From the NCBI GenBank assembly GCA_963555995.3, contig OY821641.1, positions 448,001-512,000 of the forward strand: a stretch of 64,000 bases of DNA, given 5' to 3'. A model generated the notes under the pieces. The model had not been told where the DNA came from, ran no database searches, and saw only the letters and a program-made list of their open reading frames with translations. Both the position numbers and the translations under genes were made by a program. This document shows positions 1 to 64,000 of the stretch, piece after piece. Each line of letters begins with the position of its first letter. Positions within the stretch are counted from its first letter, which is position 1. This DNA is from Vicinamibacteria bacterium (GTDB lineage Bacteria; Acidobacteriota; Vicinamibacteria; Marinacidobacterales; Marinacidobacteraceae).

Positions 1-265
1 GCAGCACCCGGAGGAACAGCGTGCCCCGTTCGGCGCCCCTTTCCACCCGCCGCCCGAGCGAGAACGGGATCGCCACCCCGACGATCAACAGGAAGAACGG
101 GAAGATGAGGTCCGTCGGCGTCCAGCCGTGCCAGGGCGCGTGGAGGAGCGGCGGATAGACGTGGGCCCAGCTTCCCGGGTTGTTCACCAGGATCATCCCG
201 GCGATCGTCGCCCCGCGGAAGGCGTCGAGGGAGCGGAGCCGGTTCGGCAGTCCCCCTTGGGACAT
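1..265 (-). CDS. Heparan-alpha-glucosaminide N-acetyltransferase-like (DUF5009/NagX-type) membrane acyltransferase, 5' part (runs off window)
   Basis: Manual translation from ATG at 265: [63 protein letters not shown], the typical RL.SLD.FRG...MILVN.PG....Y..L.HA.W.G....DL.FPFF N-terminus; absent from the ORF track because it is truncated. Confidence 0.85.
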   Translation of the reverse strand, partial: [88 protein letters not shown]

Positions 266-275
266 GCTCGGAGTG

Positions 276-734
276 CTACCGGCCCTTCACCGGATAGACA
301 TCGTGGTTCGGGTCATACCAGAGGAGGTGGAACGTGCGCCCGTCGCGAATTCCGTAGACCCGCTCCTTGCCGGCGATACGAAGGGAGAACAGTTCATCCA
401 GGTCGTCCTGCCGGAGTTCGCCGAGGCGTTTTCGGGCCTTCCGGGACAGTCCTCCCACCGGGACCGGGTGGTTGTTCGTTCCGGCCGACCGTCCGCCGGA
501 TCCCGACATCAGTTCGGCCCAGGTCATGGATTCGAAGTTCTGGAGCACCGGAAGGATCCGGTTCCACCAACGCTCGGATTCCACGCGCCGCCAGCCCCAC
601 GCCCCGTCCATGTCCATCCGGCGCAACCCCCAAACCGGCGTCCGGCCGGTTTCCGGATCGCCGCCCCGCCGAATCCGGGCGTTGCGGTCCGGGTCGTGTT
701 CGGGTCGCCGCCGGGGTTGTTTCCGGGCGGTCAT
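276..734 (-). CDS. Putative RelE-fold (MAG6450-like) toxin, partner of the Panacea antitoxin
   Basis: 152 aa from MTARKQ; C-terminal LFSLRIAGKERVYGIRDGRTFHLLWYDPNHDVYP is a RelE-like signature; ATG overlaps the upstream TGA (ATGA at 731-734). Confidence 0.7.
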   Translation of the reverse strand: MTARKQPRRRPEHDPDRNARIRRGGDPETGRTPVWGLRRMDMDGAWGWRRVESERWWNRILPVLQNFESMTWAELMSGSGGRSAGTNNHPVPVGGLSRKARKRLGELRQDDLDELFSLRIAGKERVYGIRDGRTFHLLWYDPNHDVYPVKGR

Positions 735-1168
735 TCGGCCTGCAGGCCGCCGTAGTACTCCGCCAGATCCTGCTTGCGGATGATCGTGTTCGCTCGATCT
801 CCTTCGGGAATCCCCCGGCGCGCTTTTCGCCAGGGATCTTCCATGTGCGTCAGGTCGCTGAGCCACTGTGATGACTTGTCACCGTAGTACGCGAGGACCG
901 CATCCACCGTTTCGGCCTGGGCCGAAGTCAGTTGCGACGGATTGCCGCCCTTGATCGCTGACAGTCGAAACTGGTGGCGGTGGCGCTCATAGAGTTCCCG
1001 GACGACCGGGCCGTTTGCCCACGCCTCGATCTCTTCCGGGAAGATTTCTGCATCGTCCCAGACGGTGGACCAACCCTGCGCGTAGTACACGAGCTTCTGG
1101 AGCTTCCAGGTCGTCATCGGACCCTGTTTCTCCAGGATGTACGCGGCTACGTCCAGCACGTTCGCCAT
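731..1168 (-). CDS. Panacea-domain antitoxin (DUF4065/GepA/SocA-like)
   Basis: MANVLDVAAYIL...KLQKLVYYAQGW...IEAWANGPVVRELY...LSDLTHMEDPW motifs; GGAGGAGG RBS upstream of ATG 1168. Confidence 0.9.
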   Translation of the reverse strand: MANVLDVAAYILEKQGPMTTWKLQKLVYYAQGWSTVWDDAEIFPEEIEAWANGPVVRELYERHRHQFRLSAIKGGNPSQLTSAQAETVDAVLAYYGDKSSQWLSDLTHMEDPWRKARRGIPEGDRANTIIRKQDLAEYYGGLQAE

Positions 1169-1274
1169 CAGCCGATCCTCCTCCCAGCCGTCACTCGCAA
1201 GCACATCAGCAAGGCCGAATCATAGCGGCGACCGCGGGAGCAGAAGGGCCGCGCCGGGGGAAAACCGCGATCCC

Positions 1275-2831
1275 TTACTGATCCCGGAGCACCTCCGTCG
1301 CCAGCCGGAGCAACTCCCGGTCGTAGGTGCGGAAGTTCTCCCGGGTCAGGGGCACGTGGATGTCCGGAATGACCGGGTTGCCTTCGAGGATCTCGGTGTT
1401 GGGACGCAGGGTGTGCCCGATGTTCCACATGAACTCCGCGACCGGCCGGTCGGTCCCGGGGAAGGTGAGCACCTCCTCGTGCTCCCAGGTGTTGCTGTAG
1501 CCGCCGGTCGGCATGCCGATGACCATGGCCAGCCCGTTGTCGGCGAACATCGAGAGGAACTGGTCCAGGTGCGAGCCGCCGTGCGGTCCGCCGATGATCG
1601 CGGTGCGGCCCCGGAAGTGGACCGGCGCGGGCTCCAGCGTGCCGCCGGCGTCGCGGGGCAGGTGGGCCAGCTTGAACGGGGTGGGCGGGGTGTACTCGTC
1701 GCCCCGGCGGATCGCTTCCGCGCCGTCCGTCCGCGCCCACTCGATCAGCCAGCTCCGGCTGAGGTTGAGCCCGAAGATGTCGGGCGCGTCCGCATCCACT
1801 TCCAAGTTCTGGAACCGCTCGATCAGCGCTTCGCCGGCGTCGCTGATGCGGACGTTGCCGAACGTCGTCCGGAAGGGCCGGCTCACCAGCCGCTGGATCG
1901 CGTAGGCGCCGAAGGAGCCGCCGCTGCTCCCCCGGACATCAATGATCAGGTCGTGGTCGAGCAGCTCGTCGCGCTCCGCGAGTTCCATGAGGGCCATGAC
2001 GTCCTGGATCAGCGAGCGCTCGAAGTCGAGCCACTGGAGCAGGACGATCCGCTCCCCCGCGTTCACGTGCACATGGAAGTTCTCCCGTTCCATCACCGGT
2101 TCGAATCCCTCGTACTCCGGCTCCAGCGCGACGGCGTGCGTGCCGCGGTCCCCGTAGGGCAGGGAGACGTCGTAGCGGTCGCCGGCGGCGTCCTCGAGGG
2201 TGAGGTTCAGGGTCTCGGCGTAGAGCTGCGGCGGGACGTTCCGCACCATCAGAGGCAGCTCCCGCGCCATGTGCCAAGTGAGGCCGTAGCGCGTCGAGTG
2301 CCGGATCCACCGGGTGAACTCGGCGACGTACTCGGGGATGGGCCGGCCGTTCACGGCCACGATTCGATCGCCGGGCTCGGGGGAAGGCAGGTCCATCCCC
2401 ACCCGGGCGACGAAGAACTGAGGGTGGTCGAGGTCCGAGAAGTCGGGAAGGACGAGGACCGGCGCCGCGAGGTCGGGGGTCTCGGGAACCGTCAGGCCGC
2501 CCTCGACGGGGTTCACGCTCAGGTGGCGGTCCCGGCGTGCGTTCGAGAGCTTCACCAGCTCGTAGAAGAGTTCCTCCTCGGTCTCCACGGCGAGGAACTC
2601 CGAACGCAGCGCGCGCATCTCCTCCAGCGCCGAGAAGCGGCCGGCCGTCTCCTTGACCTCGGAGAACGCCTCCCGGCGCGCGGTCTTCTCGATGATCTCG
2701 TCGAAGAGCGTCCCGAGTTGCTCCACCGAAACCGCGAGCGGCGTTCCGGGAGGCTCGTCGGACGCCCCGCAACCCGCGGATGCGCCGATGGCCGTCAGAC
2801 ACAGCGTCGCGAAGGCGAAACGCGTTCCCAC
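1275..2831 (-). CDS. S41-family (tail-specific/tricorn-like) peptidase with PDZ-like domain, probable lipoprotein
   Basis: Signal peptide with SAGC lipobox; PGDRIVAVNG (PDZ); LIIDVRGSSGG, GGSHLD, VIGMPTGG, EGNPVIPDI motifs. Confidence 0.75.
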   Translation of the reverse strand: MGTRFAFATLCLTAIGASAGCGASDEPPGTPLAVSVEQLGTLFDEIIEKTARREAFSEVKETAGRFSALEEMRALRSEFLAVETEEELFYELVKLSNARRDRHLSVNPVEGGLTVPETPDLAAPVLVLPDFSDLDHPQFFVARVGMDLPSPEPGDRIVAVNGRPIPEYVAEFTRWIRHSTRYGLTWHMARELPLMVRNVPPQLYAETLNLTLEDAAGDRYDVSLPYGDRGTHAVALEPEYEGFEPVMERENFHVHVNAGERIVLLQWLDFERSLIQDVMALMELAERDELLDHDLIIDVRGSSGGSFGAYAIQRLVSRPFRTTFGNVRISDAGEALIERFQNLEVDADAPDIFGLNLSRSWLIEWARTDGAEAIRRGDEYTPPTPFKLAHLPRDAGGTLEPAPVHFRGRTAIIGGPHGGSHLDQFLSMFADNGLAMVIGMPTGGYSNTWEHEEVLTFPGTDRPVAEFMWNIGHTLRPNTEILEGNPVIPDIHVPLTRENFRTYDRELLRLATEVLRDQ

Positions 2832-2878
2832 AGGCTCCTAGCCTAAAGGACCGTGGGCCGCATAGTCTTGGACCCTTG

Positions 2879-3451
2879 ATGCCGCCGTTCACCGTTGTCG
2901 CCGGGTGGGTCGCCGGGGTGCTGTCGCTGGTGGCGTTCGTCCCCTACATCGTGGCGATCCTGCGCGGCGAGACCCGTCCGAACCGGGCCACCTGGTGGAT
3001 CTGGACCACGACCGGCGGGGTCCTGCTCGCCAGCTACTACTTCTCCGGCGCCGAGACCACCATCTGGGTGGCGGTGAGCTACTTCGTCGCTTCGCTGGTG
3101 ACGGCGGTGCTGAGCATCCGCTACGGCGAGGGCGGCTCGACTCCCCTCGACCGCGGCTGCCTCATGGGCGCCGGCGCGGGCCTGCTGCTCTGGTGGCTGT
3201 TCGACAATCCCGTGGTGGCGCTGGTGACGACGCTCGGCGTGGACTTCGCGGGCGCGGTCCCGACCATCCGGAAGGCCTGGATCGCGCCGCACACCGAGGA
3301 CCGCCTCGCCTGGGCGCTCTTCATCGCCGGGAACGCCTGCAACCTGGTGGCGGTGGACCGCTGGGAGTTCGCCATCGCGATCTATCCCATCTACTTCTTC
3401 TTGGCGAGCGGAACCATCGCGGCGCTGGTGCTCCGTCCGCGGGCCAGGTGA
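2879..3451 (+). CDS. Multi-pass membrane protein (PQ-loop/SWEET-like fold, uncharacterised)
   Basis: About 190 aa, strongly hydrophobic; PYIVAILRGETRPNRATWWIW and PTIRKAWIAPHTE repeats; 13 nt upstream of the GS-like gene. Confidence 0.6.
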   Translation: MPPFTVVAGWVAGVLSLVAFVPYIVAILRGETRPNRATWWIWTTTGGVLLASYYFSGAETTIWVAVSYFVASLVTAVLSIRYGEGGSTPLDRGCLMGAGAGLLLWWLFDNPVVALVTTLGVDFAGAVPTIRKAWIAPHTEDRLAWALFIAGNACNLVAVDRWEFAIAIYPIYFFLASGTIAALVLRPRAR

Positions 3452-3464
3452 TACAACCCGCGCC

Positions 3465-4745
3465 GTGACCGACCCCGTTTACCGCCGCATCCGGGCGCTC
3501 TGGCCCGACCACCTCGGGCTCGCCCGCGGCAAGCTCCTCCTCCCCGGCGCCGCCGAGACCGGGCACTGCCTCGCCACCTTCGCACTCGGCTTCGACCGGG
3601 AGATGGACGCCTATCCCAACTCGGGCCTCCTCGACGGATTGCCGGACATGCGCGCGGTCTTCGACCCGGCCGCGATCCGGCCCGGCTGGAGCGAGGGCAC
3701 CGGCGTGGTCGTCGCCGACCTGACGCAGCACGGCAAGCCGCTCGAACGCTCCTCCCGCCGCATCCTGAAGCGCGCGATCGCCGAACACGAGTCCGACGGC
3801 CGGCGTCCGGTGGTCGGCATCGAGCTGGAGGCGTTCCTGCTGCAGCCGGACGGCGAGGGCGGCTTCCGGCCGATCCACACCCCCGGTTCCCATGTTTACG
3901 GCTCCGGCCCGCTCATGGACCCCGGGGGGGTCATGGAGGCGGTGCTCGACGCCGCCGACCGCTGCGGGATCGTGCTGGAGTCCTTCCACAGCGAGTACGA
4001 CGACGGCCAGTTCGAGCTGACCCTCGGGAAGAACGACGCCCTCGCCGCCGCCGACGAGGCGTTCCTCTTCAAGCTGCTCGCGCGCGAGGTGGCCGCCGAG
4101 CGCGGCTACCACCTCACCTTCATCGGCAAGCCCTTCAGCGACCGCGGCGGTTCCGGCCTCCACGTCAACCTCAGCCTCGAAGAGGGCGGGAAGAACGTCT
4201 TCGACGATCCGGAGGGCGAGGGCGGCCTCTCGAAGCTCGCCTGGTCGGCGGTGGCCGGGCTACTCCACCACCACCGGGGACTGGCGGGCACGGTGGCGCC
4301 CACCGTGAACGCCTACCGGCGGCTCCGCCCGGGGCAGATGAGCGGCTACTGGGCCAACTGGGGCCACGACCACCGCGGCTGCGCGGTGCGCATTCCGTTG
4401 GAGCGCGGGGCGGGGTCGCGGATCGAGCATCGGCTCGCCGACGGGTCCTGCGGCCCGCACCTCGGGGTGGCGGCCACGCTGCTCGCCGCCCGGCTCGGAA
4501 TCCGGGCCGGGATGACGCCGCCCCCCGAGGAGAAGGGCGACTGTCTGGAGGCGTCGGAATGCCCGGTGAACGTCGCCGCCGATCTGGGGCGCGCCCTCGA
4601 CGACCTGGAGAACGATGCCGACCTCGTGAACGCCTTCGGGGAGGAGTTCGTCCGGATGCACGTCACCGTGAAGCGGCGCGAGTGGGAGCGGTTCCGCGCC
4701 CACACCACCGACTGGGAGAAGCGGGAATACCTCCCGTATCTCTGA
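3465..4745 (+). CDS. Glutamine synthetase-like gamma-glutamyl ligase (PuuA/GlnA-like)
   Basis: GIELEAFL, HSEYDDGQFE, GSGLHVNLSL, NAYRRLRPG, WGHDHR, RIEHRLAD motifs; short N-terminal domain typical of amine-glutamylating GS-like enzymes. Confidence 0.88.
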   Translation: MTDPVYRRIRALWPDHLGLARGKLLLPGAAETGHCLATFALGFDREMDAYPNSGLLDGLPDMRAVFDPAAIRPGWSEGTGVVVADLTQHGKPLERSSRRILKRAIAEHESDGRRPVVGIELEAFLLQPDGEGGFRPIHTPGSHVYGSGPLMDPGGVMEAVLDAADRCGIVLESFHSEYDDGQFELTLGKNDALAAADEAFLFKLLAREVAAERGYHLTFIGKPFSDRGGSGLHVNLSLEEGGKNVFDDPEGEGGLSKLAWSAVAGLLHHHRGLAGTVAPTVNAYRRLRPGQMSGYWANWGHDHRGCAVRIPLERGAGSRIEHRLADGSCGPHLGVAATLLAARLGIRAGMTPPPEEKGDCLEASECPVNVAADLGRALDDLENDADLVNAFGEEFVRMHVTVKRREWERFRAHTTDWEKREYLPYL

Positions 4746-4770
4746 CGTTCTTCGGGACGGCAGCCTGCCA

Positions 4771-5937
4771 ATGAGCTTCGCCGCCACCGTCACCGCCGAG
4801 GAACTCGACCGGGATCCGGACCCCATCCTCGCCCGCCTGCGCGAGGAGGAACCGGTGGCCTGGATCCCGGCGCTCGAGATGTGGTTCGTGACCCGCTGGG
4901 ACGACGTCCAGACGATGGAGGACCACCCCGAGATCTTCAGCGCGTGCACCGAGCCGAGTTTCCTGGCGCGGACGCTCGGGGAGAACATGCTGACGCTCGA
5001 TCCGCCGGCCTGCACCCGGCTGCAGAAGGCGTGCAAGCCGCCCTTTCTGCGCGCCGGACGGAGCGGCTCCTTCGCGGAGACGGAACTCCCCGCGATGTGC
5101 GACCGCCTCATCGAGTCCATGCGGGACGACGGCGAGGCGGACATCATCGCCGGCTACGCGGCGCTCGTGAGCGCGGGCTCGCTCGCCACCGTGCTCGGGC
5201 TCGACGCCTACGACTTCCGCGAGGTCTGGGACTGGTGCGAAGGGCTCTGCATCGGGGTTGCCAACTTCGAGCAGGAGCCGGAGGCGTTCGCGGTCGGCCA
5301 ACGGGCCGCCGACGCGGTGGAGGCGGCGGTGCTGGCCCGGCTCGACGAACTGCGCGAGCGTCCGGAGGCCTGCGGCCTCCTCCACATCCTGCGCGCCGAG
5401 CAGGACCTCACCGCAGCGGAGATCGTGAACAACGTCCGACTCATGATCTCGGGAGGCATCAACGAGCCGCGGGACGGCATCGGCCTCGTCGTCTGGACGA
5501 TGCTGTCCTACGACGGTCTCCGCGAGCAGGCGCTCGGCAGCCCCGCGGCCATGCGGCGGCTGGTGGACGAGGTGCTCCGCCGGTTCACTCCGGTCGGCAC
5601 CATCACCCGCACCACCACCCGGGAGACCGAACTGGGCGGGGTGCGGCTTCCTGAGGGCGTCCTCGTCTCCGGCATCCTCCGGGCGGCGAACCTCGACCCG
5701 GCCCGCTTCCGCGATCCGGAACGGCTCGATCCCACGCGGACCGAGGGCGGCAATGCGGCCTTCGCCCTCGGCGTCCACCGCTGTATCGGTGAGTGGCTGG
5801 GGCGACAGGAGATCCGGGTCGGCGCCGAGCGGCTCTTCCGGAACCTTCCCGGCCTGCGGCTGCACCCGGACGAGCAAGTGACGCTCCGCGGCTTCGAGTT
5901 CCGCGGTCCGCAGAGCGTCCGGGTAGTCTGGGGTTGA
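4771..5937 (+). CDS. Cytochrome P450 (I-helix GGINEP; possibly an O-demethylase-type clade)
   Basis: Heme motif FALGVHRCIG; ExxR (EVLR); 388 aa. Confidence 0.92.
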   Translation: MSFAATVTAEELDRDPDPILARLREEEPVAWIPALEMWFVTRWDDVQTMEDHPEIFSACTEPSFLARTLGENMLTLDPPACTRLQKACKPPFLRAGRSGSFAETELPAMCDRLIESMRDDGEADIIAGYAALVSAGSLATVLGLDAYDFREVWDWCEGLCIGVANFEQEPEAFAVGQRAADAVEAAVLARLDELRERPEACGLLHILRAEQDLTAAEIVNNVRLMISGGINEPRDGIGLVVWTMLSYDGLREQALGSPAAMRRLVDEVLRRFTPVGTITRTTTRETELGGVRLPEGVLVSGILRAANLDPARFRDPERLDPTRTEGGNAAFALGVHRCIGEWLGRQEIRVGAERLFRNLPGLRLHPDEQVTLRGFEFRGPQSVRVVWG

Positions 5938-5941
5938 CGGC

Positions 5942-6733
5942 ATGACGAGCGGCTTTCTCTTTCCCCGGACTCCGACGGGCCGGGCCTCCCTGCTCCCGCC
6001 GCCGCCGTGGCACTACTCGGGGGAGATGCTCACCATCGAGTACCTCGCCGAGCCCGGAGCGGTGGCGGCGCTGCTTCCGCCGCCGCTCGAGCCGGTGGCC
6101 GACCGCCCGGACGCGGTGGCCGCCGTCTGGGCCGAGTGGCAGTGGAGGAGTGAAACCGGGAATGAGGAGCTCGATCCGGTGCGCTCCCAATACAAGGAGT
6201 GCCTGCTGGTCGTCCGCTGCCGCTATCGGGACCAGGACTGGTCGCGGTGCGTCTTCATCTGGGTGGACCAGGACGCCTCGCTCCTGCGCGGCCACGTCCA
6301 GGGCTATCCCAAGAAGCTCGGCGAGATCTGGATGACCCGGCCGGCGCTCATCGGCCGCGCCGGACCGCGGCTGGCGCCCGGCGGCCGCTTCGGAGCGACC
6401 GTTGCGGCGGGTTCCCGCCGACTCATGGAGGCCGAGTTCACGATCACCGGCGAGGCGGAGAGCGCCGGCTTCGTCAACGCCCATCCAATGCTCCATCACC
6501 GGCTCCTGCCGAACGTGGAGGCGGACGGGAGCGACGCCCTCCACGAAATCGTCAAGGTGAGTTCGGAGGTGGAACTCGGAACCGCCTACGTCGGCGACGC
6601 CTCGCTCCGCGTCTTCCCGTCGCCTACCGAGGACCTCTTGTCGCTCGCACCTCGCGAGATACTCGGTGGCTGCTGGCGGCGAGTGGCCCTTACCTTCCGC
6701 GGGGGCGAGACCCTCTCCCGCGGTCAGGAGTAG
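5942..6733 (+). CDS. Acetoacetate decarboxylase-like (ADC/MppR) family protein
   Basis: PPPPWHYSGE, SQYKECL and the Schiff-base Lys motif RGHVQGYPKKLG. Confidence 0.85.
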   Translation: MTSGFLFPRTPTGRASLLPPPPWHYSGEMLTIEYLAEPGAVAALLPPPLEPVADRPDAVAAVWAEWQWRSETGNEELDPVRSQYKECLLVVRCRYRDQDWSRCVFIWVDQDASLLRGHVQGYPKKLGEIWMTRPALIGRAGPRLAPGGRFGATVAAGSRRLMEAEFTITGEAESAGFVNAHPMLHHRLLPNVEADGSDALHEIVKVSSEVELGTAYVGDASLRVFPSPTEDLLSLAPREILGGCWRRVALTFRGGETLSRGQE

Positions 6734-6736
6734 CTC

Positions 6737-7609
6737 ATGGCGGTTGTCGGCTTCGGCCTCCTCTCCCATGTCCCGACCATCATGCTGCCCGAGGAGACCC
6801 GGCGGGAACTGAACGAGGGCAGGGAGATCAGTCTGGTCCCCGGACTCCGCCGCCTCCGGAACGAGGTGTTCGATGAACTCGGGCCCGAAACCTTCGTCAT
6901 CCTCGACACCCACTGGGCGAGCACCGTGGAACACCTGCTGGCGGCGCAGGCGCGCCGCTCCGGCCGCTACACCTCGGACGAGCTGCCCCGCGGGATGGCC
7001 GGGGTTCCCTACGACTATCCCGGCGATCCCGAACTGGCCCACGCCGCCGAGGCGGCGGCGCACCGGCTCGGGCAACCCGCGCACGCTTCGGAGGACCCCT
7101 ACCTCCCGGTCCACTACCCGACGATCAACCTGCTCCACTACCTCTGGCGCGGCGAGCGGGTGGTGTCGGTGAGCTGCTGCCAGACGGGGACCACGCCCGA
7201 CTTCCTGGCGATGGGCCGGGCGATCGGCGAGGCCGCGGAGGAAACCGGCCGGCGCACCGTGCTGCTCGCCTCCGGGGGGATGAGCCACCGCTTCTGGCCG
7301 CTGCCCGAACTCCCGCTCCACGAGGCATCTGATCCGGTCCACGTCCGCACCCCGGAGGCCCGCGCCGCCGACGACGAGCGGCTCGAGTGGCTACAGGCGG
7401 GCGATCATCGGCGCGTCATCGAGACGATGGACGAATACGCCCGCGTCGCCCCCGAGGGCCGCTTCGGGCACTACCTGATGGCGGTGGCCGCCGTCGGCGG
7501 CGCGGACTGCACCGCCCCGGGCCGGCTTTATTCCGAGTACGAGAATGCCGTCGGCACCGGCCAAGTCCACATCTGGTTCGACTGCCCAGGGGACGGTTGG
7601 GCGGGATGA
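6737..7609 (+). CDS. Class III extradiol ring-cleavage dioxygenase (LigB/HpaD-like)
   Basis: SHVPTI, LDTHW, YDYPGDPELA, ASGGMSHRFW, YENAVGTGQVHIWF motifs like homoprotocatechuate 2,3-dioxygenases. Confidence 0.88.
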   Translation: MAVVGFGLLSHVPTIMLPEETRRELNEGREISLVPGLRRLRNEVFDELGPETFVILDTHWASTVEHLLAAQARRSGRYTSDELPRGMAGVPYDYPGDPELAHAAEAAAHRLGQPAHASEDPYLPVHYPTINLLHYLWRGERVVSVSCCQTGTTPDFLAMGRAIGEAAEETGRRTVLLASGGMSHRFWPLPELPLHEASDPVHVRTPEARAADDERLEWLQAGDHRRVIETMDEYARVAPEGRFGHYLMAVAAVGGADCTAPGRLYSEYENAVGTGQVHIWFDCPGDGWAG

Positions 7610-7759
7610 GGGGCGAGCCTCGTCCCATCGGGGGTTGCCATCAAGAGCTGTTGAGGTGGTCCGGCAGGTCCGGCCAAGCCCGAAGGCCGCCGGACTGCAT
7701 GGTGCAGGCTCTATTCGTATCCCGCTCCGGCTCTGCCGTATCAACGGGCCGTTCGCTGC

Positions 7760-8146
7760 TTACGTCATCTCTGGATAGAGGTCGACGTGAACCGTGCGGT
7801 CTGCGTGGAGTGCTACCTCCAGAACTCGGCCCTTGATGTCCTCTTCCGCCAATCGGATCAGCGCGTGCTGAAACAGTCTTGTCTGCACGTCGAGGCTGTT
7901 CAGCCCGTGCGCCACGGTCACGCAGACCAAACCGGGATGCCCTTGCTCACGCTCCATCAGCGCCGTGAAGTCGGCGCTGTCGTTCGTGACCAGTACATAC
8001 CCGTCAGCCACCGCGCGTCGTACCAACGCCCAGTCCTGCCAGGCCCTCAGCCCGAGCCACGTCACGTGGGTGGATTGCGGGTATCCCCGCTCGCGCGCGA
8101 TGGTCGCCAAGTTGGGGCTGAGACACTCGTCGATCAGGAACTTCAC
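7760..8146 (-). CDS. DUF5615 PIN-like toxin (VapC45-like)
   Basis: GTG start overlapping the upstream stop (GTGA); KFLIDECLSP...HV...D.....A.....LVTNDSADF PIN-like motif. Confidence 0.85.
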   Translation of the reverse strand: MKFLIDECLSPNLATIARERGYPQSTHVTWLGLRAWQDWALVRRAVADGYVLVTNDSADFTALMEREQGHPGLVCVTVAHGLNSLDVQTRLFQHALIRLAEEDIKGRVLEVALHADRTVHVDLYPEMT

Positions 8147-8766
8147 CGCGCCGGAGGCAGCGCAGCGAAGGCTGTATCGTCGGAAGCGATTGGCCGGCCT
8201 GAGCGCCAAAAGGGTTCTTGGCGGGGACGGCCCCGGCGCGGGTAGGCCTGGGCATAGAGGGCCGCGGCCTCGATCTGCTCCTCGGTGAGGGCCGGCCAAG
8301 CGTCGCGGACAGCCGCCACGTCATCGCCGTTGGCGAGCATTTCGGCGATGTCGTGCGCCGGGATTCGGGTTCCCCTGACACAGGGAGCGCCGGAGAGGAC
8401 CGCGTCGTCGGTCGTGATCGTCTCGCGAGCCCGCGCCAGACGGGAGAGTCCTGCCCGCACGTCGTCTTTCATTGCGCGGAGGTCCACGGAGACCTCGTGC
8501 AGGCGGGCCGTTTCCGCCTCCGGATGCCCCAGGAGGTAGCGAACCAGCCGGCGGCGGCCGTCGAGCGTGAAGATCGCCGTCGTTTCGTGGACCAGTCTCA
8601 GGCTCACCAAGCCGTCGCAGTGGACGGAGCGGGACCCCTCGCGGCGTCCCGCGGCTCTTCCCAGTACGCCCGCATCAATGACTCGATGGACTTGTCTGAG
8701 GGGCACGCCGGTCACGCAGGCGGCTTCGTTTGCCGATAGCGTCCGAGGTACGCCATCCACGACCAT
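8143..8766 (-). CDS. DUF433-domain antitoxin with N-terminal HTH (VapB45-like)
   Basis: ITTDDAVLSGAPCVRGTRIP...WPALTEEQIEAAALY is DUF433; coupled to the PIN gene. Confidence 0.88.
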   Translation of the reverse strand: MVVDGVPRTLSANEAACVTGVPLRQVHRVIDAGVLGRAAGRREGSRSVHCDGLVSLRLVHETTAIFTLDGRRRLVRYLLGHPEAETARLHEVSVDLRAMKDDVRAGLSRLARARETITTDDAVLSGAPCVRGTRIPAHDIAEMLANGDDVAAVRDAWPALTEEQIEAAALYAQAYPRRGRPRQEPFWRSGRPIASDDTAFAALPPAR

Positions 8767-8772
8767 TAATCT

Positions 8773-8788
8773 TTCCTCCGTAGAGGAA
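8773..8788. promoter_or_regulatory. Short palindrome over the antitoxin RBS (possible operator or RBS-sequestering hairpin)
   Basis: TTCCTC-CGTA-GAGGAA immediately upstream of ATG 8766 in an AT-richer patch. Confidence 0.3.
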
Positions 8789-8909
8789 GAAATAATAGCC
8801 GTACTGCCACGGCGATGCCAGGCGCCTTGTCGTCAAGCTCCCTCGCCTTGGATGGACGCCGCCGAGTGAACCGGCCCGCGATGTAGCAGCGCGCGGGGAC
8901 GGCGGCCTC

Positions 8910-9050
8910 TCAGCCGAGGCAGTGCTGACAGACGCCTGCGTCCCGCTTGTCGAGTTCCCGGAACTTCGCTTTGGCTTCCCGAAGCGAAGCGAAGGGACCG
9001 TGCCACCGGTTGTCCGGGCGCGTATCGGGCTTGCGGTTCCCGGCGCCACC
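8910..9050 (-). pseudogene. 3' remnant of a small CxxC-containing hypothetical gene
   Basis: Startless frame ...RKPDTRPDNRWHGPFASLREAKAKFRELDKRDAGVCQHCLG* with stop at 8910-8912. Confidence 0.35.
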
Positions 9051-9052
9051 GA

Positions 9053-9412
9053 CCGCGGCGCGTCGCGGCCGAGGAACTCGAAGCGTGCGGACCGCTTCCC
9101 CGGCAGAGCGGCGTATGCATCACGCACGGCCGACGCGTCCAGGCGGTCGAGATCTTCGGTGCGCCGAACCTCCTCCGCGCCTACTGGAGCGGCCTCGTCC
9201 GGGCGTATCTCGCGGACCCGGCCGCAACCCGGGACCGGCCCTCCGCCGAGCGCGCTCTCTGGGCCGTGCGCCGCCTGACCTGCATGGAGCTCAAGTCCGC
9301 GCCCGGACTCGGGCTCGGCACGGAAGTCCGGGCGGTGGACGACGTGCTGGCGGGAGTGGCGTTGCTCGTGGAAGGCGGCCTCGTCCACCAGAGCGCCCTC
9401 TTCGCCGGCTGA
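9053..9412 (+). pseudogene. C-terminal fragment of an ARPP-1/DUF6569-like protein (5' end missing)
   Basis: Frame +2 reads PLPRQSGVCITHGRRVQAVEIFGAPNLLRAYWSGLVRAYLAD...APGLGLGTEVRAVDDVLAGVALLVEGGLVHQSALFAG*; no start codon for the N-terminal part. Confidence 0.55.
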
Positions 9413-9436
9413 TCGGCCAAGGGCGGCGCGCACGTG

Positions 9437-9595
9437 TTGGAACGCCGGCTTCAGCCGGCACCGCGCGCCGAAGGCAGGCGGCGAGACGGACTTCATTCGC
9501 CGGGATGGCTCGGCTGCGCGCGCCCATGCACCTGGGGTAGCGACGCACCGCCCGCGCCCTGCGGGCCGCTGTGCCGGCTGAAGCCGGCGTTCCAA
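9437..9595. repeat. REP/REPIN-like element, family A, copy 1
   Basis: Perfect 25-bp terminal inverted repeats TTGGAACGCCGGCTTCAGCCGGCAC (9437-9461) and its complement (9571-9595); part of the interior resembles the copies at 42097 and 55782. Confidence 0.85.
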
Positions 9596-9709
9596 GCCGG
9601 CGGCGCCATCACGGCTTGTTGGCCGGCGGCTCCCAAGTTGGGTGAAGACCGCAGCGCCTCGCCTGGCTGATCGTGTGATCGGTATGCTGCGCTGAATGGG
9701 AGAGCATCC

Positions 9710-11335
9710 ATGGACCGAAGAGCATTCCTGAAGACCACCGCGGCCGGCGGGGCCGGCCTGACCGCGAACCTCGCGTGCGCTCCGCCCGGCTCCGAGACGC
9801 CATCGGGCGCCGGTGCGCAGGGCGAGGTTCCGGCGTTCGAGTTCGACGAGGTCACCGCCGCCGATCTTCAGCGGATGATGGAGTCGGGCGAGCACACCGC
9901 CCGTTCGATCACCGAGGCCTACCTCGGGCGTCTCGATGCTCTGGACCGGCAAGGTCCGGAACTGCGTTCGATGGTCGAGATCAACCCGGACGCGCTCGCG
10001 ATCGCGGACGAGCTGGATGCCGAGCGCGCCGCCGGCGGAGTTCGCGGGCCGCTGCACGGGATTCCCGTAGCGCTCAAGGACAACCTCGACACCCACGACC
10101 GGATGACCACCACGGCGGGATCGCTGGCGCTCGAGGGCTCCATCCCTCCGCAGGACTCCTTCGTGGCGGAGCGGCTGCGCGCTGCCGGCGCCATCCTCCT
10201 GGGCAAGCTCAACATGAGCGAGTGGGCCTACTTCCGGGGGGAGCGGGCGACCAGCGGCTGGAGCGCGCGGGGCGGCCAGTGCAAGAACCCCTACGCCCTG
10301 GACCGCAACCCGTGCGGGTCCAGTTCCGGCTCGGGAACGGCGGCCTCCGCGAACCTGTGCGCGCTGACCGTGGGCACCGAAACGGGCGGTTCCATCATGT
10401 GCCCCTCCTCCAGCAACGGCATCGTGGGCATCAAGCCCACGGTGGGGCTCTGGAGCCGCTCGGGCATCATCCCGATCTCGCACTCCCAGGACACCGCCGG
10501 TCCCATGACCCGCACCGTGCGCGACGCGGCCATCCTGCTCGGCAGTGCGGTGGGCGTGGACCCGCGCGACGAGGCCACCTCCGGTAGCGAGGGGAACTTC
10601 CACACCGACTACGCGCAGTTCTGCGACCCGGCGGGGCTCCAGGGGGCGCGCATCGGGGTGGCGCGCAGCTTCACCGGCTTCGATCCGCGGGTCACGGCGC
10701 TCTTCGACGACGCGATCCAGGCGATGGCGGACGCCGGAGCGGTGATCGTGGACCCCGCGAACCTCCCCGAGGCGGCGTGGAACGACGAGTTGCCGCTGCT
10801 CCTCCTCGAGTACGAGTTCAAGGCCGACCTGAACGCCTATCTCGCGACCCTGGGCCCGGACGCCCCGGTGGGCACCCTCGCGGAGATCATCGCGTTCAAC
10901 GAGGCGAACGCCGAGCTGGAAATGCCCCACTTCGGCCAGGAGCGCATGATCGCCTCCGAGGCCCGCGGTCCGCTGACCGACGAGGCGTACCTGAACGCAA
11001 AGCGAACCATCCAGCGCGCCAACCGGGAGGACGGGATTGACGCCCTCATGGACCAGCACGAGCTCGACGCCATCGTGGCGCCCACCCGCGACCTGCCGTG
11101 GGTCACCGACCACATCAAGGGCGACCGGCTGGACGGGGGCAGCAGCGCCGGACCGGCCGCCATCGCGGGCTACCCGGACATCAGCGTGCCGATGGGCTTC
11201 GTCTCCGGGCTGCCGGCGGGCGTGTCCTTCTTCGGGCGGGCGTGGAGCGAACCGGTGCTCATCCGCATCGCCTACGCCTACGAGCAGGCGACCCAGCAGC
11301 GCCGGGCGCCGACGTTCGCGCAGACGCTGGGATAG
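9710..11335 (+). CDS. Amidase (amidase-signature family), Tat-exported probable lipoprotein
   Basis: MDRRAFLK twin-arginine signal followed by LAC; LKDNL, CGSSSGS and GTETGGSI Ser-cisSer-Lys triad motifs. Confidence 0.92.
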   Translation: MDRRAFLKTTAAGGAGLTANLACAPPGSETPSGAGAQGEVPAFEFDEVTAADLQRMMESGEHTARSITEAYLGRLDALDRQGPELRSMVEINPDALAIADELDAERAAGGVRGPLHGIPVALKDNLDTHDRMTTTAGSLALEGSIPPQDSFVAERLRAAGAILLGKLNMSEWAYFRGERATSGWSARGGQCKNPYALDRNPCGSSSGSGTAASANLCALTVGTETGGSIMCPSSSNGIVGIKPTVGLWSRSGIIPISHSQDTAGPMTRTVRDAAILLGSAVGVDPRDEATSGSEGNFHTDYAQFCDPAGLQGARIGVARSFTGFDPRVTALFDDAIQAMADAGAVIVDPANLPEAAWNDELPLLLLEYEFKADLNAYLATLGPDAPVGTLAEIIAFNEANAELEMPHFGQERMIASEARGPLTDEAYLNAKRTIQRANREDGIDALMDQHELDAIVAPTRDLPWVTDHIKGDRLDGGSSAGPAAIAGYPDISVPMGFVSGLPAGVSFFGRAWSEPVLIRIAYAYEQATQQRRAPTFAQTLG

Positions 11336-11400
11336 CGACCCGCGTTCCTTTCGCGATCGCGGACACCGTTCGCCGCGTTCCTGACTTGGCATGGTGAGCG

Positions 11401-11556
11401 CCACATTGGAGCCTGGTGCGGCGAGCGATCACGCTGTTTGATGGTGAAAGGTTTGCGGACCTGGTGATTCAGCACGGAATCGCTGTGCGGAAGCGCACGG
11501 TCGAAGCGCCGGAGATGGACACCGAGTCACTGCGGCGCGAAGTGGAAGCCGAGTAG
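11401..11556 (+). pseudogene. C-terminal remnant of an Mrr-like restriction endonuclease
   Basis: From 11428: ITLFDGERFADLVIQHGIAVRKRTVEAPEMD...*, matching the Mrr I.LIDG..L..L.....IGV tail; the upstream EPGAA segment is in another frame. Confidence 0.55.
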
Positions 11557-11846
11557 TCGTTCTTCTCGCCAAGTCGCCCGCGGCGTCCTCGAAGGCGTAC
11601 GGGTCGTCGCTGCAGGTTGCCAGCCGGACGACTATTCGGGCCCTGAATGAGATTCATCCATGGCGTGAATAGATCTCCGCACTCTCTTCCTCATGGAGAC
11701 CGGCTTTCGGGCGAGCGAAGGCGCCCGAATTTCGGACAGTGTCCGCGCTCTCCTGAGTCTCGCTTTCCCGGAGGACGGACCTTCATCAGTCCCTCAGAGT
11801 GGTGGTAGGGGGAGGGACCGGAACTCGTGGTCCCTTGGGCCACGCC

Positions 11847-11869
11847 GTGCCGGCTGAAGCCGGCGTTCC
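11847..11869. repeat. Solo REP unit, family A
   Basis: GTGCCGGCTGAAGCCGGCGTTCC, identical to the family A right end; no partner seen nearby. Confidence 0.75.
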
Positions 11870-11926
11870 CTTGCCGCCGCGCCGCCCGACTCGTCGGGGG
11901 CGCCAGACGAGAACTGCTCTGACTGT

Positions 11927-14089
11927 CTACGGTCCCTCTTCCCCGTAGGTCATGCCGAGCTGCATCATGAGGAAGGCGGTGTCCATGGCCCGGTCCGGGA
12001 CGCGGCTGCGTCCGCCGGCGTGGCCCGCGCGCGGGCGGTAGCGGAGGATGACCGGCAGCCCTGACGTGGAGGCGGCCTGCACGCGCGCCGCCATCTTGCG
12101 GCCCTGGAGGGGCGGCACCCGGGTGTCGAGGTCGCCCTGGGTGAACATGACTGCCGGGTAGTCGGTCCCGTCCTCGACCGCCTGGTAGGGCGAGTACTGC
12201 CGCAGGAACTCGAACTGCTCGGGGACGCCGCCGTTCCCGTATTCCAGCAGGGCCGGCATGTTGTTCGTCTCGGTGAAGGTGTAGAAGCGGACCATGTCGA
12301 GGTCGGGGAAGCCGCAGTAGACCGCGCGGTAGAGCTCGGGCCGCTGGGTGAAGGAGCTGGCCACCAGCAGGCCGCCGTTGCTCCCTCCCATGATCGCGAG
12401 CCGGTCCGGGTTCGTGTAGCCGTTCTCGATGAGCCATTCGGCCGAAGCGATGAAGTCGTCGAAGACGTTCTGCTTGTTCTCCAGCATCCCGTCCCGGTGC
12501 CAGTCTTCGCCGAACTCGCTCCCGCCCCGCAGCGTCGCCACCGCGAAGACGCCCCCGGCTTCCACCCAGACCGCCGCCTGCGCCCGGAAGGACGGGGTGA
12601 CGCTGACGTTGAAGCCGCCGTAGCCGTGGAGCAGGGTGGGGAGGTTGCCGTCGAGTTCCGCTCCGCGCGGCCGCACGATGTACATCGGCGCCTCGGTCCC
12701 GTCCTTCGAGGTGTACCAGACCTGTTCCACGAGCACGTCGCTGCCGTCGTACTCGGGACGGGGCGGCTCGATGAGCTCCCGCTCCCAGGTTTCGAGATCG
12801 AGCCGGTAGCGGGTCTGGGGGACGGTGAATGAAGACAGGGTGAGCATCGCCCCGTCCTCGCCCAGCTTGCTGAGGCTGGCGGTGTGGTAGTCGGGCAGGG
12901 GGATTTCGTCCACCGGCTCCAGCGCCGCTCCGTCCCCCGCTTCGAACACGAGGATGCGGGAGGCGACGTTCGCCAGCAGCTCCACATAGGTCCGGTCTCC
13001 GATGGTGGTGTAGCCGCGGAGCAGGTGCTCCTGCTCGGGGATCCAGTCGGTCCACCGGGAGCGGTCCGACCAGCGGGACGGGTGCACACCCTCCGTGGGG
13101 ACCGCGACCACCCGGTAGTTGGAGGCGTCGAGGTCGGTGGTGAGGAGCAACCGGCCCTCCTCGCTGCGGGCGGTGACGTGGGCGCGTTCGCCCTCGATGA
13201 CGGGGTGGATCTCGCCGCTCGCCCGGTCCATGACGAAGACGTCGTTCCGCATCCAGCCGTGCTGGACGCCGAGGAGCAGCAGGCGGCCGTCCTCGATCTC
13301 CTCGAGCCGGAGGAAGGTCTCCGGGCCGTAGCCCGCGCCGAAGATCTCCTCGTCCTCGCTCATCTCGGTCCCGATCCGGTGGTAGCGGGCCCGCGGGCCG
13401 TCCTGCCGCGACCGGTGGACGTAGTAGAAGCCCTCGCCCTCGCCGTCGAAGGCGATGGTCCCGTAGAGCGCCTCGGGCAGCCGGTCGGGCCGGTCCTCCA
13501 GCGTTTCGAGGTCGAAGAGGCGGACCATGATCTCGTCGAGCCCGCCGTCCCGGATCCGGTAGAGGAGGAGCTTCCCGTCGGGCGAGATGTCCACGATGTC
13601 CACGCTCGCCCAGTCGTCGAACCCGAGCGCCTGGGCGTCGAGGAGGAGCTCGTAGTCCCCGTCGGGATCAGGGCGTTTCCCGGTGGGCTCGCCCTCGGGC
13701 TTTTGCCGCCGGACGATGCGCGCCTGGAGCTCGCCGGGGCGCCGCAAGGTGAAGAGTTCGTAATCACCGGCTTCCCGCGGCGCCGAGACCTGCGCGACCT
13801 CCATGAGTTCCGTCAGGCGGGCCGCGATCCGGCCCTCGAGCGCGGTGTCCGAGACGATCTGCCGGGCGTACTCGTTCTGGGCGTCAATCCACGCCCGGGT
13901 CTCGGGGCTGTCCTGGTCCTCGAGCCACCGGTATGGATCGGGGATCTCGACCCCGTGGATCGTGTCGGTGACCACCTCCACGCGGGTCTCCGGCGGCGGC
14001 GGCCAGTCGGGGGCGCATCCCGGAGCGAGCAGGACGGCGGTCGCCAGGACTGCCGGAAGACGCAGGGAAACGGGAACGGTCAGGCGCAT
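11927..14089 (-). CDS. Prolyl oligopeptidase (S9A), lipoprotein
   Basis: DPYRWLED, YGGFN, GGSNGGLL nucleophile, DTRV and AGH triad residues; APGC lipobox. Confidence 0.95.
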   Translation of the reverse strand: MRLTVPVSLRLPAVLATAVLLAPGCAPDWPPPPETRVEVVTDTIHGVEIPDPYRWLEDQDSPETRAWIDAQNEYARQIVSDTALEGRIAARLTELMEVAQVSAPREAGDYELFTLRRPGELQARIVRRQKPEGEPTGKRPDPDGDYELLLDAQALGFDDWASVDIVDISPDGKLLLYRIRDGGLDEIMVRLFDLETLEDRPDRLPEALYGTIAFDGEGEGFYYVHRSRQDGPRARYHRIGTEMSEDEEIFGAGYGPETFLRLEEIEDGRLLLLGVQHGWMRNDVFVMDRASGEIHPVIEGERAHVTARSEEGRLLLTTDLDASNYRVVAVPTEGVHPSRWSDRSRWTDWIPEQEHLLRGYTTIGDRTYVELLANVASRILVFEAGDGAALEPVDEIPLPDYHTASLSKLGEDGAMLTLSSFTVPQTRYRLDLETWERELIEPPRPEYDGSDVLVEQVWYTSKDGTEAPMYIVRPRGAELDGNLPTLLHGYGGFNVSVTPSFRAQAAVWVEAGGVFAVATLRGGSEFGEDWHRDGMLENKQNVFDDFIASAEWLIENGYTNPDRLAIMGGSNGGLLVASSFTQRPELYRAVYCGFPDLDMVRFYTFTETNNMPALLEYGNGGVPEQFEFLRQYSPYQAVEDGTDYPAVMFTQGDLDTRVPPLQGRKMAARVQAASTSGLPVILRYRPRAGHAGGRSRVPDRAMDTAFLMMQLGMTYGEEGP

Positions 14090-14135
14090 GGCGATCCTCC
14101 GATGGCAGGCTCTTGCCGTAATCTACCGGGTCGCC

Positions 14136-14699
14136 GTGCCGTTCCGCCTGCCTCCCGACCTGGTCCTCGACCCCGAACGCGGATTCCGCATCTACGAAGG
14201 GGTGGTCGCGCCCGACTGGACCGACCGGAACGGCCACATGAACGTCGTGTACTACCGGCGGGCCTTCGATCAGGCGACCCAGCACATGCTGAGCCGCATC
14301 GGACTCTGGGACAACGACAACGACCACGGGTCCACCTTCGCACTCGAGGACCACGTCACCTACCAGCACGAGCTGCATCCAGGCCGCGCGTTCTTCGTCA
14401 GCTACCAGCTCCTCGACTTCAACGAGAAGCTGATCCACGCCTTCCTCCGCCTCTTCGGGGAGCCGGAGTCGGATGGCGGCGAACCGGTGCTCGCCGCCAC
14501 CTGCGAGCACATCGGCGTCTACGTGGACATGCGCACGCGCCGCTCCGCGCCGATGCCAGCGGAATACTGCGCTCTCCTCGAGGAGATCTCCCGCCGGCTG
14601 GAAGTGATGCCGGAGCCCCGCGAAAAGGGCCGGGTCATCGGCATCCGCCGCCGCGCCTCCTCAAAGTCCATTCACCGCCGGATACCGGTAGGCGTTTGA
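14136..14699 (+). CDS. Hot-dog-fold acyl-CoA thioesterase (4HBT-like)
   Basis: DWTDRNGHMNVVYY motif; likely GTG start at 14136 within ORF 13803..14699. Confidence 0.8.
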   Translation: MPFRLPPDLVLDPERGFRIYEGVVAPDWTDRNGHMNVVYYRRAFDQATQHMLSRIGLWDNDNDHGSTFALEDHVTYQHELHPGRAFFVSYQLLDFNEKLIHAFLRLFGEPESDGGEPVLAATCEHIGVYVDMRTRRSAPMPAEYCALLEEISRRLEVMPEPREKGRVIGIRRRASSKSIHRRIPVGV

Positions 14700-14736
14700 A
14701 ATCAACCACCCACACCCAGAAACTAAGGAGTCCCTC

Positions 14737-15243
14737 ATGAAGACCCGTGTTCTCGGCGGCGTCGTTGCCGCCGCCCTTCTTCTCACCGTTTCGACAGCCT
14801 TCGCCCAGAGCCCGCGGGGAACCGCCGAGGCGACGGTGGGCGCCGCCGCCGTCTCGATCGAGTACGGCCGTCCGAGCCTGCAAGGGCGCGACATGCTGGG
14901 CCAGGCCACCGACGGGATGGTGTGGCGGCTCGGCGCCGACGCCTCCACCACCCTGACCACCAGCGGCGACCTGGACTTCGGCGGGACGAAGATCGCGGCC
15001 GGTTCCTACAGCCTCTTCGCGAAGAAGATGGGCGACGGCTGGACGCTGCTCGTGAACTCCCGGACGGGGCAGTGGGGCACCGAGCACGACGCCTCGCTGG
15101 ACATCGCCGAGATCCCGCTCATGGTCCACGGCGGCGAAGCCCGCGAACAGTTCACGGTCGTTCTCCACGGACAGGGCAGCAACGGCATGCTCCACTTCGA
15201 GTGGGGTGAGACCGTCCTCATGGCCATGTTCAAGGCCGAATAG
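14737..15243 (+). CDS. DUF2911 secreted protein
   Basis: Signal peptide; SPR...IEYGRPSLQGR...VWRLGADAST...GSYSLF...QWGT motifs; AGGAG RBS. Confidence 0.88.
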   Translation: MKTRVLGGVVAAALLLTVSTAFAQSPRGTAEATVGAAAVSIEYGRPSLQGRDMLGQATDGMVWRLGADASTTLTTSGDLDFGGTKIAAGSYSLFAKKMGDGWTLLVNSRTGQWGTEHDASLDIAEIPLMVHGGEAREQFTVVLHGQGSNGMLHFEWGETVLMAMFKAE

Positions 15244-15279
15244 GAGGCGGGACCGCCACGGACCTGACACTTTCCGAAC

Positions 15280-15303
15280 CGGCCCGGCCACGCGGCCGGG
15301 CCG
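15280..15303. terminator. GC-rich hairpin between DUF2911 and the TonB receptor
   Basis: CGGCCCGGCC-ACGC-GGCCGGGCCG perfect 10-bp stem; weak U-tract. Confidence 0.4.
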
Positions 15304-15341
15304 CACTCCGTTGTTTCATTCCACCAGGAGGAATCGCCGAA

Positions 15342-18269
15342 ATGGCCACCACGACGAGATACAGCAGCCCAGCGCGCCGCAGGAGGTGCTGGAGAGCCTG
15401 TATCTGTTCGGGGGTGGCCGTCATGGCGGCTGCCCTCCTCCTCGCAACGCCGGCCCTCGCCCAGTACGGGCAGATCGAGGGGCAGGTCGTGGACTCGACC
15501 GGGGCCGTCCTTCCGGGCGCCACCGTGACGGCGGTGAACGAGGACACCGGGGTCTCCCGGAGTTCCACCTCCGACGCGACCGGCGACTACCGCCTGCCGG
15601 CGCTGCTGCCGGGGCCCTACACCATCCGGGCCGAACTCTCCGGCTTCCAGACGGTGGAGACCACCGGCGTGATCCTGACGATCCAGCAGACGATCGTCAT
15701 GAACCAGGAGCTGGCGCTCGCCCAGGTCGAGGAAACCGTGACCGTCACGGGAACCGCGCCGTTGCTCGACACGCGGCGTTCGGACATCTCCACTTCGGTC
15801 TCCGATCTCCAGATCCAGGACCTCCCGGTGGCCTCCCGCCGCTGGGTGGACCTCGCGCTGCTGACGCCCGGCACCAGCCAGGACGCGATCCGCGGCTACT
15901 ACTACCGCGGCAACGTGAACATGGGGGCCGGCGGCCGCTACTACGCGAACGCCTTCATCGTGGACGGGGTGAACAACACCTGGGCCGAGATGGGCGAGGC
16001 GCGGCAGAACTTCCCGATGGACGCCATCGGCGAGTTCCAGGTCACGACGAGCAACTTCAAGGCCGAGTACGGGCTCGCCACCGGCGGGCTCATGACGGTT
16101 TCTACGAAGACCGGAACGAACAACTTCGCGGGCAGCGCCTTCTGGTTCTTCCGGGACAAGGCGCTCACCGAACTCACGCACCAGCAGAAGGAATTCCAGG
16201 AGAACGACCCGAGCTTCGAGAAGCCCGAGTACCGCCGGCACCAGTTCGGCGGTTCCTTCGGCGGCCCTATCGTGGAGGATCGCACCCACTTCTTCTTCGC
16301 CTACGAGCGGACGAACGAGGAGCTCTTCTACGACATTGATACCCGGGGTGTCTTCCCCGAGTTCGACGGAACCTTCCCGAAGGACGAATGGCGCTACATG
16401 TGGCTCGCCCGTTTGAGCCACCAGGTCAACGAGGACCATTCCGTCTGGTTGCGGGTGGCGTGGGAAAACGAGTACCGGCCCAACCTGAACGCGCGGGGGA
16501 TCACCACCGAGGGGTTCGACTTCGCGGTGCCGCGGAACGCGGAGGTGTTCGGGGTGACTTCGGTGACCAGCCAGAACTCACTGAACGAGTTCCGCTTCCA
16601 GCGGGCCTTCTCGAAGTACGAAGTGAGCCCGGCGTTCAGCCACGGCTCGTTCGACGCCGGAGACTTCAGTCCCGAGCGGATTGCGCTCTGCGATGTGCAG
16701 ATCCGGCGACCCGACCTGCGGACCGGGTCCTGCAACGACCAGATGGGCCCCGAGACGCGCTGGCAGTTCAAGGACGACTTCACCCTGTTCACCCAGGGAT
16801 TGGGGGGAGACAACCAGGTCAAGCTGGGCGTGGACTACAACTACATCGAGTTCAAGGCCGACAGCGTCGGCAACTACTCCGGGCGTTGGACGTTCGACAC
16901 GAACGAACCCTTCAACCCGGAAGACCGGGCCACCTATCCGATCCAGTACACCCAGACCCAGCCACGTTTCGACGACGTGCCGGTGCATCACTTCTCGGTG
17001 TACGCGCAGGACGACTGGAGCAGTGATCGGCTGACTCTCAACCTCGGGCTTCGCTACGACCTGCAGGTGGGGACCTTCAACGAAGACATCCGCGACATCA
17101 ATTTCCCCTTGCCGATCCCCTGGCACGATGGCGCCGATGCCCGTGGCGACGGCAACAACTGGGGGCCGCGGGTCGGGTTCGTGTACGACCTCTCCGGTGA
17201 CGGCACCGGCCGGACCACGGTGAAGGGCGGCTACGGCAAGTTCTTCGAGAACATCCGCACACTCACCAACTTCGGCGAGCGCTGGTGGCACCAGGGACAG
17301 ACGATCATCATCAACGATCCGGACTACCCGGATCCGTTCCCCGGCCGGTCCCGCGAGGAGTTCCTCTCCACGGCGCCGCCGAACATCACGCTCCTGGACA
17401 ACAACTACGAGCAGCCCTACGCCCACCACTTCAACCTGGGGCTCGCCCACCAGCTCCGGGACGACATGGCGCTCTCGCTCGACCTGACCCGGGTGGCGAC
17501 CCGCGCCGACGCGATGCGGAACGTGAACATCAACTACCCGGTGGACGGCGTGCGGCCGTGGCCGCAGTTCAACCGGGTGAACACGTCCTACTCGGTGCTC
17601 GACCACGACTACCAGGCGTTCTACGCCAAGTTCGAGAAGCGCTACGCGGACGGCTGGCAGTTCCTGGTCAGCTACACGCTCGCCAAGACCGAATCCACCT
17701 CACTGTGGACGCGGAGCATTGAACCTTCCGGGTGGGAGGCCGAGTTCCCCGGATATACCCGGGTCACCACTCCCGGCGGCACCGACCGCCGCCACCGGTT
17801 GGTGAGCAGCGCCATCATCGTGCTGCCGTTCGATATTCGCCTTTCCACGATCGTTGACTACCGCTCGCCGCTCGCAGTGCTCGTGACCTCGGGAACGAAC
17901 ATCAACGGCGATGGGTATTCCGGTGACCTGGCACCCGGGTTCAACGCGTCGAACACCTATGGCTGCCGCAACCTGGACCTGGGTCTCGCCAATGCCTACC
18001 GCCAGGACCAGGGCCGCACTCCGGTGACCGACTTCGCCTGCTCGAACTTCCTGAACTTCGACTTCCGGGCTTCGAAGAACTTCTACCTGAGCGGGACCCA
18101 CGGATTCGAGCTGGTGTTCCAGGTGCTGAACGCCTTCGACCGGGCCAACTTCGGGAACGCGAACAGCAACCTGCGCTCCGGCGCCTTCGGTGACAACGAA
18201 GGTTCGCTGGCGGGCAACATCAACGCCCCCTCCCGCCAGATGGAGCTGGCCATCCGCTACTCCTTCTAG
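15342..18269 (+). CDS. TonB-dependent receptor, Oar-like, with carboxypeptidase-regulatory N-domain
   Basis: GQVVDSTGAVLPGATVT, EFQVTTSNFKAEYG, YAQDDW...LTLNLGLRYD, C-terminal RQMELAIRYSF; AGGAGG RBS. Confidence 0.93.
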   Translation: MATTTRYSSPARRRRCWRACICSGVAVMAAALLLATPALAQYGQIEGQVVDSTGAVLPGATVTAVNEDTGVSRSSTSDATGDYRLPALLPGPYTIRAELSGFQTVETTGVILTIQQTIVMNQELALAQVEETVTVTGTAPLLDTRRSDISTSVSDLQIQDLPVASRRWVDLALLTPGTSQDAIRGYYYRGNVNMGAGGRYYANAFIVDGVNNTWAEMGEARQNFPMDAIGEFQVTTSNFKAEYGLATGGLMTVSTKTGTNNFAGSAFWFFRDKALTELTHQQKEFQENDPSFEKPEYRRHQFGGSFGGPIVEDRTHFFFAYERTNEELFYDIDTRGVFPEFDGTFPKDEWRYMWLARLSHQVNEDHSVWLRVAWENEYRPNLNARGITTEGFDFAVPRNAEVFGVTSVTSQNSLNEFRFQRAFSKYEVSPAFSHGSFDAGDFSPERIALCDVQIRRPDLRTGSCNDQMGPETRWQFKDDFTLFTQGLGGDNQVKLGVDYNYIEFKADSVGNYSGRWTFDTNEPFNPEDRATYPIQYTQTQPRFDDVPVHHFSVYAQDDWSSDRLTLNLGLRYDLQVGTFNEDIRDINFPLPIPWHDGADARGDGNNWGPRVGFVYDLSGDGTGRTTVKGGYGKFFENIRTLTNFGERWWHQGQTIIINDPDYPDPFPGRSREEFLSTAPPNITLLDNNYEQPYAHHFNLGLAHQLRDDMALSLDLTRVATRADAMRNVNINYPVDGVRPWPQFNRVNTSYSVLDHDYQAFYAKFEKRYADGWQFLVSYTLAKTESTSLWTRSIEPSGWEAEFPGYTRVTTPGGTDRRHRLVSSAIIVLPFDIRLSTIVDYRSPLAVLVTSGTNINGDGYSGDLAPGFNASNTYGCRNLDLGLANAYRQDQGRTPVTDFACSNFLNFDFRASKNFYLSGTHGFELVFQVLNAFDRANFGNANSNLRSGAFGDNEGSLAGNINAPSRQMELAIRYSF

Positions 18270-18285
18270 CCGGCAGCAACTCCCC

Positions 18286-18313
18286 CCGGGCAGGGACTTC
18301 GGTCCCTGCCCGG
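18286..18313. terminator. Hairpin with cUUCGg tetraloop between convergent genes
   Basis: CCGGGCAGGGAC-TTCG-GTCCCTGCCCGG, 12-bp perfect stem just after the TBDR stop. Confidence 0.65.
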
Positions 18314-18577
18314 TCAGGGATGGAGCGCCGAGGGAGCGCCGGTGTTCACACCGGCACCGCGGCCCGCAGGGCCGCGAAGCGCGCAACGGCCGATCCGCCC
18401 CGAGGCGCGCCCCCCGCTCAGGTCGCCTGACGGCGCAGCGCCCACCAGGTCACGAACCCCGACGTCGCGAGGCTCAGCAACCCACCGATCAGGATGTCGA
18501 TGGGAATGAGCGCCGCCGGCCAGTTGGCGATGCTGATGAAGGTGGGCACGATGTAGGTGGCGTAGGCCGCCGAGCCC

Positions 18578-19964
18578 GAGCTATGTCCGAAAGTGGGTGA
18601 CGGCTGAGAAGGGGGTGGCGTATCGTGGGGGTTGCTGACCTTCCACATCTCCAAGGAGGAGTGATACGCCATGAAGGAGAGTACTGTTGTTCGCCTTCCC
18701 TCGCCAGAGGGGGTTGAGGACCCGCTGACGGAGGTTCTTCGAGCGGGCGCCCGCGAGTTGGTGCGGCACGCCGTGGAGGCGGAGGTGGCTGCCCTGCTGG
18801 CGGCGTACGAGGATCATCGGACGGCAACCGGAGTTCGGCGTCTGGTGCGTCACGGCCACGGCCCGGAGCGGACGATCCTGACGGGGATCGGGCCGGTTCC
18901 GGTGCGGCGGCCGAAGGTCCGGGATCGCGGGGACAGCGGGGAGGACCGGATTCGGTTCTCGTCGAGGCTTCTGCCGCGGTTCGCGCGGCGGACGCGCTCG
19001 CTGGACGCGGCGCTGCCGACGCTGTATCTGCTGGGGGTTTCGAGCGGGGACTTCGGGGAGGCGCTGTCGGAGCTGTTGGGCTCGGGGGCATCGGGGCTGT
19101 CGCCGGGGGTGATCGGCCGGCTGAAGTCGGCATGGGAGGCGGAGCACGAGCGCTGGCGGGGGCGGGATCTCTCGGGTCGGCGGTATGTCTACGTCTGGGC
19201 GGACGGGATCTACCTGCAGGGCCGGCTGGAAGACGAGAAGCAGTGCGTTCTGGTGCTCATCGGCGCCACCCCGGAGGGCAAGAAGGAACTGTTGGGGTTC
19301 CAGGCCGGGTTCCGGGAGAGCGCCCAGAGTTGGCGGGAGCTACTGGTGGACCTGCGTGGGCGCGGCCTCGAAGTCTCCCCGGAGCTGGCGATCGGGGATG
19401 GTGCGCTGGGCTTCTGGAAGGCGCTGGACGAGGTCTTCCCCAAGACCCGCCGGCAGCGCTGCTGGGTCCACAAGACGGCGAACGTGCTGAACAAGTTGCC
19501 CAAGTCCCGGCAACGCAACGCGAAGCAGGACCTCCACCAGATCTGGATGGCGGAGAGCCGCAAGAAGGCGGAGAAGGCGCTCGACACCTTCGCCGCCAAA
19601 TACCAGGCGAAATACGGGGAAGCCGTTCGTTGCCTGACCAAGGACCAGGAGGCGCTGCTCGCGTTCTACGACTTCCCCGCCGAGCACTGGCAGCACATCC
19701 GCACCACCAACCCCATCGAGAGCGTGTTCGCCACCGTCCGCCATCGCACCGTTCGCAGCAAGGGATGCCTCTCCCACCGAACCGCGCTGGCGATGGTCTT
19801 CAAGCTGGTCACCGCCGCCAGCGAAACCTGGCGTCGGCTCAACGGCTACGACAAACTGACCCAGGTCATCGAGGGCGTCCAGTTCACCGACGGCATCCAG
19901 GCCGACGAAACCGAAACCCGCGCCGCCGCCTGATCATGCCGTCACCCACTTTCGGACATAGCTC
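18578..19964 (+). mobile_element. IS256-family insertion sequence, 1387 bp, intact
   Basis: Perfect 27-bp terminal IRs GAGCTATGTCCGAAAGTGGGTGACGGC; 9-bp direct target duplication GCCGAGCCC (18569-18577, 19965-19973). Confidence 0.96.
18671..19933 (+). CDS. IS256-family DDE transposase
   Basis: YVWADGIY, AIGDGALGFW, QRCWVHK, IRTTNPIES motifs; 420 aa. Confidence 0.96.
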   Translation: MKESTVVRLPSPEGVEDPLTEVLRAGARELVRHAVEAEVAALLAAYEDHRTATGVRRLVRHGHGPERTILTGIGPVPVRRPKVRDRGDSGEDRIRFSSRLLPRFARRTRSLDAALPTLYLLGVSSGDFGEALSELLGSGASGLSPGVIGRLKSAWEAEHERWRGRDLSGRRYVYVWADGIYLQGRLEDEKQCVLVLIGATPEGKKELLGFQAGFRESAQSWRELLVDLRGRGLEVSPELAIGDGALGFWKALDEVFPKTRRQRCWVHKTANVLNKLPKSRQRNAKQDLHQIWMAESRKKAEKALDTFAAKYQAKYGEAVRCLTKDQEALLAFYDFPAEHWQHIRTTNPIESVFATVRHRTVRSKGCLSHRTALAMVFKLVTAASETWRRLNGYDKLTQVIEGVQFTDGIQADETETRAAA

Positions 19965-20385
19965 GCCGAGCCCAGCAGGAACCCGTTCCTCATCGCCCGC
20001 TGGAGGTTCCGCTCCTGGATGGCCGGGCCGATGGCAAGCTGGCTGTTCGCGAGCGCGATCAGCGCGAAGAACACGAGCAGCCCGACCATCTCGACCCCGC
20101 CCCACGTCTCCATGGGCTTCCCGAAGCTCCAGTCGTTGCCGCTGGCCTCGTGCAGGCTGGCGTACATCGCCACTGCCGGCGGCGACATGTTCCACGCCAC
20201 GTCAATGACCAGGTACACGACGAACGCCGCGAGGAACCGGGTGAACTTGCTCATGGAAACGACCCCCGTGCGAAGTGGGAAACTGGCTTGGGGAGTCCCG
20301 TCGCGGCACGCTCCACGACCGGCCGCGCTTCCTCCCCGCCGCCCCGATTGTAGGCGAGCCCCGGACGAAATCCGCGCCGGTCCGG

Positions 20386-21543
20386 TCAGGCGAGGAGGGA
20401 GTCGTTCCAGAGTTCGTCGAGAAAACTCCGCACCGGCAGGATCTCGATCCCGTCGTCCGTCCGCAGCGGAACCGACTCCAGGCACACCACGATCCGCCGC
20501 TGCAGTTCCGGGTGGTCCTTCGTGAGCGTCCGCAGTCCCTTCAGATGCCGCGAGCCGATCCGCGCCGCTCCCTTCGCCTCGATGGCGATCCGCATGTCGC
20601 CGACGATGAAGTCCACTTCCGTTCCTCCGGTGAGACGCCAGTAGGAGAGTCGCTCCATGGACCGCCGATAGCTGAGGTAGGCGCCGATTTCGTGGAAGAG
20701 CCAGTTCTCGAACGCCTTGCCGAAGAGTTCGGACCCCGGGCGAAGCTCTCCCCGCCGCGCGAGCCGGTTCACCACCCCCACATCGGCGAAGTAGAACTTG
20801 GGGGCGTGGATGACCCGGCGCTTCGGCCGTTTTCGCCAGGCGGGCAGCCAGCGGCCGAGCAGTGTGTCCTCGAGAATCCCGTAGTAGGCCCTTGCGGTCT
20901 GGCTGCTGACGCCGCAGTCCTGCGCCACGTTCGAGAAGCGGACCATCTCGGTGTCCGCGAGGGCGGCGGCCTCCAGGAAGTCCGCGAAGATCGGCAGGTT
21001 GCGGACCATACCCTCCGCCGCGATCTCCTCCTTGAGGTAGTCCGCGATATAGGACTCGATCAGATGATCCGGCTCCGGGTCGCGGTACGGCCGGGGGAGC
21101 GAGCCATGGTTGACGATGCGCTCGAGGTCGAACTCCGCCCCCAGTTCCGCCGAAGTCAGTCCCCGCAGTTCGTAACGGAGCGCGCGGCCGCCCAAGACGC
21201 TGGCCGCGCCACGGCGCACCTTGCGGGCGCTCGACGCGCAAAGGGCGAAACGAACGTGCAGGTTCTCGATCATCCAGTGCACTTCGTCAAGCAGGGCCGG
21301 AACCCTGAGGATCTCGTCCACCACGACCTGCCCGCGGAAACCCGGCCCGTGCGACTGGATGGCCAGGCGGAGGGATTCCGGCCGGGTCGCGTAGCGGCGG
21401 AACTCGTCGGCCTTGAGCAGATCCACCCACAGGGCGTCGGGATAGCTCTGCCGCAACAGGGTCGTCTTGCCGACCTGGCGAGGTCCCCAGAGGAAGAACG
21501 TGCGCGTGCCCGGAGGGGGCAGTTTCAGCCGTCTGGGGAACAC
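20386..21543 (-). CDS. AAA_14 ATPase with DUF4143 C-terminal (PD-(D/E)xK-like) domain
   Basis: GPRQVGKT Walker A, VVDEI Walker B, PKFYFADVG, EVDFIV...AIEAK. Confidence 0.9.
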   Translation of the reverse strand: MFPRRLKLPPPGTRTFFLWGPRQVGKTTLLRQSYPDALWVDLLKADEFRRYATRPESLRLAIQSHGPGFRGQVVVDEILRVPALLDEVHWMIENLHVRFALCASSARKVRRGAASVLGGRALRYELRGLTSAELGAEFDLERIVNHGSLPRPYRDPEPDHLIESYIADYLKEEIAAEGMVRNLPIFADFLEAAALADTEMVRFSNVAQDCGVSSQTARAYYGILEDTLLGRWLPAWRKRPKRRVIHAPKFYFADVGVVNRLARRGELRPGSELFGKAFENWLFHEIGAYLSYRRSMERLSYWRLTGGTEVDFIVGDMRIAIEAKGAARIGSRHLKGLRTLTKDHPELQRRIVVCLESVPLRTDDGIEILPVRSFLDELWNDSLLA

Positions 21544-21659
21544 TTACTTGAAATTATCATGTTTTTTTCAAGCGGTGCTTCCGTTTGGCATGGCCGAACC
21601 AGCTCCCGATGACGGGCTAGACTTGCGAACAACACCGTCCGGGGAGGTCAACGACGCGA

Positions 21660-22046
21660 TTGGGAACCACACCCGTTCAGGTGACGATTCGGAACCCCGC
21701 CAATCTCTCCCGGAGTTGGAAGGGCCGCTTCCTGGTGGACACCGGCGCCACGGAGTCCGTCGTGCCGGCGTCCGCGCTGGCGGAAATCGGCGTGGAACCG
21801 CGCCGGCAACGGGAATATGAGCTTGCCGACGGCAGCCGGCAGCAGTTCAGCATCGCGACGGCTGAACTGGAGGTCATGGGCGAGATCGTGGGTGGGACCG
21901 TCGTGTTCGGGCCGGACGAGGCGGAGCCGCTCCTCGGTTGCACCGCGCTGGAGTCGGCGGGACTGGAGGTGGACCCCCGCAACCAGACGCTGAAGCGGCT
22001 CCCGGCGATCCCGCTGAAGGCGGGCCGTCCGGTCGCGGACGCCTGA
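21660..22046 (+). CDS. Clan AA aspartic protease (AF_0612-like)
   Basis: LVDTGAT, YELADG, PLLGCTALESAGLEVDP; GGGGAGG upstream; TTG start. Confidence 0.85.
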   Translation: MGTTPVQVTIRNPANLSRSWKGRFLVDTGATESVVPASALAEIGVEPRRQREYELADGSRQQFSIATAELEVMGEIVGGTVVFGPDEAEPLLGCTALESAGLEVDPRNQTLKRLPAIPLKAGRPVADA

Positions 22047-22061
22047 CTTCGCCGGCCGTCG

Positions 22062-22844
22062 TCAGCCGGTGGTTGTCTCGCCGTCCGACGCCGCGGGCTC
22101 CCGGACCACCACCACGGTGGCGTTGTCCTGGTAGTCGGCAGGGTTCTCCTCGATGCCGCTGAGGATCGCCTTGGCGACCGCGTCCGCGTCCTCCGCGCCC
22201 TGGTCGCCGCAGACTGCGGCGATCCCCTCTTCGCCCAGGGTCTCCACCCCGTCGGTGGCGAGGACGACGAGGTCGCCGGGTTCGAGCTCCAGCGCGCCTT
22301 CGGCCACTTTTTCGAGCGGCGTCCCCATGACGACGCTCGTCAGCATGGCCCGGTCGTAGTCCATCCGGGCCCGCGTCCAACTGATCTCGCCCCGCCGCGC
22401 CTGCTCGTCGAGCTCGGCCCCGTGGGTGTGGAGCGGGTTGACCCGCCGGACGGTTCCCGCCCGGTGGTGGAAGAGGAACGAGTCGCCCACGCTGATCCAG
22501 TCGCATCGCCTCTCGGCGAAGAGCGCCGCCACCAGGGTGGTGCCCATGCTGCGCAGCCGGGGGTTCGCTTCGATGGCCTTGCGCATCTCCCCGTTCGCCT
22601 GCGCAAGCGCCTCCCGGAGGCGTTCGCCGGGTGGGCCCGCGGTGACGGCGCACGCCGCCAGGAAGGCGTCGGAGGTGATCCGGCTCGCCTGGTCGCCGGC
22701 GGGATGCCCGCCCATGCCATCCGCCACCAGCGCGAGGAGCGTGACGCCGTGCTCGTCGGGCGGCAGGGGGCGCGTTCCCCAGGCGTCTTCCTGCCGCCTG
22801 CGGTCTCCGATGATGGCCGCTCCCGCGACGTTCCGGCCGGTCAT
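22062..22844 (-). CDS. PP2C/PPM Ser/Thr protein phosphatase
   Basis: RRRQEDA, VADGMGGH, MGTTL, SVGDS, LATDGV, QDNATVV; ATG overlaps the upstream TGA. Confidence 0.92.
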   Translation of the reverse strand: MTGRNVAGAAIIGDRRRQEDAWGTRPLPPDEHGVTLLALVADGMGGHPAGDQASRITSDAFLAACAVTAGPPGERLREALAQANGEMRKAIEANPRLRSMGTTLVAALFAERRCDWISVGDSFLFHHRAGTVRRVNPLHTHGAELDEQARRGEISWTRARMDYDRAMLTSVVMGTPLEKVAEGALELEPGDLVVLATDGVETLGEEGIAAVCGDQGAEDADAVAKAILSGIEENPADYQDNATVVVVREPAASDGETTTG

Positions 22845-24556
22845 TCGCCGCGCTTGATGACGACCCCGGCGAGCGCCCCGGTGGCCTGGCCGTCCTCGAT
22901 GGCGACCTGGCCGTTGACCAGCACCCACGGCATCCCCACCACCGGGCCGTCCGGGTTCATGATGGTCGCGTTGTCCTCCACTCGGTCATAGTCGAACGCC
23001 ACCACGTCGGCCTTGCAGCCGACCCGCAGGCAGCCGCGGTCCGTCATGCCCACGATGGCGGCCGGCAGGCTCGTCGAAGAGCGGACCATGAAGGGCAGGG
23101 TGATGAGACCGCGGTCCCGCGTGTAGTGGGCGATCTTGCGGGTGTAGCTGCCCCAGAAGCGCGGGTGCCGGCCCGGCGTCGCTTCGAGCGCGATGCCGGC
23201 GTCCGTCGAGGTCGCGGTGTAGTCCTGCGCCATGTAGGTCTCCACGTCGAACCGGTCCCCCGCGATCGGGCGGATCAGCACTCCGTGGAGCATTTCCTCG
23301 TTGCCGGTGCGGGCGAAGTCAATCAGGGTCTCGGCGACGCTCCGGCCGCTGTCCGCCGCCACCGTGGCGACCGTCTTCCCGACGAGCGAGGGATCTTCCG
23401 GGAAGAGCACGACGATCAGCCGGTCGGCGCCGCCGAAGAGATCAATCTGCTGTTCGAGGTCCTTCATCAACGCGGCGCGGATGGTCTCGTCGGCGAGGTT
23501 CGCCTCCAGGTTTGCGAGGCTCAGAAGCCCCGGCGTCCGCCGCCACTTCGGGTCGTCGAGTCCTCCGGAACGGTCGGTCCCCGGCGGGGCGAAGCCCCAC
23601 ACGGGGATCACCCCGACCGGCCCGCCGCCGAAGGTCTCGAACGGGTACTGGTCGAGGAAGACCTGGACCCCCTGCGCCCGCGCGATGTTGATCGCCTGCA
23701 CGTCCTTCGCCGAGTGCCCCCAGCTCGACGGCCCCTTCGCCTTGATGTGGGTGCCGACCACCCGGATTCCGGTCTCGCGGCCGATACGGATGGTCTCCGC
23801 CATGCCGTCGGTGCCGGTCAGGGTGGGTCCGTCCACGATGCTCGGCACCTGCCAGCGGGGCATCGGCGACTGGCTGCGCTGGTGCGAGTAGTAGAAGCCG
23901 TCGTAGTCGGCGACGACGTGGGCGAGCGCGACGATCTCGCTGGTCTCGGAGAACCGGGCCGGACGGTACTCCGGGCCCGCGCCGAGCCCCCAGGCGCCGT
24001 CCTCCATTCCCTCGCGGACCAGTTCCGCCATCCGGGCCACCTCGTCCTCGGTGGCCGGGCGCTCGTGGTCCTGCCCCATGATCTGGAGCCGAACGGTGGA
24101 ATGGCCCACCACCGGAACCACGTTCAGTCCCGTCCCGCGGCTCTCGTAGGCGGCGATCTCGTCGCGGATCGGCCAGATCGGGTTCCGCCCGTCCGCTCCC
24201 ATGACCACCGTGGTGATTCCCTGGGCGACCAGGTTCACCGCCTTCCGCTCTTCCATGTCGTCGCCGACCAGCGAGCGGTCGGCGTGGGAGTGGAGGTCCA
24301 CCCAGCCGGGGGACACATGGAGCCCGGTGACGTCAATGGTGCGGGCCGCCTCGTGCCCCTCCTTCCCGGCGAGCCGCCCGACCGCCACGACCTCGTCGCC
24401 CCGAATCCCGACATCCGCCCGGATGGCGGGGTTGCCGCTCCCGTCGAAGACCATCCCTCCGACGAGGAGCAGGTCGTAGGCAGGCTGGGCGAACCCAGGC
24501 GCGGCCAGGAGGCTCGCGACCGCCGCCAGGAACGCACTTCCGAGGACTTTCTTCAT
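22841..24556 (-). CDS. N-acyl-D-amino-acid deacylase family amidohydrolase, secreted
   Basis: Signal peptide; DGSGNP...DVGI, PGWVDLHSHAD, HPRFWGS, VLVNG. Confidence 0.88.
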   Translation of the reverse strand: MKKVLGSAFLAAVASLLAAPGFAQPAYDLLLVGGMVFDGSGNPAIRADVGIRGDEVVAVGRLAGKEGHEAARTIDVTGLHVSPGWVDLHSHADRSLVGDDMEERKAVNLVAQGITTVVMGADGRNPIWPIRDEIAAYESRGTGLNVVPVVGHSTVRLQIMGQDHERPATEDEVARMAELVREGMEDGAWGLGAGPEYRPARFSETSEIVALAHVVADYDGFYYSHQRSQSPMPRWQVPSIVDGPTLTGTDGMAETIRIGRETGIRVVGTHIKAKGPSSWGHSAKDVQAINIARAQGVQVFLDQYPFETFGGGPVGVIPVWGFAPPGTDRSGGLDDPKWRRTPGLLSLANLEANLADETIRAALMKDLEQQIDLFGGADRLIVVLFPEDPSLVGKTVATVAADSGRSVAETLIDFARTGNEEMLHGVLIRPIAGDRFDVETYMAQDYTATSTDAGIALEATPGRHPRFWGSYTRKIAHYTRDRGLITLPFMVRSSTSLPAAIVGMTDRGCLRVGCKADVVAFDYDRVEDNATIMNPDGPVVGMPWVLVNGQVAIEDGQATGALAGVVIKRGE

Positions 24557-24669
24557 GGCTTTCCTCCGCCGGGGTGGATCGTCCATCGTACCGGAGAGGA
24601 CACGCCCGCCGTCGGATCGCTGGCGCGCGACGGGCCCGTCCTCTCGGCGGCGCGTGTTCCGGGAACCTG

Positions 24670-26037
24670 TCAGGCCCTGGCCCGCCGCGCCCCCACCCCC
24701 AGGGCCAGCCCGGAACCCAGGATCAGGGCGAACGCCGCCGGAACCCCGGCCCGGGCCGGGCTGTCCGCCGGCGCCGCGGGCTCGAAGACGGGTACCTGGT
24801 CCCAGGCCACGGCGTCAATCGGCGCGGTGGCGAAGAAGTGCGGGAAGAAGTGGTCCTTGAGACGTTCGTGGAATCGGCGCACCGCTTCCTGGTAGTCGAG
24901 TTGGGCCGCAAGGTCGGTCCCGGCGAGGCGATCCAGCGCGAGCTGGGTGGCGAGGGGGGGCGCAAACAGGGACCACCGGCGAGCCCACGCATCCCGCTGG
25001 CGCAACACCTCGCGGTAGGCCCGGGAGGCATCGCGGGCGGTCTGGTCTCCCCGGTGGTTCATGGCGTAGTACCAGCCCCAGGTGAACACGTCTTCGGGAA
25101 CGTCCTGGCCGCTCCACTCGGGGTAGTCCCGGTAGAACGACTCCATCGTCGCGCTGGGAGGCAGATCCCAGGCCTCGTGGTACCCCTGGCGCTGCTGCAC
25201 CGTCAGCTCCAGCGCTTCCGGAACGGGGTGGAGCACCGCGTTGGCGAGGCTCAGCGCCGCCGGGGCCAGGATCGTCAGGACGACCCAGATCCCCGCGAGG
25301 ATCATGGCGTTCGCGGTCGACGACCGGTGTCCCAGCGCGACCCCGAGGCAGAGGGCGAACCAGAACGCCGTGTGCAGCGCGACGAGCGCGAACATCCAGC
25401 CCGCCCGGCCATCGAACCCGACGCCCGCCAGCAGCGCCCCGGCCGCCATCACCGCCGCCGCGACCGCGCCGACGAGAATCGCGCGAGAGGCGAGCTTCGC
25501 GGCCAGCAGCCTTCGCGGGGGTGCGAACAGGCGGACCAGGTTCCAGGTGCCGCCCTCCCGTTCGCCGGAGATCAGGTCGTAGGTGACCGCGATGATGAAG
25601 AGCGGCAGCAGCGCGATGAGGAGGAAGGCAAGGTCCAGATAGCCCGCCGCGGCAAGCCGCGGATTCACGGTCTCGTGCTCGTAGAGCTGCCCTTCGAGCG
25701 CCAGGAGACGGATCCGGAGGCTCTCGGTTTCCACCGCGGCCCGGCCCCGCGCCAGGGCGGAAACCGGGTGCGGGGGCTGCGGGGCGGGAAAGGCCACGTA
25801 GTAGAGCACCTCTCCCGCGTCGGTGGTCGGCGGATAGACGGAGAGCAGAAAGTCCAACTGGTCGTCGTAGGCGGTCTCGGCCGCCGTCAACGAAGACCGG
25901 GCGGCTTCCGCGTTCCGCCCGGCGCGCCACGCGCCGTAGATTCCCAGGACGAGCAGAAGAAGGATCGCGGCGGCGATCCCGGCCGACCGGGTCAACCGGC
26001 GCAGGTCCAGCGCCAGCAGTCGCGCCCAGGACCTCAC
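24670..26037 (-). CDS. ABC-2 type permease with DUF3526
   Basis: DLAFLLIALLPLFII...ISGEREGGT, LAGTD; GTG start overlapping the upstream stop. Confidence 0.85.
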   Translation of the reverse strand: MRSWARLLALDLRRLTRSAGIAAAILLLLVLGIYGAWRAGRNAEAARSSLTAAETAYDDQLDFLLSVYPPTTDAGEVLYYVAFPAPQPPHPVSALARGRAAVETESLRIRLLALEGQLYEHETVNPRLAAAGYLDLAFLLIALLPLFIIAVTYDLISGEREGGTWNLVRLFAPPRRLLAAKLASRAILVGAVAAAVMAAGALLAGVGFDGRAGWMFALVALHTAFWFALCLGVALGHRSSTANAMILAGIWVVLTILAPAALSLANAVLHPVPEALELTVQQRQGYHEAWDLPPSATMESFYRDYPEWSGQDVPEDVFTWGWYYAMNHRGDQTARDASRAYREVLRQRDAWARRWSLFAPPLATQLALDRLAGTDLAAQLDYQEAVRRFHERLKDHFFPHFFATAPIDAVAWDQVPVFEPAAPADSPARAGVPAAFALILGSGLALGVGARRARA

Positions 26038-27494
26038 GACGCCCGGTCCGTTCCGACCAGCGCCAGCCGTCTCCGCGCCAACCCGAGTCCGGTCAGCGGC
26101 AGGCCGATCCACAGCCCGAGCGCGGCCAGGGAGACGGGGCGATTAGCCAGCGCTCCACCGAGGGGCGGCGGCTCGGTCCCGAAGACGGGGAACTGCCCCC
26201 AGTGTTCGCGCGACAGCCGTTGCGCCCGGTCGTTCTCGTTCCGGATCTCGTGGATATGGAGTTCGTTGAGACGCTGGATGATCGTGTAGCGGTGCGCCTC
26301 GGCCTGAGCCAGGAACGCTTCCATCGCCTCCGGGCCGCTACCGGCGACGCCCATGGACAGGTCCCGCGCCGCCAGGTACGGGGAGAGGAATCCCGACCAC
26401 GCCATGACCCGGTTCTGGCGAAGATGACCCTCGACCAGCTCCTGCCGGTGGTCCTCGAAGACCCGACTGGTGAGTGATTCCGATTCCCGGCTGAGCACCC
26501 CCCTCCAGTTCACCGGGAGGTCCTCGACGGCGCCGACCTGGTAGCGCTCCAGGTACTCCTCCCGGAGCGCGTTGAAGAAGGGGTCGTCCGGGCGGTGGCT
26601 GTCTCCGACCTCGTTCAGCGCCTGCTCCACCTGGGCGGTGAGTTCGGCGCGCGAGGGTAGCGGATGGAGCGCCCCGGCGACGGAGGCCGCCACGCGGGGG
26701 GTGGCGACGCAGATCACCACCCACAGCGCGAGCAGTTGCGCCAGCGCGCTCCGCGAAGAGGTTCGGACGGCCGAGACCAGCACGGTCACGAGCACCCAGC
26801 CCGCGAGATAGACGGCGTAGATGGCGGCCAGGGTGCCCAGTCGCATGGCGGAAGCGGCGCTGTCCAGCCCCGGCCCGGCCGCGACGGCGACGGCCAGGGC
26901 GACCGGAAGGGTCGCCAGCGCCCCCACCGCTCCCGTGGCGAGGACCTTGCCCGCGAGGATCTGGGCGGGGGTCGCCCCCTGCGTCAGCAGAACGCCGAGG
27001 GTTCCCCCTTCCCGCTCGGCGCTCACCGCAGCGAAACCGGCCACCACCACCAGGAGCGGCAACAGCAGCGCGAGAACGCTCGCCGGCGTGAGGCGACCGA
27101 AGCGCGACATCCCGGTGGAATGACGCGCCTCGCCGAAGTTGGCGGTGTTCTGGCGATGGCCCTCCAGGAAGATCGAGGTTCCGGCGTAGTCGCTGACTCC
27201 GGGATCAACGAACTCGAACGGCGCCGCTTGGCGAAAGACGAGGAACCCGTAGTGGATGACCCGGTGCGGATGGCGTTCGGGCTGGTCCACCCACTGCTGA
27301 TCGACGATCCCCTGGTAGCGGGCGCGCTGCCCGGCCTCGTTCGTTTCGTGATGCCGGGCGCCCAGCACCGCGACCAGACCCAGGGCGACCACGAGCCCCA
27401 ACCCGAACACGACGGTGCCGTCCTGGCGAATCGCCCCCAACTGCTGCCGGGCGATGAGCAGGGTGTTGCGGAGGCCTGCCGGCGAGTTACGCAT
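26034..27494 (-). CDS. ABC-2 type permease with DUF3526 (paralog)
   Basis: QPERHPHRVIHYG, FLEGHRQN, EREGGTL, SPY...LSMGVAG; start at MRNSPAG. Confidence 0.85.
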   Translation of the reverse strand: MRNSPAGLRNTLLIARQQLGAIRQDGTVVFGLGLVVALGLVAVLGARHHETNEAGQRARYQGIVDQQWVDQPERHPHRVIHYGFLVFRQAAPFEFVDPGVSDYAGTSIFLEGHRQNTANFGEARHSTGMSRFGRLTPASVLALLLPLLVVVAGFAAVSAEREGGTLGVLLTQGATPAQILAGKVLATGAVGALATLPVALAVAVAAGPGLDSAASAMRLGTLAAIYAVYLAGWVLVTVLVSAVRTSSRSALAQLLALWVVICVATPRVAASVAGALHPLPSRAELTAQVEQALNEVGDSHRPDDPFFNALREEYLERYQVGAVEDLPVNWRGVLSRESESLTSRVFEDHRQELVEGHLRQNRVMAWSGFLSPYLAARDLSMGVAGSGPEAMEAFLAQAEAHRYTIIQRLNELHIHEIRNENDRAQRLSREHWGQFPVFGTEPPPLGGALANRPVSLAALGLWIGLPLTGLGLARRRLALVGTDRAS

Positions 27495-27773
27495 CAGTCT
27501 TCTCTTTCGGCCTGACGTGGGGGGAATGGTGGTGTTGGTGACCGCCCAACGCGCCCGGGCGGTGCGGGCCATGGCTCGTGCGGACGGAAGGATAAACGCG
27601 GTCGCATCGTTCCAACCGTCGGCGGTGGATCCGGCGTGAGCACCGGAGGCGGCACCGGGAGAAACGCCCGTGCGGGTGTCCTCCTGCGCACCCCACCGAT
27701 CACGAAAGTGGTCGTCCGGAGCGCCGGCCACGCTCCTGGCCGGCGCTGTCATCGCGACCGTCAGCGGCGAGCG

Positions 27774-30200
27774 CTAGTGGAACCGCACCGCGTAGCTCAG
27801 CCGGAACCCGCGACCCATCTCGGGGGCCCGGTCCTTGATGTACGACGTGTGGTTGCGATAGAGCTCGTTGGTGAGGTTGTAGCCCGAGAACGACAGGATG
27901 TGGGACAGGCTCTGCCGCGGCCAGACGTACGAGCCGCGCACGTTGACCACGGCATAGCTGTCGGTTTCCGTCTCGCCGCGGAACACGTCGGTCTGCCGTC
28001 CCGCAAACTCCACTTGCGGGCTCAGCGTGAACCCGCCGTAGGGGATGTCGAGTTTCACCGAGCCTCTGAGCGGCGGAATCCGCGGCAGCGCTTCATCGTT
28101 CGCTGTCAGCCGCGCGTCCACGTACCCGACGCCGAAGGTCAACCAGGTCCGTCCGACGAGACGGGCGCCGGCCTCGGCGTCGAATCCGGCGAAGCGGCTG
28201 TCGCCCTGCAGGATGTCGAACACCGGCAGGTTGTCGATGACCGCATCCCGGCGGCTGCCGAAGATGAAGTTGGCGATCTCGTACGTGAAGAAGTTCAGGT
28301 CGCCACGGGTGCGGACCCCCCGGTGCCGCAGACTCACGTCCAGTCCGAGGGTGGACTCGGCGTCGAGGTCCGGGTTGCCGATGTCGAATGAGAACGTGCC
28401 GGCGTGGGCGCCGAAGTTGTACAGCTCCTCGATGGCCGGGGCGCGGTGGGAGCGCGTCAGGTTGGCCACCAGCGCGTTGCCGGCGCCGAGATCCGCGTGG
28501 ACTCCGACCGACGTCGAGACACCCGCGAAGCTGCGGTCGCGCACGTCGGGCGCCTCGGGTCGAGGCGCCTCCTCCTCATGCCCGTGCTCCTCGTGTCCAT
28601 GCTCCTCGTGCCCGTGTTCTTCGTGCCCGTGCTCCTCTTCGTGCCCGGCTTCGCCGCCGCGCGCCGCCACGGCGTAGTCGTCGCGGTCGATCCGGGCGCC
28701 GAACTGCACGCGAAACCGCCCGAAGGTCAGTTCTTCGTAGGCGAAGGCCGCGAAGGAACTCAGATCGGTCCGCGGCGCCAGCGCCTCGGCTCCGGCCGCC
28801 TCGAAGTCCCGCACCTGCGCCCAGGCGCCGAATCTCCCCGACAGACGGTCCGTCTGCCGCTGGTCCACGTCGGCTCGGAGGATGTAGACCTGGTTGTCGT
28901 AGCGCGTGCCGACGCGCTCCTGTCCGGCTTCGGTCTCCAGCTCGTCATGTCCCCAGTCCACGACGCTCAGGCTGAGCCGTCCGCCCTCGATGACACCGTT
29001 GTCGAGGTCCCGGAGCCCGAAGTCGAAGCGCCCGGCGCGACGCTGCCAGTCGAGTTCGATATCGGTCGTGCCATGCATTTCCTCCTCGTGCTCGCCTTCG
29101 TGCTCGTCATGGTGTTCGTCTTCGTGTCCGCCATGCTCGTCTCCGTGGTCATCGTGGTGCACGTGGAACTCGCCGACGATCGGGACTCCATAGCGGCCGT
29201 CGTTCACCGTCACGCCGGCGCTGGTGAAGAACCGTTCGCCGGTCCAGCCGAGCCCGGCCTGCGCGTGGGTCGCCTCGGTCGCGGAATTCTCGACGACCCC
29301 CGCGGGCGTGTCGTAGTCCTCCGTCCGCCGCGTGCTGCCGGAGGCCCAGTAGTGGACTCCGTTCTGCTGTGCGTGCTGCACGCTGACGTTTCCGCCCGCC
29401 TGCGCGTTCGGGCTCCCCAGGTCGGCACTCAACTGCGCCCGCGTGCCTTCCGGCGGCGACGCCCGGTAGCTCTCCTGGGGCGTGATCACGTTGACGAGCC
29501 CGCCGACCGCGTTGGAGCCGTACAGCAATGTCGCCGGCCCGCGAACGATTTCGACGCGTTCCGCGCTGTTGGGGTCCACCGCGACGCCGTGGTCGCCGGA
29601 CTCGCTCGACAGGTCTCCGGTGCGGACGCCGTCCTCCAGGATCATGACCCGGTCGCCGTCGAAGCCGCGGATGATCGGCCGGTTCGCTCCGGGACCGAAG
29701 CCGCGCACGGCGATGCCGGGCTCGTTCCGCAGGGCGTCGGCGAGATTGGTGGCCGATTCCTTGGCGATATCGAACGAGTCCATGGTTGTGACCGCGTTGA
29801 ATGCCTCGAGCGCGGTCTCGGTTCCGTCCACCGAGGCGGTCACCGTCACGTCCTCGCGAACGGGTGAGAGGCTGAGTTCGAAGTCCACCGTCGCCGTCCC
29901 GCCCGGAAGGACGGTCACCGTCTGCCGTCCCGCGGTGAGGAGCTCGCGTTGCGCGAGGACATCGTAGGAGCCGGCCGGCACGCCGGCGATCGCGAACCTC
30001 CCCTGTCCGTCGGTCAGCGCGAACCTGCCCGTGCCCACGAAAAGGACGACCGCGCCGTGAACGGGGCCGTATTCCTGCAAGGTCACGGTGCCGCGGACCG
30101 CGCCGGTCTCCTGCGCCGCCACCGGCGCCGCCCCGAAGGCCGCCAGCAGACCGGCCGCCAGGAAGCGAGTCAGAAAAGAAGTGAATTTGGATCGGTACAT
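27774..30200 (-). CDS. His-rich TonB-dependent receptor (ZnuD-like metal uptake)
   Basis: FGPGANRPIIRGFDGDR, SGDHGVAVDP, RGPATLLYGSNAVGG, RAPAIEELY..G.H, RNHTSYIKD.AP; two His/Glu-rich insertions; start MYRSKF with GGGAGG RBS. Confidence 0.9.
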   Translation of the reverse strand: MYRSKFTSFLTRFLAAGLLAAFGAAPVAAQETGAVRGTVTLQEYGPVHGAVVLFVGTGRFALTDGQGRFAIAGVPAGSYDVLAQRELLTAGRQTVTVLPGGTATVDFELSLSPVREDVTVTASVDGTETALEAFNAVTTMDSFDIAKESATNLADALRNEPGIAVRGFGPGANRPIIRGFDGDRVMILEDGVRTGDLSSESGDHGVAVDPNSAERVEIVRGPATLLYGSNAVGGLVNVITPQESYRASPPEGTRAQLSADLGSPNAQAGGNVSVQHAQQNGVHYWASGSTRRTEDYDTPAGVVENSATEATHAQAGLGWTGERFFTSAGVTVNDGRYGVPIVGEFHVHHDDHGDEHGGHEDEHHDEHEGEHEEEMHGTTDIELDWQRRAGRFDFGLRDLDNGVIEGGRLSLSVVDWGHDELETEAGQERVGTRYDNQVYILRADVDQRQTDRLSGRFGAWAQVRDFEAAGAEALAPRTDLSSFAAFAYEELTFGRFRVQFGARIDRDDYAVAARGGEAGHEEEHGHEEHGHEEHGHEEHGHEEEAPRPEAPDVRDRSFAGVSTSVGVHADLGAGNALVANLTRSHRAPAIEELYNFGAHAGTFSFDIGNPDLDAESTLGLDVSLRHRGVRTRGDLNFFTYEIANFIFGSRRDAVIDNLPVFDILQGDSRFAGFDAEAGARLVGRTWLTFGVGYVDARLTANDEALPRIPPLRGSVKLDIPYGGFTLSPQVEFAGRQTDVFRGETETDSYAVVNVRGSYVWPRQSLSHILSFSGYNLTNELYRNHTSYIKDRAPEMGRGFRLSYAVRFH
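28570..28646 (-). repeat. Imperfect 15-bp tandem repeat encoding GHEEH units in the TBDR
   Basis: Protein segment GHEEEHGHEEHGHEEHGHEEHGHEEE. Confidence 0.8.
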
Positions 30201-30404
30201 GGTGGTCCTCCCGATTGCCTGCCCTCGGCAAGAGCGTTCCGGCAGTAGCCGTGCGTACCGCGGCGAACCTCGTTCTGAGGGCGTCCCGAACGGGGTCGGG
30301 AAACGCGGTGGCCGCGGGGGGACGCGCCCGGTCAGAGGACCGCCGGCGCGTGCCGGCCCGACGCCCGCCGCCTGGCGGCGGACGAGCACGGCGTTTTCTC
30401 GGAA

Positions 30405-30707
30405 CTACGCGGGAGGGGCGCGGGCGGGCTGGCGAAGGTAGAGCCGGGACGGGACCCGGACGACCTCGCGCGCCTGCTCAAACGGAGCCGCGGCATCGGC
30501 GAATCCGATGTGCAGCGAGCCGGAGAGTTCGGCGGCAGGCTGGTGTGGGGTCTGGCAGACCGCGCAGTGCTCACCGACGGTGTGCTCTTCCTCACAGAAG
30601 ACCTCCGCGGCGGCGGCGCCGGCCACCGCCAACACCAGGACAAGGGTCCATGCGCTCCAGCCAAGGCTGCGCCGAGCGAGCCTCGGGTGTGCATGTCCTC
30701 GTCGCAT
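30405..30707 (-). CDS. DUF2946-like (CruR/CutF-type) leader protein with CxxC and C-terminal RAPP motif
   Basis: 100 aa: hydrophobic N-terminal segment, HCAVC, ends RQPARAPPA*; lies about 200 nt upstream of the TBDR in the same orientation. Confidence 0.8.
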   Translation of the reverse strand: MRRGHAHPRLARRSLGWSAWTLVLVLAVAGAAAAEVFCEEEHTVGEHCAVCQTPHQPAAELSGSLHIGFADAAAPFEQAREVVRVPSRLYLRQPARAPPA

Positions 30708-30798
30708 AGCTGCCGAATCGAACAGGTCAGTATACGGGCGAGGAGTGTTTGCCGTAAGCCTCGTTTCGCCTCCGTCCCTGGATCATCGGTCTTCCACG

Positions 30799-30892
30799 TC
30801 CGGCCAGGACGCCACGCAGAACGCCTCGCAAAGGCGCAATTCAGCCGGGATGCATCTCCCCTCGAGCGCCGCGTGGGTCTTGCCACGGGCTG
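30799..30892. mobile_element. Degenerate right half of MITE family B
   Basis: Aligns with the 3' half of the copies at 39622 and 53049 (...GGGATGCATC...GCCGCGTGGGTCTTGCCACGGGCTG-CTAA). Confidence 0.75.
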
Positions 30893-30908
30893 CTAACGTC
30901 CACCCAAC

Positions 30909-33900
30909 ATGCCGGACCGACTCTCCGCCTGTCTCACATTCCATCTGGTCTCCGGACTCCTGCTGACCCTCGCGGGAGCGGCCATCGCGCAGCCCGTCAC
31001 GACCGATCCGTCGCAGCTTGGCGGCCTGAAGTGGCGCACCATCGGTCCCGACGGGAACCGGCTGAGCGCGGCCACGGGTGAATGGGGCAACCCCGACGTC
31101 ATCTACTTCGGCGCGGCGTCCGGGGGGATCTGGAAGACCAGTGACCGCGGGGTCACCTGGGAGCCGGTCTTCGACGACCAGGAGGCGGCTTCCATCAGCG
31201 CGCTCGCCGTTTCCCCCTCGCATCCGGGCCAGGTCTGGGCCGGCACCGGCGAGACGTTCATCATCCGGCCGGCGCTCGCGATGGGGAACGGCATCTACCG
31301 TTCCACCGACGGCGGCCGGTCGTTCCACCACCGGGGCCTCGAGGCGACCGGGCGCATCGCCCGGATCCTGGTCCATCCCGAGGACCCGAACCTCGTCTTC
31401 GCCTGCGCGCTCGGCCACTCCTACGCGCCGCAGCCGGAGCGCGGCGTCTATCGCACGCGCGACGGCGGCGCGAACTGGGAGCTGGTCCTCCACGTGGACG
31501 AACACACCGGCTGCTCCGACCTCGCGATGGATCTCCGGCATCCCGAGCGGCTGCTCGCCGGGATGTGGCAACTCCGGATCGATACCGGCGGCCTGAAGAG
31601 CGGCGGGCCGGGCAGCGGGCTTTACCGCTCGCGTGACGGGGGGGACTCGTGGGAACGGATTTCGGGTGAGGAATCCGACGACGGCGGCGGCCGGGGACTC
31701 CCCGGCGGAGAGGCGCACCCCATCGGCAAGGTGGCGGTCGCGATCGCCCCGAGCGACCCGGATCGCTGGTACGCGCTGATCGAGGACGAGAGCCCCGGCT
31801 TCTACCGCTCGGACGACGGCGGGGACTCGTGGCGGCTGATGATGACCCACCACGATCTCGCCGAGCGCGCGCCCTACTACGTCCGGATCGCCGTGGACTC
31901 GGCGGACGCCGACCGCGTCTATTTCGCCTCGGTGCTGTTCAGCACCACCGTGGACGGGGGCCGCACCCTGATCGAGACCTCCTACCGCGCCGGTGGCGAC
32001 AACCACGACGTCTGGGTGGACCCCTGGATGCCGGAGCGCATCCTGGTCGGCCACGACGGGGGCGGGAGCATCTCCGAGAACCGCGGGGAGAGCTGGCGCC
32101 GGGTGGTGCCGCCGGTGGCCCAGATGTACCACGTCACCGTGGACGACCGGATCCCCTACCGGGTCTATGGGAACCGGCAGGACGGCTACTCGTACCGGGG
32201 ACCCAGCCGCACCCCGGGCGGCGGGATTCCGCTCGGGCTCTGGGAGGGGGTCGGGGGCTGCGAGAGCGGCTGGGCCACCCCGGAACCCCACGACGACAAC
32301 GTGGTCTGGTCGGGGTGCTACGACGGCGGGCTGGAGATCTACGACGACCGCACCGGACACGTCCGCGACGTGCGGGTCTGGCCGGAAGCGGGGTATGGCT
32401 GGGCGCCCGCGGACCTGAAGGTGCGCTGGCACTGGAACTTCCCGATGGTCCTGTCGCGCCACGAACCGGGGACCACCTGGGTCGGCAGCCAGTTCGTCCA
32501 CCGGAGCCGGAACCGCGGCCAGTCCTGGGAGACCATCAGCCCCGACCTGACGACGGACGACAAGTCGCGCCAGCAGGACTCGGGCGGCATCACCGTGGAC
32601 AACCTCTACACCTTCGACGGCTCGGTGCTGTTCGCGCTCGCCGAGTCGCCGCTCCGGGCCGGACAGCTCTGGGCCGGGAGCGTGGACGGGAAGGTCCACG
32701 TCACCACCGACGGCGGGGAGACCTGGCTCGACCGGAGCGGGAACGTGCCGGGACTCGACCGGGACGCGTGGATCAAGTTCATCGAGCCCTCGCACCACGA
32801 CCCGGAGACCGCCTACCTGGCGGTGAGCTGGCACCAGTCGGGCGACTTCCGGCCGCACATCTACCGCACCCGGGACCTCGGGGAGAGCTGGGAGCGGATC
32901 GGTGGCGGGATCCCCGAGTCTCCGTTCTCGTTCGTCCACGTGGTCCGGGAGGATCCCGGCCGCGCCGGCATCCTCTTCGCCGGGACCGATAACCGCGTCT
33001 GGGCGAGCCTCGACGACGGCGGCTCCTGGTTCTCTTTGCAGCTCGACATGCCGCCGGCGCCGATCTACGGGATCGTGATCCAGGAGCGGTTCGAGGACCT
33101 GGTGGTCGCGACCTACGGCCGCGGCTTCTACATTCTGGACGGCATCGGCCCGCTCCGGGATCTTGCCGACGCGTCGGACGATCCGCTGCGGGTCTTCGAT
33201 TCCCCGACCGCCTGGAGGTTCCTGCCGCGGCAGACCATCAAGTCGGAGCCGGGCAGCCTGGTGACCGGGCAGAACGCCCCCTACGGCGCCCCCGTCTCCT
33301 GGTGGTTCGACGGGGATGCCGCCGCCGAGCGCGCCGAAATCGCCATCGTGAACGCGGACGGGGAGACCGTGCGCACCCTTCGCGGACCGGGAACCGCCGG
33401 ACTCTCGCGCGTCCACTGGGACCTTCGCGGCGAGACGCCGGACCGGGCCGTCCTCCGCACCCGGCCCCCCGACCGGGACTGGGTGGAAATGGGCGAGGAC
33501 GGGGAGCGCCGCATCCGCACCTGGGACCTCGACATCTTCCCCGGCTACCGCGGGCTGCTCCAGCCCCCGGGGGACTACACCGCCCGGGTCACGGTGGGGG
33601 AACACACCGCGGAAACCATCCTGCGCGTGGAAGTGGATCCCTCATCCGCCGCCACCGCCGACGACATCCGGGAGAAGTACGCGTTCCTGAACGCCATCCA
33701 CGCGCAGCTCGACGAGCTGGCGGCGATGGTGGACGAGCTCGAATGGGTGCGCCGGGAGATCGAGGGGCTCCGGGAGCGCCACGCCGGGGACGAGCGGTTC
33801 GCGGCGCTGCTCGAGAGCGCCGGCGAGATCGCGGGGACGGCGATCGCCATCGAGGGGCGCTTCTTCGATGTGGGGCTCACCGGAGCCCGCGAGGACGCCT

Positions 33901-34121
33901 TCCGGGCGCCGATGCGGCTCTACGGCCGGCTCGGCGCGCTCGCGAACGACGCCGGCTGGGACGGCGCCGACTTCGCGCCCACCGACCAGCAGCGCGAGGT
34001 CCACGGGATTCTCACGGAGCGCTTCGAGGCGGCCCGCGGGGAATACCGCCGGTTGATGGACGAGCAGCTCCCGCCCTTCTGGAGGGCGCTCGCCGACGTG
34101 CGCTCGGGCGGCGGAGAATGA
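30909..34121 (+). CDS. VPS10/sortilin-like BNR-repeat beta-propeller glycosyl hydrolase, secreted
   Basis: WRTIGP, GAASGGIWKTSDRG, multiple SxDGGxSW BNR repeats, ATYGRGFYILD, C-terminal coiled coil. Confidence 0.9.
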   Translation: MPDRLSACLTFHLVSGLLLTLAGAAIAQPVTTDPSQLGGLKWRTIGPDGNRLSAATGEWGNPDVIYFGAASGGIWKTSDRGVTWEPVFDDQEAASISALAVSPSHPGQVWAGTGETFIIRPALAMGNGIYRSTDGGRSFHHRGLEATGRIARILVHPEDPNLVFACALGHSYAPQPERGVYRTRDGGANWELVLHVDEHTGCSDLAMDLRHPERLLAGMWQLRIDTGGLKSGGPGSGLYRSRDGGDSWERISGEESDDGGGRGLPGGEAHPIGKVAVAIAPSDPDRWYALIEDESPGFYRSDDGGDSWRLMMTHHDLAERAPYYVRIAVDSADADRVYFASVLFSTTVDGGRTLIETSYRAGGDNHDVWVDPWMPERILVGHDGGGSISENRGESWRRVVPPVAQMYHVTVDDRIPYRVYGNRQDGYSYRGPSRTPGGGIPLGLWEGVGGCESGWATPEPHDDNVVWSGCYDGGLEIYDDRTGHVRDVRVWPEAGYGWAPADLKVRWHWNFPMVLSRHEPGTTWVGSQFVHRSRNRGQSWETISPDLTTDDKSRQQDSGGITVDNLYTFDGSVLFALAESPLRAGQLWAGSVDGKVHVTTDGGETWLDRSGNVPGLDRDAWIKFIEPSHHDPETAYLAVSWHQSGDFRPHIYRTRDLGESWERIGGGIPESPFSFVHVVREDPGRAGILFAGTDNRVWASLDDGGSWFSLQLDMPPAPIYGIVIQERFEDLVVATYGRGFYILDGIGPLRDLADASDDPLRVFDSPTAWRFLPRQTIKSEPGSLVTGQNAPYGAPVSWWFDGDAAAERAEIAIVNADGETVRTLRGPGTAGLSRVHWDLRGETPDRAVLRTRPPDRDWVEMGEDGERRIRTWDLDIFPGYRGLLQPPGDYTARVTVGEHTAETILRVEVDPSSAATADDIREKYAFLNAIHAQLDELAAMVDELEWVRREIEGLRERHAGDERFAALLESAGEIAGTAIAIEGRFFDVGLTGAREDAFRAPMRLYGRLGALANDAGWDGADFAPTDQQREVHGILTERFEAARGEYRRLMDEQLPPFWRALADVRSGGGE

Positions 34122-34140
34122 CTCGTACCCGGGGTTCCCG

Positions 34141-35877
34141 ATGAGCGAAGAGCACTCCCGTTTCGGGTCCCGGAACCTGCTGGCCGCCGCCGCGCTCGCG
34201 GCCTACGGCTGGTTCGCCGCCGCCTACGGGCCCGACGGTTCGTTCCCCGGATCGGACTTCGGATCGCTCGCCTACGGGCTGTCCCGGCAGGGACTCTGGT
34301 TCGTGCCGGTCGGGATCCTGATCCCGCAGGTGCTTCCCCGGATGCGGGGCGTCCTCACCGGTTTCTTCCTGGTGCTGTTCCCCTCGCTGCTGATCGGCGC
34401 CGTGGTGACCGCGCTCGTGATCGCGGCGCCGGACGCCGCTCCCTGGCGGGTGCTGGAGAGCTTCGTCTTTCCCGAGGTGGCCACCCTGCTCGCGCCGTGG
34501 ACCGGGACGTTCGTCGGGGCGCTGTTCGGCGCCGTCATCGCGCGGGGACCCGGTTCGGCGCTGGTCCTCATTCCGGTGCTGGTCGCCATTGCCGCGGTCC
34601 TCCTCGCGAGCGTCGCCGTGCTGCTCCTGCTGATCACCGACCGGGTTGCGGTGGTGGACCCCATCGGCCCGCCCGGATCGCCGGACGGCCAGTACCGCGA
34701 CGCCTTCGCCGACTTCTATCGGGACGGAGCGCCCGGTTCGCAGGCGGCGCTGAACGCGGCCACCTTCGCCGCCGGTTTCCGGCTGGCGCTCGCCGCCGCG
34801 GGCGCGGACCCGGGAGTGCGGCTCCACGCGGCCCCGGCGGGCGATGCGATGGAGATCGCCGGTTCGCTGCCGGTGGCGCTTCCCGCGTTCGGCGCGCGTT
34901 TCCTGAACCTCGCGGCGACCGCGCGGCCGACCGTCGAGGACGGCGAGTTCCGGGCGGCGTTCCGGTCCGTCCGGATCGGAGGCATCGAGGCGCCGCCGGT
35001 CCTCGTCCGGTCCTCGTCCCGGGTCCTCTCACGCTGGCTGCGCCGGAACGCCGCGGTGGCGGCGCTCCTCGCGCCCTTCGACGAGGTCCGGGTCGCGGAT
35101 TCCACCATCGTGGTGCGCTGGCGGGAGAGGGAGGACACCGGCGCCGGCATCCATTCGCGGGTGGGCGGCTACCTGACGCTGCTCGTCCGGGACGCCGACC
35201 TCCTCCGGCAGCAGCCGGACCGGACCTCGGCGGTGCTGCGGCGCACGTTCGCGCTCGCCGCCGTCCGTTCGGCGGGAGGCGACGCGCTGGCCGAGAACCG
35301 GGCCGCCCTGCTCGCCCTCGGGGGCGCGTTCGGACATCCCTCGCTGCTGGACCTGGCGCGCGTCCCCGGCGGCGGGGAGGAAGCGCGTGGACTCCTGGAG
35401 CGCCTTCCGCTGAGCCTGCACGGGCGCCGCGACTGGGCGCGCCATTTCTTCCTGAGCGCCGGCATCGTCCAGGTGGCGCCCGACCGCGTCTCGGGCGGAG
35501 CCGGGCTCCTGAAAGAGCAACTCGACGCCGCGGAGGGCGGGACCGGATTCTCGTTCGCCGACCTGTTGATGGACGAGGCGGGAGCCCGCTTCGGGCGTAC
35601 GGCGACCCGCGACGTGGCGCGGGCGCGCTGGATGCAGGTGCGGCTCGCGGGCGGCGTCCGGGAAGACGACCTCGCGCCGCGCGATGCGGGCCTCCCCGAA
35701 GGGCTGAGCGCCGCCCGGCTGGAGGCCGAATTCGGCGGAGTGGGCGGCGAGGGTTTCCGGGACGTCGAGGCCGAGATCGTGCGCCGGGTGAACGCCCTGC
35801 CGCTCTACCGGATGCGGCTTCCCCAAGCGCCGGCCGGCATCGCTCCCCCTTCGGGTACATTGCCCGGAACGCCATGA
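34141..35877 (+). CDS. Uncharacterised membrane-anchored protein
   Basis: 578 aa; N-terminal TM helices; conserved-looking C-terminal RHFFLSAG...GLLKEQLDA..GGTGFSFADL. Confidence 0.65.
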   Translation: MSEEHSRFGSRNLLAAAALAAYGWFAAAYGPDGSFPGSDFGSLAYGLSRQGLWFVPVGILIPQVLPRMRGVLTGFFLVLFPSLLIGAVVTALVIAAPDAAPWRVLESFVFPEVATLLAPWTGTFVGALFGAVIARGPGSALVLIPVLVAIAAVLLASVAVLLLLITDRVAVVDPIGPPGSPDGQYRDAFADFYRDGAPGSQAALNAATFAAGFRLALAAAGADPGVRLHAAPAGDAMEIAGSLPVALPAFGARFLNLAATARPTVEDGEFRAAFRSVRIGGIEAPPVLVRSSSRVLSRWLRRNAAVAALLAPFDEVRVADSTIVVRWREREDTGAGIHSRVGGYLTLLVRDADLLRQQPDRTSAVLRRTFALAAVRSAGGDALAENRAALLALGGAFGHPSLLDLARVPGGGEEARGLLERLPLSLHGRRDWARHFFLSAGIVQVAPDRVSGGAGLLKEQLDAAEGGTGFSFADLLMDEAGARFGRTATRDVARARWMQVRLAGGVREDDLAPRDAGLPEGLSAARLEAEFGGVGGEGFRDVEAEIVRRVNALPLYRMRLPQAPAGIAPPSGTLPGTP

Positions 35878-35920
35878 GGCCCATTCGTCGAGCGCACCTC
35901 CCCGAGGAGGCGAGCCGCTG

Positions 35921-37024
35921 ATGGCGGACACGGCCTCGCTGCTCGACAGTTGGGAGAGCGAAGTCCAGGCGGCCTGGCTCTACCTGGTGCTGGCCGAGGT
36001 GGAGAGCGGCGAGAACAAGCGCCTCTTCGCAGCGCTCTCGGCGGACGCGCTGGAGCAGAGCAAGGCGTGGGTCAAGGCGATCGAGGAGGCGGGCGGCCCG
36101 GCCCCGGGTCCCTACGAGGCGCCCTTCCGGGTGCGGCTCGTGGGAACGCTGATCCGGCGGATCGGCCCGCGCTCGCTGCTGCCCGCGCTCGCCGCGCTGA
36201 AGGTGCGCGGCCTCTCGGTGTACCGGGCGGCGCCGTCGAGCCTCGAGGTGCTCATCGCGCAGGAGGCCGGTTCGACCGCCCGGGCGGAGTCCCGCGATCA
36301 CCTGCTGGGCGAGGAGCAGCGCCACCTCTACACCCGGGGGGCGGTCGCGCTCCACGCCGCGATCTTCGGGGCGAACGACGGGCTGGTGTCGAACACCGCC
36401 CTCATCCTGGCGGCGAGCGGCGCCGGCGCCTCTCCGGGCACGGCGCTCCTCATCGGCGCCGCCGGAATGGTGGCGGGCGCCGTTTCGATGGCCACCGGGG
36501 AGTACCTCGGGGTACGCTCGCGAATCGAACTCTACGAGCGGCAGATCGCGCTCGAGGAGGAGGAACTGCGGCTCTACCCGGACGACGAGGCCGAGGAGCT
36601 GGCGATGATCTTCGAGGCGCGCGGTCTCGAGCGCGAAGCCGCCCGCGACCTCGGCAAGCGCCTGATCAGCGAGCCCGCCCGGGCGCTCGACGTGCTGACG
36701 CGCGAAGAGCTCGGCCTGAACCCGGACGATCTCGGTTCGCCCTGGGCCTCGGCGCTGGCGTCGCTGCTGAGTTTCGGCGGCGGAGCGCTGGTTCCGTTGC
36801 TTCCGCTGGCGGTGCTGCCGGCGGCCGGCGTGGGCAGCGGCGCCGCGCTGGTCGGGGCGGTGGCCCTGAGCGGCGCGGCGCTCTTCGTGTCGGGGGCGGC
36901 GACGAGCCTCTTCACCGGGCGTTCCGGCATCCGCAGCGGCCTCCGGCTGGCCTCCGTCGGGCTCGCGCTCTCCGGTGTCCTCTACGGTCTTGGACTCGCC
37001 GTCGGGGCAAGCCTCGGCGGCTGA
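35921..37024 (+). CDS. VIT1/CCC1 iron/manganese transporter with N-terminal rubrerythrin-like domain
   Basis: AAIFGANDGLVSN, AGAVSMATGEYL, REELGLNP; GGAGG RBS. Confidence 0.9.
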   Translation: MADTASLLDSWESEVQAAWLYLVLAEVESGENKRLFAALSADALEQSKAWVKAIEEAGGPAPGPYEAPFRVRLVGTLIRRIGPRSLLPALAALKVRGLSVYRAAPSSLEVLIAQEAGSTARAESRDHLLGEEQRHLYTRGAVALHAAIFGANDGLVSNTALILAASGAGASPGTALLIGAAGMVAGAVSMATGEYLGVRSRIELYERQIALEEEELRLYPDDEAEELAMIFEARGLEREAARDLGKRLISEPARALDVLTREELGLNPDDLGSPWASALASLLSFGGGALVPLLPLAVLPAAGVGSGAALVGAVALSGAALFVSGAATSLFTGRSGIRSGLRLASVGLALSGVLYGLGLAVGASLGG

Positions 37025-37030
37025 GCGGTC

Positions 37031-37903
37031 ATGTTCCGCGGACGGGCGCCGGGTTGGGCGTTCGCGGTCCTGTTGGCGTTCGCCGGGGGGTGCGGATCGG
37101 ACGACGCTCCGGCTCCCACCGCCCCGCCGCCTCCGGACCCGCCCCCGGTCGGCCCGCCGCCGGAAACGCTCGATCTTCCCGACGATCCCGGGCACTTCTT
37201 CCTGGAGATCTGGGACGGCCCGGGCTTCGTTCCCGTCGAATACTCGCTGGGACGGCCGCCCCGCTACGCGCTGACCGTCGGAGGCGAGCTCTACTACGAG
37301 GGGCCGACGATCACCATCTTTCCGGGTCCGCTCCTCCCGAACATCCAGCGCGGGGCGATCGCGGAGGAGAGCGTCGCCTCGATCATCGGGGCGACCGCCG
37401 CGACGCGCGTTTCCCAGGTGGATGGCGAGGAGGACATTCCCCAGCCGGCCAGCGGCCCGATCCTCGCCGATGCGCCGACCCTGGAGGTCTTGTTGCGTGA
37501 TCGGCAGGGTTCCCACCGGCTCCGTGTCGAGGCGTTCGCTTCCGTCGCGCACACCGACCCGCGGGTCGCCCTGATCCGCGACCTGATGGACCTGCTCGAC
37601 CAGGCCGCCGCCGGCCCCGGATTCGAACGCTACGCGGGGGACCGGGTCCAGGTGTACTGGAAGGCGAACGCCTCGCTTCCCGATGCGGCAGTGCTGAACG
37701 AGCACCGCTGGCCCCTGCCCGAACCACCGGACCCCGACGCCGGAGACCGCTTCCACTGCCGGGTGTACGAAGGACGGACGGCGGCCGACCTGCTCCAGAC
37801 CTTCGAGACCGCCGACCACGGCGCCCGCTGGGACCACGGCGGCACCCTGCACCAGATCCTGGCGCGGTCGCTGCTCCCGCACGAAAAGGGCTGCGAGCGG
37901 TGA
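37031..37903 (+). CDS. Hypothetical lipoprotein
   Basis: AGGC lipobox, Pro-rich linker, GPGFVP motif; co-oriented with neighbours. Confidence 0.65.
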   Translation: MFRGRAPGWAFAVLLAFAGGCGSDDAPAPTAPPPPDPPPVGPPPETLDLPDDPGHFFLEIWDGPGFVPVEYSLGRPPRYALTVGGELYYEGPTITIFPGPLLPNIQRGAIAEESVASIIGATAATRVSQVDGEEDIPQPASGPILADAPTLEVLLRDRQGSHRLRVEAFASVAHTDPRVALIRDLMDLLDQAAAGPGFERYAGDRVQVYWKANASLPDAAVLNEHRWPLPEPPDPDAGDRFHCRVYEGRTAADLLQTFETADHGARWDHGGTLHQILARSLLPHEKGCER

Positions 37904-38005
37904 CCCGTTTCCGCGGACCTGCCGGGACGCGCGCCGCGCGCTCGTTCGGCGACACGCGATTCCGCTGGACCCCCGAGTAGGCTTGGCGCCGGAGTCGCTC
38001 CTCCG

Positions 38006-38158
38006 ATGAAGTCCGAACCCACCTTCTGGCAGCGGTTGCCCGGGTCCGGACATCCGGTAGTGAAGAAGTTGGCCGGCGCGGCCTTTCTCTTCTTCCTCAT
38101 CAAGGGGCTGATCTGGCTCGGGGTGGCGGCCGCCGCTGCCTGGGCCATCCTGCGTTAG
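38006..38158 (+). CDS. Small single-TM membrane protein (50 aa)
   Basis: MKSEPTFWQRLPGSGHPVVKKLAGAAFLFFLIKGLIWLGVAAAAAWAILR*; 10 nt upstream of cutA; below the ORF-track cutoff. Confidence 0.65.
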   Translation: MKSEPTFWQRLPGSGHPVVKKLAGAAFLFFLIKGLIWLGVAAAAAWAILR

Positions 38159-38168
38159 CCGGGGCGAC

Positions 38169-38522
38169 ATGGCCGACTGCTGGATCGCCCTGACTACGCT
38201 GTCGAGCCGGGAGGAGGCCGAGCAACTGGCCGAGGCGCTGGTGGCGGAACGCCTCGCCGCCTGCGTCAACATCCTCGGTCCGGTGGCCTCCATCTACCGG
38301 TGGGAGGGCAGGGTGGAGCGGGACGAGGAATTCCTCCTCTTCATCAAGACCACGAGGGCGGGCATCGCCCCGCTGCAGACGCGGGTGCTCGAACTCCACC
38401 CCTACGACACCCCCGAATTCCTCGCGTTCGAGGTCGGCGCCGGCGCCCCGGACTATCTCGCGTGGGTGGGCGCTGCGGTCGCCTCGGAACGCCGGCCTCC
38501 GGCCGGCGCCGCTCCGCGATAG
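38169..38522 (+). CDS. cutA: Divalent-cation tolerance protein CutA
   Basis: LAACVNI, SIYRWEG, HPYDTPE, YLAWV. Confidence 0.93.
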   Translation: MADCWIALTTLSSREEAEQLAEALVAERLAACVNILGPVASIYRWEGRVERDEEFLLFIKTTRAGIAPLQTRVLELHPYDTPEFLAFEVGAGAPDYLAWVGAAVASERRPPAGAAPR

Positions 38523-38595
38523 GGGAGCGAAACCGCGCATTCGGCCAGGGACGTCCGTCATCCGGCCCGGAGCGCGGTGACCGCGCGGCCCGGCG

Positions 38596-39561
38596 CTACT
38601 CCGCGATCCGTACCGCCGCGAGCTGGGCGAGCAGTCTCTCGTTCCCCGGCGCCTCCACGAACGTGTCGAACTCCAGGAAGTAGTTGCCCGGGTCATAGCC
38701 CACGAAGACGGTCACGCGGTCGCTCTCGCTGGTGATTCCGGTGCGGGAGCGGTAGCCCTCGGCCCCTTCGAGGTGCTCGTGCCAGGGCGTCACGTCCTCC
38801 ACGAAGAAGCTCACGGTCACCGCCTTGTCCTCGGTGAAGGAGTGCATGCCGCGGGTCGAGTCCACGAGGCCGATGAATCCGGCGTAGGAGGTGCGGAGCC
38901 CCTTCACCCAACCCTGGTCCAGGCTCTCGGGGAAGCCGAACGTGGTCTGGTACCAGTCGAGCATCTCGGGGATGTTCGGGTAGTAGAGCCAGACGATCAT
39001 GGCCTCGAAACCCATTCCCGGACCCGCGGCCGCTTCATCGCCGCCGAGCGGCTCGGTGGTGTCCAGGATGGGCATCAGGTCCACGTTCTCGGCGTGCGGG
39101 AGGAAGCGCTCGAACTCCAGGATGTAGCCGCCCGGATCGAACACCGTGAAGCCGTGATGCGGGGCCTCGGGGTCGGCGGCGTCGGGATCGAAGCGGCTGC
39201 GGAAGTTCGCGCCCGCTGCGTCGAGCCGCGCCTGCCAGTCCGCGAGCCGCTCGGTGATGAGGGCGAAGGCGACCGTCTTCGGCTCGTCGGCGCTGTGCAT
39301 CCCCTCGGCCTCGTCCACGAGCGTCAGGTACGCGGACTCGGCGACCTGGAAGATCTTTGCGAACCCGAAATCGGAGGCGAGCGGGAGTCCGAGCGTGTCG
39401 CGATAGAACGCCTCGGCCTCGGCCAGGTCCGCGTAGTAGAGGAAGGCGTTCTGGGCGAGGACCGGGGGCAGGGGCTCCGTCGGGTCGACCGGCGGATCGG
39501 CCGTTTCCGGGGGCGTCGAGCAGGCGGCGGCGAAGATCAGGGCGGGGAGGAGGCGATGCAT
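38596..39561 (-). CDS. Tandem VOC/glyoxalase-domain lipoprotein
   Basis: AAC lipobox; two repeats FLYY.D...FY...LG ... GMHS...K.V ... DPG.Y.LEF. Confidence 0.8.
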   Translation of the reverse strand: MHRLLPALIFAAACSTPPETADPPVDPTEPLPPVLAQNAFLYYADLAEAEAFYRDTLGLPLASDFGFAKIFQVAESAYLTLVDEAEGMHSADEPKTVAFALITERLADWQARLDAAGANFRSRFDPDAADPEAPHHGFTVFDPGGYILEFERFLPHAENVDLMPILDTTEPLGGDEAAAGPGMGFEAMIVWLYYPNIPEMLDWYQTTFGFPESLDQGWVKGLRTSYAGFIGLVDSTRGMHSFTEDKAVTVSFFVEDVTPWHEHLEGAEGYRSRTGITSESDRVTVFVGYDPGNYFLEFDTFVEAPGNERLLAQLAAVRIAE

Positions 39562-39621
39562 GGCCCGGAAGGTAGCAGCCTGTAGGCAGAGTTGCGCGGC
39601 ATCCGCTGTCGCACGGGTTGA

Positions 39622-39800
39622 CAGCCGGTGGTGAAACCCACGTGAGCGCCGAGACGGGCGAGGCGCCCGGCTGACAAGGCGCGTGCGGGAGGAATACCGG
39701 GTGTATTCCGACCGAAACGCAACACAGAGCGCCTCGTAGAGACGCGGTTCAGACGGGATGCATCGCCCGTCGAACGCCGCGTGGGTTTTGCCACCGGCTG
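39622..39800. mobile_element. MITE family B, 179 bp, full copy 1
   Basis: Terminal IRs CAGCCGGTGGTGAAACCCACG / CGTGGGTTTTGCCACCGGCTG; flanks TTGA and TTAA; near-identical to 53049-53227. Confidence 0.85.
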
Positions 39801-41507
39801 TTAATGTGGCGCCGTGCGCGGCGCGGAGCGCCGCGCGTGCCGGTCCGGAGACCGGCGTTCCCAGAGGACCCGGCCGCCGACGATCGTCAGGCCCACCTCG
39901 ATCCCGAGGATCGCGTCCGGTTCGGCGGCGCGCGGATCTTCGGAGAGCACCACCACGTCGGCGAGCATGCCCGGCGCCAGGGTCCCCTTGATGTCCTCCT
40001 CCCGGGTCACGAAGGCCCCGTTCCGGGTGTAGCCGATCAGCGCCTCTTCCATCGAGATGGCCTCGTCCGGTCCATAGACCTCACCGGACATCCCCTTGCG
40101 GGTGGTGGCGGCGTAGAGCCCCACCATCGGACCGATCGGTAGGATGTCGCTGGAGAGGACCAGGAACACCCCCCGGTCCATCGCCGAGCGGACCGGGTTG
40201 TTCCGCTCGACGCGGTAGCCGTCCAGGTACTCGCGGTAACGGCCCTCCAGCGTGTAGGTGAAGTTGGGCTGCTGGATGACCAGGATCCCGAGGTCCGCCA
40301 TCCGGTCCATGGTCTCGTCGGACGGCGGCACCGTGAAGTGGTTCAGGGCGTGACGGTGGTCCGGCCGGGGCTCCTCCGCGAGTACGTCGGCGAAGGCGTC
40401 CACCGCCAGCTCGATCGCCGCGTCCCCGATGGCGTGGAACGCGAACTGCCACCCCATCGCGTGCGCTTCGCGGACGATCTCGCGGAACTCCTCCTCCGGG
40501 CGCACCAGGCTGCCGCGGTAGGTCTCCTCGCCCCGGTACGGCTCCTTGGTGTAGGCCGCCGGTCCGGTGAAGCCCCCGTCCACGAAGACCTTGAGCGGAC
40601 CCACCCGCAGCCGCTCGTCGCCCTCGCCGCTCAGCCGGCCGAACGCCTCCATCGCCTCGGTCCCCGCCCACCGGATCTGGACGGCGGCGCGGGGCAGTTC
40701 CTCCCCGAACTCGGCATAGACCGACTCCCACGCCCCGAAGCCCGACGGCGCCACCCCCGCGTGCACGATGCTCGTGATTCCGAGGCGCAGCAGGTCGCGG
40801 AGCGCGGCGACGAAGCTCTCCCGGAGTTCCTCGGGCGTCGCGTCGGGGACGAGGCGGGAGACGAGGTCCTGCCGTTCCCGGATGACGCCGTTCAGCTCGC
40901 CGTCCGGTCCGCGCTCGATGACCCCGCCGTCCGGCTGCGGCGTGCTCCGGTCCACGCCGGCGAGGGACAGCGCGAGGCTCGACGCCACCGCGCTGTGGCC
41001 GCCCGCCCGGGTCAGGATGACCGGGTTCTCCGGAGCGGCGGCGTCGAGGTCGGCCCGGAGCGGCCGGCGCTGCTCGCGCACCTCGTCCTCCGACCAGCCG
41101 TAGCCGGTGATCCATTCGCCCGGCCCGAGTTCGTCGGCCTTGGCCGCCACCAGGTCCTGGAGTTCCTCGATCGAGGAGAGGCCGCCGAGCGGGATGTGCC
41201 GCCGCGCGCGGCCGCGGATGTGGATGTGCGCGTCGTTGAAGCCGGGCATGGCGGTCCGTCCGGCGAGGTCCACCTCGCGTTCGGCCGCGTACCGGTCGCG
41301 GAGCTCGTCGCCGCCCACCGCCAGCACCCTGCCGTCCCGGACGGCGAGCGCGGTCCCGGTCGTTCCCGCCTCGTCGAGCACCAGGACGGTCCCGGAGTGG
41401 AGCAGCAGGTCCACGGGCTCCGGGGCGGTGCAGGCCGCCGGTACGGCGGCGGTCACGCACAGCAGACCGATCAGCCGTAACGGCGTCCGTCCGGCTGCTG
41501 ATTTCAC
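39801..41507 (-). CDS. Amidohydrolase 3 family (YtcJ-like), lipoprotein
   Basis: PGFNDAHIH, KVFVDG, FHAIGDAA, GTLAPGMLADVVVL; GTG start overlapping the upstream stop. Confidence 0.9.
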   Translation of the reverse strand: MKSAAGRTPLRLIGLLCVTAAVPAACTAPEPVDLLLHSGTVLVLDEAGTTGTALAVRDGRVLAVGGDELRDRYAAEREVDLAGRTAMPGFNDAHIHIRGRARRHIPLGGLSSIEELQDLVAAKADELGPGEWITGYGWSEDEVREQRRPLRADLDAAAPENPVILTRAGGHSAVASSLALSLAGVDRSTPQPDGGVIERGPDGELNGVIRERQDLVSRLVPDATPEELRESFVAALRDLLRLGITSIVHAGVAPSGFGAWESVYAEFGEELPRAAVQIRWAGTEAMEAFGRLSGEGDERLRVGPLKVFVDGGFTGPAAYTKEPYRGEETYRGSLVRPEEEFREIVREAHAMGWQFAFHAIGDAAIELAVDAFADVLAEEPRPDHRHALNHFTVPPSDETMDRMADLGILVIQQPNFTYTLEGRYREYLDGYRVERNNPVRSAMDRGVFLVLSSDILPIGPMVGLYAATTRKGMSGEVYGPDEAISMEEALIGYTRNGAFVTREEDIKGTLAPGMLADVVVLSEDPRAAEPDAILGIEVGLTIVGGRVLWERRSPDRHARRSAPRTAPH

Positions 41508-42085
41508 CGCTGGATTTCCACCTCGGCGGCTTCCCCGAGCCCGAGGTAGATCCGGACGCGGACCAGCGCACTCCCCCGGACCCGGAAGAACGCCGCCCCC
41601 GGGATGTACCACCGGGTCTCGTCGTCGCGGCGGGTGGCGGCGATCGTGAACTGGGCCGCGATCAGCGGCCCTCCCCACGGCCCTTCCGCCTCGGCCCAGA
41701 CGGTTTCGGAAACCTCGGCGGCGGTCGCCACCTCGGGACGGATGGAGTGGTCCTTCCACGCTTCCAGGAGGCGATCCACCAGCAGCCCGACCTTCTCGCG
41801 CCCCCAGTAGGTCGCGGACCCCCGCTGGTAGTCGCCCGCCGGACCCTGGATGTGGAGCGCGTCCTCGGCGTAGAGGGCGAGAAAGGCCGCCCGGCTCTCC
41901 TCGCTACCGTCCAGCGCGTCCACCAGCCGGAACCAGCGTTCCGCGAGCTCCCGCCCGCCGGGTTCGGCTTCCCCGTCCTGCGCGATGCCGGCTGCCGCGG
42001 GCAGCGCCCACCCCAGGGTCAGCAGCAGGATTCCGGCCGCCAATCTCGGGTAAACGCGGGGCCGGCGACTCACGAATCGGAGCAT
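41504..42085 (-). CDS. NTF2/SnoaL-like secreted protein
   Basis: Signal peptide; FLALYAEDA..., GAAFFRVRGS.LVRVRIY. Confidence 0.6.
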   Translation of the reverse strand: MLRFVSRRPRVYPRLAAGILLLTLGWALPAAAGIAQDGEAEPGGRELAERWFRLVDALDGSEESRAAFLALYAEDALHIQGPAGDYQRGSATYWGREKVGLLVDRLLEAWKDHSIRPEVATAAEVSETVWAEAEGPWGGPLIAAQFTIAATRRDDETRWYIPGAAFFRVRGSALVRVRIYLGLGEAAEVEIQR

Positions 42086-42096
42086 ACCGCCGCGTA

Positions 42097-42308
42097 CCGG
42101 CTTGGAACGCCGGCTTCAGCCGGCACAGCCCGCCGAAGGCGGGCGGCGGGAAGGACCTCATCGGCCGGGATGGCACGAAGGCCGGCACGCTGGCCGCCAG
42201 TTCTTTCGCGGTGCCTCGCCTGCCCACGCGCCATGCGGGCAGGAGGCGTACGTCGTTCCGCTGCGCTTCGCGCAGCGGGTGCCGGCTGAAGCCGGCGTTC
42301 CAAGCCGG
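42097..42308. repeat. REP/REPIN-like element, family A, copy 2 (212 bp)
   Basis: Perfect 30-bp terminal IRs CCGGCTTGGAACGCCGGCTTCAGCCGGCAC; interior is the reverse complement of 55782-55992. Confidence 0.88.
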
Positions 42309-42401
42309 GGGCGTCCTCACGACTGTCGGCGGACCCGCGGGAACCGCATTTCAAAGCCATTGGCTCGCCTCGGCGCTGACGCGAGTTTCCCCGCAGCCTC
42401 C

Positions 42402-45344
42402 CTACCGGGCCGCGGCGCAGCGGGCGATGAAGTGCTCCTGCTCGTCGCTCAGCGGCGGGTCTTCGGCGCACCGCGCGAGGGTGACCGCCGCCTCGTCGAA
42501 ACGGTCGAGCGCGGAGAGGGCCTCGGCGCGGAACCAGAGGGCCCGCGCCTCCTGCGCCCGATGCGGACGGCCGACGCCGAGGTTCTCCGGGTAAGTGAGC
42601 GCCCGGTCGAAGTGGGCGAGGGCCGTTGCGGCATCCCCGGCGTCGAGCGCCCGGCGGCCGAGGGCGATTTCGGCTCGCGAGAAGAGTTGCCAGACGGTGG
42701 CGTCGCCCTCCCGGAAGTTGATCCGGGTCGCTTCCAGCATGGCGATCGTCTCCTCGAACCGGCCGGTGGCGTTCAGCGCCCGGGCCAGTTCGATGGTCAC
42801 GTCGTGGCGGCGGCGGGCGTCCGCCGGGACCATCGCCAATGCCTCCACCGCGTCCGCCGGCCGTCCCTCGGCAAGGAGGAGCCGCGCCAAGTCCCGGTAG
42901 AGGGTCTGGTCCGCCGGGCGGGCCGCGACCGCCTGCCAGAGGCGGCTCTCGGCCTCCGCCGTCCGGCCCGCGATCTTCCAGTGGACCATCCCGAGGGCCC
43001 GGTGGGCGGTGGAGAGGCCCGGATCGAGCGCCGTCGCCGCCTCCCACGCCGCGGTCGCTTCCTCGTAGCGGCCGAGACCCCCGAGCAGGTGGCCCAGCAG
43101 CAGCCGTGGCGCCGCCGACGCCGGGAGCCGCTCCGCCGCCGACCGCAGCACCGGGACGGACTCGGGACGCGAAGGGAAGGCGTAGTCGAGCGGGGCGGCG
43201 AGCGCCTCGTCCCGGTAGCCCGCGGCCCGTTCGCCCCCGGCCCACTCCGCGGCGTGGAACAGCAGCACCGGTCCCGGCTCGAAGCCGCCGTGTTCCCGCA
43301 GCGCTTCCAGCACGTCGAGCGCCATCCCGGAGAGTCCCAGTTCGGCCGCCGTCACCAGGAGTTCGGTGAACGCGAACTCCGGTTCCCCCGCCAGCCCCGT
43401 CATGGCCCGCGCCGCCTCGGCGCGCCCGGCGCCGTCGGCGGTGTGGAGGCGCACCGCCCAGGGAATCAGCTCGACGGTGCCCCGTTCGATCATCCGTCCC
43501 GCCAGTCCCGCGGCCCGGTCCCGGTCGCCGGCGCGAAGGTGCGCGAGCGGCAGCAGGTCCCGGCCGCCCCGCCGGAGCGCCGGGATGGCGTCCTCGGCGT
43601 CGCCCTGCCGGACCTTCACCCGGCCGATGAGGCGCCAGGCCGGGGCTTCGACGCCGGCCAGCTTGGTGGCGAGGTAGGCCGAGTCCAGCGCGCCCTCCGC
43701 GTCCCCGAGCCGGTAGCGGGCGACCGCGTGGAAGAAGCGCGCGAAACCGTGCTCGGGGTCGGCGGCGGCGACCCCGGCGAGCCGGTCCGCCGCCCGCTCG
43801 TAGAGCCCGGCCTTCAGGTCCAGCGCGGCGAGTCCCACCGCGGCGTCCGGGTGGCCCGGCGCCAGCGCGAGCGCCCGCTCGTAGAGCCGGCGGGCCTCGG
43901 CGCGGTTCAGGTCCTTGTCGGCGCGTTCGGCGGCCCCGAACGCTGCCTCGGCGTTCGCCGGTTCGGCCGCCTCGAGGAGCGGCGGGGGTTCCTCCACCGG
44001 GATCTCGAGCGGAGACCGGTAGGCGAGGACGTTCCCGCCGCCGGCGGTCACCGCGACCTCGATCGGCGCCTCCGCCGGCCCCGGCCATTCGACGGCCGCG
44101 ACCGCCTCCGGCGCCAGGTCGAGGGTCGTGGAGTGTTCCGTGCCGCCGCCGCTCAGCCGGACGGTCGCCCCGGGCAGGGCTCTCGTGGCGAGGAACAGGA
44201 AGCGCGTCCCCGCCTCATCCTCGACCCGCTCGACCACCAGGTCGGGCGTCGCGTATTCGAATCCCTCGCCGAGCCCGAACACCGGCGTCCACTGTTCGCG
44301 CCAGAACACCCGCTGGCCCGGATAGACCCAGGCGTAGTCCGACTGGGTGGGCAGCGGACCGCTCTGCACCTCGATGTAGGGGCCGTCCTCGTCCGTGAGC
44401 GCCCGCTGGTTCATCATGCCGTCGTCGCCCTGGCCCCAGGTCCAGCCCTTCTTGCCGGGGAGTTCGCGATGGTCCGCGGTCTGGACGATGCCCCGGTCGT
44501 CCCCCGCGTCGTAGGCGCCGAAGAAGTCGTGGACTGCCCGGTAGGCGAAGATCGAGGTCGGTTCGGGATAGTTGGGGAGCCGCGTCATGTCCACCCCGTC
44601 GTCTTCCGGGAAGCGGTAGAAGGTGGTCCCGAAGTGGTCGCTGGCGAGCGACATCGGGTAGATGAACCGGGTGCCGTCCCGCTGGGGGAAGGCGGTGTTG
44701 TTCCAGAAGTAGTAGGGATAGGGGAGGTCGGTCGGGTTGAAGATGGTGATCTCCTGGTCGAGCTGCGCCGCGCCCGGGCGGAGCGTGAGGCGCACCTCCC
44801 AGCCGGTGCGGAAGCTCTGCTCGATCTCGCCGATCACGAGCGTTGCCGACCCGTCCTCGTTCTGTACCCCGGTGACGTTCACGGGCGAATAGCTGGTCAC
44901 CGTGTGTCCCTGGGGGCCGCGGTTCCACTCGATCCCGCCGGAGACCCACGCGCCCCGCAGCGCGATCAGGCCGGGCCGGATGACCCGGTTGTTGTAGAAC
45001 ATCTGCTCGTTCTCGCGCTTGTCGAGGACCCACTGGATGCGGCCCCCGATCTCGGGAAGACAGGCCACCTTCAGGTACTCGTTCTCGAGGAAGAAGGCCC
45101 GCCAGGTGTGGTCGGCCCGTTCCGTGCCGAGGTTGTCCTGCATCGTGTAGGGGTAGACGATGGAGCCGTCGGTTTCGCGGAACTGCGGGTTCGGGTCGTC
45201 GGGCAGCAGGGCGTAGGTGGGGAGGGTGAGTTCCCCCTCCCAGACGCGGACGGGTTCCTGTCCGGTCGCGGGAACGGAAACGGCGGCAGCGAGAGACAGC
45301 GCCGTCAGCAGGGTCGGGGGGCGTGGAGAGAGCATGCGCGTCAC
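42402..45344 (-). CDS. DUF5107 plus TPR-repeat protein, secreted
   Basis: LENEYLKV..LPEIGGRI, GAWVSGGIEWN, PGKKGWTWG, YIEVQSG; C-terminal TPRs with YPENLG. Confidence 0.88.
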   Translation of the reverse strand: MTRMLSPRPPTLLTALSLAAAVSVPATGQEPVRVWEGELTLPTYALLPDDPNPQFRETDGSIVYPYTMQDNLGTERADHTWRAFFLENEYLKVACLPEIGGRIQWVLDKRENEQMFYNNRVIRPGLIALRGAWVSGGIEWNRGPQGHTVTSYSPVNVTGVQNEDGSATLVIGEIEQSFRTGWEVRLTLRPGAAQLDQEITIFNPTDLPYPYYFWNNTAFPQRDGTRFIYPMSLASDHFGTTFYRFPEDDGVDMTRLPNYPEPTSIFAYRAVHDFFGAYDAGDDRGIVQTADHRELPGKKGWTWGQGDDGMMNQRALTDEDGPYIEVQSGPLPTQSDYAWVYPGQRVFWREQWTPVFGLGEGFEYATPDLVVERVEDEAGTRFLFLATRALPGATVRLSGGGTEHSTTLDLAPEAVAAVEWPGPAEAPIEVAVTAGGGNVLAYRSPLEIPVEEPPPLLEAAEPANAEAAFGAAERADKDLNRAEARRLYERALALAPGHPDAAVGLAALDLKAGLYERAADRLAGVAAADPEHGFARFFHAVARYRLGDAEGALDSAYLATKLAGVEAPAWRLIGRVKVRQGDAEDAIPALRRGGRDLLPLAHLRAGDRDRAAGLAGRMIERGTVELIPWAVRLHTADGAGRAEAARAMTGLAGEPEFAFTELLVTAAELGLSGMALDVLEALREHGGFEPGPVLLFHAAEWAGGERAAGYRDEALAAPLDYAFPSRPESVPVLRSAAERLPASAAPRLLLGHLLGGLGRYEEATAAWEAATALDPGLSTAHRALGMVHWKIAGRTAEAESRLWQAVAARPADQTLYRDLARLLLAEGRPADAVEALAMVPADARRRHDVTIELARALNATGRFEETIAMLEATRINFREGDATVWQLFSRAEIALGRRALDAGDAATALAHFDRALTYPENLGVGRPHRAQEARALWFRAEALSALDRFDEAAVTLARCAEDPPLSDEQEHFIARCAAAR

Positions 45345-45459
45345 CTTGTCTGGCCGGGAGAGGCTAACCCCACGACAGCTATTCGGAACCCGGCGACCGA
45401 CCGGTCGTCGCGGAAGAACGGGCGAGCTGCCCCGGCCCGTCCCGCAGAGCCGGCCGGAA

Positions 45460-46083
45460 TCAATTCCCTGGTGCGCCTGGGTCTGTCAGACGGTTCTGGC
45501 GCCGAAGCTCCATGGCGACGAAAGGGGATTCCCTCACCAGCACGTCGAAACAGATCCGCCCCGTCCAGAAGTCCGCAGCGTGGCTCTCCCGCGTGGTGCG
45601 AAACGCGTAGTCGTTGAGTTTCAATCGGCAGATCGTCGCCTCTACCTGGGCCCGAATCTCCGCCGACAACCGCCTGCCCGGACAAACCTGGAAACCGCTC
45701 AGCTCGATACGAAACCAGCCATCCTCAAGCTCGAAGGGATCGAGGACATCCAGCCAGTTGTTCTTCCGGGAGTTCATACGCGAGGAGGCGAGTCGGAAAT
45801 TGCTCCACTCGTAGATGAGATGCCACTCCCGCGACTTGGGGGCCATGTGATCCACGGAGGCGGCGCCGGTTACAGCATGGATGCGGAAACAGGAATACGC
45901 GCAGATCTCGTTGTATGCCTTCATGAGATCCGGTATGGCCTTTCTCCAAAGACTCGGCAAGCGGTCGACCAGTTCATCGGGAGGCGTCGCCTCGGCCTTC
46001 AACCGCTCGATGGCCCTTTTCCCCGGTTTGCGCACCTTCGTGTCGAAACCCGGAGGCTCGGGTGCCGGCGTAACGGGAATCAT
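45460..46083 (-). CDS. HNH-type nuclease (PtuB-like)
   Basis: 207 aa from MIPVTPAPEP; CAYSC...SVDHMAPKS...YEWSNFRLASSRMNSRKN; ATGA overlap with the ATPase stop. Confidence 0.8.
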   Translation of the reverse strand: MIPVTPAPEPPGFDTKVRKPGKRAIERLKAEATPPDELVDRLPSLWRKAIPDLMKAYNEICAYSCFRIHAVTGAASVDHMAPKSREWHLIYEWSNFRLASSRMNSRKNNWLDVLDPFELEDGWFRIELSGFQVCPGRRLSAEIRAQVEATICRLKLNDYAFRTTRESHAADFWTGRICFDVLVRESPFVAMELRRQNRLTDPGAPGN

Positions 46084-47327
46084 CGTCCCATCGAATGCCG
46101 ATACTGAGTCCAGCGGACCCAGAAGCGATCCACGTCGCTCAGGGCAGCCCGAAGTGCACCCTCCACCTGATCCAGTTCGTCGCCGGACGCTGTGCCGTCC
46201 CTGCGGAAGAGCGCCAAAGCATCGGTAATCGCGTTCTCCGCCTCGATAGAGCGCGGTTCCGTCAGATCGAACACGGAAGACGTGAGCCAAGCGTTGGCGT
46301 CGCCGTGTCGGCTCCAGGAATGTTCGAGAAGCGTGACGCTTCTTTCTTCGAGTTTCAGTTCCCACACGGCGTCGGAGTCTTTGTCGAACTGCGCTTCGAC
46401 GGACGCCAGAATCAGCGGTGAGTGCGTGGCCGCCACCAGTTGCACCGGAATCCCGGCTTCGCCCGTGAGTGCCTCCATCACGTCCAGCAAAGCCGGCACG
46501 ATCCGACGCTGCCACTCCGGGTGAAGGTGCGCTTCGATCTCGTCGATCAGGAAGATGATCTCACGGGCAGGCGCATCGCCGCGCAATTCTGCGGACGCCA
46601 CATGTTCCTGCCAAGTCCACACCAGCAAATAGGCTAGGGAGACGATGCGGCGAATTCCGGCCGAAGCGTGCACCAGCGGCACTTCCAGCCCGTACGGGGA
46701 CCTAATGGTGGGATGTTTCCGCGCGTCGCTGAGCGATAGCTTGATGAGTTCTCCCGGTTCCAGAGGTTCGGCTGGAGACGGCGAGAGCGCCACGAGGACG
46801 CTTTTTAGCTGCCGCATGGCGTCGCCGTCCTCGAGCTGCCAGTTCGCCCAATCCGCAATCAGCCCGTTGCAGTATTTGGTGGACCCTCCGAGGGGCAGGC
46901 CGTCCCAGACTTCCCGGCCCGAGAACAGGTACGCCGCCTGCCTTTCGCTGTCCTGCTCCTTCCAGTAGTTTCGGGCTGGGTCCCAGACCGAGAAGCCGCC
47001 GTCGACCTGGGCATAAAGCACGAGACCGGGAATCGGCGGGCGGCCCCGCCGCAGCTTCCACTGTTCTTCGCCACGGTCGAAGTTACTCTCGTACTCATGG
47101 GGTTTCGATTTGGCTCCGTAGCGGTAGAGAATTCTCGGAACGGCAGGGGGCCGATGCGGCACGAGCATCGTCCGCGCCCAGGTTCGAGTAAGAGCCCACC
47201 AAGCGGCTTCGAGAAGAAAGGATTTGCCGAGCCCGTTGTCGCCAGTCAGGAAGTTCATCCGACGTCGGAAATCGAGCGTCAAGCGCGGCGCCGGGCCGAC
47301 GCCCTCGAAGCTCAACCGTTCGATCAT
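46080..47327 (-). CDS. ABC-type AAA_21 ATPase (PtuA/AriA-like)
   Basis: GDNGLGKS Walker A, SAG signature, LIDEIEAHLHPEWQ Walker B/D-loop, ATHSP H-loop; no TM segments. Confidence 0.88.
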   Translation of the reverse strand: MIERLSFEGVGPAPRLTLDFRRRMNFLTGDNGLGKSFLLEAAWWALTRTWARTMLVPHRPPAVPRILYRYGAKSKPHEYESNFDRGEEQWKLRRGRPPIPGLVLYAQVDGGFSVWDPARNYWKEQDSERQAAYLFSGREVWDGLPLGGSTKYCNGLIADWANWQLEDGDAMRQLKSVLVALSPSPAEPLEPGELIKLSLSDARKHPTIRSPYGLEVPLVHASAGIRRIVSLAYLLVWTWQEHVASAELRGDAPAREIIFLIDEIEAHLHPEWQRRIVPALLDVMEALTGEAGIPVQLVAATHSPLILASVEAQFDKDSDAVWELKLEERSVTLLEHSWSRHGDANAWLTSSVFDLTEPRSIEAENAITDALALFRRDGTASGDELDQVEGALRAALSDVDRFWVRWTQYRHSMGR

Positions 47328-47379
47328 CTGGACGAGGACGGTGGTGTCGGCGATGCGCTCCGGGCCCGTGCTCGCAACC

Positions 47380-47607
47380 TCATGGTGGCGAGAGGCTCTC
47401 CCAGTGGGCCTCCGGGAGCACCGGACCCACGATGTCGCCGGTCACCTTGGCCGTGCCCCGCAACCGCGACTGGGGGTACTCGACACGCTCTCCGGTCCCG
47501 GGGGAGGATTTGTTCTCCGGCTGGCTGCGACTCGGAATCCGTGGCGGCTCAACGGCGGGCTGCGCGGGGCCTGGAACGGTTCGATCGCGGGTCTTCAGGT
47601 CTGGCAT
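47380..47607 (-). CDS. Small antitoxin-like protein (Phd/VapB-type C-terminus), possibly orphan or degenerate
   Basis: C-terminal LRGTAKVTGDIVGPVLPEAHWE resembles VapB tails; start uncertain. Confidence 0.4.
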   Translation of the reverse strand: MPDLKTRDRTVPGPAQPAVEPPRIPSRSQPENKSSPGTGERVEYPQSRLRGTAKVTGDIVGPVLPEAHWESLSPP

Positions 47608-47709
47608 TTCGGTTCGTCCCAAGGAAGAGTATGCGCGAAGACGGACGCGCGTGGCCCGCGTTCGCTGGGTGGAGAGAGAGCTTCGCGCCCGGCCCTGCCT
47701 CTTGCCACG

Positions 47710-48378
47710 CTACGGAACCAGCCGGAGCGGGCGGAAGGCTTCGGGGACGTGGAAGCTGGGGCCGCCGGTGGGGGACCAGGCCGCAAAGATGGCGCCTTCC
47801 TCCGGCGCCTCGGGACCGCCGGGCCGCTTGATGCGGAAGACGTTGAACGGGATCTCCACGCCGGGCGCCGGAGGACCGGACAGGCCCAGACCGTCCCACG
47901 GCAAGAACAGCGTGCCGATCCAGCCCTCGCCGGTGACGGCGGTGGCCGTCTCCATCCCGGCCACCGAAAAGCCCCGGTCCATGGGCCCGATGGGATCCGA
48001 AGCGCTCTCGCCCGGCCCGAGCCGCCGCAGGTCGCAGACCACGTTCGCCGGGTTCAGCTCCACCTCGACGTAGCGGCCGTCCGCCAGCGGGTCGAGAAAG
48101 ATCTCGACCACTTCCTCCTCCCAGAGCCGGTCGTCGCGCCCGGTCATGGTGAACCACGGGGCGTCGTCCTCGGAATCGAAGCGCAGGTGGAGTCCGCGCT
48201 CGTTCCAGAGCGCCCGGAACCGGGTGCGGTAGGGCTCGGAGCCCCAGACCACTTCCGCCGCCCCGTCCCACGCCGCGGCGGTCGCCGCGAGCGGGGCCGC
48301 CGCGCCGGCCGAGGTCCGGCGGGCCTCGTAGGCGGCCGGGGTCTGGAGCACGACCGCGAAGAGCAGCAGCGAGGACAT
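47710..48378 (-). CDS. Carbohydrate-binding family 9-like (DOMON-like) protein
   Basis: RDDRLWEEEVVEIFLDP, YVEVELNPAN, AWSPTGGPSFHVPEAF. Confidence 0.82.
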   Translation of the reverse strand: MSSLLLFAVVLQTPAAYEARRTSAGAAAPLAATAAAWDGAAEVVWGSEPYRTRFRALWNERGLHLRFDSEDDAPWFTMTGRDDRLWEEEVVEIFLDPLADGRYVEVELNPANVVCDLRRLGPGESASDPIGPMDRGFSVAGMETATAVTGEGWIGTLFLPWDGLGLSGPPAPGVEIPFNVFRIKRPGGPEAPEEGAIFAAWSPTGGPSFHVPEAFRPLRLVP

Positions 48379-48478
48379 CCTGGCGGGCAATCCTGTCGCA
48401 TTGCGCGCGATTGCTTATGATGAAACCGGTTCCAGCCGGGGAGTTCCCGGCCGGTTCTCCGGACCGGGAGGCGGAAAG

Positions 48479-50191
48479 ATGCGCGGGAAACGGCGAATTG
48501 CCCTGATCGGGATGGCCCCCCTGCTGGGTCTTCCCCTGCTGCTCGCACCCTCGCTGGACGGGCCCGCCGAAGGCGCCGGGATGAGCGTCAACGGGATGGT
48601 GGTGACCTCCCACCCGCTCGCGGCGCAGGCCGGGCTGCGGATGCTGCAGGCGGGCGGGAACGCGTTCGACGCGGCGGTGGCGAGCGCGGCCGTGAAGGCC
48701 GTCGTGGAACCGCTCATGTCCGGGCTGGGCGGGGTGGGCGGCTACGCGCTGATCCACGACGCCAAAACGGGAGACATCCGTTCGGTGGACTTCATCGGCG
48801 CGGCCCCGGCCGCCGCGGACCCCGAAGCGTTCACCGCCGGCAGCCGGCTCTGGGACCGGACCCATCCGGCCCGCGACAGTTTCCTGGCGCCGCTGGTGCC
48901 CGGCAACCTGGCCGGCTGGGCGGCGCTCCTCGAGGAGTACGGCTCGATGTCCTGGGCGGAAGTGCTGGCGCCCGCCATCGAGTACGCCGAAGACGGTTTC
49001 GCGGTGACCCCCGCGGTCAGCGGGCCGTTCGGGACGAGCGGCTTCGGCGCCGACGTGGCCCGCTACCCCTACGGCGCCGGCATCTTCTTCAAGGGCGGGA
49101 AGCCCTGGCCGGTGGGCGAGGTCCTGAAGCAGCCCGACCTGGCGAAGACCCTCCGGGCCATCGCGGCCGATGGGCCGGGGGTCCTCTACGGCGGGGCGAT
49201 GGCGGAGACGGTCGTGGACTTCTTCCGGCAGAACGGCGGCATCCTCACCGTGGAGGACTTCGCGAACTACCGGGCGCGCTGGAGCGAGCCGCTCTCGACG
49301 ACCTACCGCGGCTACACGGTGTACAGCCAGCCCCCCGGCGGTTCCGGGATGACGATCCTGCAGACCCTGAACATCCTCGAGCAGTTCGACGTGCCGGCGC
49401 TGGAGCACAACTCCGAGGAGTTCGTCCATCTGGTGGCGGAGGCGATGAAGCTGGCGTTCGTGGACGAGGACATCTGGAACACCGGCAAGGACTACGCCGA
49501 CATTCCGCTCGACCGGCTGCTCTCGAAGGAATATGCGGCGCAGCAGGCGGCGCGGATTGATCTTTCCCGGGCGCAGTTCCACGCCGCGGTCCGCGACGGG
49601 AGCGACCTGCCCACCGCGGTGGAGCACACCACGCACCACACGGTGGTGGACAAGGACCACAACGTGGTGACCATCACCCAGACGCTCATGCTCCCGGCGG
49701 GGGTGGTGGTCCCCGAGACCGGGGTCATCTTCAACAACGGGATGTCCTATTTCAGCCTGGACCCCGAGGACGTGAACCTCATCGAGGGCGGGCAGCGGCC
49801 CCGCTTCGTGATGAGCCCCACCATCGTGACCCGCTACGACAAGCCCTACTTCGCCCTCGGATCGGCGGGAGGCTGGACCATCCCGCAGACGATCCTGCAG
49901 GTGCTGGTGCGGGCGCTCGACTACGAGATGGACGCCCCGGCGGCGGTGGACGCGCCGCGTTTCGTGGTCCGCTACCTGGCGAACTCGATTCCCTACATGG
50001 ATGGGACCGATCTGGTGCTGGAGAAGGACTTCCCGGATGAGGTGCGGGAGGCGCTGAACGCCAGGGGGCATCGCCTGCGCGAGCCCCCCAACCGGATCGG
50101 GATGCTGAACGCGATCCGGATCGTTCCGGGCTCGGGAGTGCTTTCCGGGGGGCCGGACAAGCGCCGCGAGGGCGCCGCGGCGGGCTGGTGA
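48479..50191 (+). CDS. ggt: Gamma-glutamyltransferase family protein
   Basis: GGNAFDAAVA, VVEP.MSGLGG, VPG...GW, PPGGSG, nucleophile HTTH, GSAGG, PDKRREG. Confidence 0.9.
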   Translation: MRGKRRIALIGMAPLLGLPLLLAPSLDGPAEGAGMSVNGMVVTSHPLAAQAGLRMLQAGGNAFDAAVASAAVKAVVEPLMSGLGGVGGYALIHDAKTGDIRSVDFIGAAPAAADPEAFTAGSRLWDRTHPARDSFLAPLVPGNLAGWAALLEEYGSMSWAEVLAPAIEYAEDGFAVTPAVSGPFGTSGFGADVARYPYGAGIFFKGGKPWPVGEVLKQPDLAKTLRAIAADGPGVLYGGAMAETVVDFFRQNGGILTVEDFANYRARWSEPLSTTYRGYTVYSQPPGGSGMTILQTLNILEQFDVPALEHNSEEFVHLVAEAMKLAFVDEDIWNTGKDYADIPLDRLLSKEYAAQQAARIDLSRAQFHAAVRDGSDLPTAVEHTTHHTVVDKDHNVVTITQTLMLPAGVVVPETGVIFNNGMSYFSLDPEDVNLIEGGQRPRFVMSPTIVTRYDKPYFALGSAGGWTIPQTILQVLVRALDYEMDAPAAVDAPRFVVRYLANSIPYMDGTDLVLEKDFPDEVREALNARGHRLREPPNRIGMLNAIRIVPGSGVLSGGPDKRREGAAAGW

Positions 50192-50256
50192 CCTGCCTGC
50201 CCCGGCGTTCGTGGCTTCCGTTTCGGGACCCGTCGCCGCTGGAATACACTGGGCTC

Positions 50257-51798
50257 ATGGGGTTCGGGAAAGTCTCTCGCAGCGTTCGGAACCTGCCTGT
50301 CCCGGTGGCATTGGCGCTGGGCTGCGGACTCGTGTCCGTCGCGGGCGGCGGGTGCGCGCTCAGGGCCGCATCCCCCGCCCGGGAGGCGGCTCCCGAGCTA
50401 CCCGCCGACTTCGTCGAGAGCCCGGCAGCTGGCGCCCCTGAGGCGCAGGAGTGGTGGCGGGCGTTCAACGACCCGGCGCTCGACCAGGTGGTCGCATCGG
50501 TACTGGACTCCAACTTCTCCGTGGCGGAAGCGGTCGCGCGCGTCGAGCAGGCCAGAACGCGGGCCCGGCTGGCCGACGCGGCGATCCTCCCCAGTGTCGG
50601 CGCGAGCCTCACCGCGGAAACCTTCGACCTGCCCACGAATGCCGCGATCGGCGCGCAGCTCGAGGACCTGGGCCTCGATTTCCCTCTGCCCGACCGGTTG
50701 GGCTTCCCGACCTATACCCTGGGCGCGGACTTCGCCTACGAAGCCGATTTCTGGGGCCGCGTCCGGCACACCGCCCTCGCGGCGGGATCCGAGCTGCTGG
50801 CCTCGGAGTTCGACCTGCGGGTCGCCCGCATCGGGATCCTCGCCGAGACGATTTCGGTCTACTTCGAGATCGGCCACCTGCGGCAGCAACGCGCCATCGC
50901 CGGGCGGCAGGTGGAACTGCTCGAGGAACGCGAGCGGTTCGTCGCGAGCCGCTACGAACGCGGGCTCACGGCTTCCCTCGAGCTGCACGGCGTCCGCGAG
51001 GCCCTCTCCAGCGCGCGGGCCGGCGTGCCGCAGGTCGAGAACCAGCTCGCCGAGACGGAGTCCCGGCTCGCCGTACTGCTGGGAGGCTACCGGGAGGACG
51101 TCGCGGCGATCCTTCCCGACTCCCGGTCGCCGGAAACCCCGGCCGAACCCGTGCCGGCCGGCATTCCGGCCGACCTCCTTTCGCAGCGGCCGGACGTGCA
51201 GGCCGCAGGTCACCGGCTGGAAGCCGCCGGACACACCGTCGAAGCGCGGCGCGCGGCCCTGATGCCCCAGCTCTCGCTCTCCGGATCCATTGGACTGCGG
51301 AGCACGGACGCCGGAGGCCTTTTCGACGTCAAGCAGTGGTTCACGAACCTTGCCGGCAACCTGCTCCGGCCGGTGTTCGACGGCGGCCGGCTGGCGAGCG
51401 GCGTGGAACTTGCCGAAGCGCGCTTCGATGAGCTGGCGGCAGCCTACGGCCGGACCATCGTTACCGCGGTCAACGAGGTGGAAGCGGCCCTGGCAACCCT
51501 GAGGAACGAAGGCCGCCGGCAGGAATCTCTTGCCGCCCGCCACGAAGAGGCCCGGACGTCCGTGGAAGTGCAGGCCAGACGTTACGAGTCGGGCATCAGC
51601 GGCTATGGCGATCTGCTCGACGCCACCGCCGGACTGCTGGACGCGGAATTGGCGCTTGCGGGTTCGGAGCGGAACCTGGCCCTCGCCCGGCTGGCCATCC
51701 ACCGGGCCCTGGGGGGCGCGTGGGCCGGCCCGGACGCGATGGCCGGCGCTCCGGCGGGCGCACCGGACACCCGTGCGAAAGGACCGGCGGACCGATGA
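50257..51798 (+). CDS. RND outer-membrane factor (NodT/TolC-like lipoprotein)
   Basis: GGC lipobox, WWRAFNDPAL, YEADFWGR, PADLLSQRPDV, HRALGGAW. Confidence 0.92.
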   Translation: MGFGKVSRSVRNLPVPVALALGCGLVSVAGGGCALRAASPAREAAPELPADFVESPAAGAPEAQEWWRAFNDPALDQVVASVLDSNFSVAEAVARVEQARTRARLADAAILPSVGASLTAETFDLPTNAAIGAQLEDLGLDFPLPDRLGFPTYTLGADFAYEADFWGRVRHTALAAGSELLASEFDLRVARIGILAETISVYFEIGHLRQQRAIAGRQVELLEERERFVASRYERGLTASLELHGVREALSSARAGVPQVENQLAETESRLAVLLGGYREDVAAILPDSRSPETPAEPVPAGIPADLLSQRPDVQAAGHRLEAAGHTVEARRAALMPQLSLSGSIGLRSTDAGGLFDVKQWFTNLAGNLLRPVFDGGRLASGVELAEARFDELAAAYGRTIVTAVNEVEAALATLRNEGRRQESLAARHEEARTSVEVQARRYESGISGYGDLLDATAGLLDAELALAGSERNLALARLAIHRALGGAWAGPDAMAGAPAGAPDTRAKGPADR

Positions 51799-53015
51799 AT
51801 CGAACCAGGGGGTACGTCCTGGCGGCGATCATCCTGCTCGGATCGTTCGGGATCGCCACCCTGCTGATCGCGCAGCGGCCCGAGCCCGAGCGGCGCGAGC
51901 CTCCCTCCCCGATTCCGTTCGTCGTCACCTCCCCGGCGGCGGCGGGTTCCGGGTCGATTCCGGTCCATGGCGCCGGCACGGTCCGGCCACGCGAGCAGGT
52001 GGACGTGGCCGCCGGGGTGAGCGGACGGGTCGTGTGGGTGGATCCGGCTTTCGAGAGCGGCGGGCGGGTCAGCGAGGGCCAGGTGCTTTTCCGCCTCGAC
52101 GACAGCGACTACCGCCACCGGACCGAGCAGGCGCGATCCGGCGTCGCCGGGCAGCAGTTGGAGTTGCTGCGGGTCGAGGAGGAGGCCCGGATCGCCCGCG
52201 AGCAGTACGAAGCGTTCCAGAGCCGCCGCGGCGCCGCCGCCGGAGGTGCGAACGCGAGTCCGCTCGCGCACTGGGAGCCGCAACTCGAGGCGGCGCGGGC
52301 CGGCGTGGAACGGGCCGACGCCCTCCTGGCGGAAGCCGAACTCCTGCTCGCGCGGACGGCGGTGCTGGCGCCCTTCGACGCGGTGGTGCGTTCCGAGACC
52401 GTCGGCGTGGGGCAATTCGTGACCGCCGGAGTGGGGGTGGCGCAGATCTACGCGTCCGATGCGGTCGAGATCGTCGTCCCGCTGTCGGACGCCGAAGCGG
52501 CGCTCGTCCCGGGCCTGTGGGACCTGAGGCCGGGAGTCGCGGACCGCCGGGCGGCGGCCCGGGTCACTGCGGAATACGGCGCCGGCGCCTACGCCTGGGA
52601 GGGATATGTGGACCGGGTCGAGGCCGCGCTGGACGAAACGACGCGGACCCTCGACGTGATCGTGCGGGTTCCGAACCCTTTCGAGGGCGGCTCCCGGGTG
52701 GAAACCGGCGAGGCGGACGCAGACCCCGGATCTTCCGCCGGGTCCCCGCCACCGCTCCTGATCGGCCAGTTCGCGAACGTCGAGATAGCGGGGATCGCGC
52801 CGCAGGAGTACTTCCGGATAAGGCGGCTGGGGCTCCGACCGGGAAACGAGGTCTGGGCGGTGGACGGCGAGGCGGTGACCATCGTTCCGGTGCGCGTGTT
52901 GCAGCGCTTCGACGACACCGTGTACGTCACGGGTGGGTTGCGGGAAGGCCAGGACGTGGTGCTGACCGGGATCCAGTTCGCGACCGAGGGAATGAGGGTG
53001 CGCACGGCGGAGTAG
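51795..53015 (+). CDS. RND periplasmic adaptor (membrane fusion protein)
   Basis: N-terminal TM, GTVRP...VSGRV, APFDAVV, LDETTRT, LLIGQF; ATGA overlap with the OMF stop. Confidence 0.92.
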   Translation: MNRTRGYVLAAIILLGSFGIATLLIAQRPEPERREPPSPIPFVVTSPAAAGSGSIPVHGAGTVRPREQVDVAAGVSGRVVWVDPAFESGGRVSEGQVLFRLDDSDYRHRTEQARSGVAGQQLELLRVEEEARIAREQYEAFQSRRGAAAGGANASPLAHWEPQLEAARAGVERADALLAEAELLLARTAVLAPFDAVVRSETVGVGQFVTAGVGVAQIYASDAVEIVVPLSDAEAALVPGLWDLRPGVADRRAAARVTAEYGAGAYAWEGYVDRVEAALDETTRTLDVIVRVPNPFEGGSRVETGEADADPGSSAGSPPPLLIGQFANVEIAGIAPQEYFRIRRLGLRPGNEVWAVDGEAVTIVPVRVLQRFDDTVYVTGGLREGQDVVLTGIQFATEGMRVRTAE

Positions 53016-53048
53016 CGCTCCGACGCCGTTCGATCGCCTGCAAGTTAA

Positions 53049-53227
53049 CAGCCCGTGGTGAAACCCACGCGAGCGCCGAGAGCGGTGAGGCGCCCGGCTG
53101 ACAAGGCGCGTGAGGGAGGAATACCGGGTGTATTCCGACCGAAACGCAACGATGAGCGCCTCGTAGAGGCGCGGTTCAGGCGGGATGCATCGCCGCTCGA
53201 ACGCCGCGTGGGTTTTGCCACAGGCTG
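53049..53227. mobile_element. MITE family B, 179 bp, full copy 2
   Basis: IRs CAGCCCGTGGTGAAACCCACGCG / CGCGTGGGTTTTGCCACAGGCTG; flanks TTAA and TTGA; internal GGAATAC..GTATTCC hairpin. Confidence 0.85.
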
Positions 53228-53291
53228 TTGAATCCGTCGGGGTGGGACGGGAGCATCCGCGAGCCTTCCGCGAGAATGCCGCTCGGTACGC

Positions 53292-54320
53292 ATGAGTGAA
53301 GGCGCGCTCCCCCCGTTCCCGGAGGGTTGGTATTTCGTCGCCACCCGAGCGTCCCTGGAGAAGGCGAAGCTCATCCAGAAGACGTGGATGGGACAGGACA
53401 TCGTTGCCTGGTGCGACGACGCCGGCAGGGTCTCCGTGGCCGAGTCGGTCTGTCCGCACCTCGGGTCCGAACTGGGACCCGTCGCCGGCGGCCGGGTGCG
53501 CGACGGCCGTCTCGTCTGTCCCTTCCACGGCTACGAGTTCGACGCCAGCGGCCAATGCGTCGCCACTCCCTTTGCCCCGCCGCCGAAGACCGCGAAGCTG
53601 AAGTCCTTCGAGACCCGGGAGGTTCTCGGCATCGTCTTCGCCTGGTGGGGCGCCGGTGGACGGCCCCCGCGGTGGCGCCTCCCGGAAGACCCGCCGGCCG
53701 GAGCCGACTGGTGCCGACCGGCGTTCCGGACTCTCCGGTTTCGGGGGCACCCTCAGGAAACGAGCGAGAACGCCGTGGACATGGCGCACCTGCGGTACGT
53801 GCACGGCTACGGCAACGTCGGCCGGGTCGGAAAGGTGACCGTGGACGGCGCGCAGCTCGTGAGTTCCTTTGACTTCAAGCGCACCCAGAGCGTCGTCGGG
53901 ATCGCGAATCTCACTTTCGACGTTTCCGCGACCGCCCACGTCGTCGGGCTCGGGTATTCCTTCGTGGAGTTCCGCGAACGCTCCATTGGCATGGACGGGC
54001 GTCTGTGGGTGCTTGCGACGCCCGTGGACGGCACCCTCATTGACCTGGTGCTGGTCAGCCAGTTTCGGCAACTGCGGAAGCCGAAACGGCCGATCGTCGG
54101 CTTGCGGTTCCTCCCGCTGACGCTTCGCACGCGGGTCATGAACGCGTTGATGCTGACTTTTCAGAAACACGACGTCCTGCAGGACGTGGAGATCTGGAGC
54201 CGGAAACGGTACCGGTCGCGGCCGAGCCTCTCCCGGTCCGACGGTGAGATCGGAATGTACCGGCGCTGGTGCAAGCAGTTCTACGCAGAACCGGGAACAC
54301 CCGAGCTCACGCCGTCCTGA
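53292..54320 (+). CDS. Rieske non-heme iron oxygenase, Neverland (cholesterol 7-desaturase)/KshA-like
   Basis: PPFPEGWY; CPHLG...CPFHG Rieske cluster; ENAVDMAHLRYVH Fe site; C-terminal QDVEIWSRKRY...DGEIGMYRRWCKQFY. Confidence 0.85.
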   Translation: MSEGALPPFPEGWYFVATRASLEKAKLIQKTWMGQDIVAWCDDAGRVSVAESVCPHLGSELGPVAGGRVRDGRLVCPFHGYEFDASGQCVATPFAPPPKTAKLKSFETREVLGIVFAWWGAGGRPPRWRLPEDPPAGADWCRPAFRTLRFRGHPQETSENAVDMAHLRYVHGYGNVGRVGKVTVDGAQLVSSFDFKRTQSVVGIANLTFDVSATAHVVGLGYSFVEFRERSIGMDGRLWVLATPVDGTLIDLVLVSQFRQLRKPKRPIVGLRFLPLTLRTRVMNALMLTFQKHDVLQDVEIWSRKRYRSRPSLSRSDGEIGMYRRWCKQFYAEPGTPELTPS

Positions 54321-55677
54321 AGCGCCAGCCGTACATCACCCGTCCGTAGAAGTTGAACCACTTCCTGGCCTCGGGGTCGTCGAACGGGTATTCCGCGCCG
54401 AGCTGCCTCGCCGTAACGAGGCCGGACACGAAACAGGTCTCCTGGCTGTTGATCAGGGTGTGCGCGCCGCAGTGCCAGGTCCGCCGCTTTCCCTGGACGA
54501 AGCGAAAGATCTGCGTCAGAAAGGCCACGTGACGCACGTCGTGGACGATGTGCTGAAACCACCACTTGCTGACGATCTTGTTGTCGGCGATCCGACTGAT
54601 CGGGTTGTAGGTCACGAGACACGGCTTGTCCGACTTCTTCGCCCACGGCTGCTGGTTGTGCATGATGTAGGTGATTTCGTAGTTGTCCGGCCGCGCGCCG
54701 TACTGCTGGATGTGGTTGCTCCGGGTGGCGAGGGGCCTGACTTCGCTGTCGGGGAGGACCGAGGCGTCCGAATGGACGACCGTGTGGTTGTGCAGTTCGC
54801 TCTCGTAGCGGACCTGTGAGAGGAGCCAACCCTCCAGCCGGGTCGGCCGGTCGAGGAGCATCAGCGTCTGGTTCGCGTTGCACGCGAAAACGACGTCATC
54901 GAACGTCTCCGCCGTTCCGTTCTCATCTTCCACGACGACGTCGTACCGGCGCCGGTGAACCTTTCGCACCGGCCGGTTCAGGTAGATCCTGTCGCGAAAC
55001 GACGCCGACAGCTCCCGATAGATCCGTCGGGTTCCCTGGTCCCACGTCTGCATCGGCGTCGCGGTCTCGATGTCGAAGAAGTCCAGGTAGCGGGAAAACA
55101 GCGACGCCGGCATGTCGAACACGTTCGTCGCCATCAGGAAGTTGACGAACATGGGTTTCAGGATCTTGTAGCGGAAGTCTCCCGAGTACCGGCCCAGGTT
55201 CAGCAGGGCGCCCATGCTGACGTAGTTGAACGGATTGAGGGCGCCGAGCAGTTTGGACCGGGACAGGTTGAGGCGGCCGAACCATTGAAGGCGCCGCAGC
55301 AGCCGCTGGAACCTCCGGATTTCCGGTTGCAACTGCCTCCGGATGTCGGAGTCGAAGTCGTGGGCATAGATTTCGCCCCGATACTTCACGCTGTAGTTGA
55401 ACCGGGTGGCGACCAGTTCGATCCCGTGCTGCTGCATGAACAGGACGAAGTGGTGGTATGCCGACGGAATGCACGCGGTCACTGAAATGTCGAACGGGAT
55501 CGCGCCGCCGCCGTCCTGGGGCATTTCGGCGGTGATCGCATTGCCGCCGAGCTGGGCCTGCGCTTCGAACAGTCGGAAATCGAAGCGGTCCGGATGCTGG
55601 TTGAGCGCCCACGCCACTCCGAGTCCCGAAACGCCCCCGCCGACGATGGCGATCCGCCGCGGCTTCGCTGCACCCAT
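54307..55677 (-). CDS. FAD-dependent oxidoreductase (COG2907/amine-oxidase-like, probably lipid-modifying)
   Basis: IAIVGGGVSGL dinucleotide motif, FEAQAQLGGNA, FDDVVFAC, VVHSD, LVTYNP, QGKRRTWHCGA...SQE...SG. Confidence 0.82.
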   Translation of the reverse strand: MGAAKPRRIAIVGGGVSGLGVAWALNQHPDRFDFRLFEAQAQLGGNAITAEMPQDGGGAIPFDISVTACIPSAYHHFVLFMQQHGIELVATRFNYSVKYRGEIYAHDFDSDIRRQLQPEIRRFQRLLRRLQWFGRLNLSRSKLLGALNPFNYVSMGALLNLGRYSGDFRYKILKPMFVNFLMATNVFDMPASLFSRYLDFFDIETATPMQTWDQGTRRIYRELSASFRDRIYLNRPVRKVHRRRYDVVVEDENGTAETFDDVVFACNANQTLMLLDRPTRLEGWLLSQVRYESELHNHTVVHSDASVLPDSEVRPLATRSNHIQQYGARPDNYEITYIMHNQQPWAKKSDKPCLVTYNPISRIADNKIVSKWWFQHIVHDVRHVAFLTQIFRFVQGKRRTWHCGAHTLINSQETCFVSGLVTARQLGAEYPFDDPEARKWFNFYGRVMYGWRFRTA

Positions 55678-55781
55678 GTTTTCTACTCTACCGTCGCGGG
55701 CGGCCGCCTCGTCCCCACCGGAAGAAGACCCCCATGATCGGGTCCTCCCGCACACCCCGCCGGTCATGAGAATTGCGGAAA

Positions 55782-55992
55782 CGGCTTGGAGCGCCGGCTT
55801 CAGCCGGCACCCGCTGCGCGGAGCGCAGCGGAACGGCGTACGGCTCCTGCCCGCATGGCGCGTGGGCAGGCGAGGCGGCTCCAAAGAACTGGTGGCCGGC
55901 GTTCCCGGCCTTTGCGCCATCCGGGCGGATGAGGTCCTTCCCGCCGCCCGCCTGCGGCGGGCTGTGCCGGCTGAAGCCGGCGTTCCCAGCCG
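55782..55992. repeat. REP/REPIN-like element, family A, copy 3 (inverted relative to copy 2)
   Basis: CGGCTTGGAGCGCCGGCTTCAGCCGGCAC ... GTGCCGGCTGAAGCCGGCGTTCCCAGCCG; whole interior matches the reverse complement of 42097-42308. Confidence 0.88.
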
Positions 55993-56223
55993 TTGGACCC
56001 TCACGGCTGTTGGCGGACCCGCACGGGACTGCATCTTCACAGCAACCGGGCCGGCGGCGCCATCACGGCTCCGAGGTGGACCCCCGAAGTAGCACTTTGG
56101 CGACGACTCGCCGCGCTCGGCGCTCGTGGAGGTTTCCCCGCCGGCTGGTAGAATTCCCGCCGGACAATCCGGAGGGGGCCGGTGGGCATGGCCTCAAGCC
56201 GCTCGATCCGGATGTCGAAGACC

Positions 56224-58245
56224 ATGAGCGAGGCCACCCGGTTCCCGATCCGAATCGCCGAGGAGTTGATCCTCCTCATGCTGGACGAGAAGAGCGGCTA
56301 CCTGGAGATGGTTCCGAACTGGGACTTTTCCTGTGTCATGGCCGGGGCCGTGCTCGCCGATCTGGCCCTGGAGCGTCGCATCGAGACCGACCTGGAGCGG
56401 TTGTACCTGGTCGATCCCACACCGACCGGAGACGAGTTGCTCGACCCGACGCTCAAGGACATCGCCGAATCCGATGAAAAATCGGACGCTCAGTTCTGGA
56501 TCGAACGGAACACCCGCCACGCCGACGAAATCGTCGCGACCGCCCTCGACCGCCTGGTGGAGCGGAACATCCTCACCCACGAGCACGGCGGATTCTGGGG
56601 GCTCTCGCGCTCCGTCGCCCGTTCGGGGACTTTCCCGACCCAGGCTGTCGAGACCCGCAGGGAATCCAAGGCGAGGATCCTGAGCGTCATCCTGCACGAC
56701 GAGATCCCGGACCCGCGGGACGCCATCCTGGTCGCCCTGATGCACACCTGCGGCGGCTTCAAGCTGCGGCTGGAGCAAGAAGACTACGAAGAGCGGCTCG
56801 CCCGGATCGAGCTCGTGGCCAGGCTGGACCTCATCGGACGGACGGTCGCGGCCGCCGTGCAGGACAGCACGGCGAAGCCCAAGACCCGTCGCGTGGTTCA
56901 GACCAAGCCCATTCCCAAGCTTGGGTATCTCAACGTACTGCTACAGCGTGATTTCCTCTCGGGCAACATCCCGAAGGCGATGTACGGCATTTACCGAAGA
57001 CACGGGCCGGTCGTCAGAATGCCCTTCAAGATCCGCGGCGCGCCCGTGGTTTCGGTGATGGGTCCCGATGTCAATCACTGGGTCAACCGGCACGGGCGGT
57101 TCTATCTCCGCTCGAAGGACTACATCGAAGGGCTGGAGCACGCGTTTGGCGCGTCCCGGAGCATGCCCGGCATGGATGGCGCGGAACACTATCGAATGCG
57201 CAAGGAACTCCAGTCTGCGTATTCCCGCGCCACGCTGGCGCAGCGGTTGCCGGAACTGATCCACGACTGCCGGAAATCACTGAGTCGTTGGAAGGAAGGA
57301 GATGTCTTCCGCGCCACCGAGAGCTTTCAGAACCACATCAGCAGTCAGATCTCGCATTTCGCGATGGGAGTGGATTGCAGCAGCTATGTGGACGAACTGT
57401 TGACTTTCGAACACCGGGCTCTGGTAACGCAGGTCCAGGGCGCATTGCCGGGTTTCATGCTGTCCACCCCAAGAATGAAACGGTACGGGAAGCGAGTCAG
57501 GGAACTCCAGGAGGCGATCACCGCGGCGCATACCACAGCGCAACGTAAGGGAAAGCCCAGGGATCTGGCCGACGCGATTCTCGATCTCCACAAGAGGGAT
57601 CCGCAGTTCCTTCCCGAAACGGACCTCACGTTTCCCTTCGTGGCGTCCATGGTCGCCAGCATCTATATGGGCAGTGCGTTGGCCTTCGCCATTTACAACA
57701 TGGTTCGAAACCCGGACGTGTACGCGAGGGTCCGGAGCGAAGCCGAGTCGCTCTTCGGCAACGGCCGTGGACTGGGAGGAGATGACTTCAATCACGAGAG
57801 CGTTGATGTCACGGTGCGTCTCTGCATGGAATCCTCGCGCATATACCCGGTGATTCCCTGGCAGTTGAGAACGGTCATGAACGAGTGCATCGTCAGTGGT
57901 TACGAGATACCGCCGAAGACGATGTTGCTGATCTGCCAGACGGCGCCGCACTATGCCGGGGACCTGTACCGGGATCCGTTGAAGTTCGATATAGACCGGT
58001 ACCTGCCGGACCGGGCCGAACATCTGCAACCGGGCGCCTACGCGCCCTACGGCCTCGGTACGCACATGTGCCTCGGCCACCGGTGGGTGGAACTTCAGAT
58101 GGCCGTCAACGTCCTGCTCATCGCGCGCCACCTGGAGCTCGAAGTGGTGCCCGGCAACTACCGGATGGGAATCAATCCGTTCCCGACCCTGGCCCCCAAC
58201 AGGAAACTGAAGTTCCGCGTCGCCCAGATCCCGAATCCCTTGTGA
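56224..58245 (+). CDS. GPP34 (GOLPH3/Vps74-like) - cytochrome P450 fusion protein
   Basis: N-terminal about 215 aa IAEELILLMLDEKSG...AGAVLADLALERRI...DPTPTGDELLD...DRLVERNIL (GPP34-like); C-terminal P450 with ESSR, FDIDRY and YGLGTHMCLG; single open frame; start could be 56182-56224. Confidence 0.82.
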   Translation: MSEATRFPIRIAEELILLMLDEKSGYLEMVPNWDFSCVMAGAVLADLALERRIETDLERLYLVDPTPTGDELLDPTLKDIAESDEKSDAQFWIERNTRHADEIVATALDRLVERNILTHEHGGFWGLSRSVARSGTFPTQAVETRRESKARILSVILHDEIPDPRDAILVALMHTCGGFKLRLEQEDYEERLARIELVARLDLIGRTVAAAVQDSTAKPKTRRVVQTKPIPKLGYLNVLLQRDFLSGNIPKAMYGIYRRHGPVVRMPFKIRGAPVVSVMGPDVNHWVNRHGRFYLRSKDYIEGLEHAFGASRSMPGMDGAEHYRMRKELQSAYSRATLAQRLPELIHDCRKSLSRWKEGDVFRATESFQNHISSQISHFAMGVDCSSYVDELLTFEHRALVTQVQGALPGFMLSTPRMKRYGKRVRELQEAITAAHTTAQRKGKPRDLADAILDLHKRDPQFLPETDLTFPFVASMVASIYMGSALAFAIYNMVRNPDVYARVRSEAESLFGNGRGLGGDDFNHESVDVTVRLCMESSRIYPVIPWQLRTVMNECIVSGYEIPPKTMLLICQTAPHYAGDLYRDPLKFDIDRYLPDRAEHLQPGAYAPYGLGTHMCLGHRWVELQMAVNVLLIARHLELEVVPGNYRMGINPFPTLAPNRKLKFRVAQIPNPL

Positions 58246-58312
58246 GCGCGGGAGCGTGTAGCGGCGCGGCCGACCCCGGGGTGCTTCTCAGGACTCGCTC
58301 CCACACGTACCG

Positions 58313-61300
58313 ATGAGTTCCGATCCAGGCAGCCACGCCGAGCCCGGCGGACCGATCGCCTACATGGCGAGTAACGGCGTCGCTTCCAATCTCCTGATGT
58401 TCAGCATCCTCGCGGTGGGCCTCGTGTCGCTGACCGGCCTCGAGCAGGAAGGGTGGCCCACGGTTCCCTTCAACCAGTTCGAGGTCTCGGTGCCGTTCCC
58501 CGGCGCCACGCCCGAGGAGGTCGAGGAGGCCATCGTCGTCAAGATCGAGGACGAGGTCAGGGGGCTGGCGGACGTGAAGACGGTCCGGTCCATAGCGGCC
58601 CCGGGGATGGCGTCCGTCAGGGTCGAAGTCAACTCGGGTACGGACATGGGCGCCAAGAAGGATGAAATCGAGGCGGCGGTCGGGCGGATCCAGACGTTCC
58701 CGGGCGGGGCCGAACGGCCCCAGATCCGGGAAATGACGAACGCGCAGAGCATGATGCGCCTCGTCCTCTACGGCGACGTTCCCGAGCGCTCGCTGAAGGA
58801 GCTCGCCTACCGGATCGAGGACGATCTCGCCGCGCTTCCGAACGTGTCCCAGGTCGAGATCAGCGGCGTGCGCAACTACGAGATCTCGATCGAAGTGCCG
58901 CTCGAGCGCCTGCGGGCCCTCGGGCTCACGTTGGCCGACATCGCCAACACGGTTCGCCGCGGTTCCCTGGACCTGTCCGCGGGCAGCATTGATACCGACC
59001 GGTCCCAGGTGCGGATTCGGACCCTGGGTCAGAGCCACGACCAGCAGGACTTCGAGGACATCATCATCCTCGGCCGCGCCGACGGCACGGCGGTCCGCCT
59101 GGGCGACATTGCCGAGGTGCGCGACGGCTTTCAGGACTCCGGTCTGATCGTCCGGCACGAGGGCCACCCCGCCGTGTTCGTCGAGGTCTCGCGCGCCGAT
59201 GGCGAGAGGGTGATGGATGTGGCGCGCGCTGTTCGCGACTACGTCACGAGCGAACTGGCCCCCTCGCTCCCGGACGGCGTGGGCATCAGCATCTGGAACG
59301 ACGACTCCTCGGCCTTTGTGGAGCGCGGCGTCCTTCTCCTCAAGAATGGAGCTCTGGGGTTGTTGCTGGTCCTGCTCGCGCTGGGTCTGTTTCTCCAGCT
59401 CCGGCTGGCGTTCTGGGTCGCCGTCGGTCTTGGCGTTTCCGGGATCGGCGCGCTCGCCGCCATGCTGGTGTTCGACATCCCGCTCCATGCGGTGTCGCTC
59501 TTCTCCTTCGTGCTCGCCATCGGCATCGTCGTGGACGATGCGATCGTGGTGTCCGAGCACATCCACCTGGAACGAAAGCGCGGCACGCCGGGGGTCGTTG
59601 CGGCGATCCGGGGGGCGCGGCGCATCAGGGTGCCGCTGATCTTCGCGGTGCTGACGACGATGGTGGCGTTCCTTCCACTGCTCTTCATACCTGCGGGGTT
59701 CGGCGAGGTCTGGAAGGCGCTGCCGATCATCGTCATCGCCATGCTGCTGATTTCGCTGGTCGAATCGCTGCTGGTGCTGCCGAACCATCTGTCCCATCAT
59801 CTGCATGGCCCGGACTGGGCGCCCCGGACGGGCGTGGAACGATTCGTCGCGCGGATCCAGAATCGTGTCGATTCCCTGTTGAACCGCTTCATCCAGGGAC
59901 CCCTGGACCGCGGGATCCAGTTCGCGGCGGACTGGCCCGGAGTGACGGTTTCGGGGGCCGTCGCGCTGCTTGTCCTGAGCATTTCCCTCCTGCCGGCCGG
60001 CATCGTCCCCGCCACCTTCGCCACGGAAGTCGAAGGTGACTTCGCCATCGCCACCCTCGAAATGCCGGACGGAACGACCGCGCCGCAGACGTACGCCGTG
60101 GCGGAGCAACTCGAAGCGGCCGGCCGCCGGGCGGTGGAGCGGCTTTCCGAGGAACGACCGGCCGATGCGCCTCCGCTACTTTCCGGGGTTACCGTCGTCA
60201 TCGGCCAGCGGTCGCGCGTCGAGACTGGGGGTCTCAACCCCTCGCCCACCCTGAACCCGGAGGCCAACGTCGCGACCATCGAGTTCAAGCTCCTGAGCGC
60301 GCAGCAGCGGCGCATCACTTCGGGAGAGGTCGTGCAGGCATGGCGCGAGGAGGCGGGCGAACTGCCTCAGGCGCGCGCGGTCACCTACATCAGCCAGATC
60401 TACACGCTGGGCAACCCGGTCGAGGCGGCGCTGTCCCACCCGGATCCGGAGCGCCTCAACGAGATCGCGAACTCCACCGTCGCCGGGCTCGGCGGAGTCG
60501 GGGGCGTCTTCGACATCCGCTCGGACCACACGCCCGGGGTGCCGGAAATCCAGGTGGGAATGCTCCCCGAAGCGCGCACGCTCGGTCTCACGCTGGACGA
60601 TCTGGCCCGGCAGACGCGAGCCGCCTTCTTCGGCGCCGAGGCCGTCCGGGTACAGCGAGGACGCGACGAGGTTCGGGTTTACGTGCGGCTACCCGAGGAG
60701 CAGCGCGACTCGATTACCGATATCGAGGGCTACCGGCTCTCGACGCCCGCCGGCGCCGACGTGCCGGTCAGCCGTGTGGCCGCGCTGCGTTCCGGCACCT
60801 CCCCACCGGCCATCCGGCGCCAGGACGGCCAGCGCGTCGTCACGGTGAGCGCCGATGTGGATCCCGGGGTGGTTTCCGCCGGGACCGCCAACGACATTCT
60901 GGAGAACACCATCCTGGCGGGACTCGTCGCCCAGAACCCGGAACTCACGTACACGTTCGGAGGGGAGCAGCAGCAGCAGCTCGACTCCCTGGGCGGTCTC
61001 TATCGCGGATTCGCGATCGCGCTGCTCCTGATCTTCGCGCTGCTGGCCATTCCCCTGCGCTCCTACACCAAGCCGTTCATCGTCATGGCCATCATCCCGT
61101 TCGGGTTTGTCGGCGTGATCCTGGGTCACTGGATGCTGGGGGTCGCCGTCAGCGCGGAGTCCTTCGTCGGGATCTTCGGGCTCGCCGGGGTGGTCGTCAA
61201 CGATTCCCTGGTGATGATTGATTTCACCGACCGGAAGCTCCGCGATGGAGTCCCCGTGCGAACGGCGATCATCGAGGGCGCGAAGGGACGCTTCCGTCCG

Positions 61301-61501
61301 ATCATGCTGACTTCCCTGACGACCTTCCTGGGCTTCACCCCCCTGATTCTCGAGGACGCGATTCAGGCGCAGTTCTTCGTTCCCTTCTCCGCCTCGATCG
61401 GCTGCGGCATCCTTTTCACCACGGCGCTCATCATGTTCCTGGTGCCCGCGCTCTCCTCGATCCACCTGCGGCTGACTTCGGCGCAGGGCCGCGCGGGTTA
61501 G
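58313..61501 (+). CDS. RND efflux permease (AcrB/AcrD/AcrF family)
   Basis: PGATPEEVEEAI, GIVVDDAIVVSE, GVVVNDSLV, RFRPIMLTSLTT; 1062 aa. Confidence 0.95.
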   Translation: MSSDPGSHAEPGGPIAYMASNGVASNLLMFSILAVGLVSLTGLEQEGWPTVPFNQFEVSVPFPGATPEEVEEAIVVKIEDEVRGLADVKTVRSIAAPGMASVRVEVNSGTDMGAKKDEIEAAVGRIQTFPGGAERPQIREMTNAQSMMRLVLYGDVPERSLKELAYRIEDDLAALPNVSQVEISGVRNYEISIEVPLERLRALGLTLADIANTVRRGSLDLSAGSIDTDRSQVRIRTLGQSHDQQDFEDIIILGRADGTAVRLGDIAEVRDGFQDSGLIVRHEGHPAVFVEVSRADGERVMDVARAVRDYVTSELAPSLPDGVGISIWNDDSSAFVERGVLLLKNGALGLLLVLLALGLFLQLRLAFWVAVGLGVSGIGALAAMLVFDIPLHAVSLFSFVLAIGIVVDDAIVVSEHIHLERKRGTPGVVAAIRGARRIRVPLIFAVLTTMVAFLPLLFIPAGFGEVWKALPIIVIAMLLISLVESLLVLPNHLSHHLHGPDWAPRTGVERFVARIQNRVDSLLNRFIQGPLDRGIQFAADWPGVTVSGAVALLVLSISLLPAGIVPATFATEVEGDFAIATLEMPDGTTAPQTYAVAEQLEAAGRRAVERLSEERPADAPPLLSGVTVVIGQRSRVETGGLNPSPTLNPEANVATIEFKLLSAQQRRITSGEVVQAWREEAGELPQARAVTYISQIYTLGNPVEAALSHPDPERLNEIANSTVAGLGGVGGVFDIRSDHTPGVPEIQVGMLPEARTLGLTLDDLARQTRAAFFGAEAVRVQRGRDEVRVYVRLPEEQRDSITDIEGYRLSTPAGADVPVSRVAALRSGTSPPAIRRQDGQRVVTVSADVDPGVVSAGTANDILENTILAGLVAQNPELTYTFGGEQQQQLDSLGGLYRGFAIALLLIFALLAIPLRSYTKPFIVMAIIPFGFVGVILGHWMLGVAVSAESFVGIFGLAGVVVNDSLVMIDFTDRKLRDGVPVRTAIIEGAKGRFRPIMLTSLTTFLGFTPLILEDAIQAQFFVPFSASIGCGILFTTALIMFLVPALSSIHLRLTSAQGRAG

Positions 61502-62556
61502 TCCTGATCGGCAGGCCGGCGCGCCACGAAACAGTAGAGCGGCGTGAAGATCCCCGTCCTGCCCCCCGCGACGTAGGCGTTCGCGGTCCGGTCCAGGAGC
61601 GCGACCACCTCCGCCGAACCCTTCGGGAACATGCCGAGGAACTCGGCGATCCGGATCCCCCACCGCAGCGCCTTGCGGCCCAGCGGAATCCGGCGGAAAG
61701 CGCTGCCGGGCAGCCCGCGCTGCGTTTCCATGGGCTGATACCACGGCGTCTCCGCACTGCCCTCGTGGACGGCGAGGTCCGTACCCTCCACGACTTCGAA
61801 TCCCGCGGTTTCGAGCGCCCGGTTCACCTCCCCGAACGTTGCGATGTCCTTGAGCGCGATGCCGTGCCTGAGCTCCCGTTCGATGGCGCGGTGCCGGCCG
61901 TTCCCGGGGTCGTACAGCTCCGTCATGCACATTTCCTGACCCCAGAGGAGGGCTCCGGGTTTCAGGACCCGGTAGATCTCGGCGAACGCGCCCGCCTTGT
62001 CGGCCGCGTGGCAGGTTGATTCGATCGCGTAGCCGCGGTCGAAGGTCCGGCCCGCGATCTCGCCCATGTCCATGAAGCTGCACCGGAGCAGATCGGTCCG
62101 GGCATCGAGCCCCGCGGCGGCGTTCAGCCGCCTGGCCTTGTTGCACTGGACCTCACTGGCGTTGATCCCGACAACCCGGACTCCGGCCTCCCGGGCGACG
62201 CGGCGCATCGGACCGCCGATCCCGCAGCCGACATCAACCACCGTCATCCCCGGCCGCAGTTCGAGCTTGGAGATCATGAGTCGCTGGTGCCGGATCTTGG
62301 AGTCCTCCAGACTCTCGCCGGGCGACAGCGGCGCGAAGTGCAGGGATTCTCCCCAACCCCAGACCATGAACGCGGTACAGAGGTCGTAGTACTCCTGGAC
62401 CGTCCGTGCGTGGTCGTACCCCTCGTCGGCGCCATCCTCCCGGGATGCCCTGCCGGTCCATCCTTCGAGGTCCCGTACCCGGCTCGGGACGTCCGATCCT
62501 GCGAACGCGGTCTTGAGCCCATCGGACAGTTCACGAATGTCCCGCGTGAGCTTCAT
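61498..62556 (-). CDS. Sterol C-24 methyltransferase-like (ERG6/SMT family) SAM-dependent methyltransferase
   Basis: YYDLCT.FMVWGWGESLHFAP (region I), VDVGCGIGGP (II), YAIESTCHA (III), EIYRVLKPG (IV), PWY, C-terminal GGRTGIFTPLYCFVARRP. Confidence 0.87.
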   Translation of the reverse strand: MKLTRDIRELSDGLKTAFAGSDVPSRVRDLEGWTGRASREDGADEGYDHARTVQEYYDLCTAFMVWGWGESLHFAPLSPGESLEDSKIRHQRLMISKLELRPGMTVVDVGCGIGGPMRRVAREAGVRVVGINASEVQCNKARRLNAAAGLDARTDLLRCSFMDMGEIAGRTFDRGYAIESTCHAADKAGAFAEIYRVLKPGALLWGQEMCMTELYDPGNGRHRAIERELRHGIALKDIATFGEVNRALETAGFEVVEGTDLAVHEGSAETPWYQPMETQRGLPGSAFRRIPLGRKALRWGIRIAEFLGMFPKGSAEVVALLDRTANAYVAGGRTGIFTPLYCFVARRPADQD

Positions 62557-63010
62557 GGCGAGTGCTGGCCCGCTTCCGGGTCTCGGCCAGCCGGACTTGC
62601 GAGACCGGCGGTTCGCGGCGGGGGCGGATGAAGACGGGGACCAGCGCGTCGCGTGTCCGTAGGCGGTCGCGGGAATGGAGGGCGCATAGCCACCACGTCA
62701 GCCGGAACCCGGATTTCCCATCCCCCCAAGGCAGTGGCTAGTGTACTGGAGGGATTGCGGTTCGCGCGCCGAAGGAGATGGACGGATGCCCAGGAAACGC
62801 CGGGTCTCGCCGTTTCCGGCAGTATCCGAGGTGCTCTCCGGAGGCCCGGATCACCGGCGTCAAGGAGCCGCCGCCGGCCGATGACGTCGGCGGCGCACCG
62901 GACGCGGAACGCGCCGCCGGGCGCCGACACCCGCGGCTGGAAGTACTGACAGGCGGTCGTACGCCGTCCGGGTTGAGAAGTGCGGCTCCCGAGAGAGTCG
63001 GATCAAAAGC

Positions 63011-64000
63011 ATGCCTGACGACGGACCGGGCCGGGTCTTCCGGCGGTCGCGGCCGTTCCTGACGGCGCTTCTGTTCGCCGGCTACGCGGGCTACTACCTC
63101 GGCCGGGTCACCGTTCCGGTCGCGCTGCCGCTCATCGGCGAAGCCTTCGACTACTCGAACACCCAGACCGGCCTGATCCTCTCCGTGTACTTCGCGGTGT
63201 ACGCGGCCTCGAAGCTCGTGAACGGTTTCCTGGGCGACCGGATCGGCGGCAAGGCGATGTTCTTCATCGGGCTCTTCGGGTCCGTCCTGATGAACGCGGC
63301 CTTCGGGTTCGGCCGGGAACTCTTCCTTTTCGTGGCGATCTGGGGGGTCAACGCCTACTTCCAGACGATGGGCTGGCTCGCGGTGATGCCGATCATGGCC
63401 CGCTGGTACCCCAGCCGGGAGAGCGGCCGCGTGATGGGCTTCATGTCCATCAGCTATCAACTCGGCGACTTCCTCGCCCGCGCGTTGGCGTCGGTGCTGA
63501 TCGTGGCGCTCGGGTGGTCGGGCCTGTTCTGGGCGCACGCCGTCCTGCTCGCCCTGTTCGGTTTGGCGCTCTACCGTTTCATCAAACCCGAGCCGCCGCC
63601 GGCAATCCGTCCGGCCGCCGGGCGGGAGGCGCAGCCGGAGCCGGCGGCTCCGGGAGCCGAACGGAGGCGATCGCGCCGCCGGATGCTCACGAGTCCGGCC
63701 TTCTGGATCCTGTGCGCGAGCTACGTCCTGCTTTCCGTCGTCCGTTACAGCTTCTGGGGCTGGTCCGTGGACTATCTGGTGCAGGCCGGCGCCGGGATCG
63801 GCGCGGCGGCCGCGACCTCCGCGCTCTTCCCGCTGCTCGGCTCGGCCGGCTCGATCACCGCGGGGTGGGTCTCCGACCGGCTGGACGCGCGCCGGGGGCC
63901 GGTGCTCGCCGTCATGTGCGCGGTGCTGACCCTTTCCATCGTCGTCTTCAGCCGCCTGCCGGCCACCGAAGGGCCGTGGCTCGCGGCCGCCCTCGGACTC
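63011..64000 (+). CDS. MFS transporter, OPA (GlpT/UhpT/PgtP-like) family, 3' truncated by window end
   Basis: Manual translation MPDDGPGR...GYAGYYLGR...YAASKLVNGFLGDR...NAYFQTMGW...RWYPSRESG...GWVSDRL. Confidence 0.85.
   Translation, partial: MPDDGPGRVFRRSRPFLTALLFAGYAGYYLGRVTVPVALPLIGEAFDYSNTQTGLILSVYFAVYAASKLVNGFLGDRIGGKAMFFIGLFGSVLMNAAFGFGRELFLFVAIWGVNAYFQTMGWLAVMPIMARWYPSRESGRVMGFMSISYQLGDFLARALASVLIVALGWSGLFWAHAVLLALFGLALYRFIKPEPPPAIRPAAGREAQPEPAAPGAERRRSRRRMLTSPAFWILCASYVLLSVVRYSFWGWSVDYLVQAGAGIGAAAATSALFPLLGSAGSITAGWVSDRLDARRGPVLAVMCAVLTLSIVVFSRLPATEGPWLAAALGL

Follow-up and report, generated by a model that had tools for sequence, protein, structure and literature searches.

A locus of four enzyme genes and a tripartite efflux pump, found in a likely sponge-dwelling symbiont, appears from sequence comparison to be a horizontally shared, mobile module that occurs in many bacterial phyla. 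We propose, with moderate confidence, that the module would take up sterols, oxidise and desaturate them, methylate them away from C-24 and export the product; the sterols could come from the host or from neighbouring sterol-making symbionts. For three of the four enzymes the nearest families are steroid enzymes, namely PF08498, KshA_C/KshA and, as best profile match, CYP51. A first-pass annotation of the locus had suggested remodelling and export of scavenged sterols. That suggestion is partly supported: a conserved sterol-type gene set accompanies a lipid exporter in genomes most of which have no OSC-like cyclase, the set adjoins de novo sterol genes elsewhere, and an ERG4/ERG24 sterol reductase tracks the module. 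ERG6-like C-24 methylation, by contrast, was not supported.

Within the window, the 64,000-nucleotide stretch of DNA that was analysed, all seven ORFs are intact and lie as that annotation had described. A NodT/OEP lipoprotein-type OMF (50257..51798, + strand; PF02321 2e-38; TIGR01845 276.8 bits, cut-off 210) is coupled by an ATGA overlap to the membrane-fusion protein (MFP; 51795..53015, +; TIGR01730 148.5 bits, cut-off 94.9), and 5,297 bp further on (described as about 5.3 kb) lies an RND permease that belongs to the AcrB/AcrD/AcrF family and, within it, to a clade specific to the module (58313..61501, +; PF00873 9e-154), the three genes making up a complete tripartite AcrB-family pump. Between MFP and permease are a Rieske oxygenase of the non-heme iron type, from the steroid-ring family of KshA and Neverland (53292..54320, +; PF00355 and PF19298 KshA_C 1.4e-26), an FAD oxidoreductase of the LkcE/PF01593 group (54307..55677, −; PF01593, PF13450) that overlaps the Rieske gene tail to tail by 14 bp, a detail absent from the earlier description, and a GPP34-cytochrome P450 fusion (GPP34_L; 56224..58245, +; PF05719 3e-33, PF00067 3e-33). 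A sterol-methyltransferase-family enzyme (SMT) of a distinct clade (61498..62556, −; PF08498 8.7e-17, with PF08241 also over its cut-off) converges on the permease with a 4-bp overlap.

Because the flavoprotein lies on the minus strand, the locus is not one operon; OMF-MFP-Rieske is probably transcribed separately from P450-RND, and the intergenic region between the divergent flavoprotein and P450 genes (55678..56223, from gene strands) may serve as a bidirectional promoter. A promoter scan of the locus found no sigma-70 consensus, and fewer terminators than in shuffled sequence. The MFP-Rieske spacer contains an inserted 183-bp MITE-like element with 25-nt terminal inverted repeats (53047..53229), which does not belong to the module, is missing in 3/3 aligned relatives and has 120 blastn matches in the genome; a second inverted-repeat element, with 31-nt inverted arms (55780-55994), sits inside the flavoprotein/P450 intergenic region. 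In one sponge metatranscriptome (X1, share 0.06), contigs about 90% alike span each of the 30 bins, those of the flanks among them; such contigs give neither level, strand nor co-transcription and may derive from DNA, and so support no conclusion on expression.

Flank comparison with same-genus genomes delimits an accessory island from a gamma-glutamyltransferase gene to an MFS gene (50193..62888). In four same-genus genomes that lack the SMT, the flanks stand 1.6-2.4 kb apart, against 12.7 kb here. Two of the four (G404 and G408) retain OMF and RND remnants, which speak for loss of an older island already present at genus level rather than for a recent insertion in the present genome. Within its 3.8 Mb, that genome has one copy each of the SMT and the GPP34 domain, the other island enzymes have only distant paralogs (24-33% identity), all seven genes are under purifying selection (dN/dS 0.13-0.32 against two relatives) and the set recurs across phyla; the locus is thus more than a chance assembly.

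This recurrence was quantified in 80 loci from six phyla, seeded by the methyltransferase, with partner genes scored within 10 kb. The SMT is accompanied by an RND-superfamily transporter in 74/80 loci, by the GPP34-P450 fusion in 68 and by the Rieske oxygenase in 59, the flavoprotein being the least constant member (37/80, and 14 of 85 further loci); since the module genomes are kin with a common habitat, these counts are not independent. The set of SMT, Rieske, GPP34-P450 and RND, picked out in the first-pass annotation, recurs across phyla with its order shuffled, and one locus (L178) carries the whole module with an SMT that belongs to the clade (57% identical) and is apparently one of the enzymes assayed in PMC10070321. 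The transporter varies by envelope type: an AcrB-type RND occurs in 30/80 loci, all diderm, and an MMPL/Sterol-sensing/Patched-type transporter in 44/80, all from monoderms (Chloroflexota or Actinomycetota), with the two types never together (0/80). The RND is 83-96% identical between phyla (83-90% where RpoB has 44-53%) and forms a clade set apart from the RND paralogs of the genome.

The same distribution bears on a detoxification alternative, in which the module would oxidise and methylate membrane-active steroids or terpenoids that serve the host in defence, and expel them as waste. Its AcrB-family pump, a spread across phyla resembling that of a habitat-survival trait and loss of the island in some genus members would all suit such a role; however, the MMPL/SSD replacement in monoderms and the de novo sterol clusters adjoining the module in 7/85 loci look biosynthetic, and four co-inherited enzymes would seem to exceed the usual need. 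We therefore regard detoxification as unlikely.

How the sterol-remodelling reading fits the wider gene content can be judged from sterol-synthesis genes. Neither oxidosqualene cyclase nor squalene epoxidase had been seen in the window, and this absence extends to the whole genome (PF13243, PF08491; completeness 92.95%); tblastn with the G420 OSC gave no match in this genome (G000), where OSC, CYP51 and ERG24 do not stand together as in a de novo sterol cluster. Present instead is an orphan ERG4/ERG24 sterol reductase, unlinked to the island; in four Chloroflexota loci the module itself contains a reductase, with which the orphan shares 70% identity. The reductase family occurs in 41/50 module genomes and 0/14 controls, and within the genus the gene is found in all 10 module-bearing relatives and is missing from three of the four that lost the island. 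In the 85 further loci, the seven cases of adjacency place the clade SMT within 10 kb of OSC, CYP51, ERG24 or SdmAB homologs; L140 and L173 have it immediately after a run of OSC-SQE-CYP51-ERG24-SdmA-SdmB, and in L271 the module occurs together with a canonical SMT. OSC-like matches occur in only 4/50 module genomes, and 22/50 have no cyclase match at all. Standing against a sterol reading are two module-bearing family members without the reductase (G416 and G418), and sterol-synthesis genes within 10 kb of the module in 0/80 of the first loci.

Squalene/phytoene synthase genes in 48/50 module genomes and an SHC-like cyclase in 23/50 likewise count against sterols, and would suit a pathway in which the bacterium makes its own isoprenoid substrate, either squalene or a hopanoid, methylates it in the manner of Botryococcus, then oxidises and exports it. 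This genome has two squalene-synthase-like genes, and a squalene synthase (SQS) adjoins the module in 2/80 loci, with IspH in L036. As described in PMC3533583, Botryococcus TMT-1 to TMT-3 are SMT homologs whose variant sterol-binding domains accept new substrates, squalene or botryococcene; unlike the island enzyme, they are eukaryotic, act on linear triterpenes and have no oxygenase/pump module. Yet SQS is present in 15/15 genus relatives, and thus also in the four that have no island; its distribution does not follow that of the module, unlike the distribution of the sterol reductase, which for the most part does. KshA_C-type Rieske enzymes, moreover, act on ring systems, and the 22 genomes without a cyclase match fit poorly, so that an isoprenoid substrate seems improbable.

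The methyltransferase itself retains the hallmarks of its family, with a methyltransferase domain and a Sterol_MT_C domain (PF08241, PF08498) and all but one of the 25 residues that every functional SMT shares (24 of 25); yeast numbers were assigned from motif spacing, not from an alignment with the yeast protein. H90, D125, G129, P133 and E195, the five yeast-essential residues of Brown and Welander (10.64898/2025.12.19.695621), are kept in the query and in 205/205 clade sequences. The exception is F89, replaced by Leu here and in every clade sequence (205/205 and 85/85); position 81 is Met in 204/205 and 85/85 and position 249 is Ile in 204/205, giving a clade signature of M81, L89, Q223-E-M225 and I249. 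In the residue table that gives the 205-sequence counts, 11 rows are classed as 'other', and two of these, ORFs that are not SMTs, were disregarded. Representative relatives have Phe89 in 83/94 and Tyr/Phe81 in 83/94. Region I of the query has Met81, Val82 and Trp83 and lacks the aromatic pattern of Erg6p, Y81-E-Y-G-W-G86 (PMC6997595). Propylating bacterial SMTs are marked by Gly249 with Phe at 81 and/or 83, a combination that the query lacks, and because Ile replaces G249 no propylation is predicted.

In phylogeny, the clade sits on a long branch with 100/100 support (IQ-TREE, 37 of 116 rows), and SMTs with the canonical motifs share about 35-43% identity with the query. A sister relationship of the clade to the SMT of a de novo cluster (FastTree, 82) was lost in IQ-TREE with 37/116 rows. 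Canonical SMTs are kept beside the clade SMT in at least 10 loci, and the clade enzyme would therefore have a different job. Together these results withdraw support from the earlier suggestion of ERG6-like C-24 alkylation, whose strict version is an ordinary C-24 SMT acting on desmosterol-type host sterols. The near-complete set of functional residues would favour that version, as would symbiont SMTs that are proven C-24 enzymes (PMC10070321), but the invariant Leu89 and near-invariant Met81, the long, fully supported branch, the retained canonical SMTs and Ile249 make it quite improbable. Since the clade has lost its pocket aromatics though its catalytic residues are kept, C-24 methylation is, as far as the protein sequences indicate, doubtful.

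Among the oxygenases, the Rieske enzyme has KshA as its closest solved relatives (6.6e-27) and as the only characterised enzyme compared by sequence; its Rieske cluster and mononuclear iron ligands are invariant in 65/65 homologs, and its Atlas neighbours carry the automatic name cholesterol 7-desaturase. In the fusion, PF05719 is N-terminal to PF00067 in a frame unbroken over 672 codons. GOLPH3 Trp81 and Arg90, which we take to be PI4P-binding positions, are not kept in its GPP34 domain. The P450 heme Cys and ExxR are present in 80/80 homologs, while the I-helix acid (or His)/threonine pair, His-Thr in CYP51, is missing: Tyr480 occupies the first position in 80/80, and the second holds a hydrophobic residue, Leu in 77/80 and Met in the query. 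Although Methylococcus CYP51 is the best PDB match by profile (1.6e-31), identity is 16-20% to solved CYP51s and 22% to the cluster CYP51 of G420, below the family level of 40% or more. The model (pLDDT 82.3) has an ordinary P450 fold, with the heme loop at residues 607-614 at low confidence; CYP51 (VIA Z 34.9), CYP46A1 (34.5) and CYP184A1 (33.8) are tied within about 1, and Foldseek ranks fatty-acid hydroxylases on top. The modelled fold thus does not discriminate between substrates, which, with the lack of any ferredoxin or reductase for Rieske or P450 inside the island and a flavoprotein without a steroid relative (best PDB profile matches LkcE, 1.3e-48, then 2b9w, 3.3e-13), is a further point against a sterol reading.

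The flavoprotein is also 27% identical to a paralog beside the cyclopropane-fatty-acid synthase (CMAS) of the genome, and this, with the Foldseek ranking, would fit methylation, desaturation and oxygenation of fatty-acyl chains, much as in furan fatty acid synthesis, reportedly the logic of UfaM, UfaD and UfaO. Sterol_MT_C, KshA_C, the sterol reductase and sterol-cluster adjacency point elsewhere, however, and the flavoprotein is the least constant member of the set, so we consider fatty-acyl substrates very improbable. An ordinary multidrug pump into which unrelated passenger genes were inserted would accord with the several other RND pumps in the genome and the variable gene order but is scarcely credible, as the enzymes remain associated from phylum to phylum even where another RND family supplies the transporter, and the RND forms its own clade; cross-phylum co-occurrence and sterol-cluster adjacency largely refute it.

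Under the preferred sterol-remodelling reading, a sterol would partition into the membrane, where the Rieske enzyme would desaturate its ring system (Neverland-like, at C-7) or hydroxylate it (KshA-like). The GPP34-P450, probably tethered to the membrane by GPP34, would oxidise the sterol without the normal acid/threonine proton relay. The clade SMT would then methylate a substrate that a canonical SMT or these two oxygenases had modified beforehand, most likely an olefin in a more distal part of the side chain. Double bonds would be adjusted by the flavoprotein together with the ERG4/ERG24 reductase encoded outside the island, and the OMF-MFP-RND pump, or the MMPL/SSD transporter in monoderms, would move the product out.

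Parts of this module have been published separately, and, as the first-pass annotation had supposed, the combination was not found in the literature searched. Closest are the sponge-symbiont SMTs and sterol clusters (PMC10070321; 10.64898/2025.12.19.695621; PMC9531527), which resemble the module in their SMTs (same family, both Pfam domains), in their occurrence in sponge symbionts and in having spread horizontally. Clusters of just this type (OSC-CYP51-ERG24-SdmAB) lie next to some copies of the module, whereas the present genome has no cyclase and its SMT a rebuilt pocket. The accessible text of Brown 2023, Brown and Welander 2025 and Kelly 2022 makes no mention of the GPP34-P450, KshA_C Rieske, flavoprotein or RND partners. 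Long GPP34_L forms are reported as exclusive to sponge symbionts (656/663) and have been proposed to bind PI4P and evade the phagosome (Microbiome 2025, PMC11706023); the main text of that paper contains no occurrence of sterol, RND, efflux or methyltransferase. The island fusion has the same architecture but is embedded in a sterol-type enzyme set. The module thereby joins two separately published signatures of sponge symbiosis, GPP34-P450 fusions and bacterial SMTs, and offers for the former a possible role in sterol chemistry in place of phagosome evasion. It also cautions against the label 'sterol 24-C-methyltransferase', under which many genes of symbionts have been counted that fall in another clade.

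An animal parallel, compared by description, is the nematode, a sterol auxotroph that reworks outside sterol with the DAF-36 Rieske 7-desaturase and STRM-1/4-SMT, the latter having lost the Region I aromatics and changed its reaction (Zhou et al., PMC6997595). Both sets combine a Rieske enzyme with an SMT homolog without Region I aromatics; the nematode enzyme is 21% identical to Erg6p, against about 35-43% to canonical-motif SMTs for the island enzyme, and the island has no evident enzyme for forming 3-oxo products. KshAB of actinobacterial 9,10-seco steroid catabolism likewise combines Rieske and KshA_C domains, but the island has no KshB and pairs its Rieske enzyme with a methyltransferase and an exporter. 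NF005882, presumably a KstD-type model, gave no match over its cut-off.

The accessible text of the cited literature identifies no enzymes that build the unusual side chains found in sponge sterols; among these is methylation at C-26, which has been used as fossil evidence for early animals. The module provides four named candidates for this chemistry, assayable in E. coli lysates by existing methods. More tentatively, and at long odds, the clade SMT may be a C-26/27 side-chain-extending or cyclopropanating enzyme with which symbionts turn host or symbiont sterols into exported 'sponge-specific' sterols. Were this true, bacteria would make precursors of the 26-methylstigmastane animal biomarker (aplysterol-type 26-methyl sterols), dozens of symbiont lineages would supply such sterols to their hosts, and the GPP34-P450 would be a sterol enzyme rather than a phagosome effector.

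Nesting of the enzymes inside the pump, which had been highlighted for this locus, is present here but proved lineage-specific and incidental: of 19 loci with a GPP34-P450, 11 have this order, every one from Acidobacteriota (L001-L009, L011 and L012), and the other eight are rearranged or incomplete. Among the nested loci, L001 has a frameshifted flavoprotein and L011 an extra P450.

The seven genes of the module are intact: on the plus strand the OMF (50257-51798), MFP (51795-53015), Rieske (53292-54320), GPP34-P450 (56224-58245) and RND (58313-61501) genes, and on the minus strand the flavoprotein (54307-55677) and SMT-like (61498-62556) genes. The first-pass annotation had proposed a sterol-tailoring and export cluster nested in an RND pump, and its account of the layout was borne out: OMF and MFP are coupled by an ATGA overlap, MFP and RND lie 5,297 bp apart (about 5.3 kb had been given), and the SMT-like gene converges on RND with a 4-bp overlap. 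Because the flavoprotein gene is antisense to the gene run, the locus is probably organised in three or more units: OMF-MFP-Rieske, a flavoprotein/P450-RND pair in divergent orientation, and SMT. A 183-bp MITE-like element with 25-nt terminal inverted repeats (53047-53229) is inserted between MFP and Rieske; missing in 3/3 aligned relatives at this site, it gives 120 blastn matches genome-wide, and five relatives each yield dozens. A second inverted-repeat element with 31-nt arms, in the flavoprotein/P450 spacer (55780-55994), belongs to a multicopy repeat family, the spacer yielding 295 genomic blastn matches. At 45460-47327, on the minus strand and in lower-GC sequence, an AAA_21 ATPase gene and, after it, a small putative HNH-type ORF resemble a defence pair; no counterpart was found at the corresponding position in the relatives searched.

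The gene company is conserved across phyla. An SMT-seeded scan confirmed 377 stretches, and the best 80 form a first set assigned by record titles to Chloroflexota (47), Acidobacteriota (19), Gemmatimonadota (8), Gammaproteobacteria (3), Actinomycetota (2) and Rhodothermales (1); 16 of these loci are truncated. Within 10 kb of the module's methyltransferase group with altered pocket residues (clade SMT) lay a GPP34-P450 at 68/80 loci (two fragmented), a Rieske gene at 59/80 and a flavoprotein gene at 37/80. A same-clade RND was found at 30/80 and an 825-aa transporter with MMPL, Sterol-sensing and Patched domains at 44/80, so that either type accompanied 74/80 loci and both types none. Only diderm phyla had the AcrB type, and only Chloroflexota and Actinomycetota the MMPL type, for which Patched, MmpL4/5, HpnN and NPC1L1 are the nearest relatives of solved structure. 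A second set of 85, from deeper clade-SMT seeds (78 new loci plus 7 hand-picked from another 80, at least five repeating genomes of the first sets), gave GPP34-P450 at 65, Rieske at 43, RND at 31, flavoprotein at 14 and MMPL at 6; co-occurrence counts in both sets are not independent, many genomes being kin. The combination of SMT, Rieske, GPP34-P450 and RND clade, for which a synteny search had been proposed, thus recurs in both sets, but gene order is shuffled, so what is conserved is not the nesting inside the pump. At 15 Chloroflexota loci (for example L040:12260-14484 and L095:3811-6135) an LppX/LprAFG-like lipoprotein and a DHA2 MFS transporter adjoin the module, a pair that we take to resemble the mycobacterial LprG-Rv1410c lipid-transport pair.

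Searches for OSC, CYP51 and SdmAB homologs found none at the first 80 loci and sterol-synthesis homologs at 7/85 second-set loci. At L140 and L173 an OSC-SQE-CYP51-ERG24-SdmA-SdmB run is followed directly by clade SMT and GPP34-P450, and at L271 (Nitrospirales) CYP51-ERG24-SdmA-SdmB and a canonical SMT precede flavoprotein, Rieske, clade SMT and GPP34-P450. The absence of oxidosqualene cyclase and squalene epoxidase, originally noted for the window, extends to the genome (3.80 Mb, 2 contigs, 92.95% complete), which had no PF13243 or PF08491 match and no tblastn match to the OSC of G420, a genome from another genus of the family. Classed by score alone, cyclases in 50 module genomes of the 80 were OSC-like in 4, SHC-like in 23 (two have both), only weak in 3 and missing in 22. 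The genome does carry an orphan ERG4/ERG24 reductase (C1:2816410-2817468, also listed as L113:6411-7577), about 70% identical to reductases within the module at four Chloroflexota loci. This family is present in 41/50 module genomes versus 0/14 controls; it occurs in all 10 module carriers of the genus, is absent from three of four island-less members and partial in the fourth, and two carriers outside the genus lack it. We favour, with moderate confidence, a role in sterol tailoring and export: going by family membership and gene company, the module's enzymes would modify sterols made elsewhere and the pump would expel the product. As side observations, the orphan reductase adjoins a eukaryotic-type carbonic anhydrase gene, and G420 holds a complete de novo sterol cluster (L124:5489-14796; SdmB, SdmA, ERG24, CYP51, an epoxidase-like ORF, OSC and canonical SMT). 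In the genus relative G414, a canonical-type SMT beside a second KshA_C Rieske gene (L132:6452-8483) and a second sterol reductase beside a sulfotransferase (L133:6159-9708) represent a wider sterol toolkit.

The loci closest to this genome belong to MAGs titled Acidobacteria or Vicinamibacteria, and many related records bear isolate-name prefixes that presumably denote sponge or coral MAG sets. These names, the labelling as sponge metagenome of the sole RNA run sharing a small part of the stretch, and the description of GPP34-P450 fusions only from sponge symbionts in the available text of PMC11706023 lead us to infer a sponge-dwelling life. Since the accessible part of Kelly et al. (PMC9531527) reports sterol clusters in 115/537 Ircinia MAGs, with ERG24, SMT and FDFT1 genes scattered, the sterol could come from neighbouring bacteria as well as from the host. 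That the module serves to detoxify host steroid or terpenoid compounds seems unlikely. A self-made isoprenoid as substrate is, in our judgement, quite unlikely: SQS-family genes occur in 48/50 module genomes, but also in 15/15 genus members, island or not. The genome has a tandem pair of squalene-synthase-like genes (L114:6904-9044; C1:812903-815043), about 56-60% identical to each other, and no cyclase. Separately, in G401 a sister RND pump (62%) is flanked by SQS, an MpaB/Lcp-type oxygenase, an HpnE-like flavoprotein and a P450 (L129:2-11896), and an MpaB-type gene adjoins a paralogous pump in the present genome (C1:2150903-2157976), possibly marking a second isoprenoid-tailoring module.

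The methyltransferase belongs to the SMT-like family, as first proposed, with both SMT domains and 24 of the 25 residues common to all functional SMTs in the available text of Brown and Welander (bioRxiv 10.64898/2025.12.19.695621); Leu replaces Phe89 (yeast Erg6p numbers, by motif spacing). Ordinary C-24 methylation, a strict version of that proposal, is distinctly improbable given Leu89 and the rebuilt pocket. Among 205 redundant clade sequences, Met81 (204), Leu89 (205), Gln223 (203), Met225 (205) and Ile249 (204) are fixed, and H90, D125, G129, P133 and E195 are retained in all; in the second set, M81, L89, Q223 and M225 occur in 85/85 and H90 in 82/85. The same columns in 94 full-length representatives hold Tyr/Phe81 (83), Phe89 (83) and Trp225 (80). 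The clade sits on a long branch with 100/100 support, its sister group differing between trees, and canonical-motif SMTs lie beside the clade SMT at L052, L067, L089, L180, L184, L192, L199, L204, L208 and L271. In losing Region I aromatics it resembles nematode 4-SMT (PMC6997595) and the Botryococcus TMTs (PMC3533583), for both of which the portions available link that loss to changed chemistry. The clade SMT is thus probably active, but on a different substrate or at a different position. According to the partial text of Brown et al. 2023 (PMC10070321), 8/10 symbiont SMTs were active. Locus L178 holds the whole module, its clade SMT being 57% identical to the one here.

Of the oxidative enzymes, the Rieske oxygenase carries a KshA_C domain, with cluster and iron ligands intact in 65/65 homologs; its closest solved relative is KshA and its Atlas neighbours are auto-named cholesterol 7-desaturase, making it a candidate desaturase or hydroxylase, neither being favoured. 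The profile of the P450 scores best against Methylococcus CYP51 (1.6e-31; next family 1.5e-26), but the fold search does not discriminate between families. Heme Cys and ExxR are preserved in 80/80 P450 homologs, but the His-Thr pair of CYP51 is replaced by an invariant Tyr and a hydrophobic residue. Counting the methyltransferase, the module has two enzymes whose active sites predict non-standard chemistry. The GPP34 domain bears a weak resemblance to GOLPH3, whose Trp81 and Arg90 it does not retain. No redox partner gene was found within the island; the P450 could conceivably run on peroxide supplied by the flavoprotein, but many module loci lack a flavoprotein gene. For the flavoprotein no steroid relative was found, and it resembles LkcE and a gene beside cyclopropane-fatty-acid synthase; fatty-acyl modification by the module is nonetheless very improbable.

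Clade SMT is carried by 10/15 same-genus genomes, 2/9 others in the family and 0/16 in two other families. Where four members of the genus lack it, the flanking gamma-glutamyltransferase and MFS genes are separated by 1.6-2.4 kb, versus 12.7 kb here, and two of the four retain an OMF or RND fragment, which together point to an island spanning about 50193-62888 that was lost in those lineages. In G404 and G408 a copy of the 183-bp MITE-like element borders the deleted island on its left side, and frameshifted flavoprotein, RND or P450 copies, from decay or assembly error, occur in relatives L001, L014, L092 and L096. Distribution is patchy: PF08498 occurs in 9/401 genomes of this bacterium's phylum and clade SMT in 16/301 of the phylum of G469. 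The RND protein shares 90% identity with a Rhodothermales copy, nested among Acidobacteriota in the RND tree, and 83% with copies from Gemmatimonadota and Gammaproteobacteria (80-89% in DNA); for RpoB from these genomes the identity over its main stretch is 44-46%, and 53% for the Chloroflexota genome. Horizontal transfer of the module is well supported by these comparisons. Against two relatives, dN/dS is 0.13-0.32 for all seven genes. The idea that the enzyme genes are unrelated passengers is barely credible.

GPP34-P450 fusions and symbiont SMTs have each been published, separately. The main text of PMC11706023 mentions no sterol, RND, efflux or methyltransferase, and its supplements (flanking-gene figure S11) may bear on the point; we found no published description of GPP34-P450, SMT, Rieske and pump together in a search that left most subscription journals outside. 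The module is a real, widespread and apparently undescribed variant of bacterial sterol-modification clusters. Elsewhere in the genome, an unrelated biosynthetic cluster (L116:1162-6697; C1:3547161-3552696) combines a P450 with a radical SAM protein, a halogenase-like flavoprotein and an AMP-binding enzyme.

Follow-up and report, generated by a model that had tools for sequence, protein, structure and literature searches.

The GPP34-P450 fusion gene and its neighbors

The window, by which we mean the whole stretch of 64,000 nucleotides that was analyzed, carries a single uninterrupted reading frame of 673 amino acids, with an ATG start and a TGA stop, that joins a GPP34 domain to a cytochrome P450. 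Surrounding this gene are those for an outer-membrane factor, an adaptor, a Rieske/KshA_C oxygenase, an FAD oxidoreductase, an RND permease, and a Sterol_MT_C methyltransferase, which together are here called the cassette. The features are listed below, each with its evidence in parentheses.

50188..51798, forward strand: outer-membrane efflux protein of the NodT/TolC type, cassette member (Pfam, neighborhood comparison)
51798..53015, forward strand: RND periplasmic adaptor, cassette member (Pfam, neighborhood comparison)
53292..54320, forward strand: Rieske oxygenase with KshA_C domain, cassette member (Pfam; KshA, E 7e-27)
54307..55677, reverse strand: FAD oxidoreductase related to LkcE and linoleate isomerase, cassette member (Pfam, PDB relatives)
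56224..58245, forward strand: GPP34-cytochrome P450 fusion gene, 673 aa, 'Y-type' clade (frame, Pfam, homologs, AlphaFold2)
56254..56865, forward strand: GPP34/GOLPH3-like domain, residues 11-214, acidic, PI4P residues not kept (Pfam, profile alignment)
56572..56604, forward strand: predicted beta-hairpin, residues 117-127, with F124-W125, aligned to the membrane-inserting hairpin region of GOLPH3 (model, alignment)
56866..56919, forward strand: basic linker and proline hinge, P231 invariant (alignment; pLDDT 66 at 221-230)
56935..58164, forward strand: P450 domain, Pfam 238-647, ExxR E536/R539, heme Cys616 (Pfam, alignment, fold match)
57655..57672, forward strand: I-helix segment A478-G483 with a one-residue deletion, Tyr481 replacing the acid-threonine pair (alignment)
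58313..61501, forward strand: AcrB-family RND permease, cassette member, 67 bp downstream of the fusion (Pfam, neighborhood comparison)
61498..62556, reverse strand: sterol methyltransferase-like gene (Sterol_MT_C), divergent subfamily M81/L89/I249, cassette member (Pfam, alignment)

The spacer between the flavoenzyme and fusion genes is about 545 bp, compared with about 180 bp in relatives, and holds a palindromic intergenic repeat (55715-56060) whose core occurs at about 260-290 places in the genome. This repeat probably belongs to a REP-like family, and it accounts for a spike in read depth. A second repeat of about 185 bp (53045-53230), with about 110 copies (the best 94-97% identical) that are in some cases arranged head to tail, lies between the adaptor and Rieske genes. 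Another P450 match in the window is located at 5554-5844 (G000:C1:453554-453844; E 4e-13). A scan for promoters and terminators returned nothing above chance.

An earlier note, made from the sequence alone, had read the frame as GPP34 plus P450 joined by a basic linker, and profile searches bear this out by matching both domains on the same protein. Pfam GPP34 (PF05719) aligns to residues 11-214 (E 3e-33; 116 bits compared with a cut-off of 29.1) over profile positions 1-200 of 201, and Pfam p450 (PF00067) aligns to residues 238-647 (E 2.6e-33). The linker TAKPKTRRVVQTKPIPK is likewise present, with six K/R and one D/E in residues 212-232. A search of 5.8 billion proteins returned at least 120 near-full-length homologs at 68-91% identity, and both Pfam domains are present in all homologs among these listed matches. 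Because most of the listed homologs are 671-675 aa long and align from residue 1, position 56224 is the right start, and an upstream GTG start at 56182 offered by the ORF lister was rejected. Furthermore, single contigs bridge the junction at 56850-56950 in all four runs examined, which come from two studies (X1, 56592-57887; X2, 56592-56986; X3, 56665-56986; X5, 56646-57871). Given these contigs and the homologs carrying both domains, we rejected misassembly, and the fusion is confirmed as real. An AlphaFold2 model built with 128 sequences has a mean pLDDT of 85.9 and a pTM of 0.81, and a search of the ESM Atlas returned generic P450 clusters only.

The genome that contains the window (G000) comprises 3.8 Mb in two contigs, is 93% complete, and encodes one copy of the fusion; its nearest relatives are Vicinamibacteria-type Acidobacteriota MAGs, and run X5, labeled as a sponge metagenome, holds a related strain. 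In RNA run X23, a contig of a related strain covers 56210-57870, and a contig skips exactly the repeat at 53045-53230. This run was rejected as evidence for expression, since the depth is flat (about 13-20 over most listed pieces) and one contig appears to cross gene boundaries, making DNA carry-over possible.

The architecture itself is already known. Ferreira et al. 2025 (Microbiome 13:4; PMC11706023) named the fusion form GPP34_L, assigned 656 of 663 long GPP34 proteins to it, found it only in sponge symbionts, and proposed that it is a secreted PI4P-binding effector. GPP34_L proteins have the identical architecture, are 620-700 aa long, and occur in many phyla including Acidobacteriota, a description that the 673-aa window protein fits. 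The earlier note describes bacterial GPP34 proteins as usually stand-alone, which overstates the case for sponge symbionts: about 48% of theirs (656 of 1381) are this fusion (PMC11706023). The note also named prior characterization of the architecture as something that would refute it, and this largely applies, although the published description is not biochemical. The sections of the paper covered here contain neither an I-helix split nor a test of PI4P residues, and the literature searched yielded no further relevant paper. Its main text lacks the words 'sterol', 'RND', and 'operon', and its spreadsheet supplement lacks 'sterol'; the flanking-gene figure S11 lies outside this scope and may bear on the matter.

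The I-helix deletion clade and its gene cassette

The P450 had also been described as complete, which is accurate for the fold, the ExxR motif (E536, R539), and the heme ligand (Cys616), the latter residues being present in 128 of 128 aligned sequences. The description fails at the I-helix, which is one residue short relative to both CYP46A1 and the canonical sister clade and carries Tyr481 in place of the acid-threonine pair. The domain is complete in fold and heme ligand and yet non-canonical, in that the I-helix acid-alcohol pair is missing. The fold is best matched by CYP46A1 (Z 37.0, 418 residues aligned, rmsd 3.1), CYP51 (Z 36.7), and CYP184A1 (Z 36.1), but these top scores are tied and do not separate sterol enzymes from those acting on fatty acids or retinoids, and identity to the structural matches is only 16-20%. 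Sterol P450s also provide the best sequence match (E 7e-21). CYP46A1 and CYP51 nonetheless differ from the window P450 in that they are only 17-19% identical to it and have an intact I-helix motif, and a CYP51-like sequence falls outside the family in our tree.

Among 63 family P450 domains from fetched loci, counted after removal of twelve duplicate loci and of fragments under a score/length cut, 49 (including the window copy) are of the deletion type, with a gap plus Tyr (His once), and 14 are canonical. The 21 deletion-type rows of a 39-row tree obtained by a quick IQ-TREE search form one clade with an SH-aLRT value of 100. Phyla are interleaved within this clade, which points to horizontal spread. 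No report of an I-helix deletion that removes the acid-alcohol pair was found in the open-access literature searched. Precedents exist for substrate-assisted or peroxide-driven P450 chemistry, and the loss of the threonine suggests that the deletion-type enzymes might use one or the other.

Loci L010, L015, and L070 each hold two deletion-type GPP34-P450 paralogs from different subclades in one cassette (motifs ASI-Y, AAI-Y, and AGH-Y), which suggests that coexisting paralogs catalyze sequential reactions. Broken copies attributable to decay or sequencing error are present in L019:3818-4864, L033, L046, L052, and L001:9120-9826; in one case a transposase interrupts the fusion, in others a stop or frameshift splits it, and one flavoenzyme is fragmented. 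We also rejected a 1148-aa triple-domain form in L098, because its first 500 codons have a non-coding GC phase (GC3 of 0.57 compared with 0.94) and no Pfam match.

The cassette genes are found again in Acidobacteriota, Gammaproteobacteria, Gemmatimonadota, and Chloroflexota, where their order and orientation vary, and are about 50-90% identical even between phyla. Within stretches of 12-22 kb around the fusion, at least one of the genes for the sterol methyltransferase (SMT), the Rieske oxygenase, and the flavoenzyme is found at 44 of 46 deletion-type loci compared with none of 14 canonical loci, and a pump is found at 44 of 46 (33 RND, 11 MMPL) compared with one of 14; about 13 of the 46 deletion-type loci are close kin, and these counts are therefore not independent and are given with no P value. 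Counted singly at the 46 loci, the SMT is present at 28, the Rieske at 36, and the flavoenzyme at 31, leaving 18 loci that lack the SMT and 15 that lack the flavoenzyme. The fusion adjoins the RND gene in many loci, and in Chloroflexota an MMPL protein with a sterol-sensing domain match replaces it. Four further deletion-type loci all have an RND gene and at least one of the enzymes. Five further canonical copies have none of the three enzymes; pump subunits lie near some of them, and in G574 pump subunits at 63% identity are also found near canonical copies.

At the level of whole genomes, 51 have a fusion at 40% identity or above; 39 of these encode a cassette-type SMT (at least 59% identity) and the other 12 lack it, as do all 29 genomes without a fusion. 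These 80 genomes were chosen by a P450 search and include non-independent kin; the clade was assigned by identity rather than motif for eight Gemmatimonadota genomes and the fragmentary G091, and the broken fusion copies of G021 and G218 were counted as 'without'. The cassette includes no ferredoxin or reductase gene, and the genome has six Fer2-domain matches.

Both the non-canonical I-helix and the conserved cassette had escaped the earlier note, and it is this deletion clade and its cross-phylum cassette that appear to be new here. Neither was found in the open-access literature searched, a scope beyond which lay the supplementary PDF of PMC11706023 and preprint supplements.

The GPP34 domain as a candidate membrane anchor

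When the PDB is searched with a profile made from 24 N-terminal domains, both human GOLPH3 (E 1e-16) and yeast Vps74 (E 1e-13) are matched, a kinship given by sequence profile matching, as the full-length fold search reported the P450 part only. Relative to GOLPH3/Vps74 (PDB 3KN1, 9QPQ, 2ZIH), the domain is homologous over its whole length and has a predicted hydrophobic hairpin at the equivalent place, but it lacks the N-terminal coatomer-binding extension and is fused to an enzyme. GOLPH3 binds PI4P through R90, R171, N172, and R174 and inserts its hydrophobic hairpin into the membrane (10.1101/2025.06.26.661719). In the profile alignment, the window protein has A40, D101, E102, and V104 at these positions, such that none of the four PI4P residues is kept, with a register that is less sure for R171 and N172, which follow a 10-residue gap, than for R90 and R174. 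Across 128 aligned fusions, no basic residue is among the commonest ones at positions 40, 101, and 102, and R occurs at position 104 in only three. On the basis of this mapping, we rejected a PI4P pocket in the domain, and the parallel with GOLPH3 and Vps74 drawn in the earlier note is lost with it. Its broader proposal, membrane docking of the P450 or delivery of a lipid substrate to it, still describes the most plausible role, and the gene neighborhood supports a lipid substrate, namely a sterol.

Several features are compatible with membrane docking by other means. First, predicted strands 117-120 and 124-127 form a hairpin in the AlphaFold2 model that displays F124 and W125, which are present in 125 and 121 of the 128 aligned fusions, respectively, although the sequence is unlike the FLLFD of GOLPH3. 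Second, the basic linker leads into an invariant proline, P231, through a segment of lower model confidence (pLDDT 66 for residues 221-230). Third, no N-terminal transmembrane helix was found, and no N-terminal stretch is among the top hydropathy windows, the most hydrophobic of which is the I-helix. The domain itself is acidic (pI 4.7 for residues 1-215), and docking would therefore rest on the two aromatic residues and the linker. Microsomal P450s are laid out as an N-terminal membrane anchor, a linker, a proline hinge, and a catalytic domain. Because the fusion has the same order of parts and no N-terminal transmembrane helix, the GPP34 domain most likely serves as a peripheral membrane anchor for the P450. 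All four cassette enzymes look soluble.

A proposed sterol substrate and its alternatives

Functional SMTs share 25 conserved residues (10.64898/2025.12.19.695621), and the cassette SMT, when positions are placed by motif spacing from the published numbers, keeps 24 of them and deviates with L at F89. Such deviations occur in seven of 11 SMTs that were inactive in published assays (10.64898/2025.12.19.695621), and the cassette SMT may, by this comparison, be inactive on standard substrates. M81, L89, and I249 are present in 28 of 28 copies and set these proteins apart as a subfamily of their own, whereas three OSC-adjacent SMTs that are 40-43% identical to the cassette SMT carry Y81, F89, and D/N249. 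The protein also fails the rule for propylating SMTs, which is G249 with F81 and/or F83 (10.64898/2025.12.19.695621), as it has I249, M81, and W83. No SMT structure was among its PDB matches, and supplement 1 of Brown et al. (PMC10070321) contains no match to an SMT motif of the cassette type. The best PDB match of the Rieske protein is the steroid 9-alpha-hydroxylase KshA (E 7e-27), and its gene is the sole KshA_C match in the genome.

The cassette shares its SMT family, and probably its sponge-symbiont carriers, with bacterial sterol 24-C-methyltransferases and the de novo sterol clusters of sponge symbionts, and SMTs outside biosynthetic clusters have been noted in this literature (PMC10070321; 10.64898/2025.12.19.695621; PMC9531527). 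It differs from de novo clusters in having no cyclase, CYP51, or ERG24. The readable supplements of Brown 2023 (PMC10070321) do not mention P450, Golgi, GPP34, Rieske, or efflux. Since an OSC-type cyclase was found in only five of 51 carriers, and no cyclase was found in G000, the substrate probably originates in the host or in symbionts that make sterols. Such symbionts are documented in Ircinia (PMC9531527) and Aplysina (PMC10070321).

Relatives outside the cassette are found in other sterol and triterpene settings. Among 72,556 plasmids, the P450 relative with the lowest E value (8e-40; nine records matched) lies in a de novo sterol cluster of Planktothrix. This protein (WP_227398350.1, Planktothrix agardhii plasmid p2, NZ_LR882940.1) nests inside the family (SH-aLRT 99) and is encoded near an OSC-type cyclase, squalene synthase, epoxidase, ERG24, EBP, and three KshA_C Rieske genes about 30% identical to the cassette Rieske, but it is unfused, keeps the acid-threonine pair, is 26% identical to the window P450, and is itself uncharacterized. 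The plasmid-borne cluster (L093:11557-34123) also holds several P450s and a carbamoyltransferase. A comparable cluster has been described in Calothrix, with no function given for such a P450 in the part of that paper covered (PMC10202945). Other plasmid relatives of the Rieske gene adjoin polyketide genes. In G650, a canonical fusion lies in one run with a sulfotransferase and a squalene-hopene-type cyclase, making this run a candidate sulfated-triterpenoid cluster; the canonical gene, with its frame split near the start, is followed by an efflux pump and a second GPP34-P450 (L099:14089-19466 and 3204-11188), and a MamK-like actin gene (L099:12301-13332; 368 bits, below the NCBIfam cut-off of 400) lies inside. 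G043, which carries the cassette, also has a sterol cluster (L041:15227-19995 and L042:16-3384) with a squalene epoxidase-cyclase fusion and CYP51-like, ERG24, SdmA-, and SdmB-like genes, and a stand-alone GPP34 gene is located about 7 kb away with a transposase between. Sterol neighbors are mostly absent around stand-alone P450 relatives (four Chloroflexota/Gammaproteobacteria loci) and stand-alone GPP34 loci.

Taken together, these comparisons lead us to favor, by a little over an even chance, the hypothesis that the fusion is a non-canonical P450 that works within the bacterial cell, docked on a membrane, and tailors sterols that are imported and then exported again. The GPP34 domain would replace the N-terminal anchor of microsomal-type P450s, with the FW hairpin gripping the bilayer. 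The host or another symbiont would make the sterol that serves as substrate, because most carriers have no oxidosqualene cyclase. The threonine-less P450 would then act on a sterol that has already been modified, with the substrate's own hydroxyl or a peroxide supplying the proton chemistry, and the pump would export the product. The LkcE-like flavoenzyme could supply H2O2, but not as an obligatory partner, since its gene is missing from 15 of 46 loci.

An unlikely alternative, though the one that survives best, is that the lipid modified by the cassette is no sterol but, for instance, a phospholipid acyl chain or another isoprenoid, which would undergo double-bond methylation, flavin-dependent isomerization or desaturation, and oxidation. 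Pathways to furan and methyl-branched fatty acids combine methylation at a double bond, flavin-dependent isomerization or desaturation, and oxidation. The flavoenzyme has LkcE and linoleate isomerase as its best solved relatives, and its distant relatives adjoin DUF1365 genes, which mark a fatty-acyl context. The SMT also scores on CMAS and is divergent in the sterol-binding Region I. Against this stand its Sterol_MT_C match and 24 of 25 SMT residues, together with the KshA_C Rieske and the family members within sterol and triterpene clusters.

We consider it slightly less likely again that the substrate is a sterol but that GPP34, in place of anchoring the protein to a membrane, is a protein-docking or oligomerization module whose partner is the pump, the SMT, or an electron donor. 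GOLPH3 is a coat adaptor that takes cargo via an acidic face and dimerizes via its hairpin (10.1101/2025.06.26.661719), GPP34 is also fused to Rieske and ABC domains (PMC11706023), the N-domain here is acidic, and the pTM of 0.81 suggests a defined packing on the P450. The position of GPP34 ahead of a basic linker and proline hinge, with a conserved FW hairpin, fits such a module less well.

That the heme domain is no oxidase at all, and instead binds, senses, or carries sterols to supply the pump, appears improbable to us. The acid-threonine pair is lost with the deletion, the cassette has no redox partner, and the fusion lies next to RND genes in many loci, all of which would suit this role. 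However, the heme cysteine and ExxR never vary among the aligned sequences, P450s can be active even when the threonine is missing, and the occurrence of two or three subclades in single cassettes fits distinct reactions.

The published proposal is that bacteria secrete GPP34 proteins as PI4P-binding effectors, which would keep phagosomes in sponge cells from maturing. It agrees with their restriction to symbionts and reported expression in a sponge metatranscriptome (PMC11706023), and with our detection of the family in eight of 201 sampled Acidobacteriota genomes, but for this protein it is very improbable, as no PI4P residue is kept (R174 in only 3 of 128 aligned fusions), no T3SS (FliP/SctR), T4SS (VirB4), or T6SS (TssC) core gene was found in the 93% complete G000, the N-terminus has no stretch among the top hydropathy windows, and the neighbors are metabolic.

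The hypothesis of a membrane-docked P450 that tailors imported sterols would give bacterial GPP34 domains a testable job besides the published PI4P-effector idea, and the deletion marks a P450 clade with an unusual active site. The oldest claimed animal biomarkers rest on the unusual side-chain sterols of demosponges (PMC10070321), and if the cassette alters host-derived sterols, it bears on which organisms make these side-chain sterols. One can speculate further, as a long shot, that a mobile module, common to sponge symbionts from many phyla, remodels host sterols and returns them. The SMT with M81/L89/I249 would in that case fill the role of the missing C-26 methyltransferase or of some other new side-chain methylase, and the I-helix-deleted P450 would represent a new mechanistic class. 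If this were true, the unusual demosponge sterols of the aplysterol type, which are the source of the 26-methylstigmastane biomarker, would be partly bacterial products.
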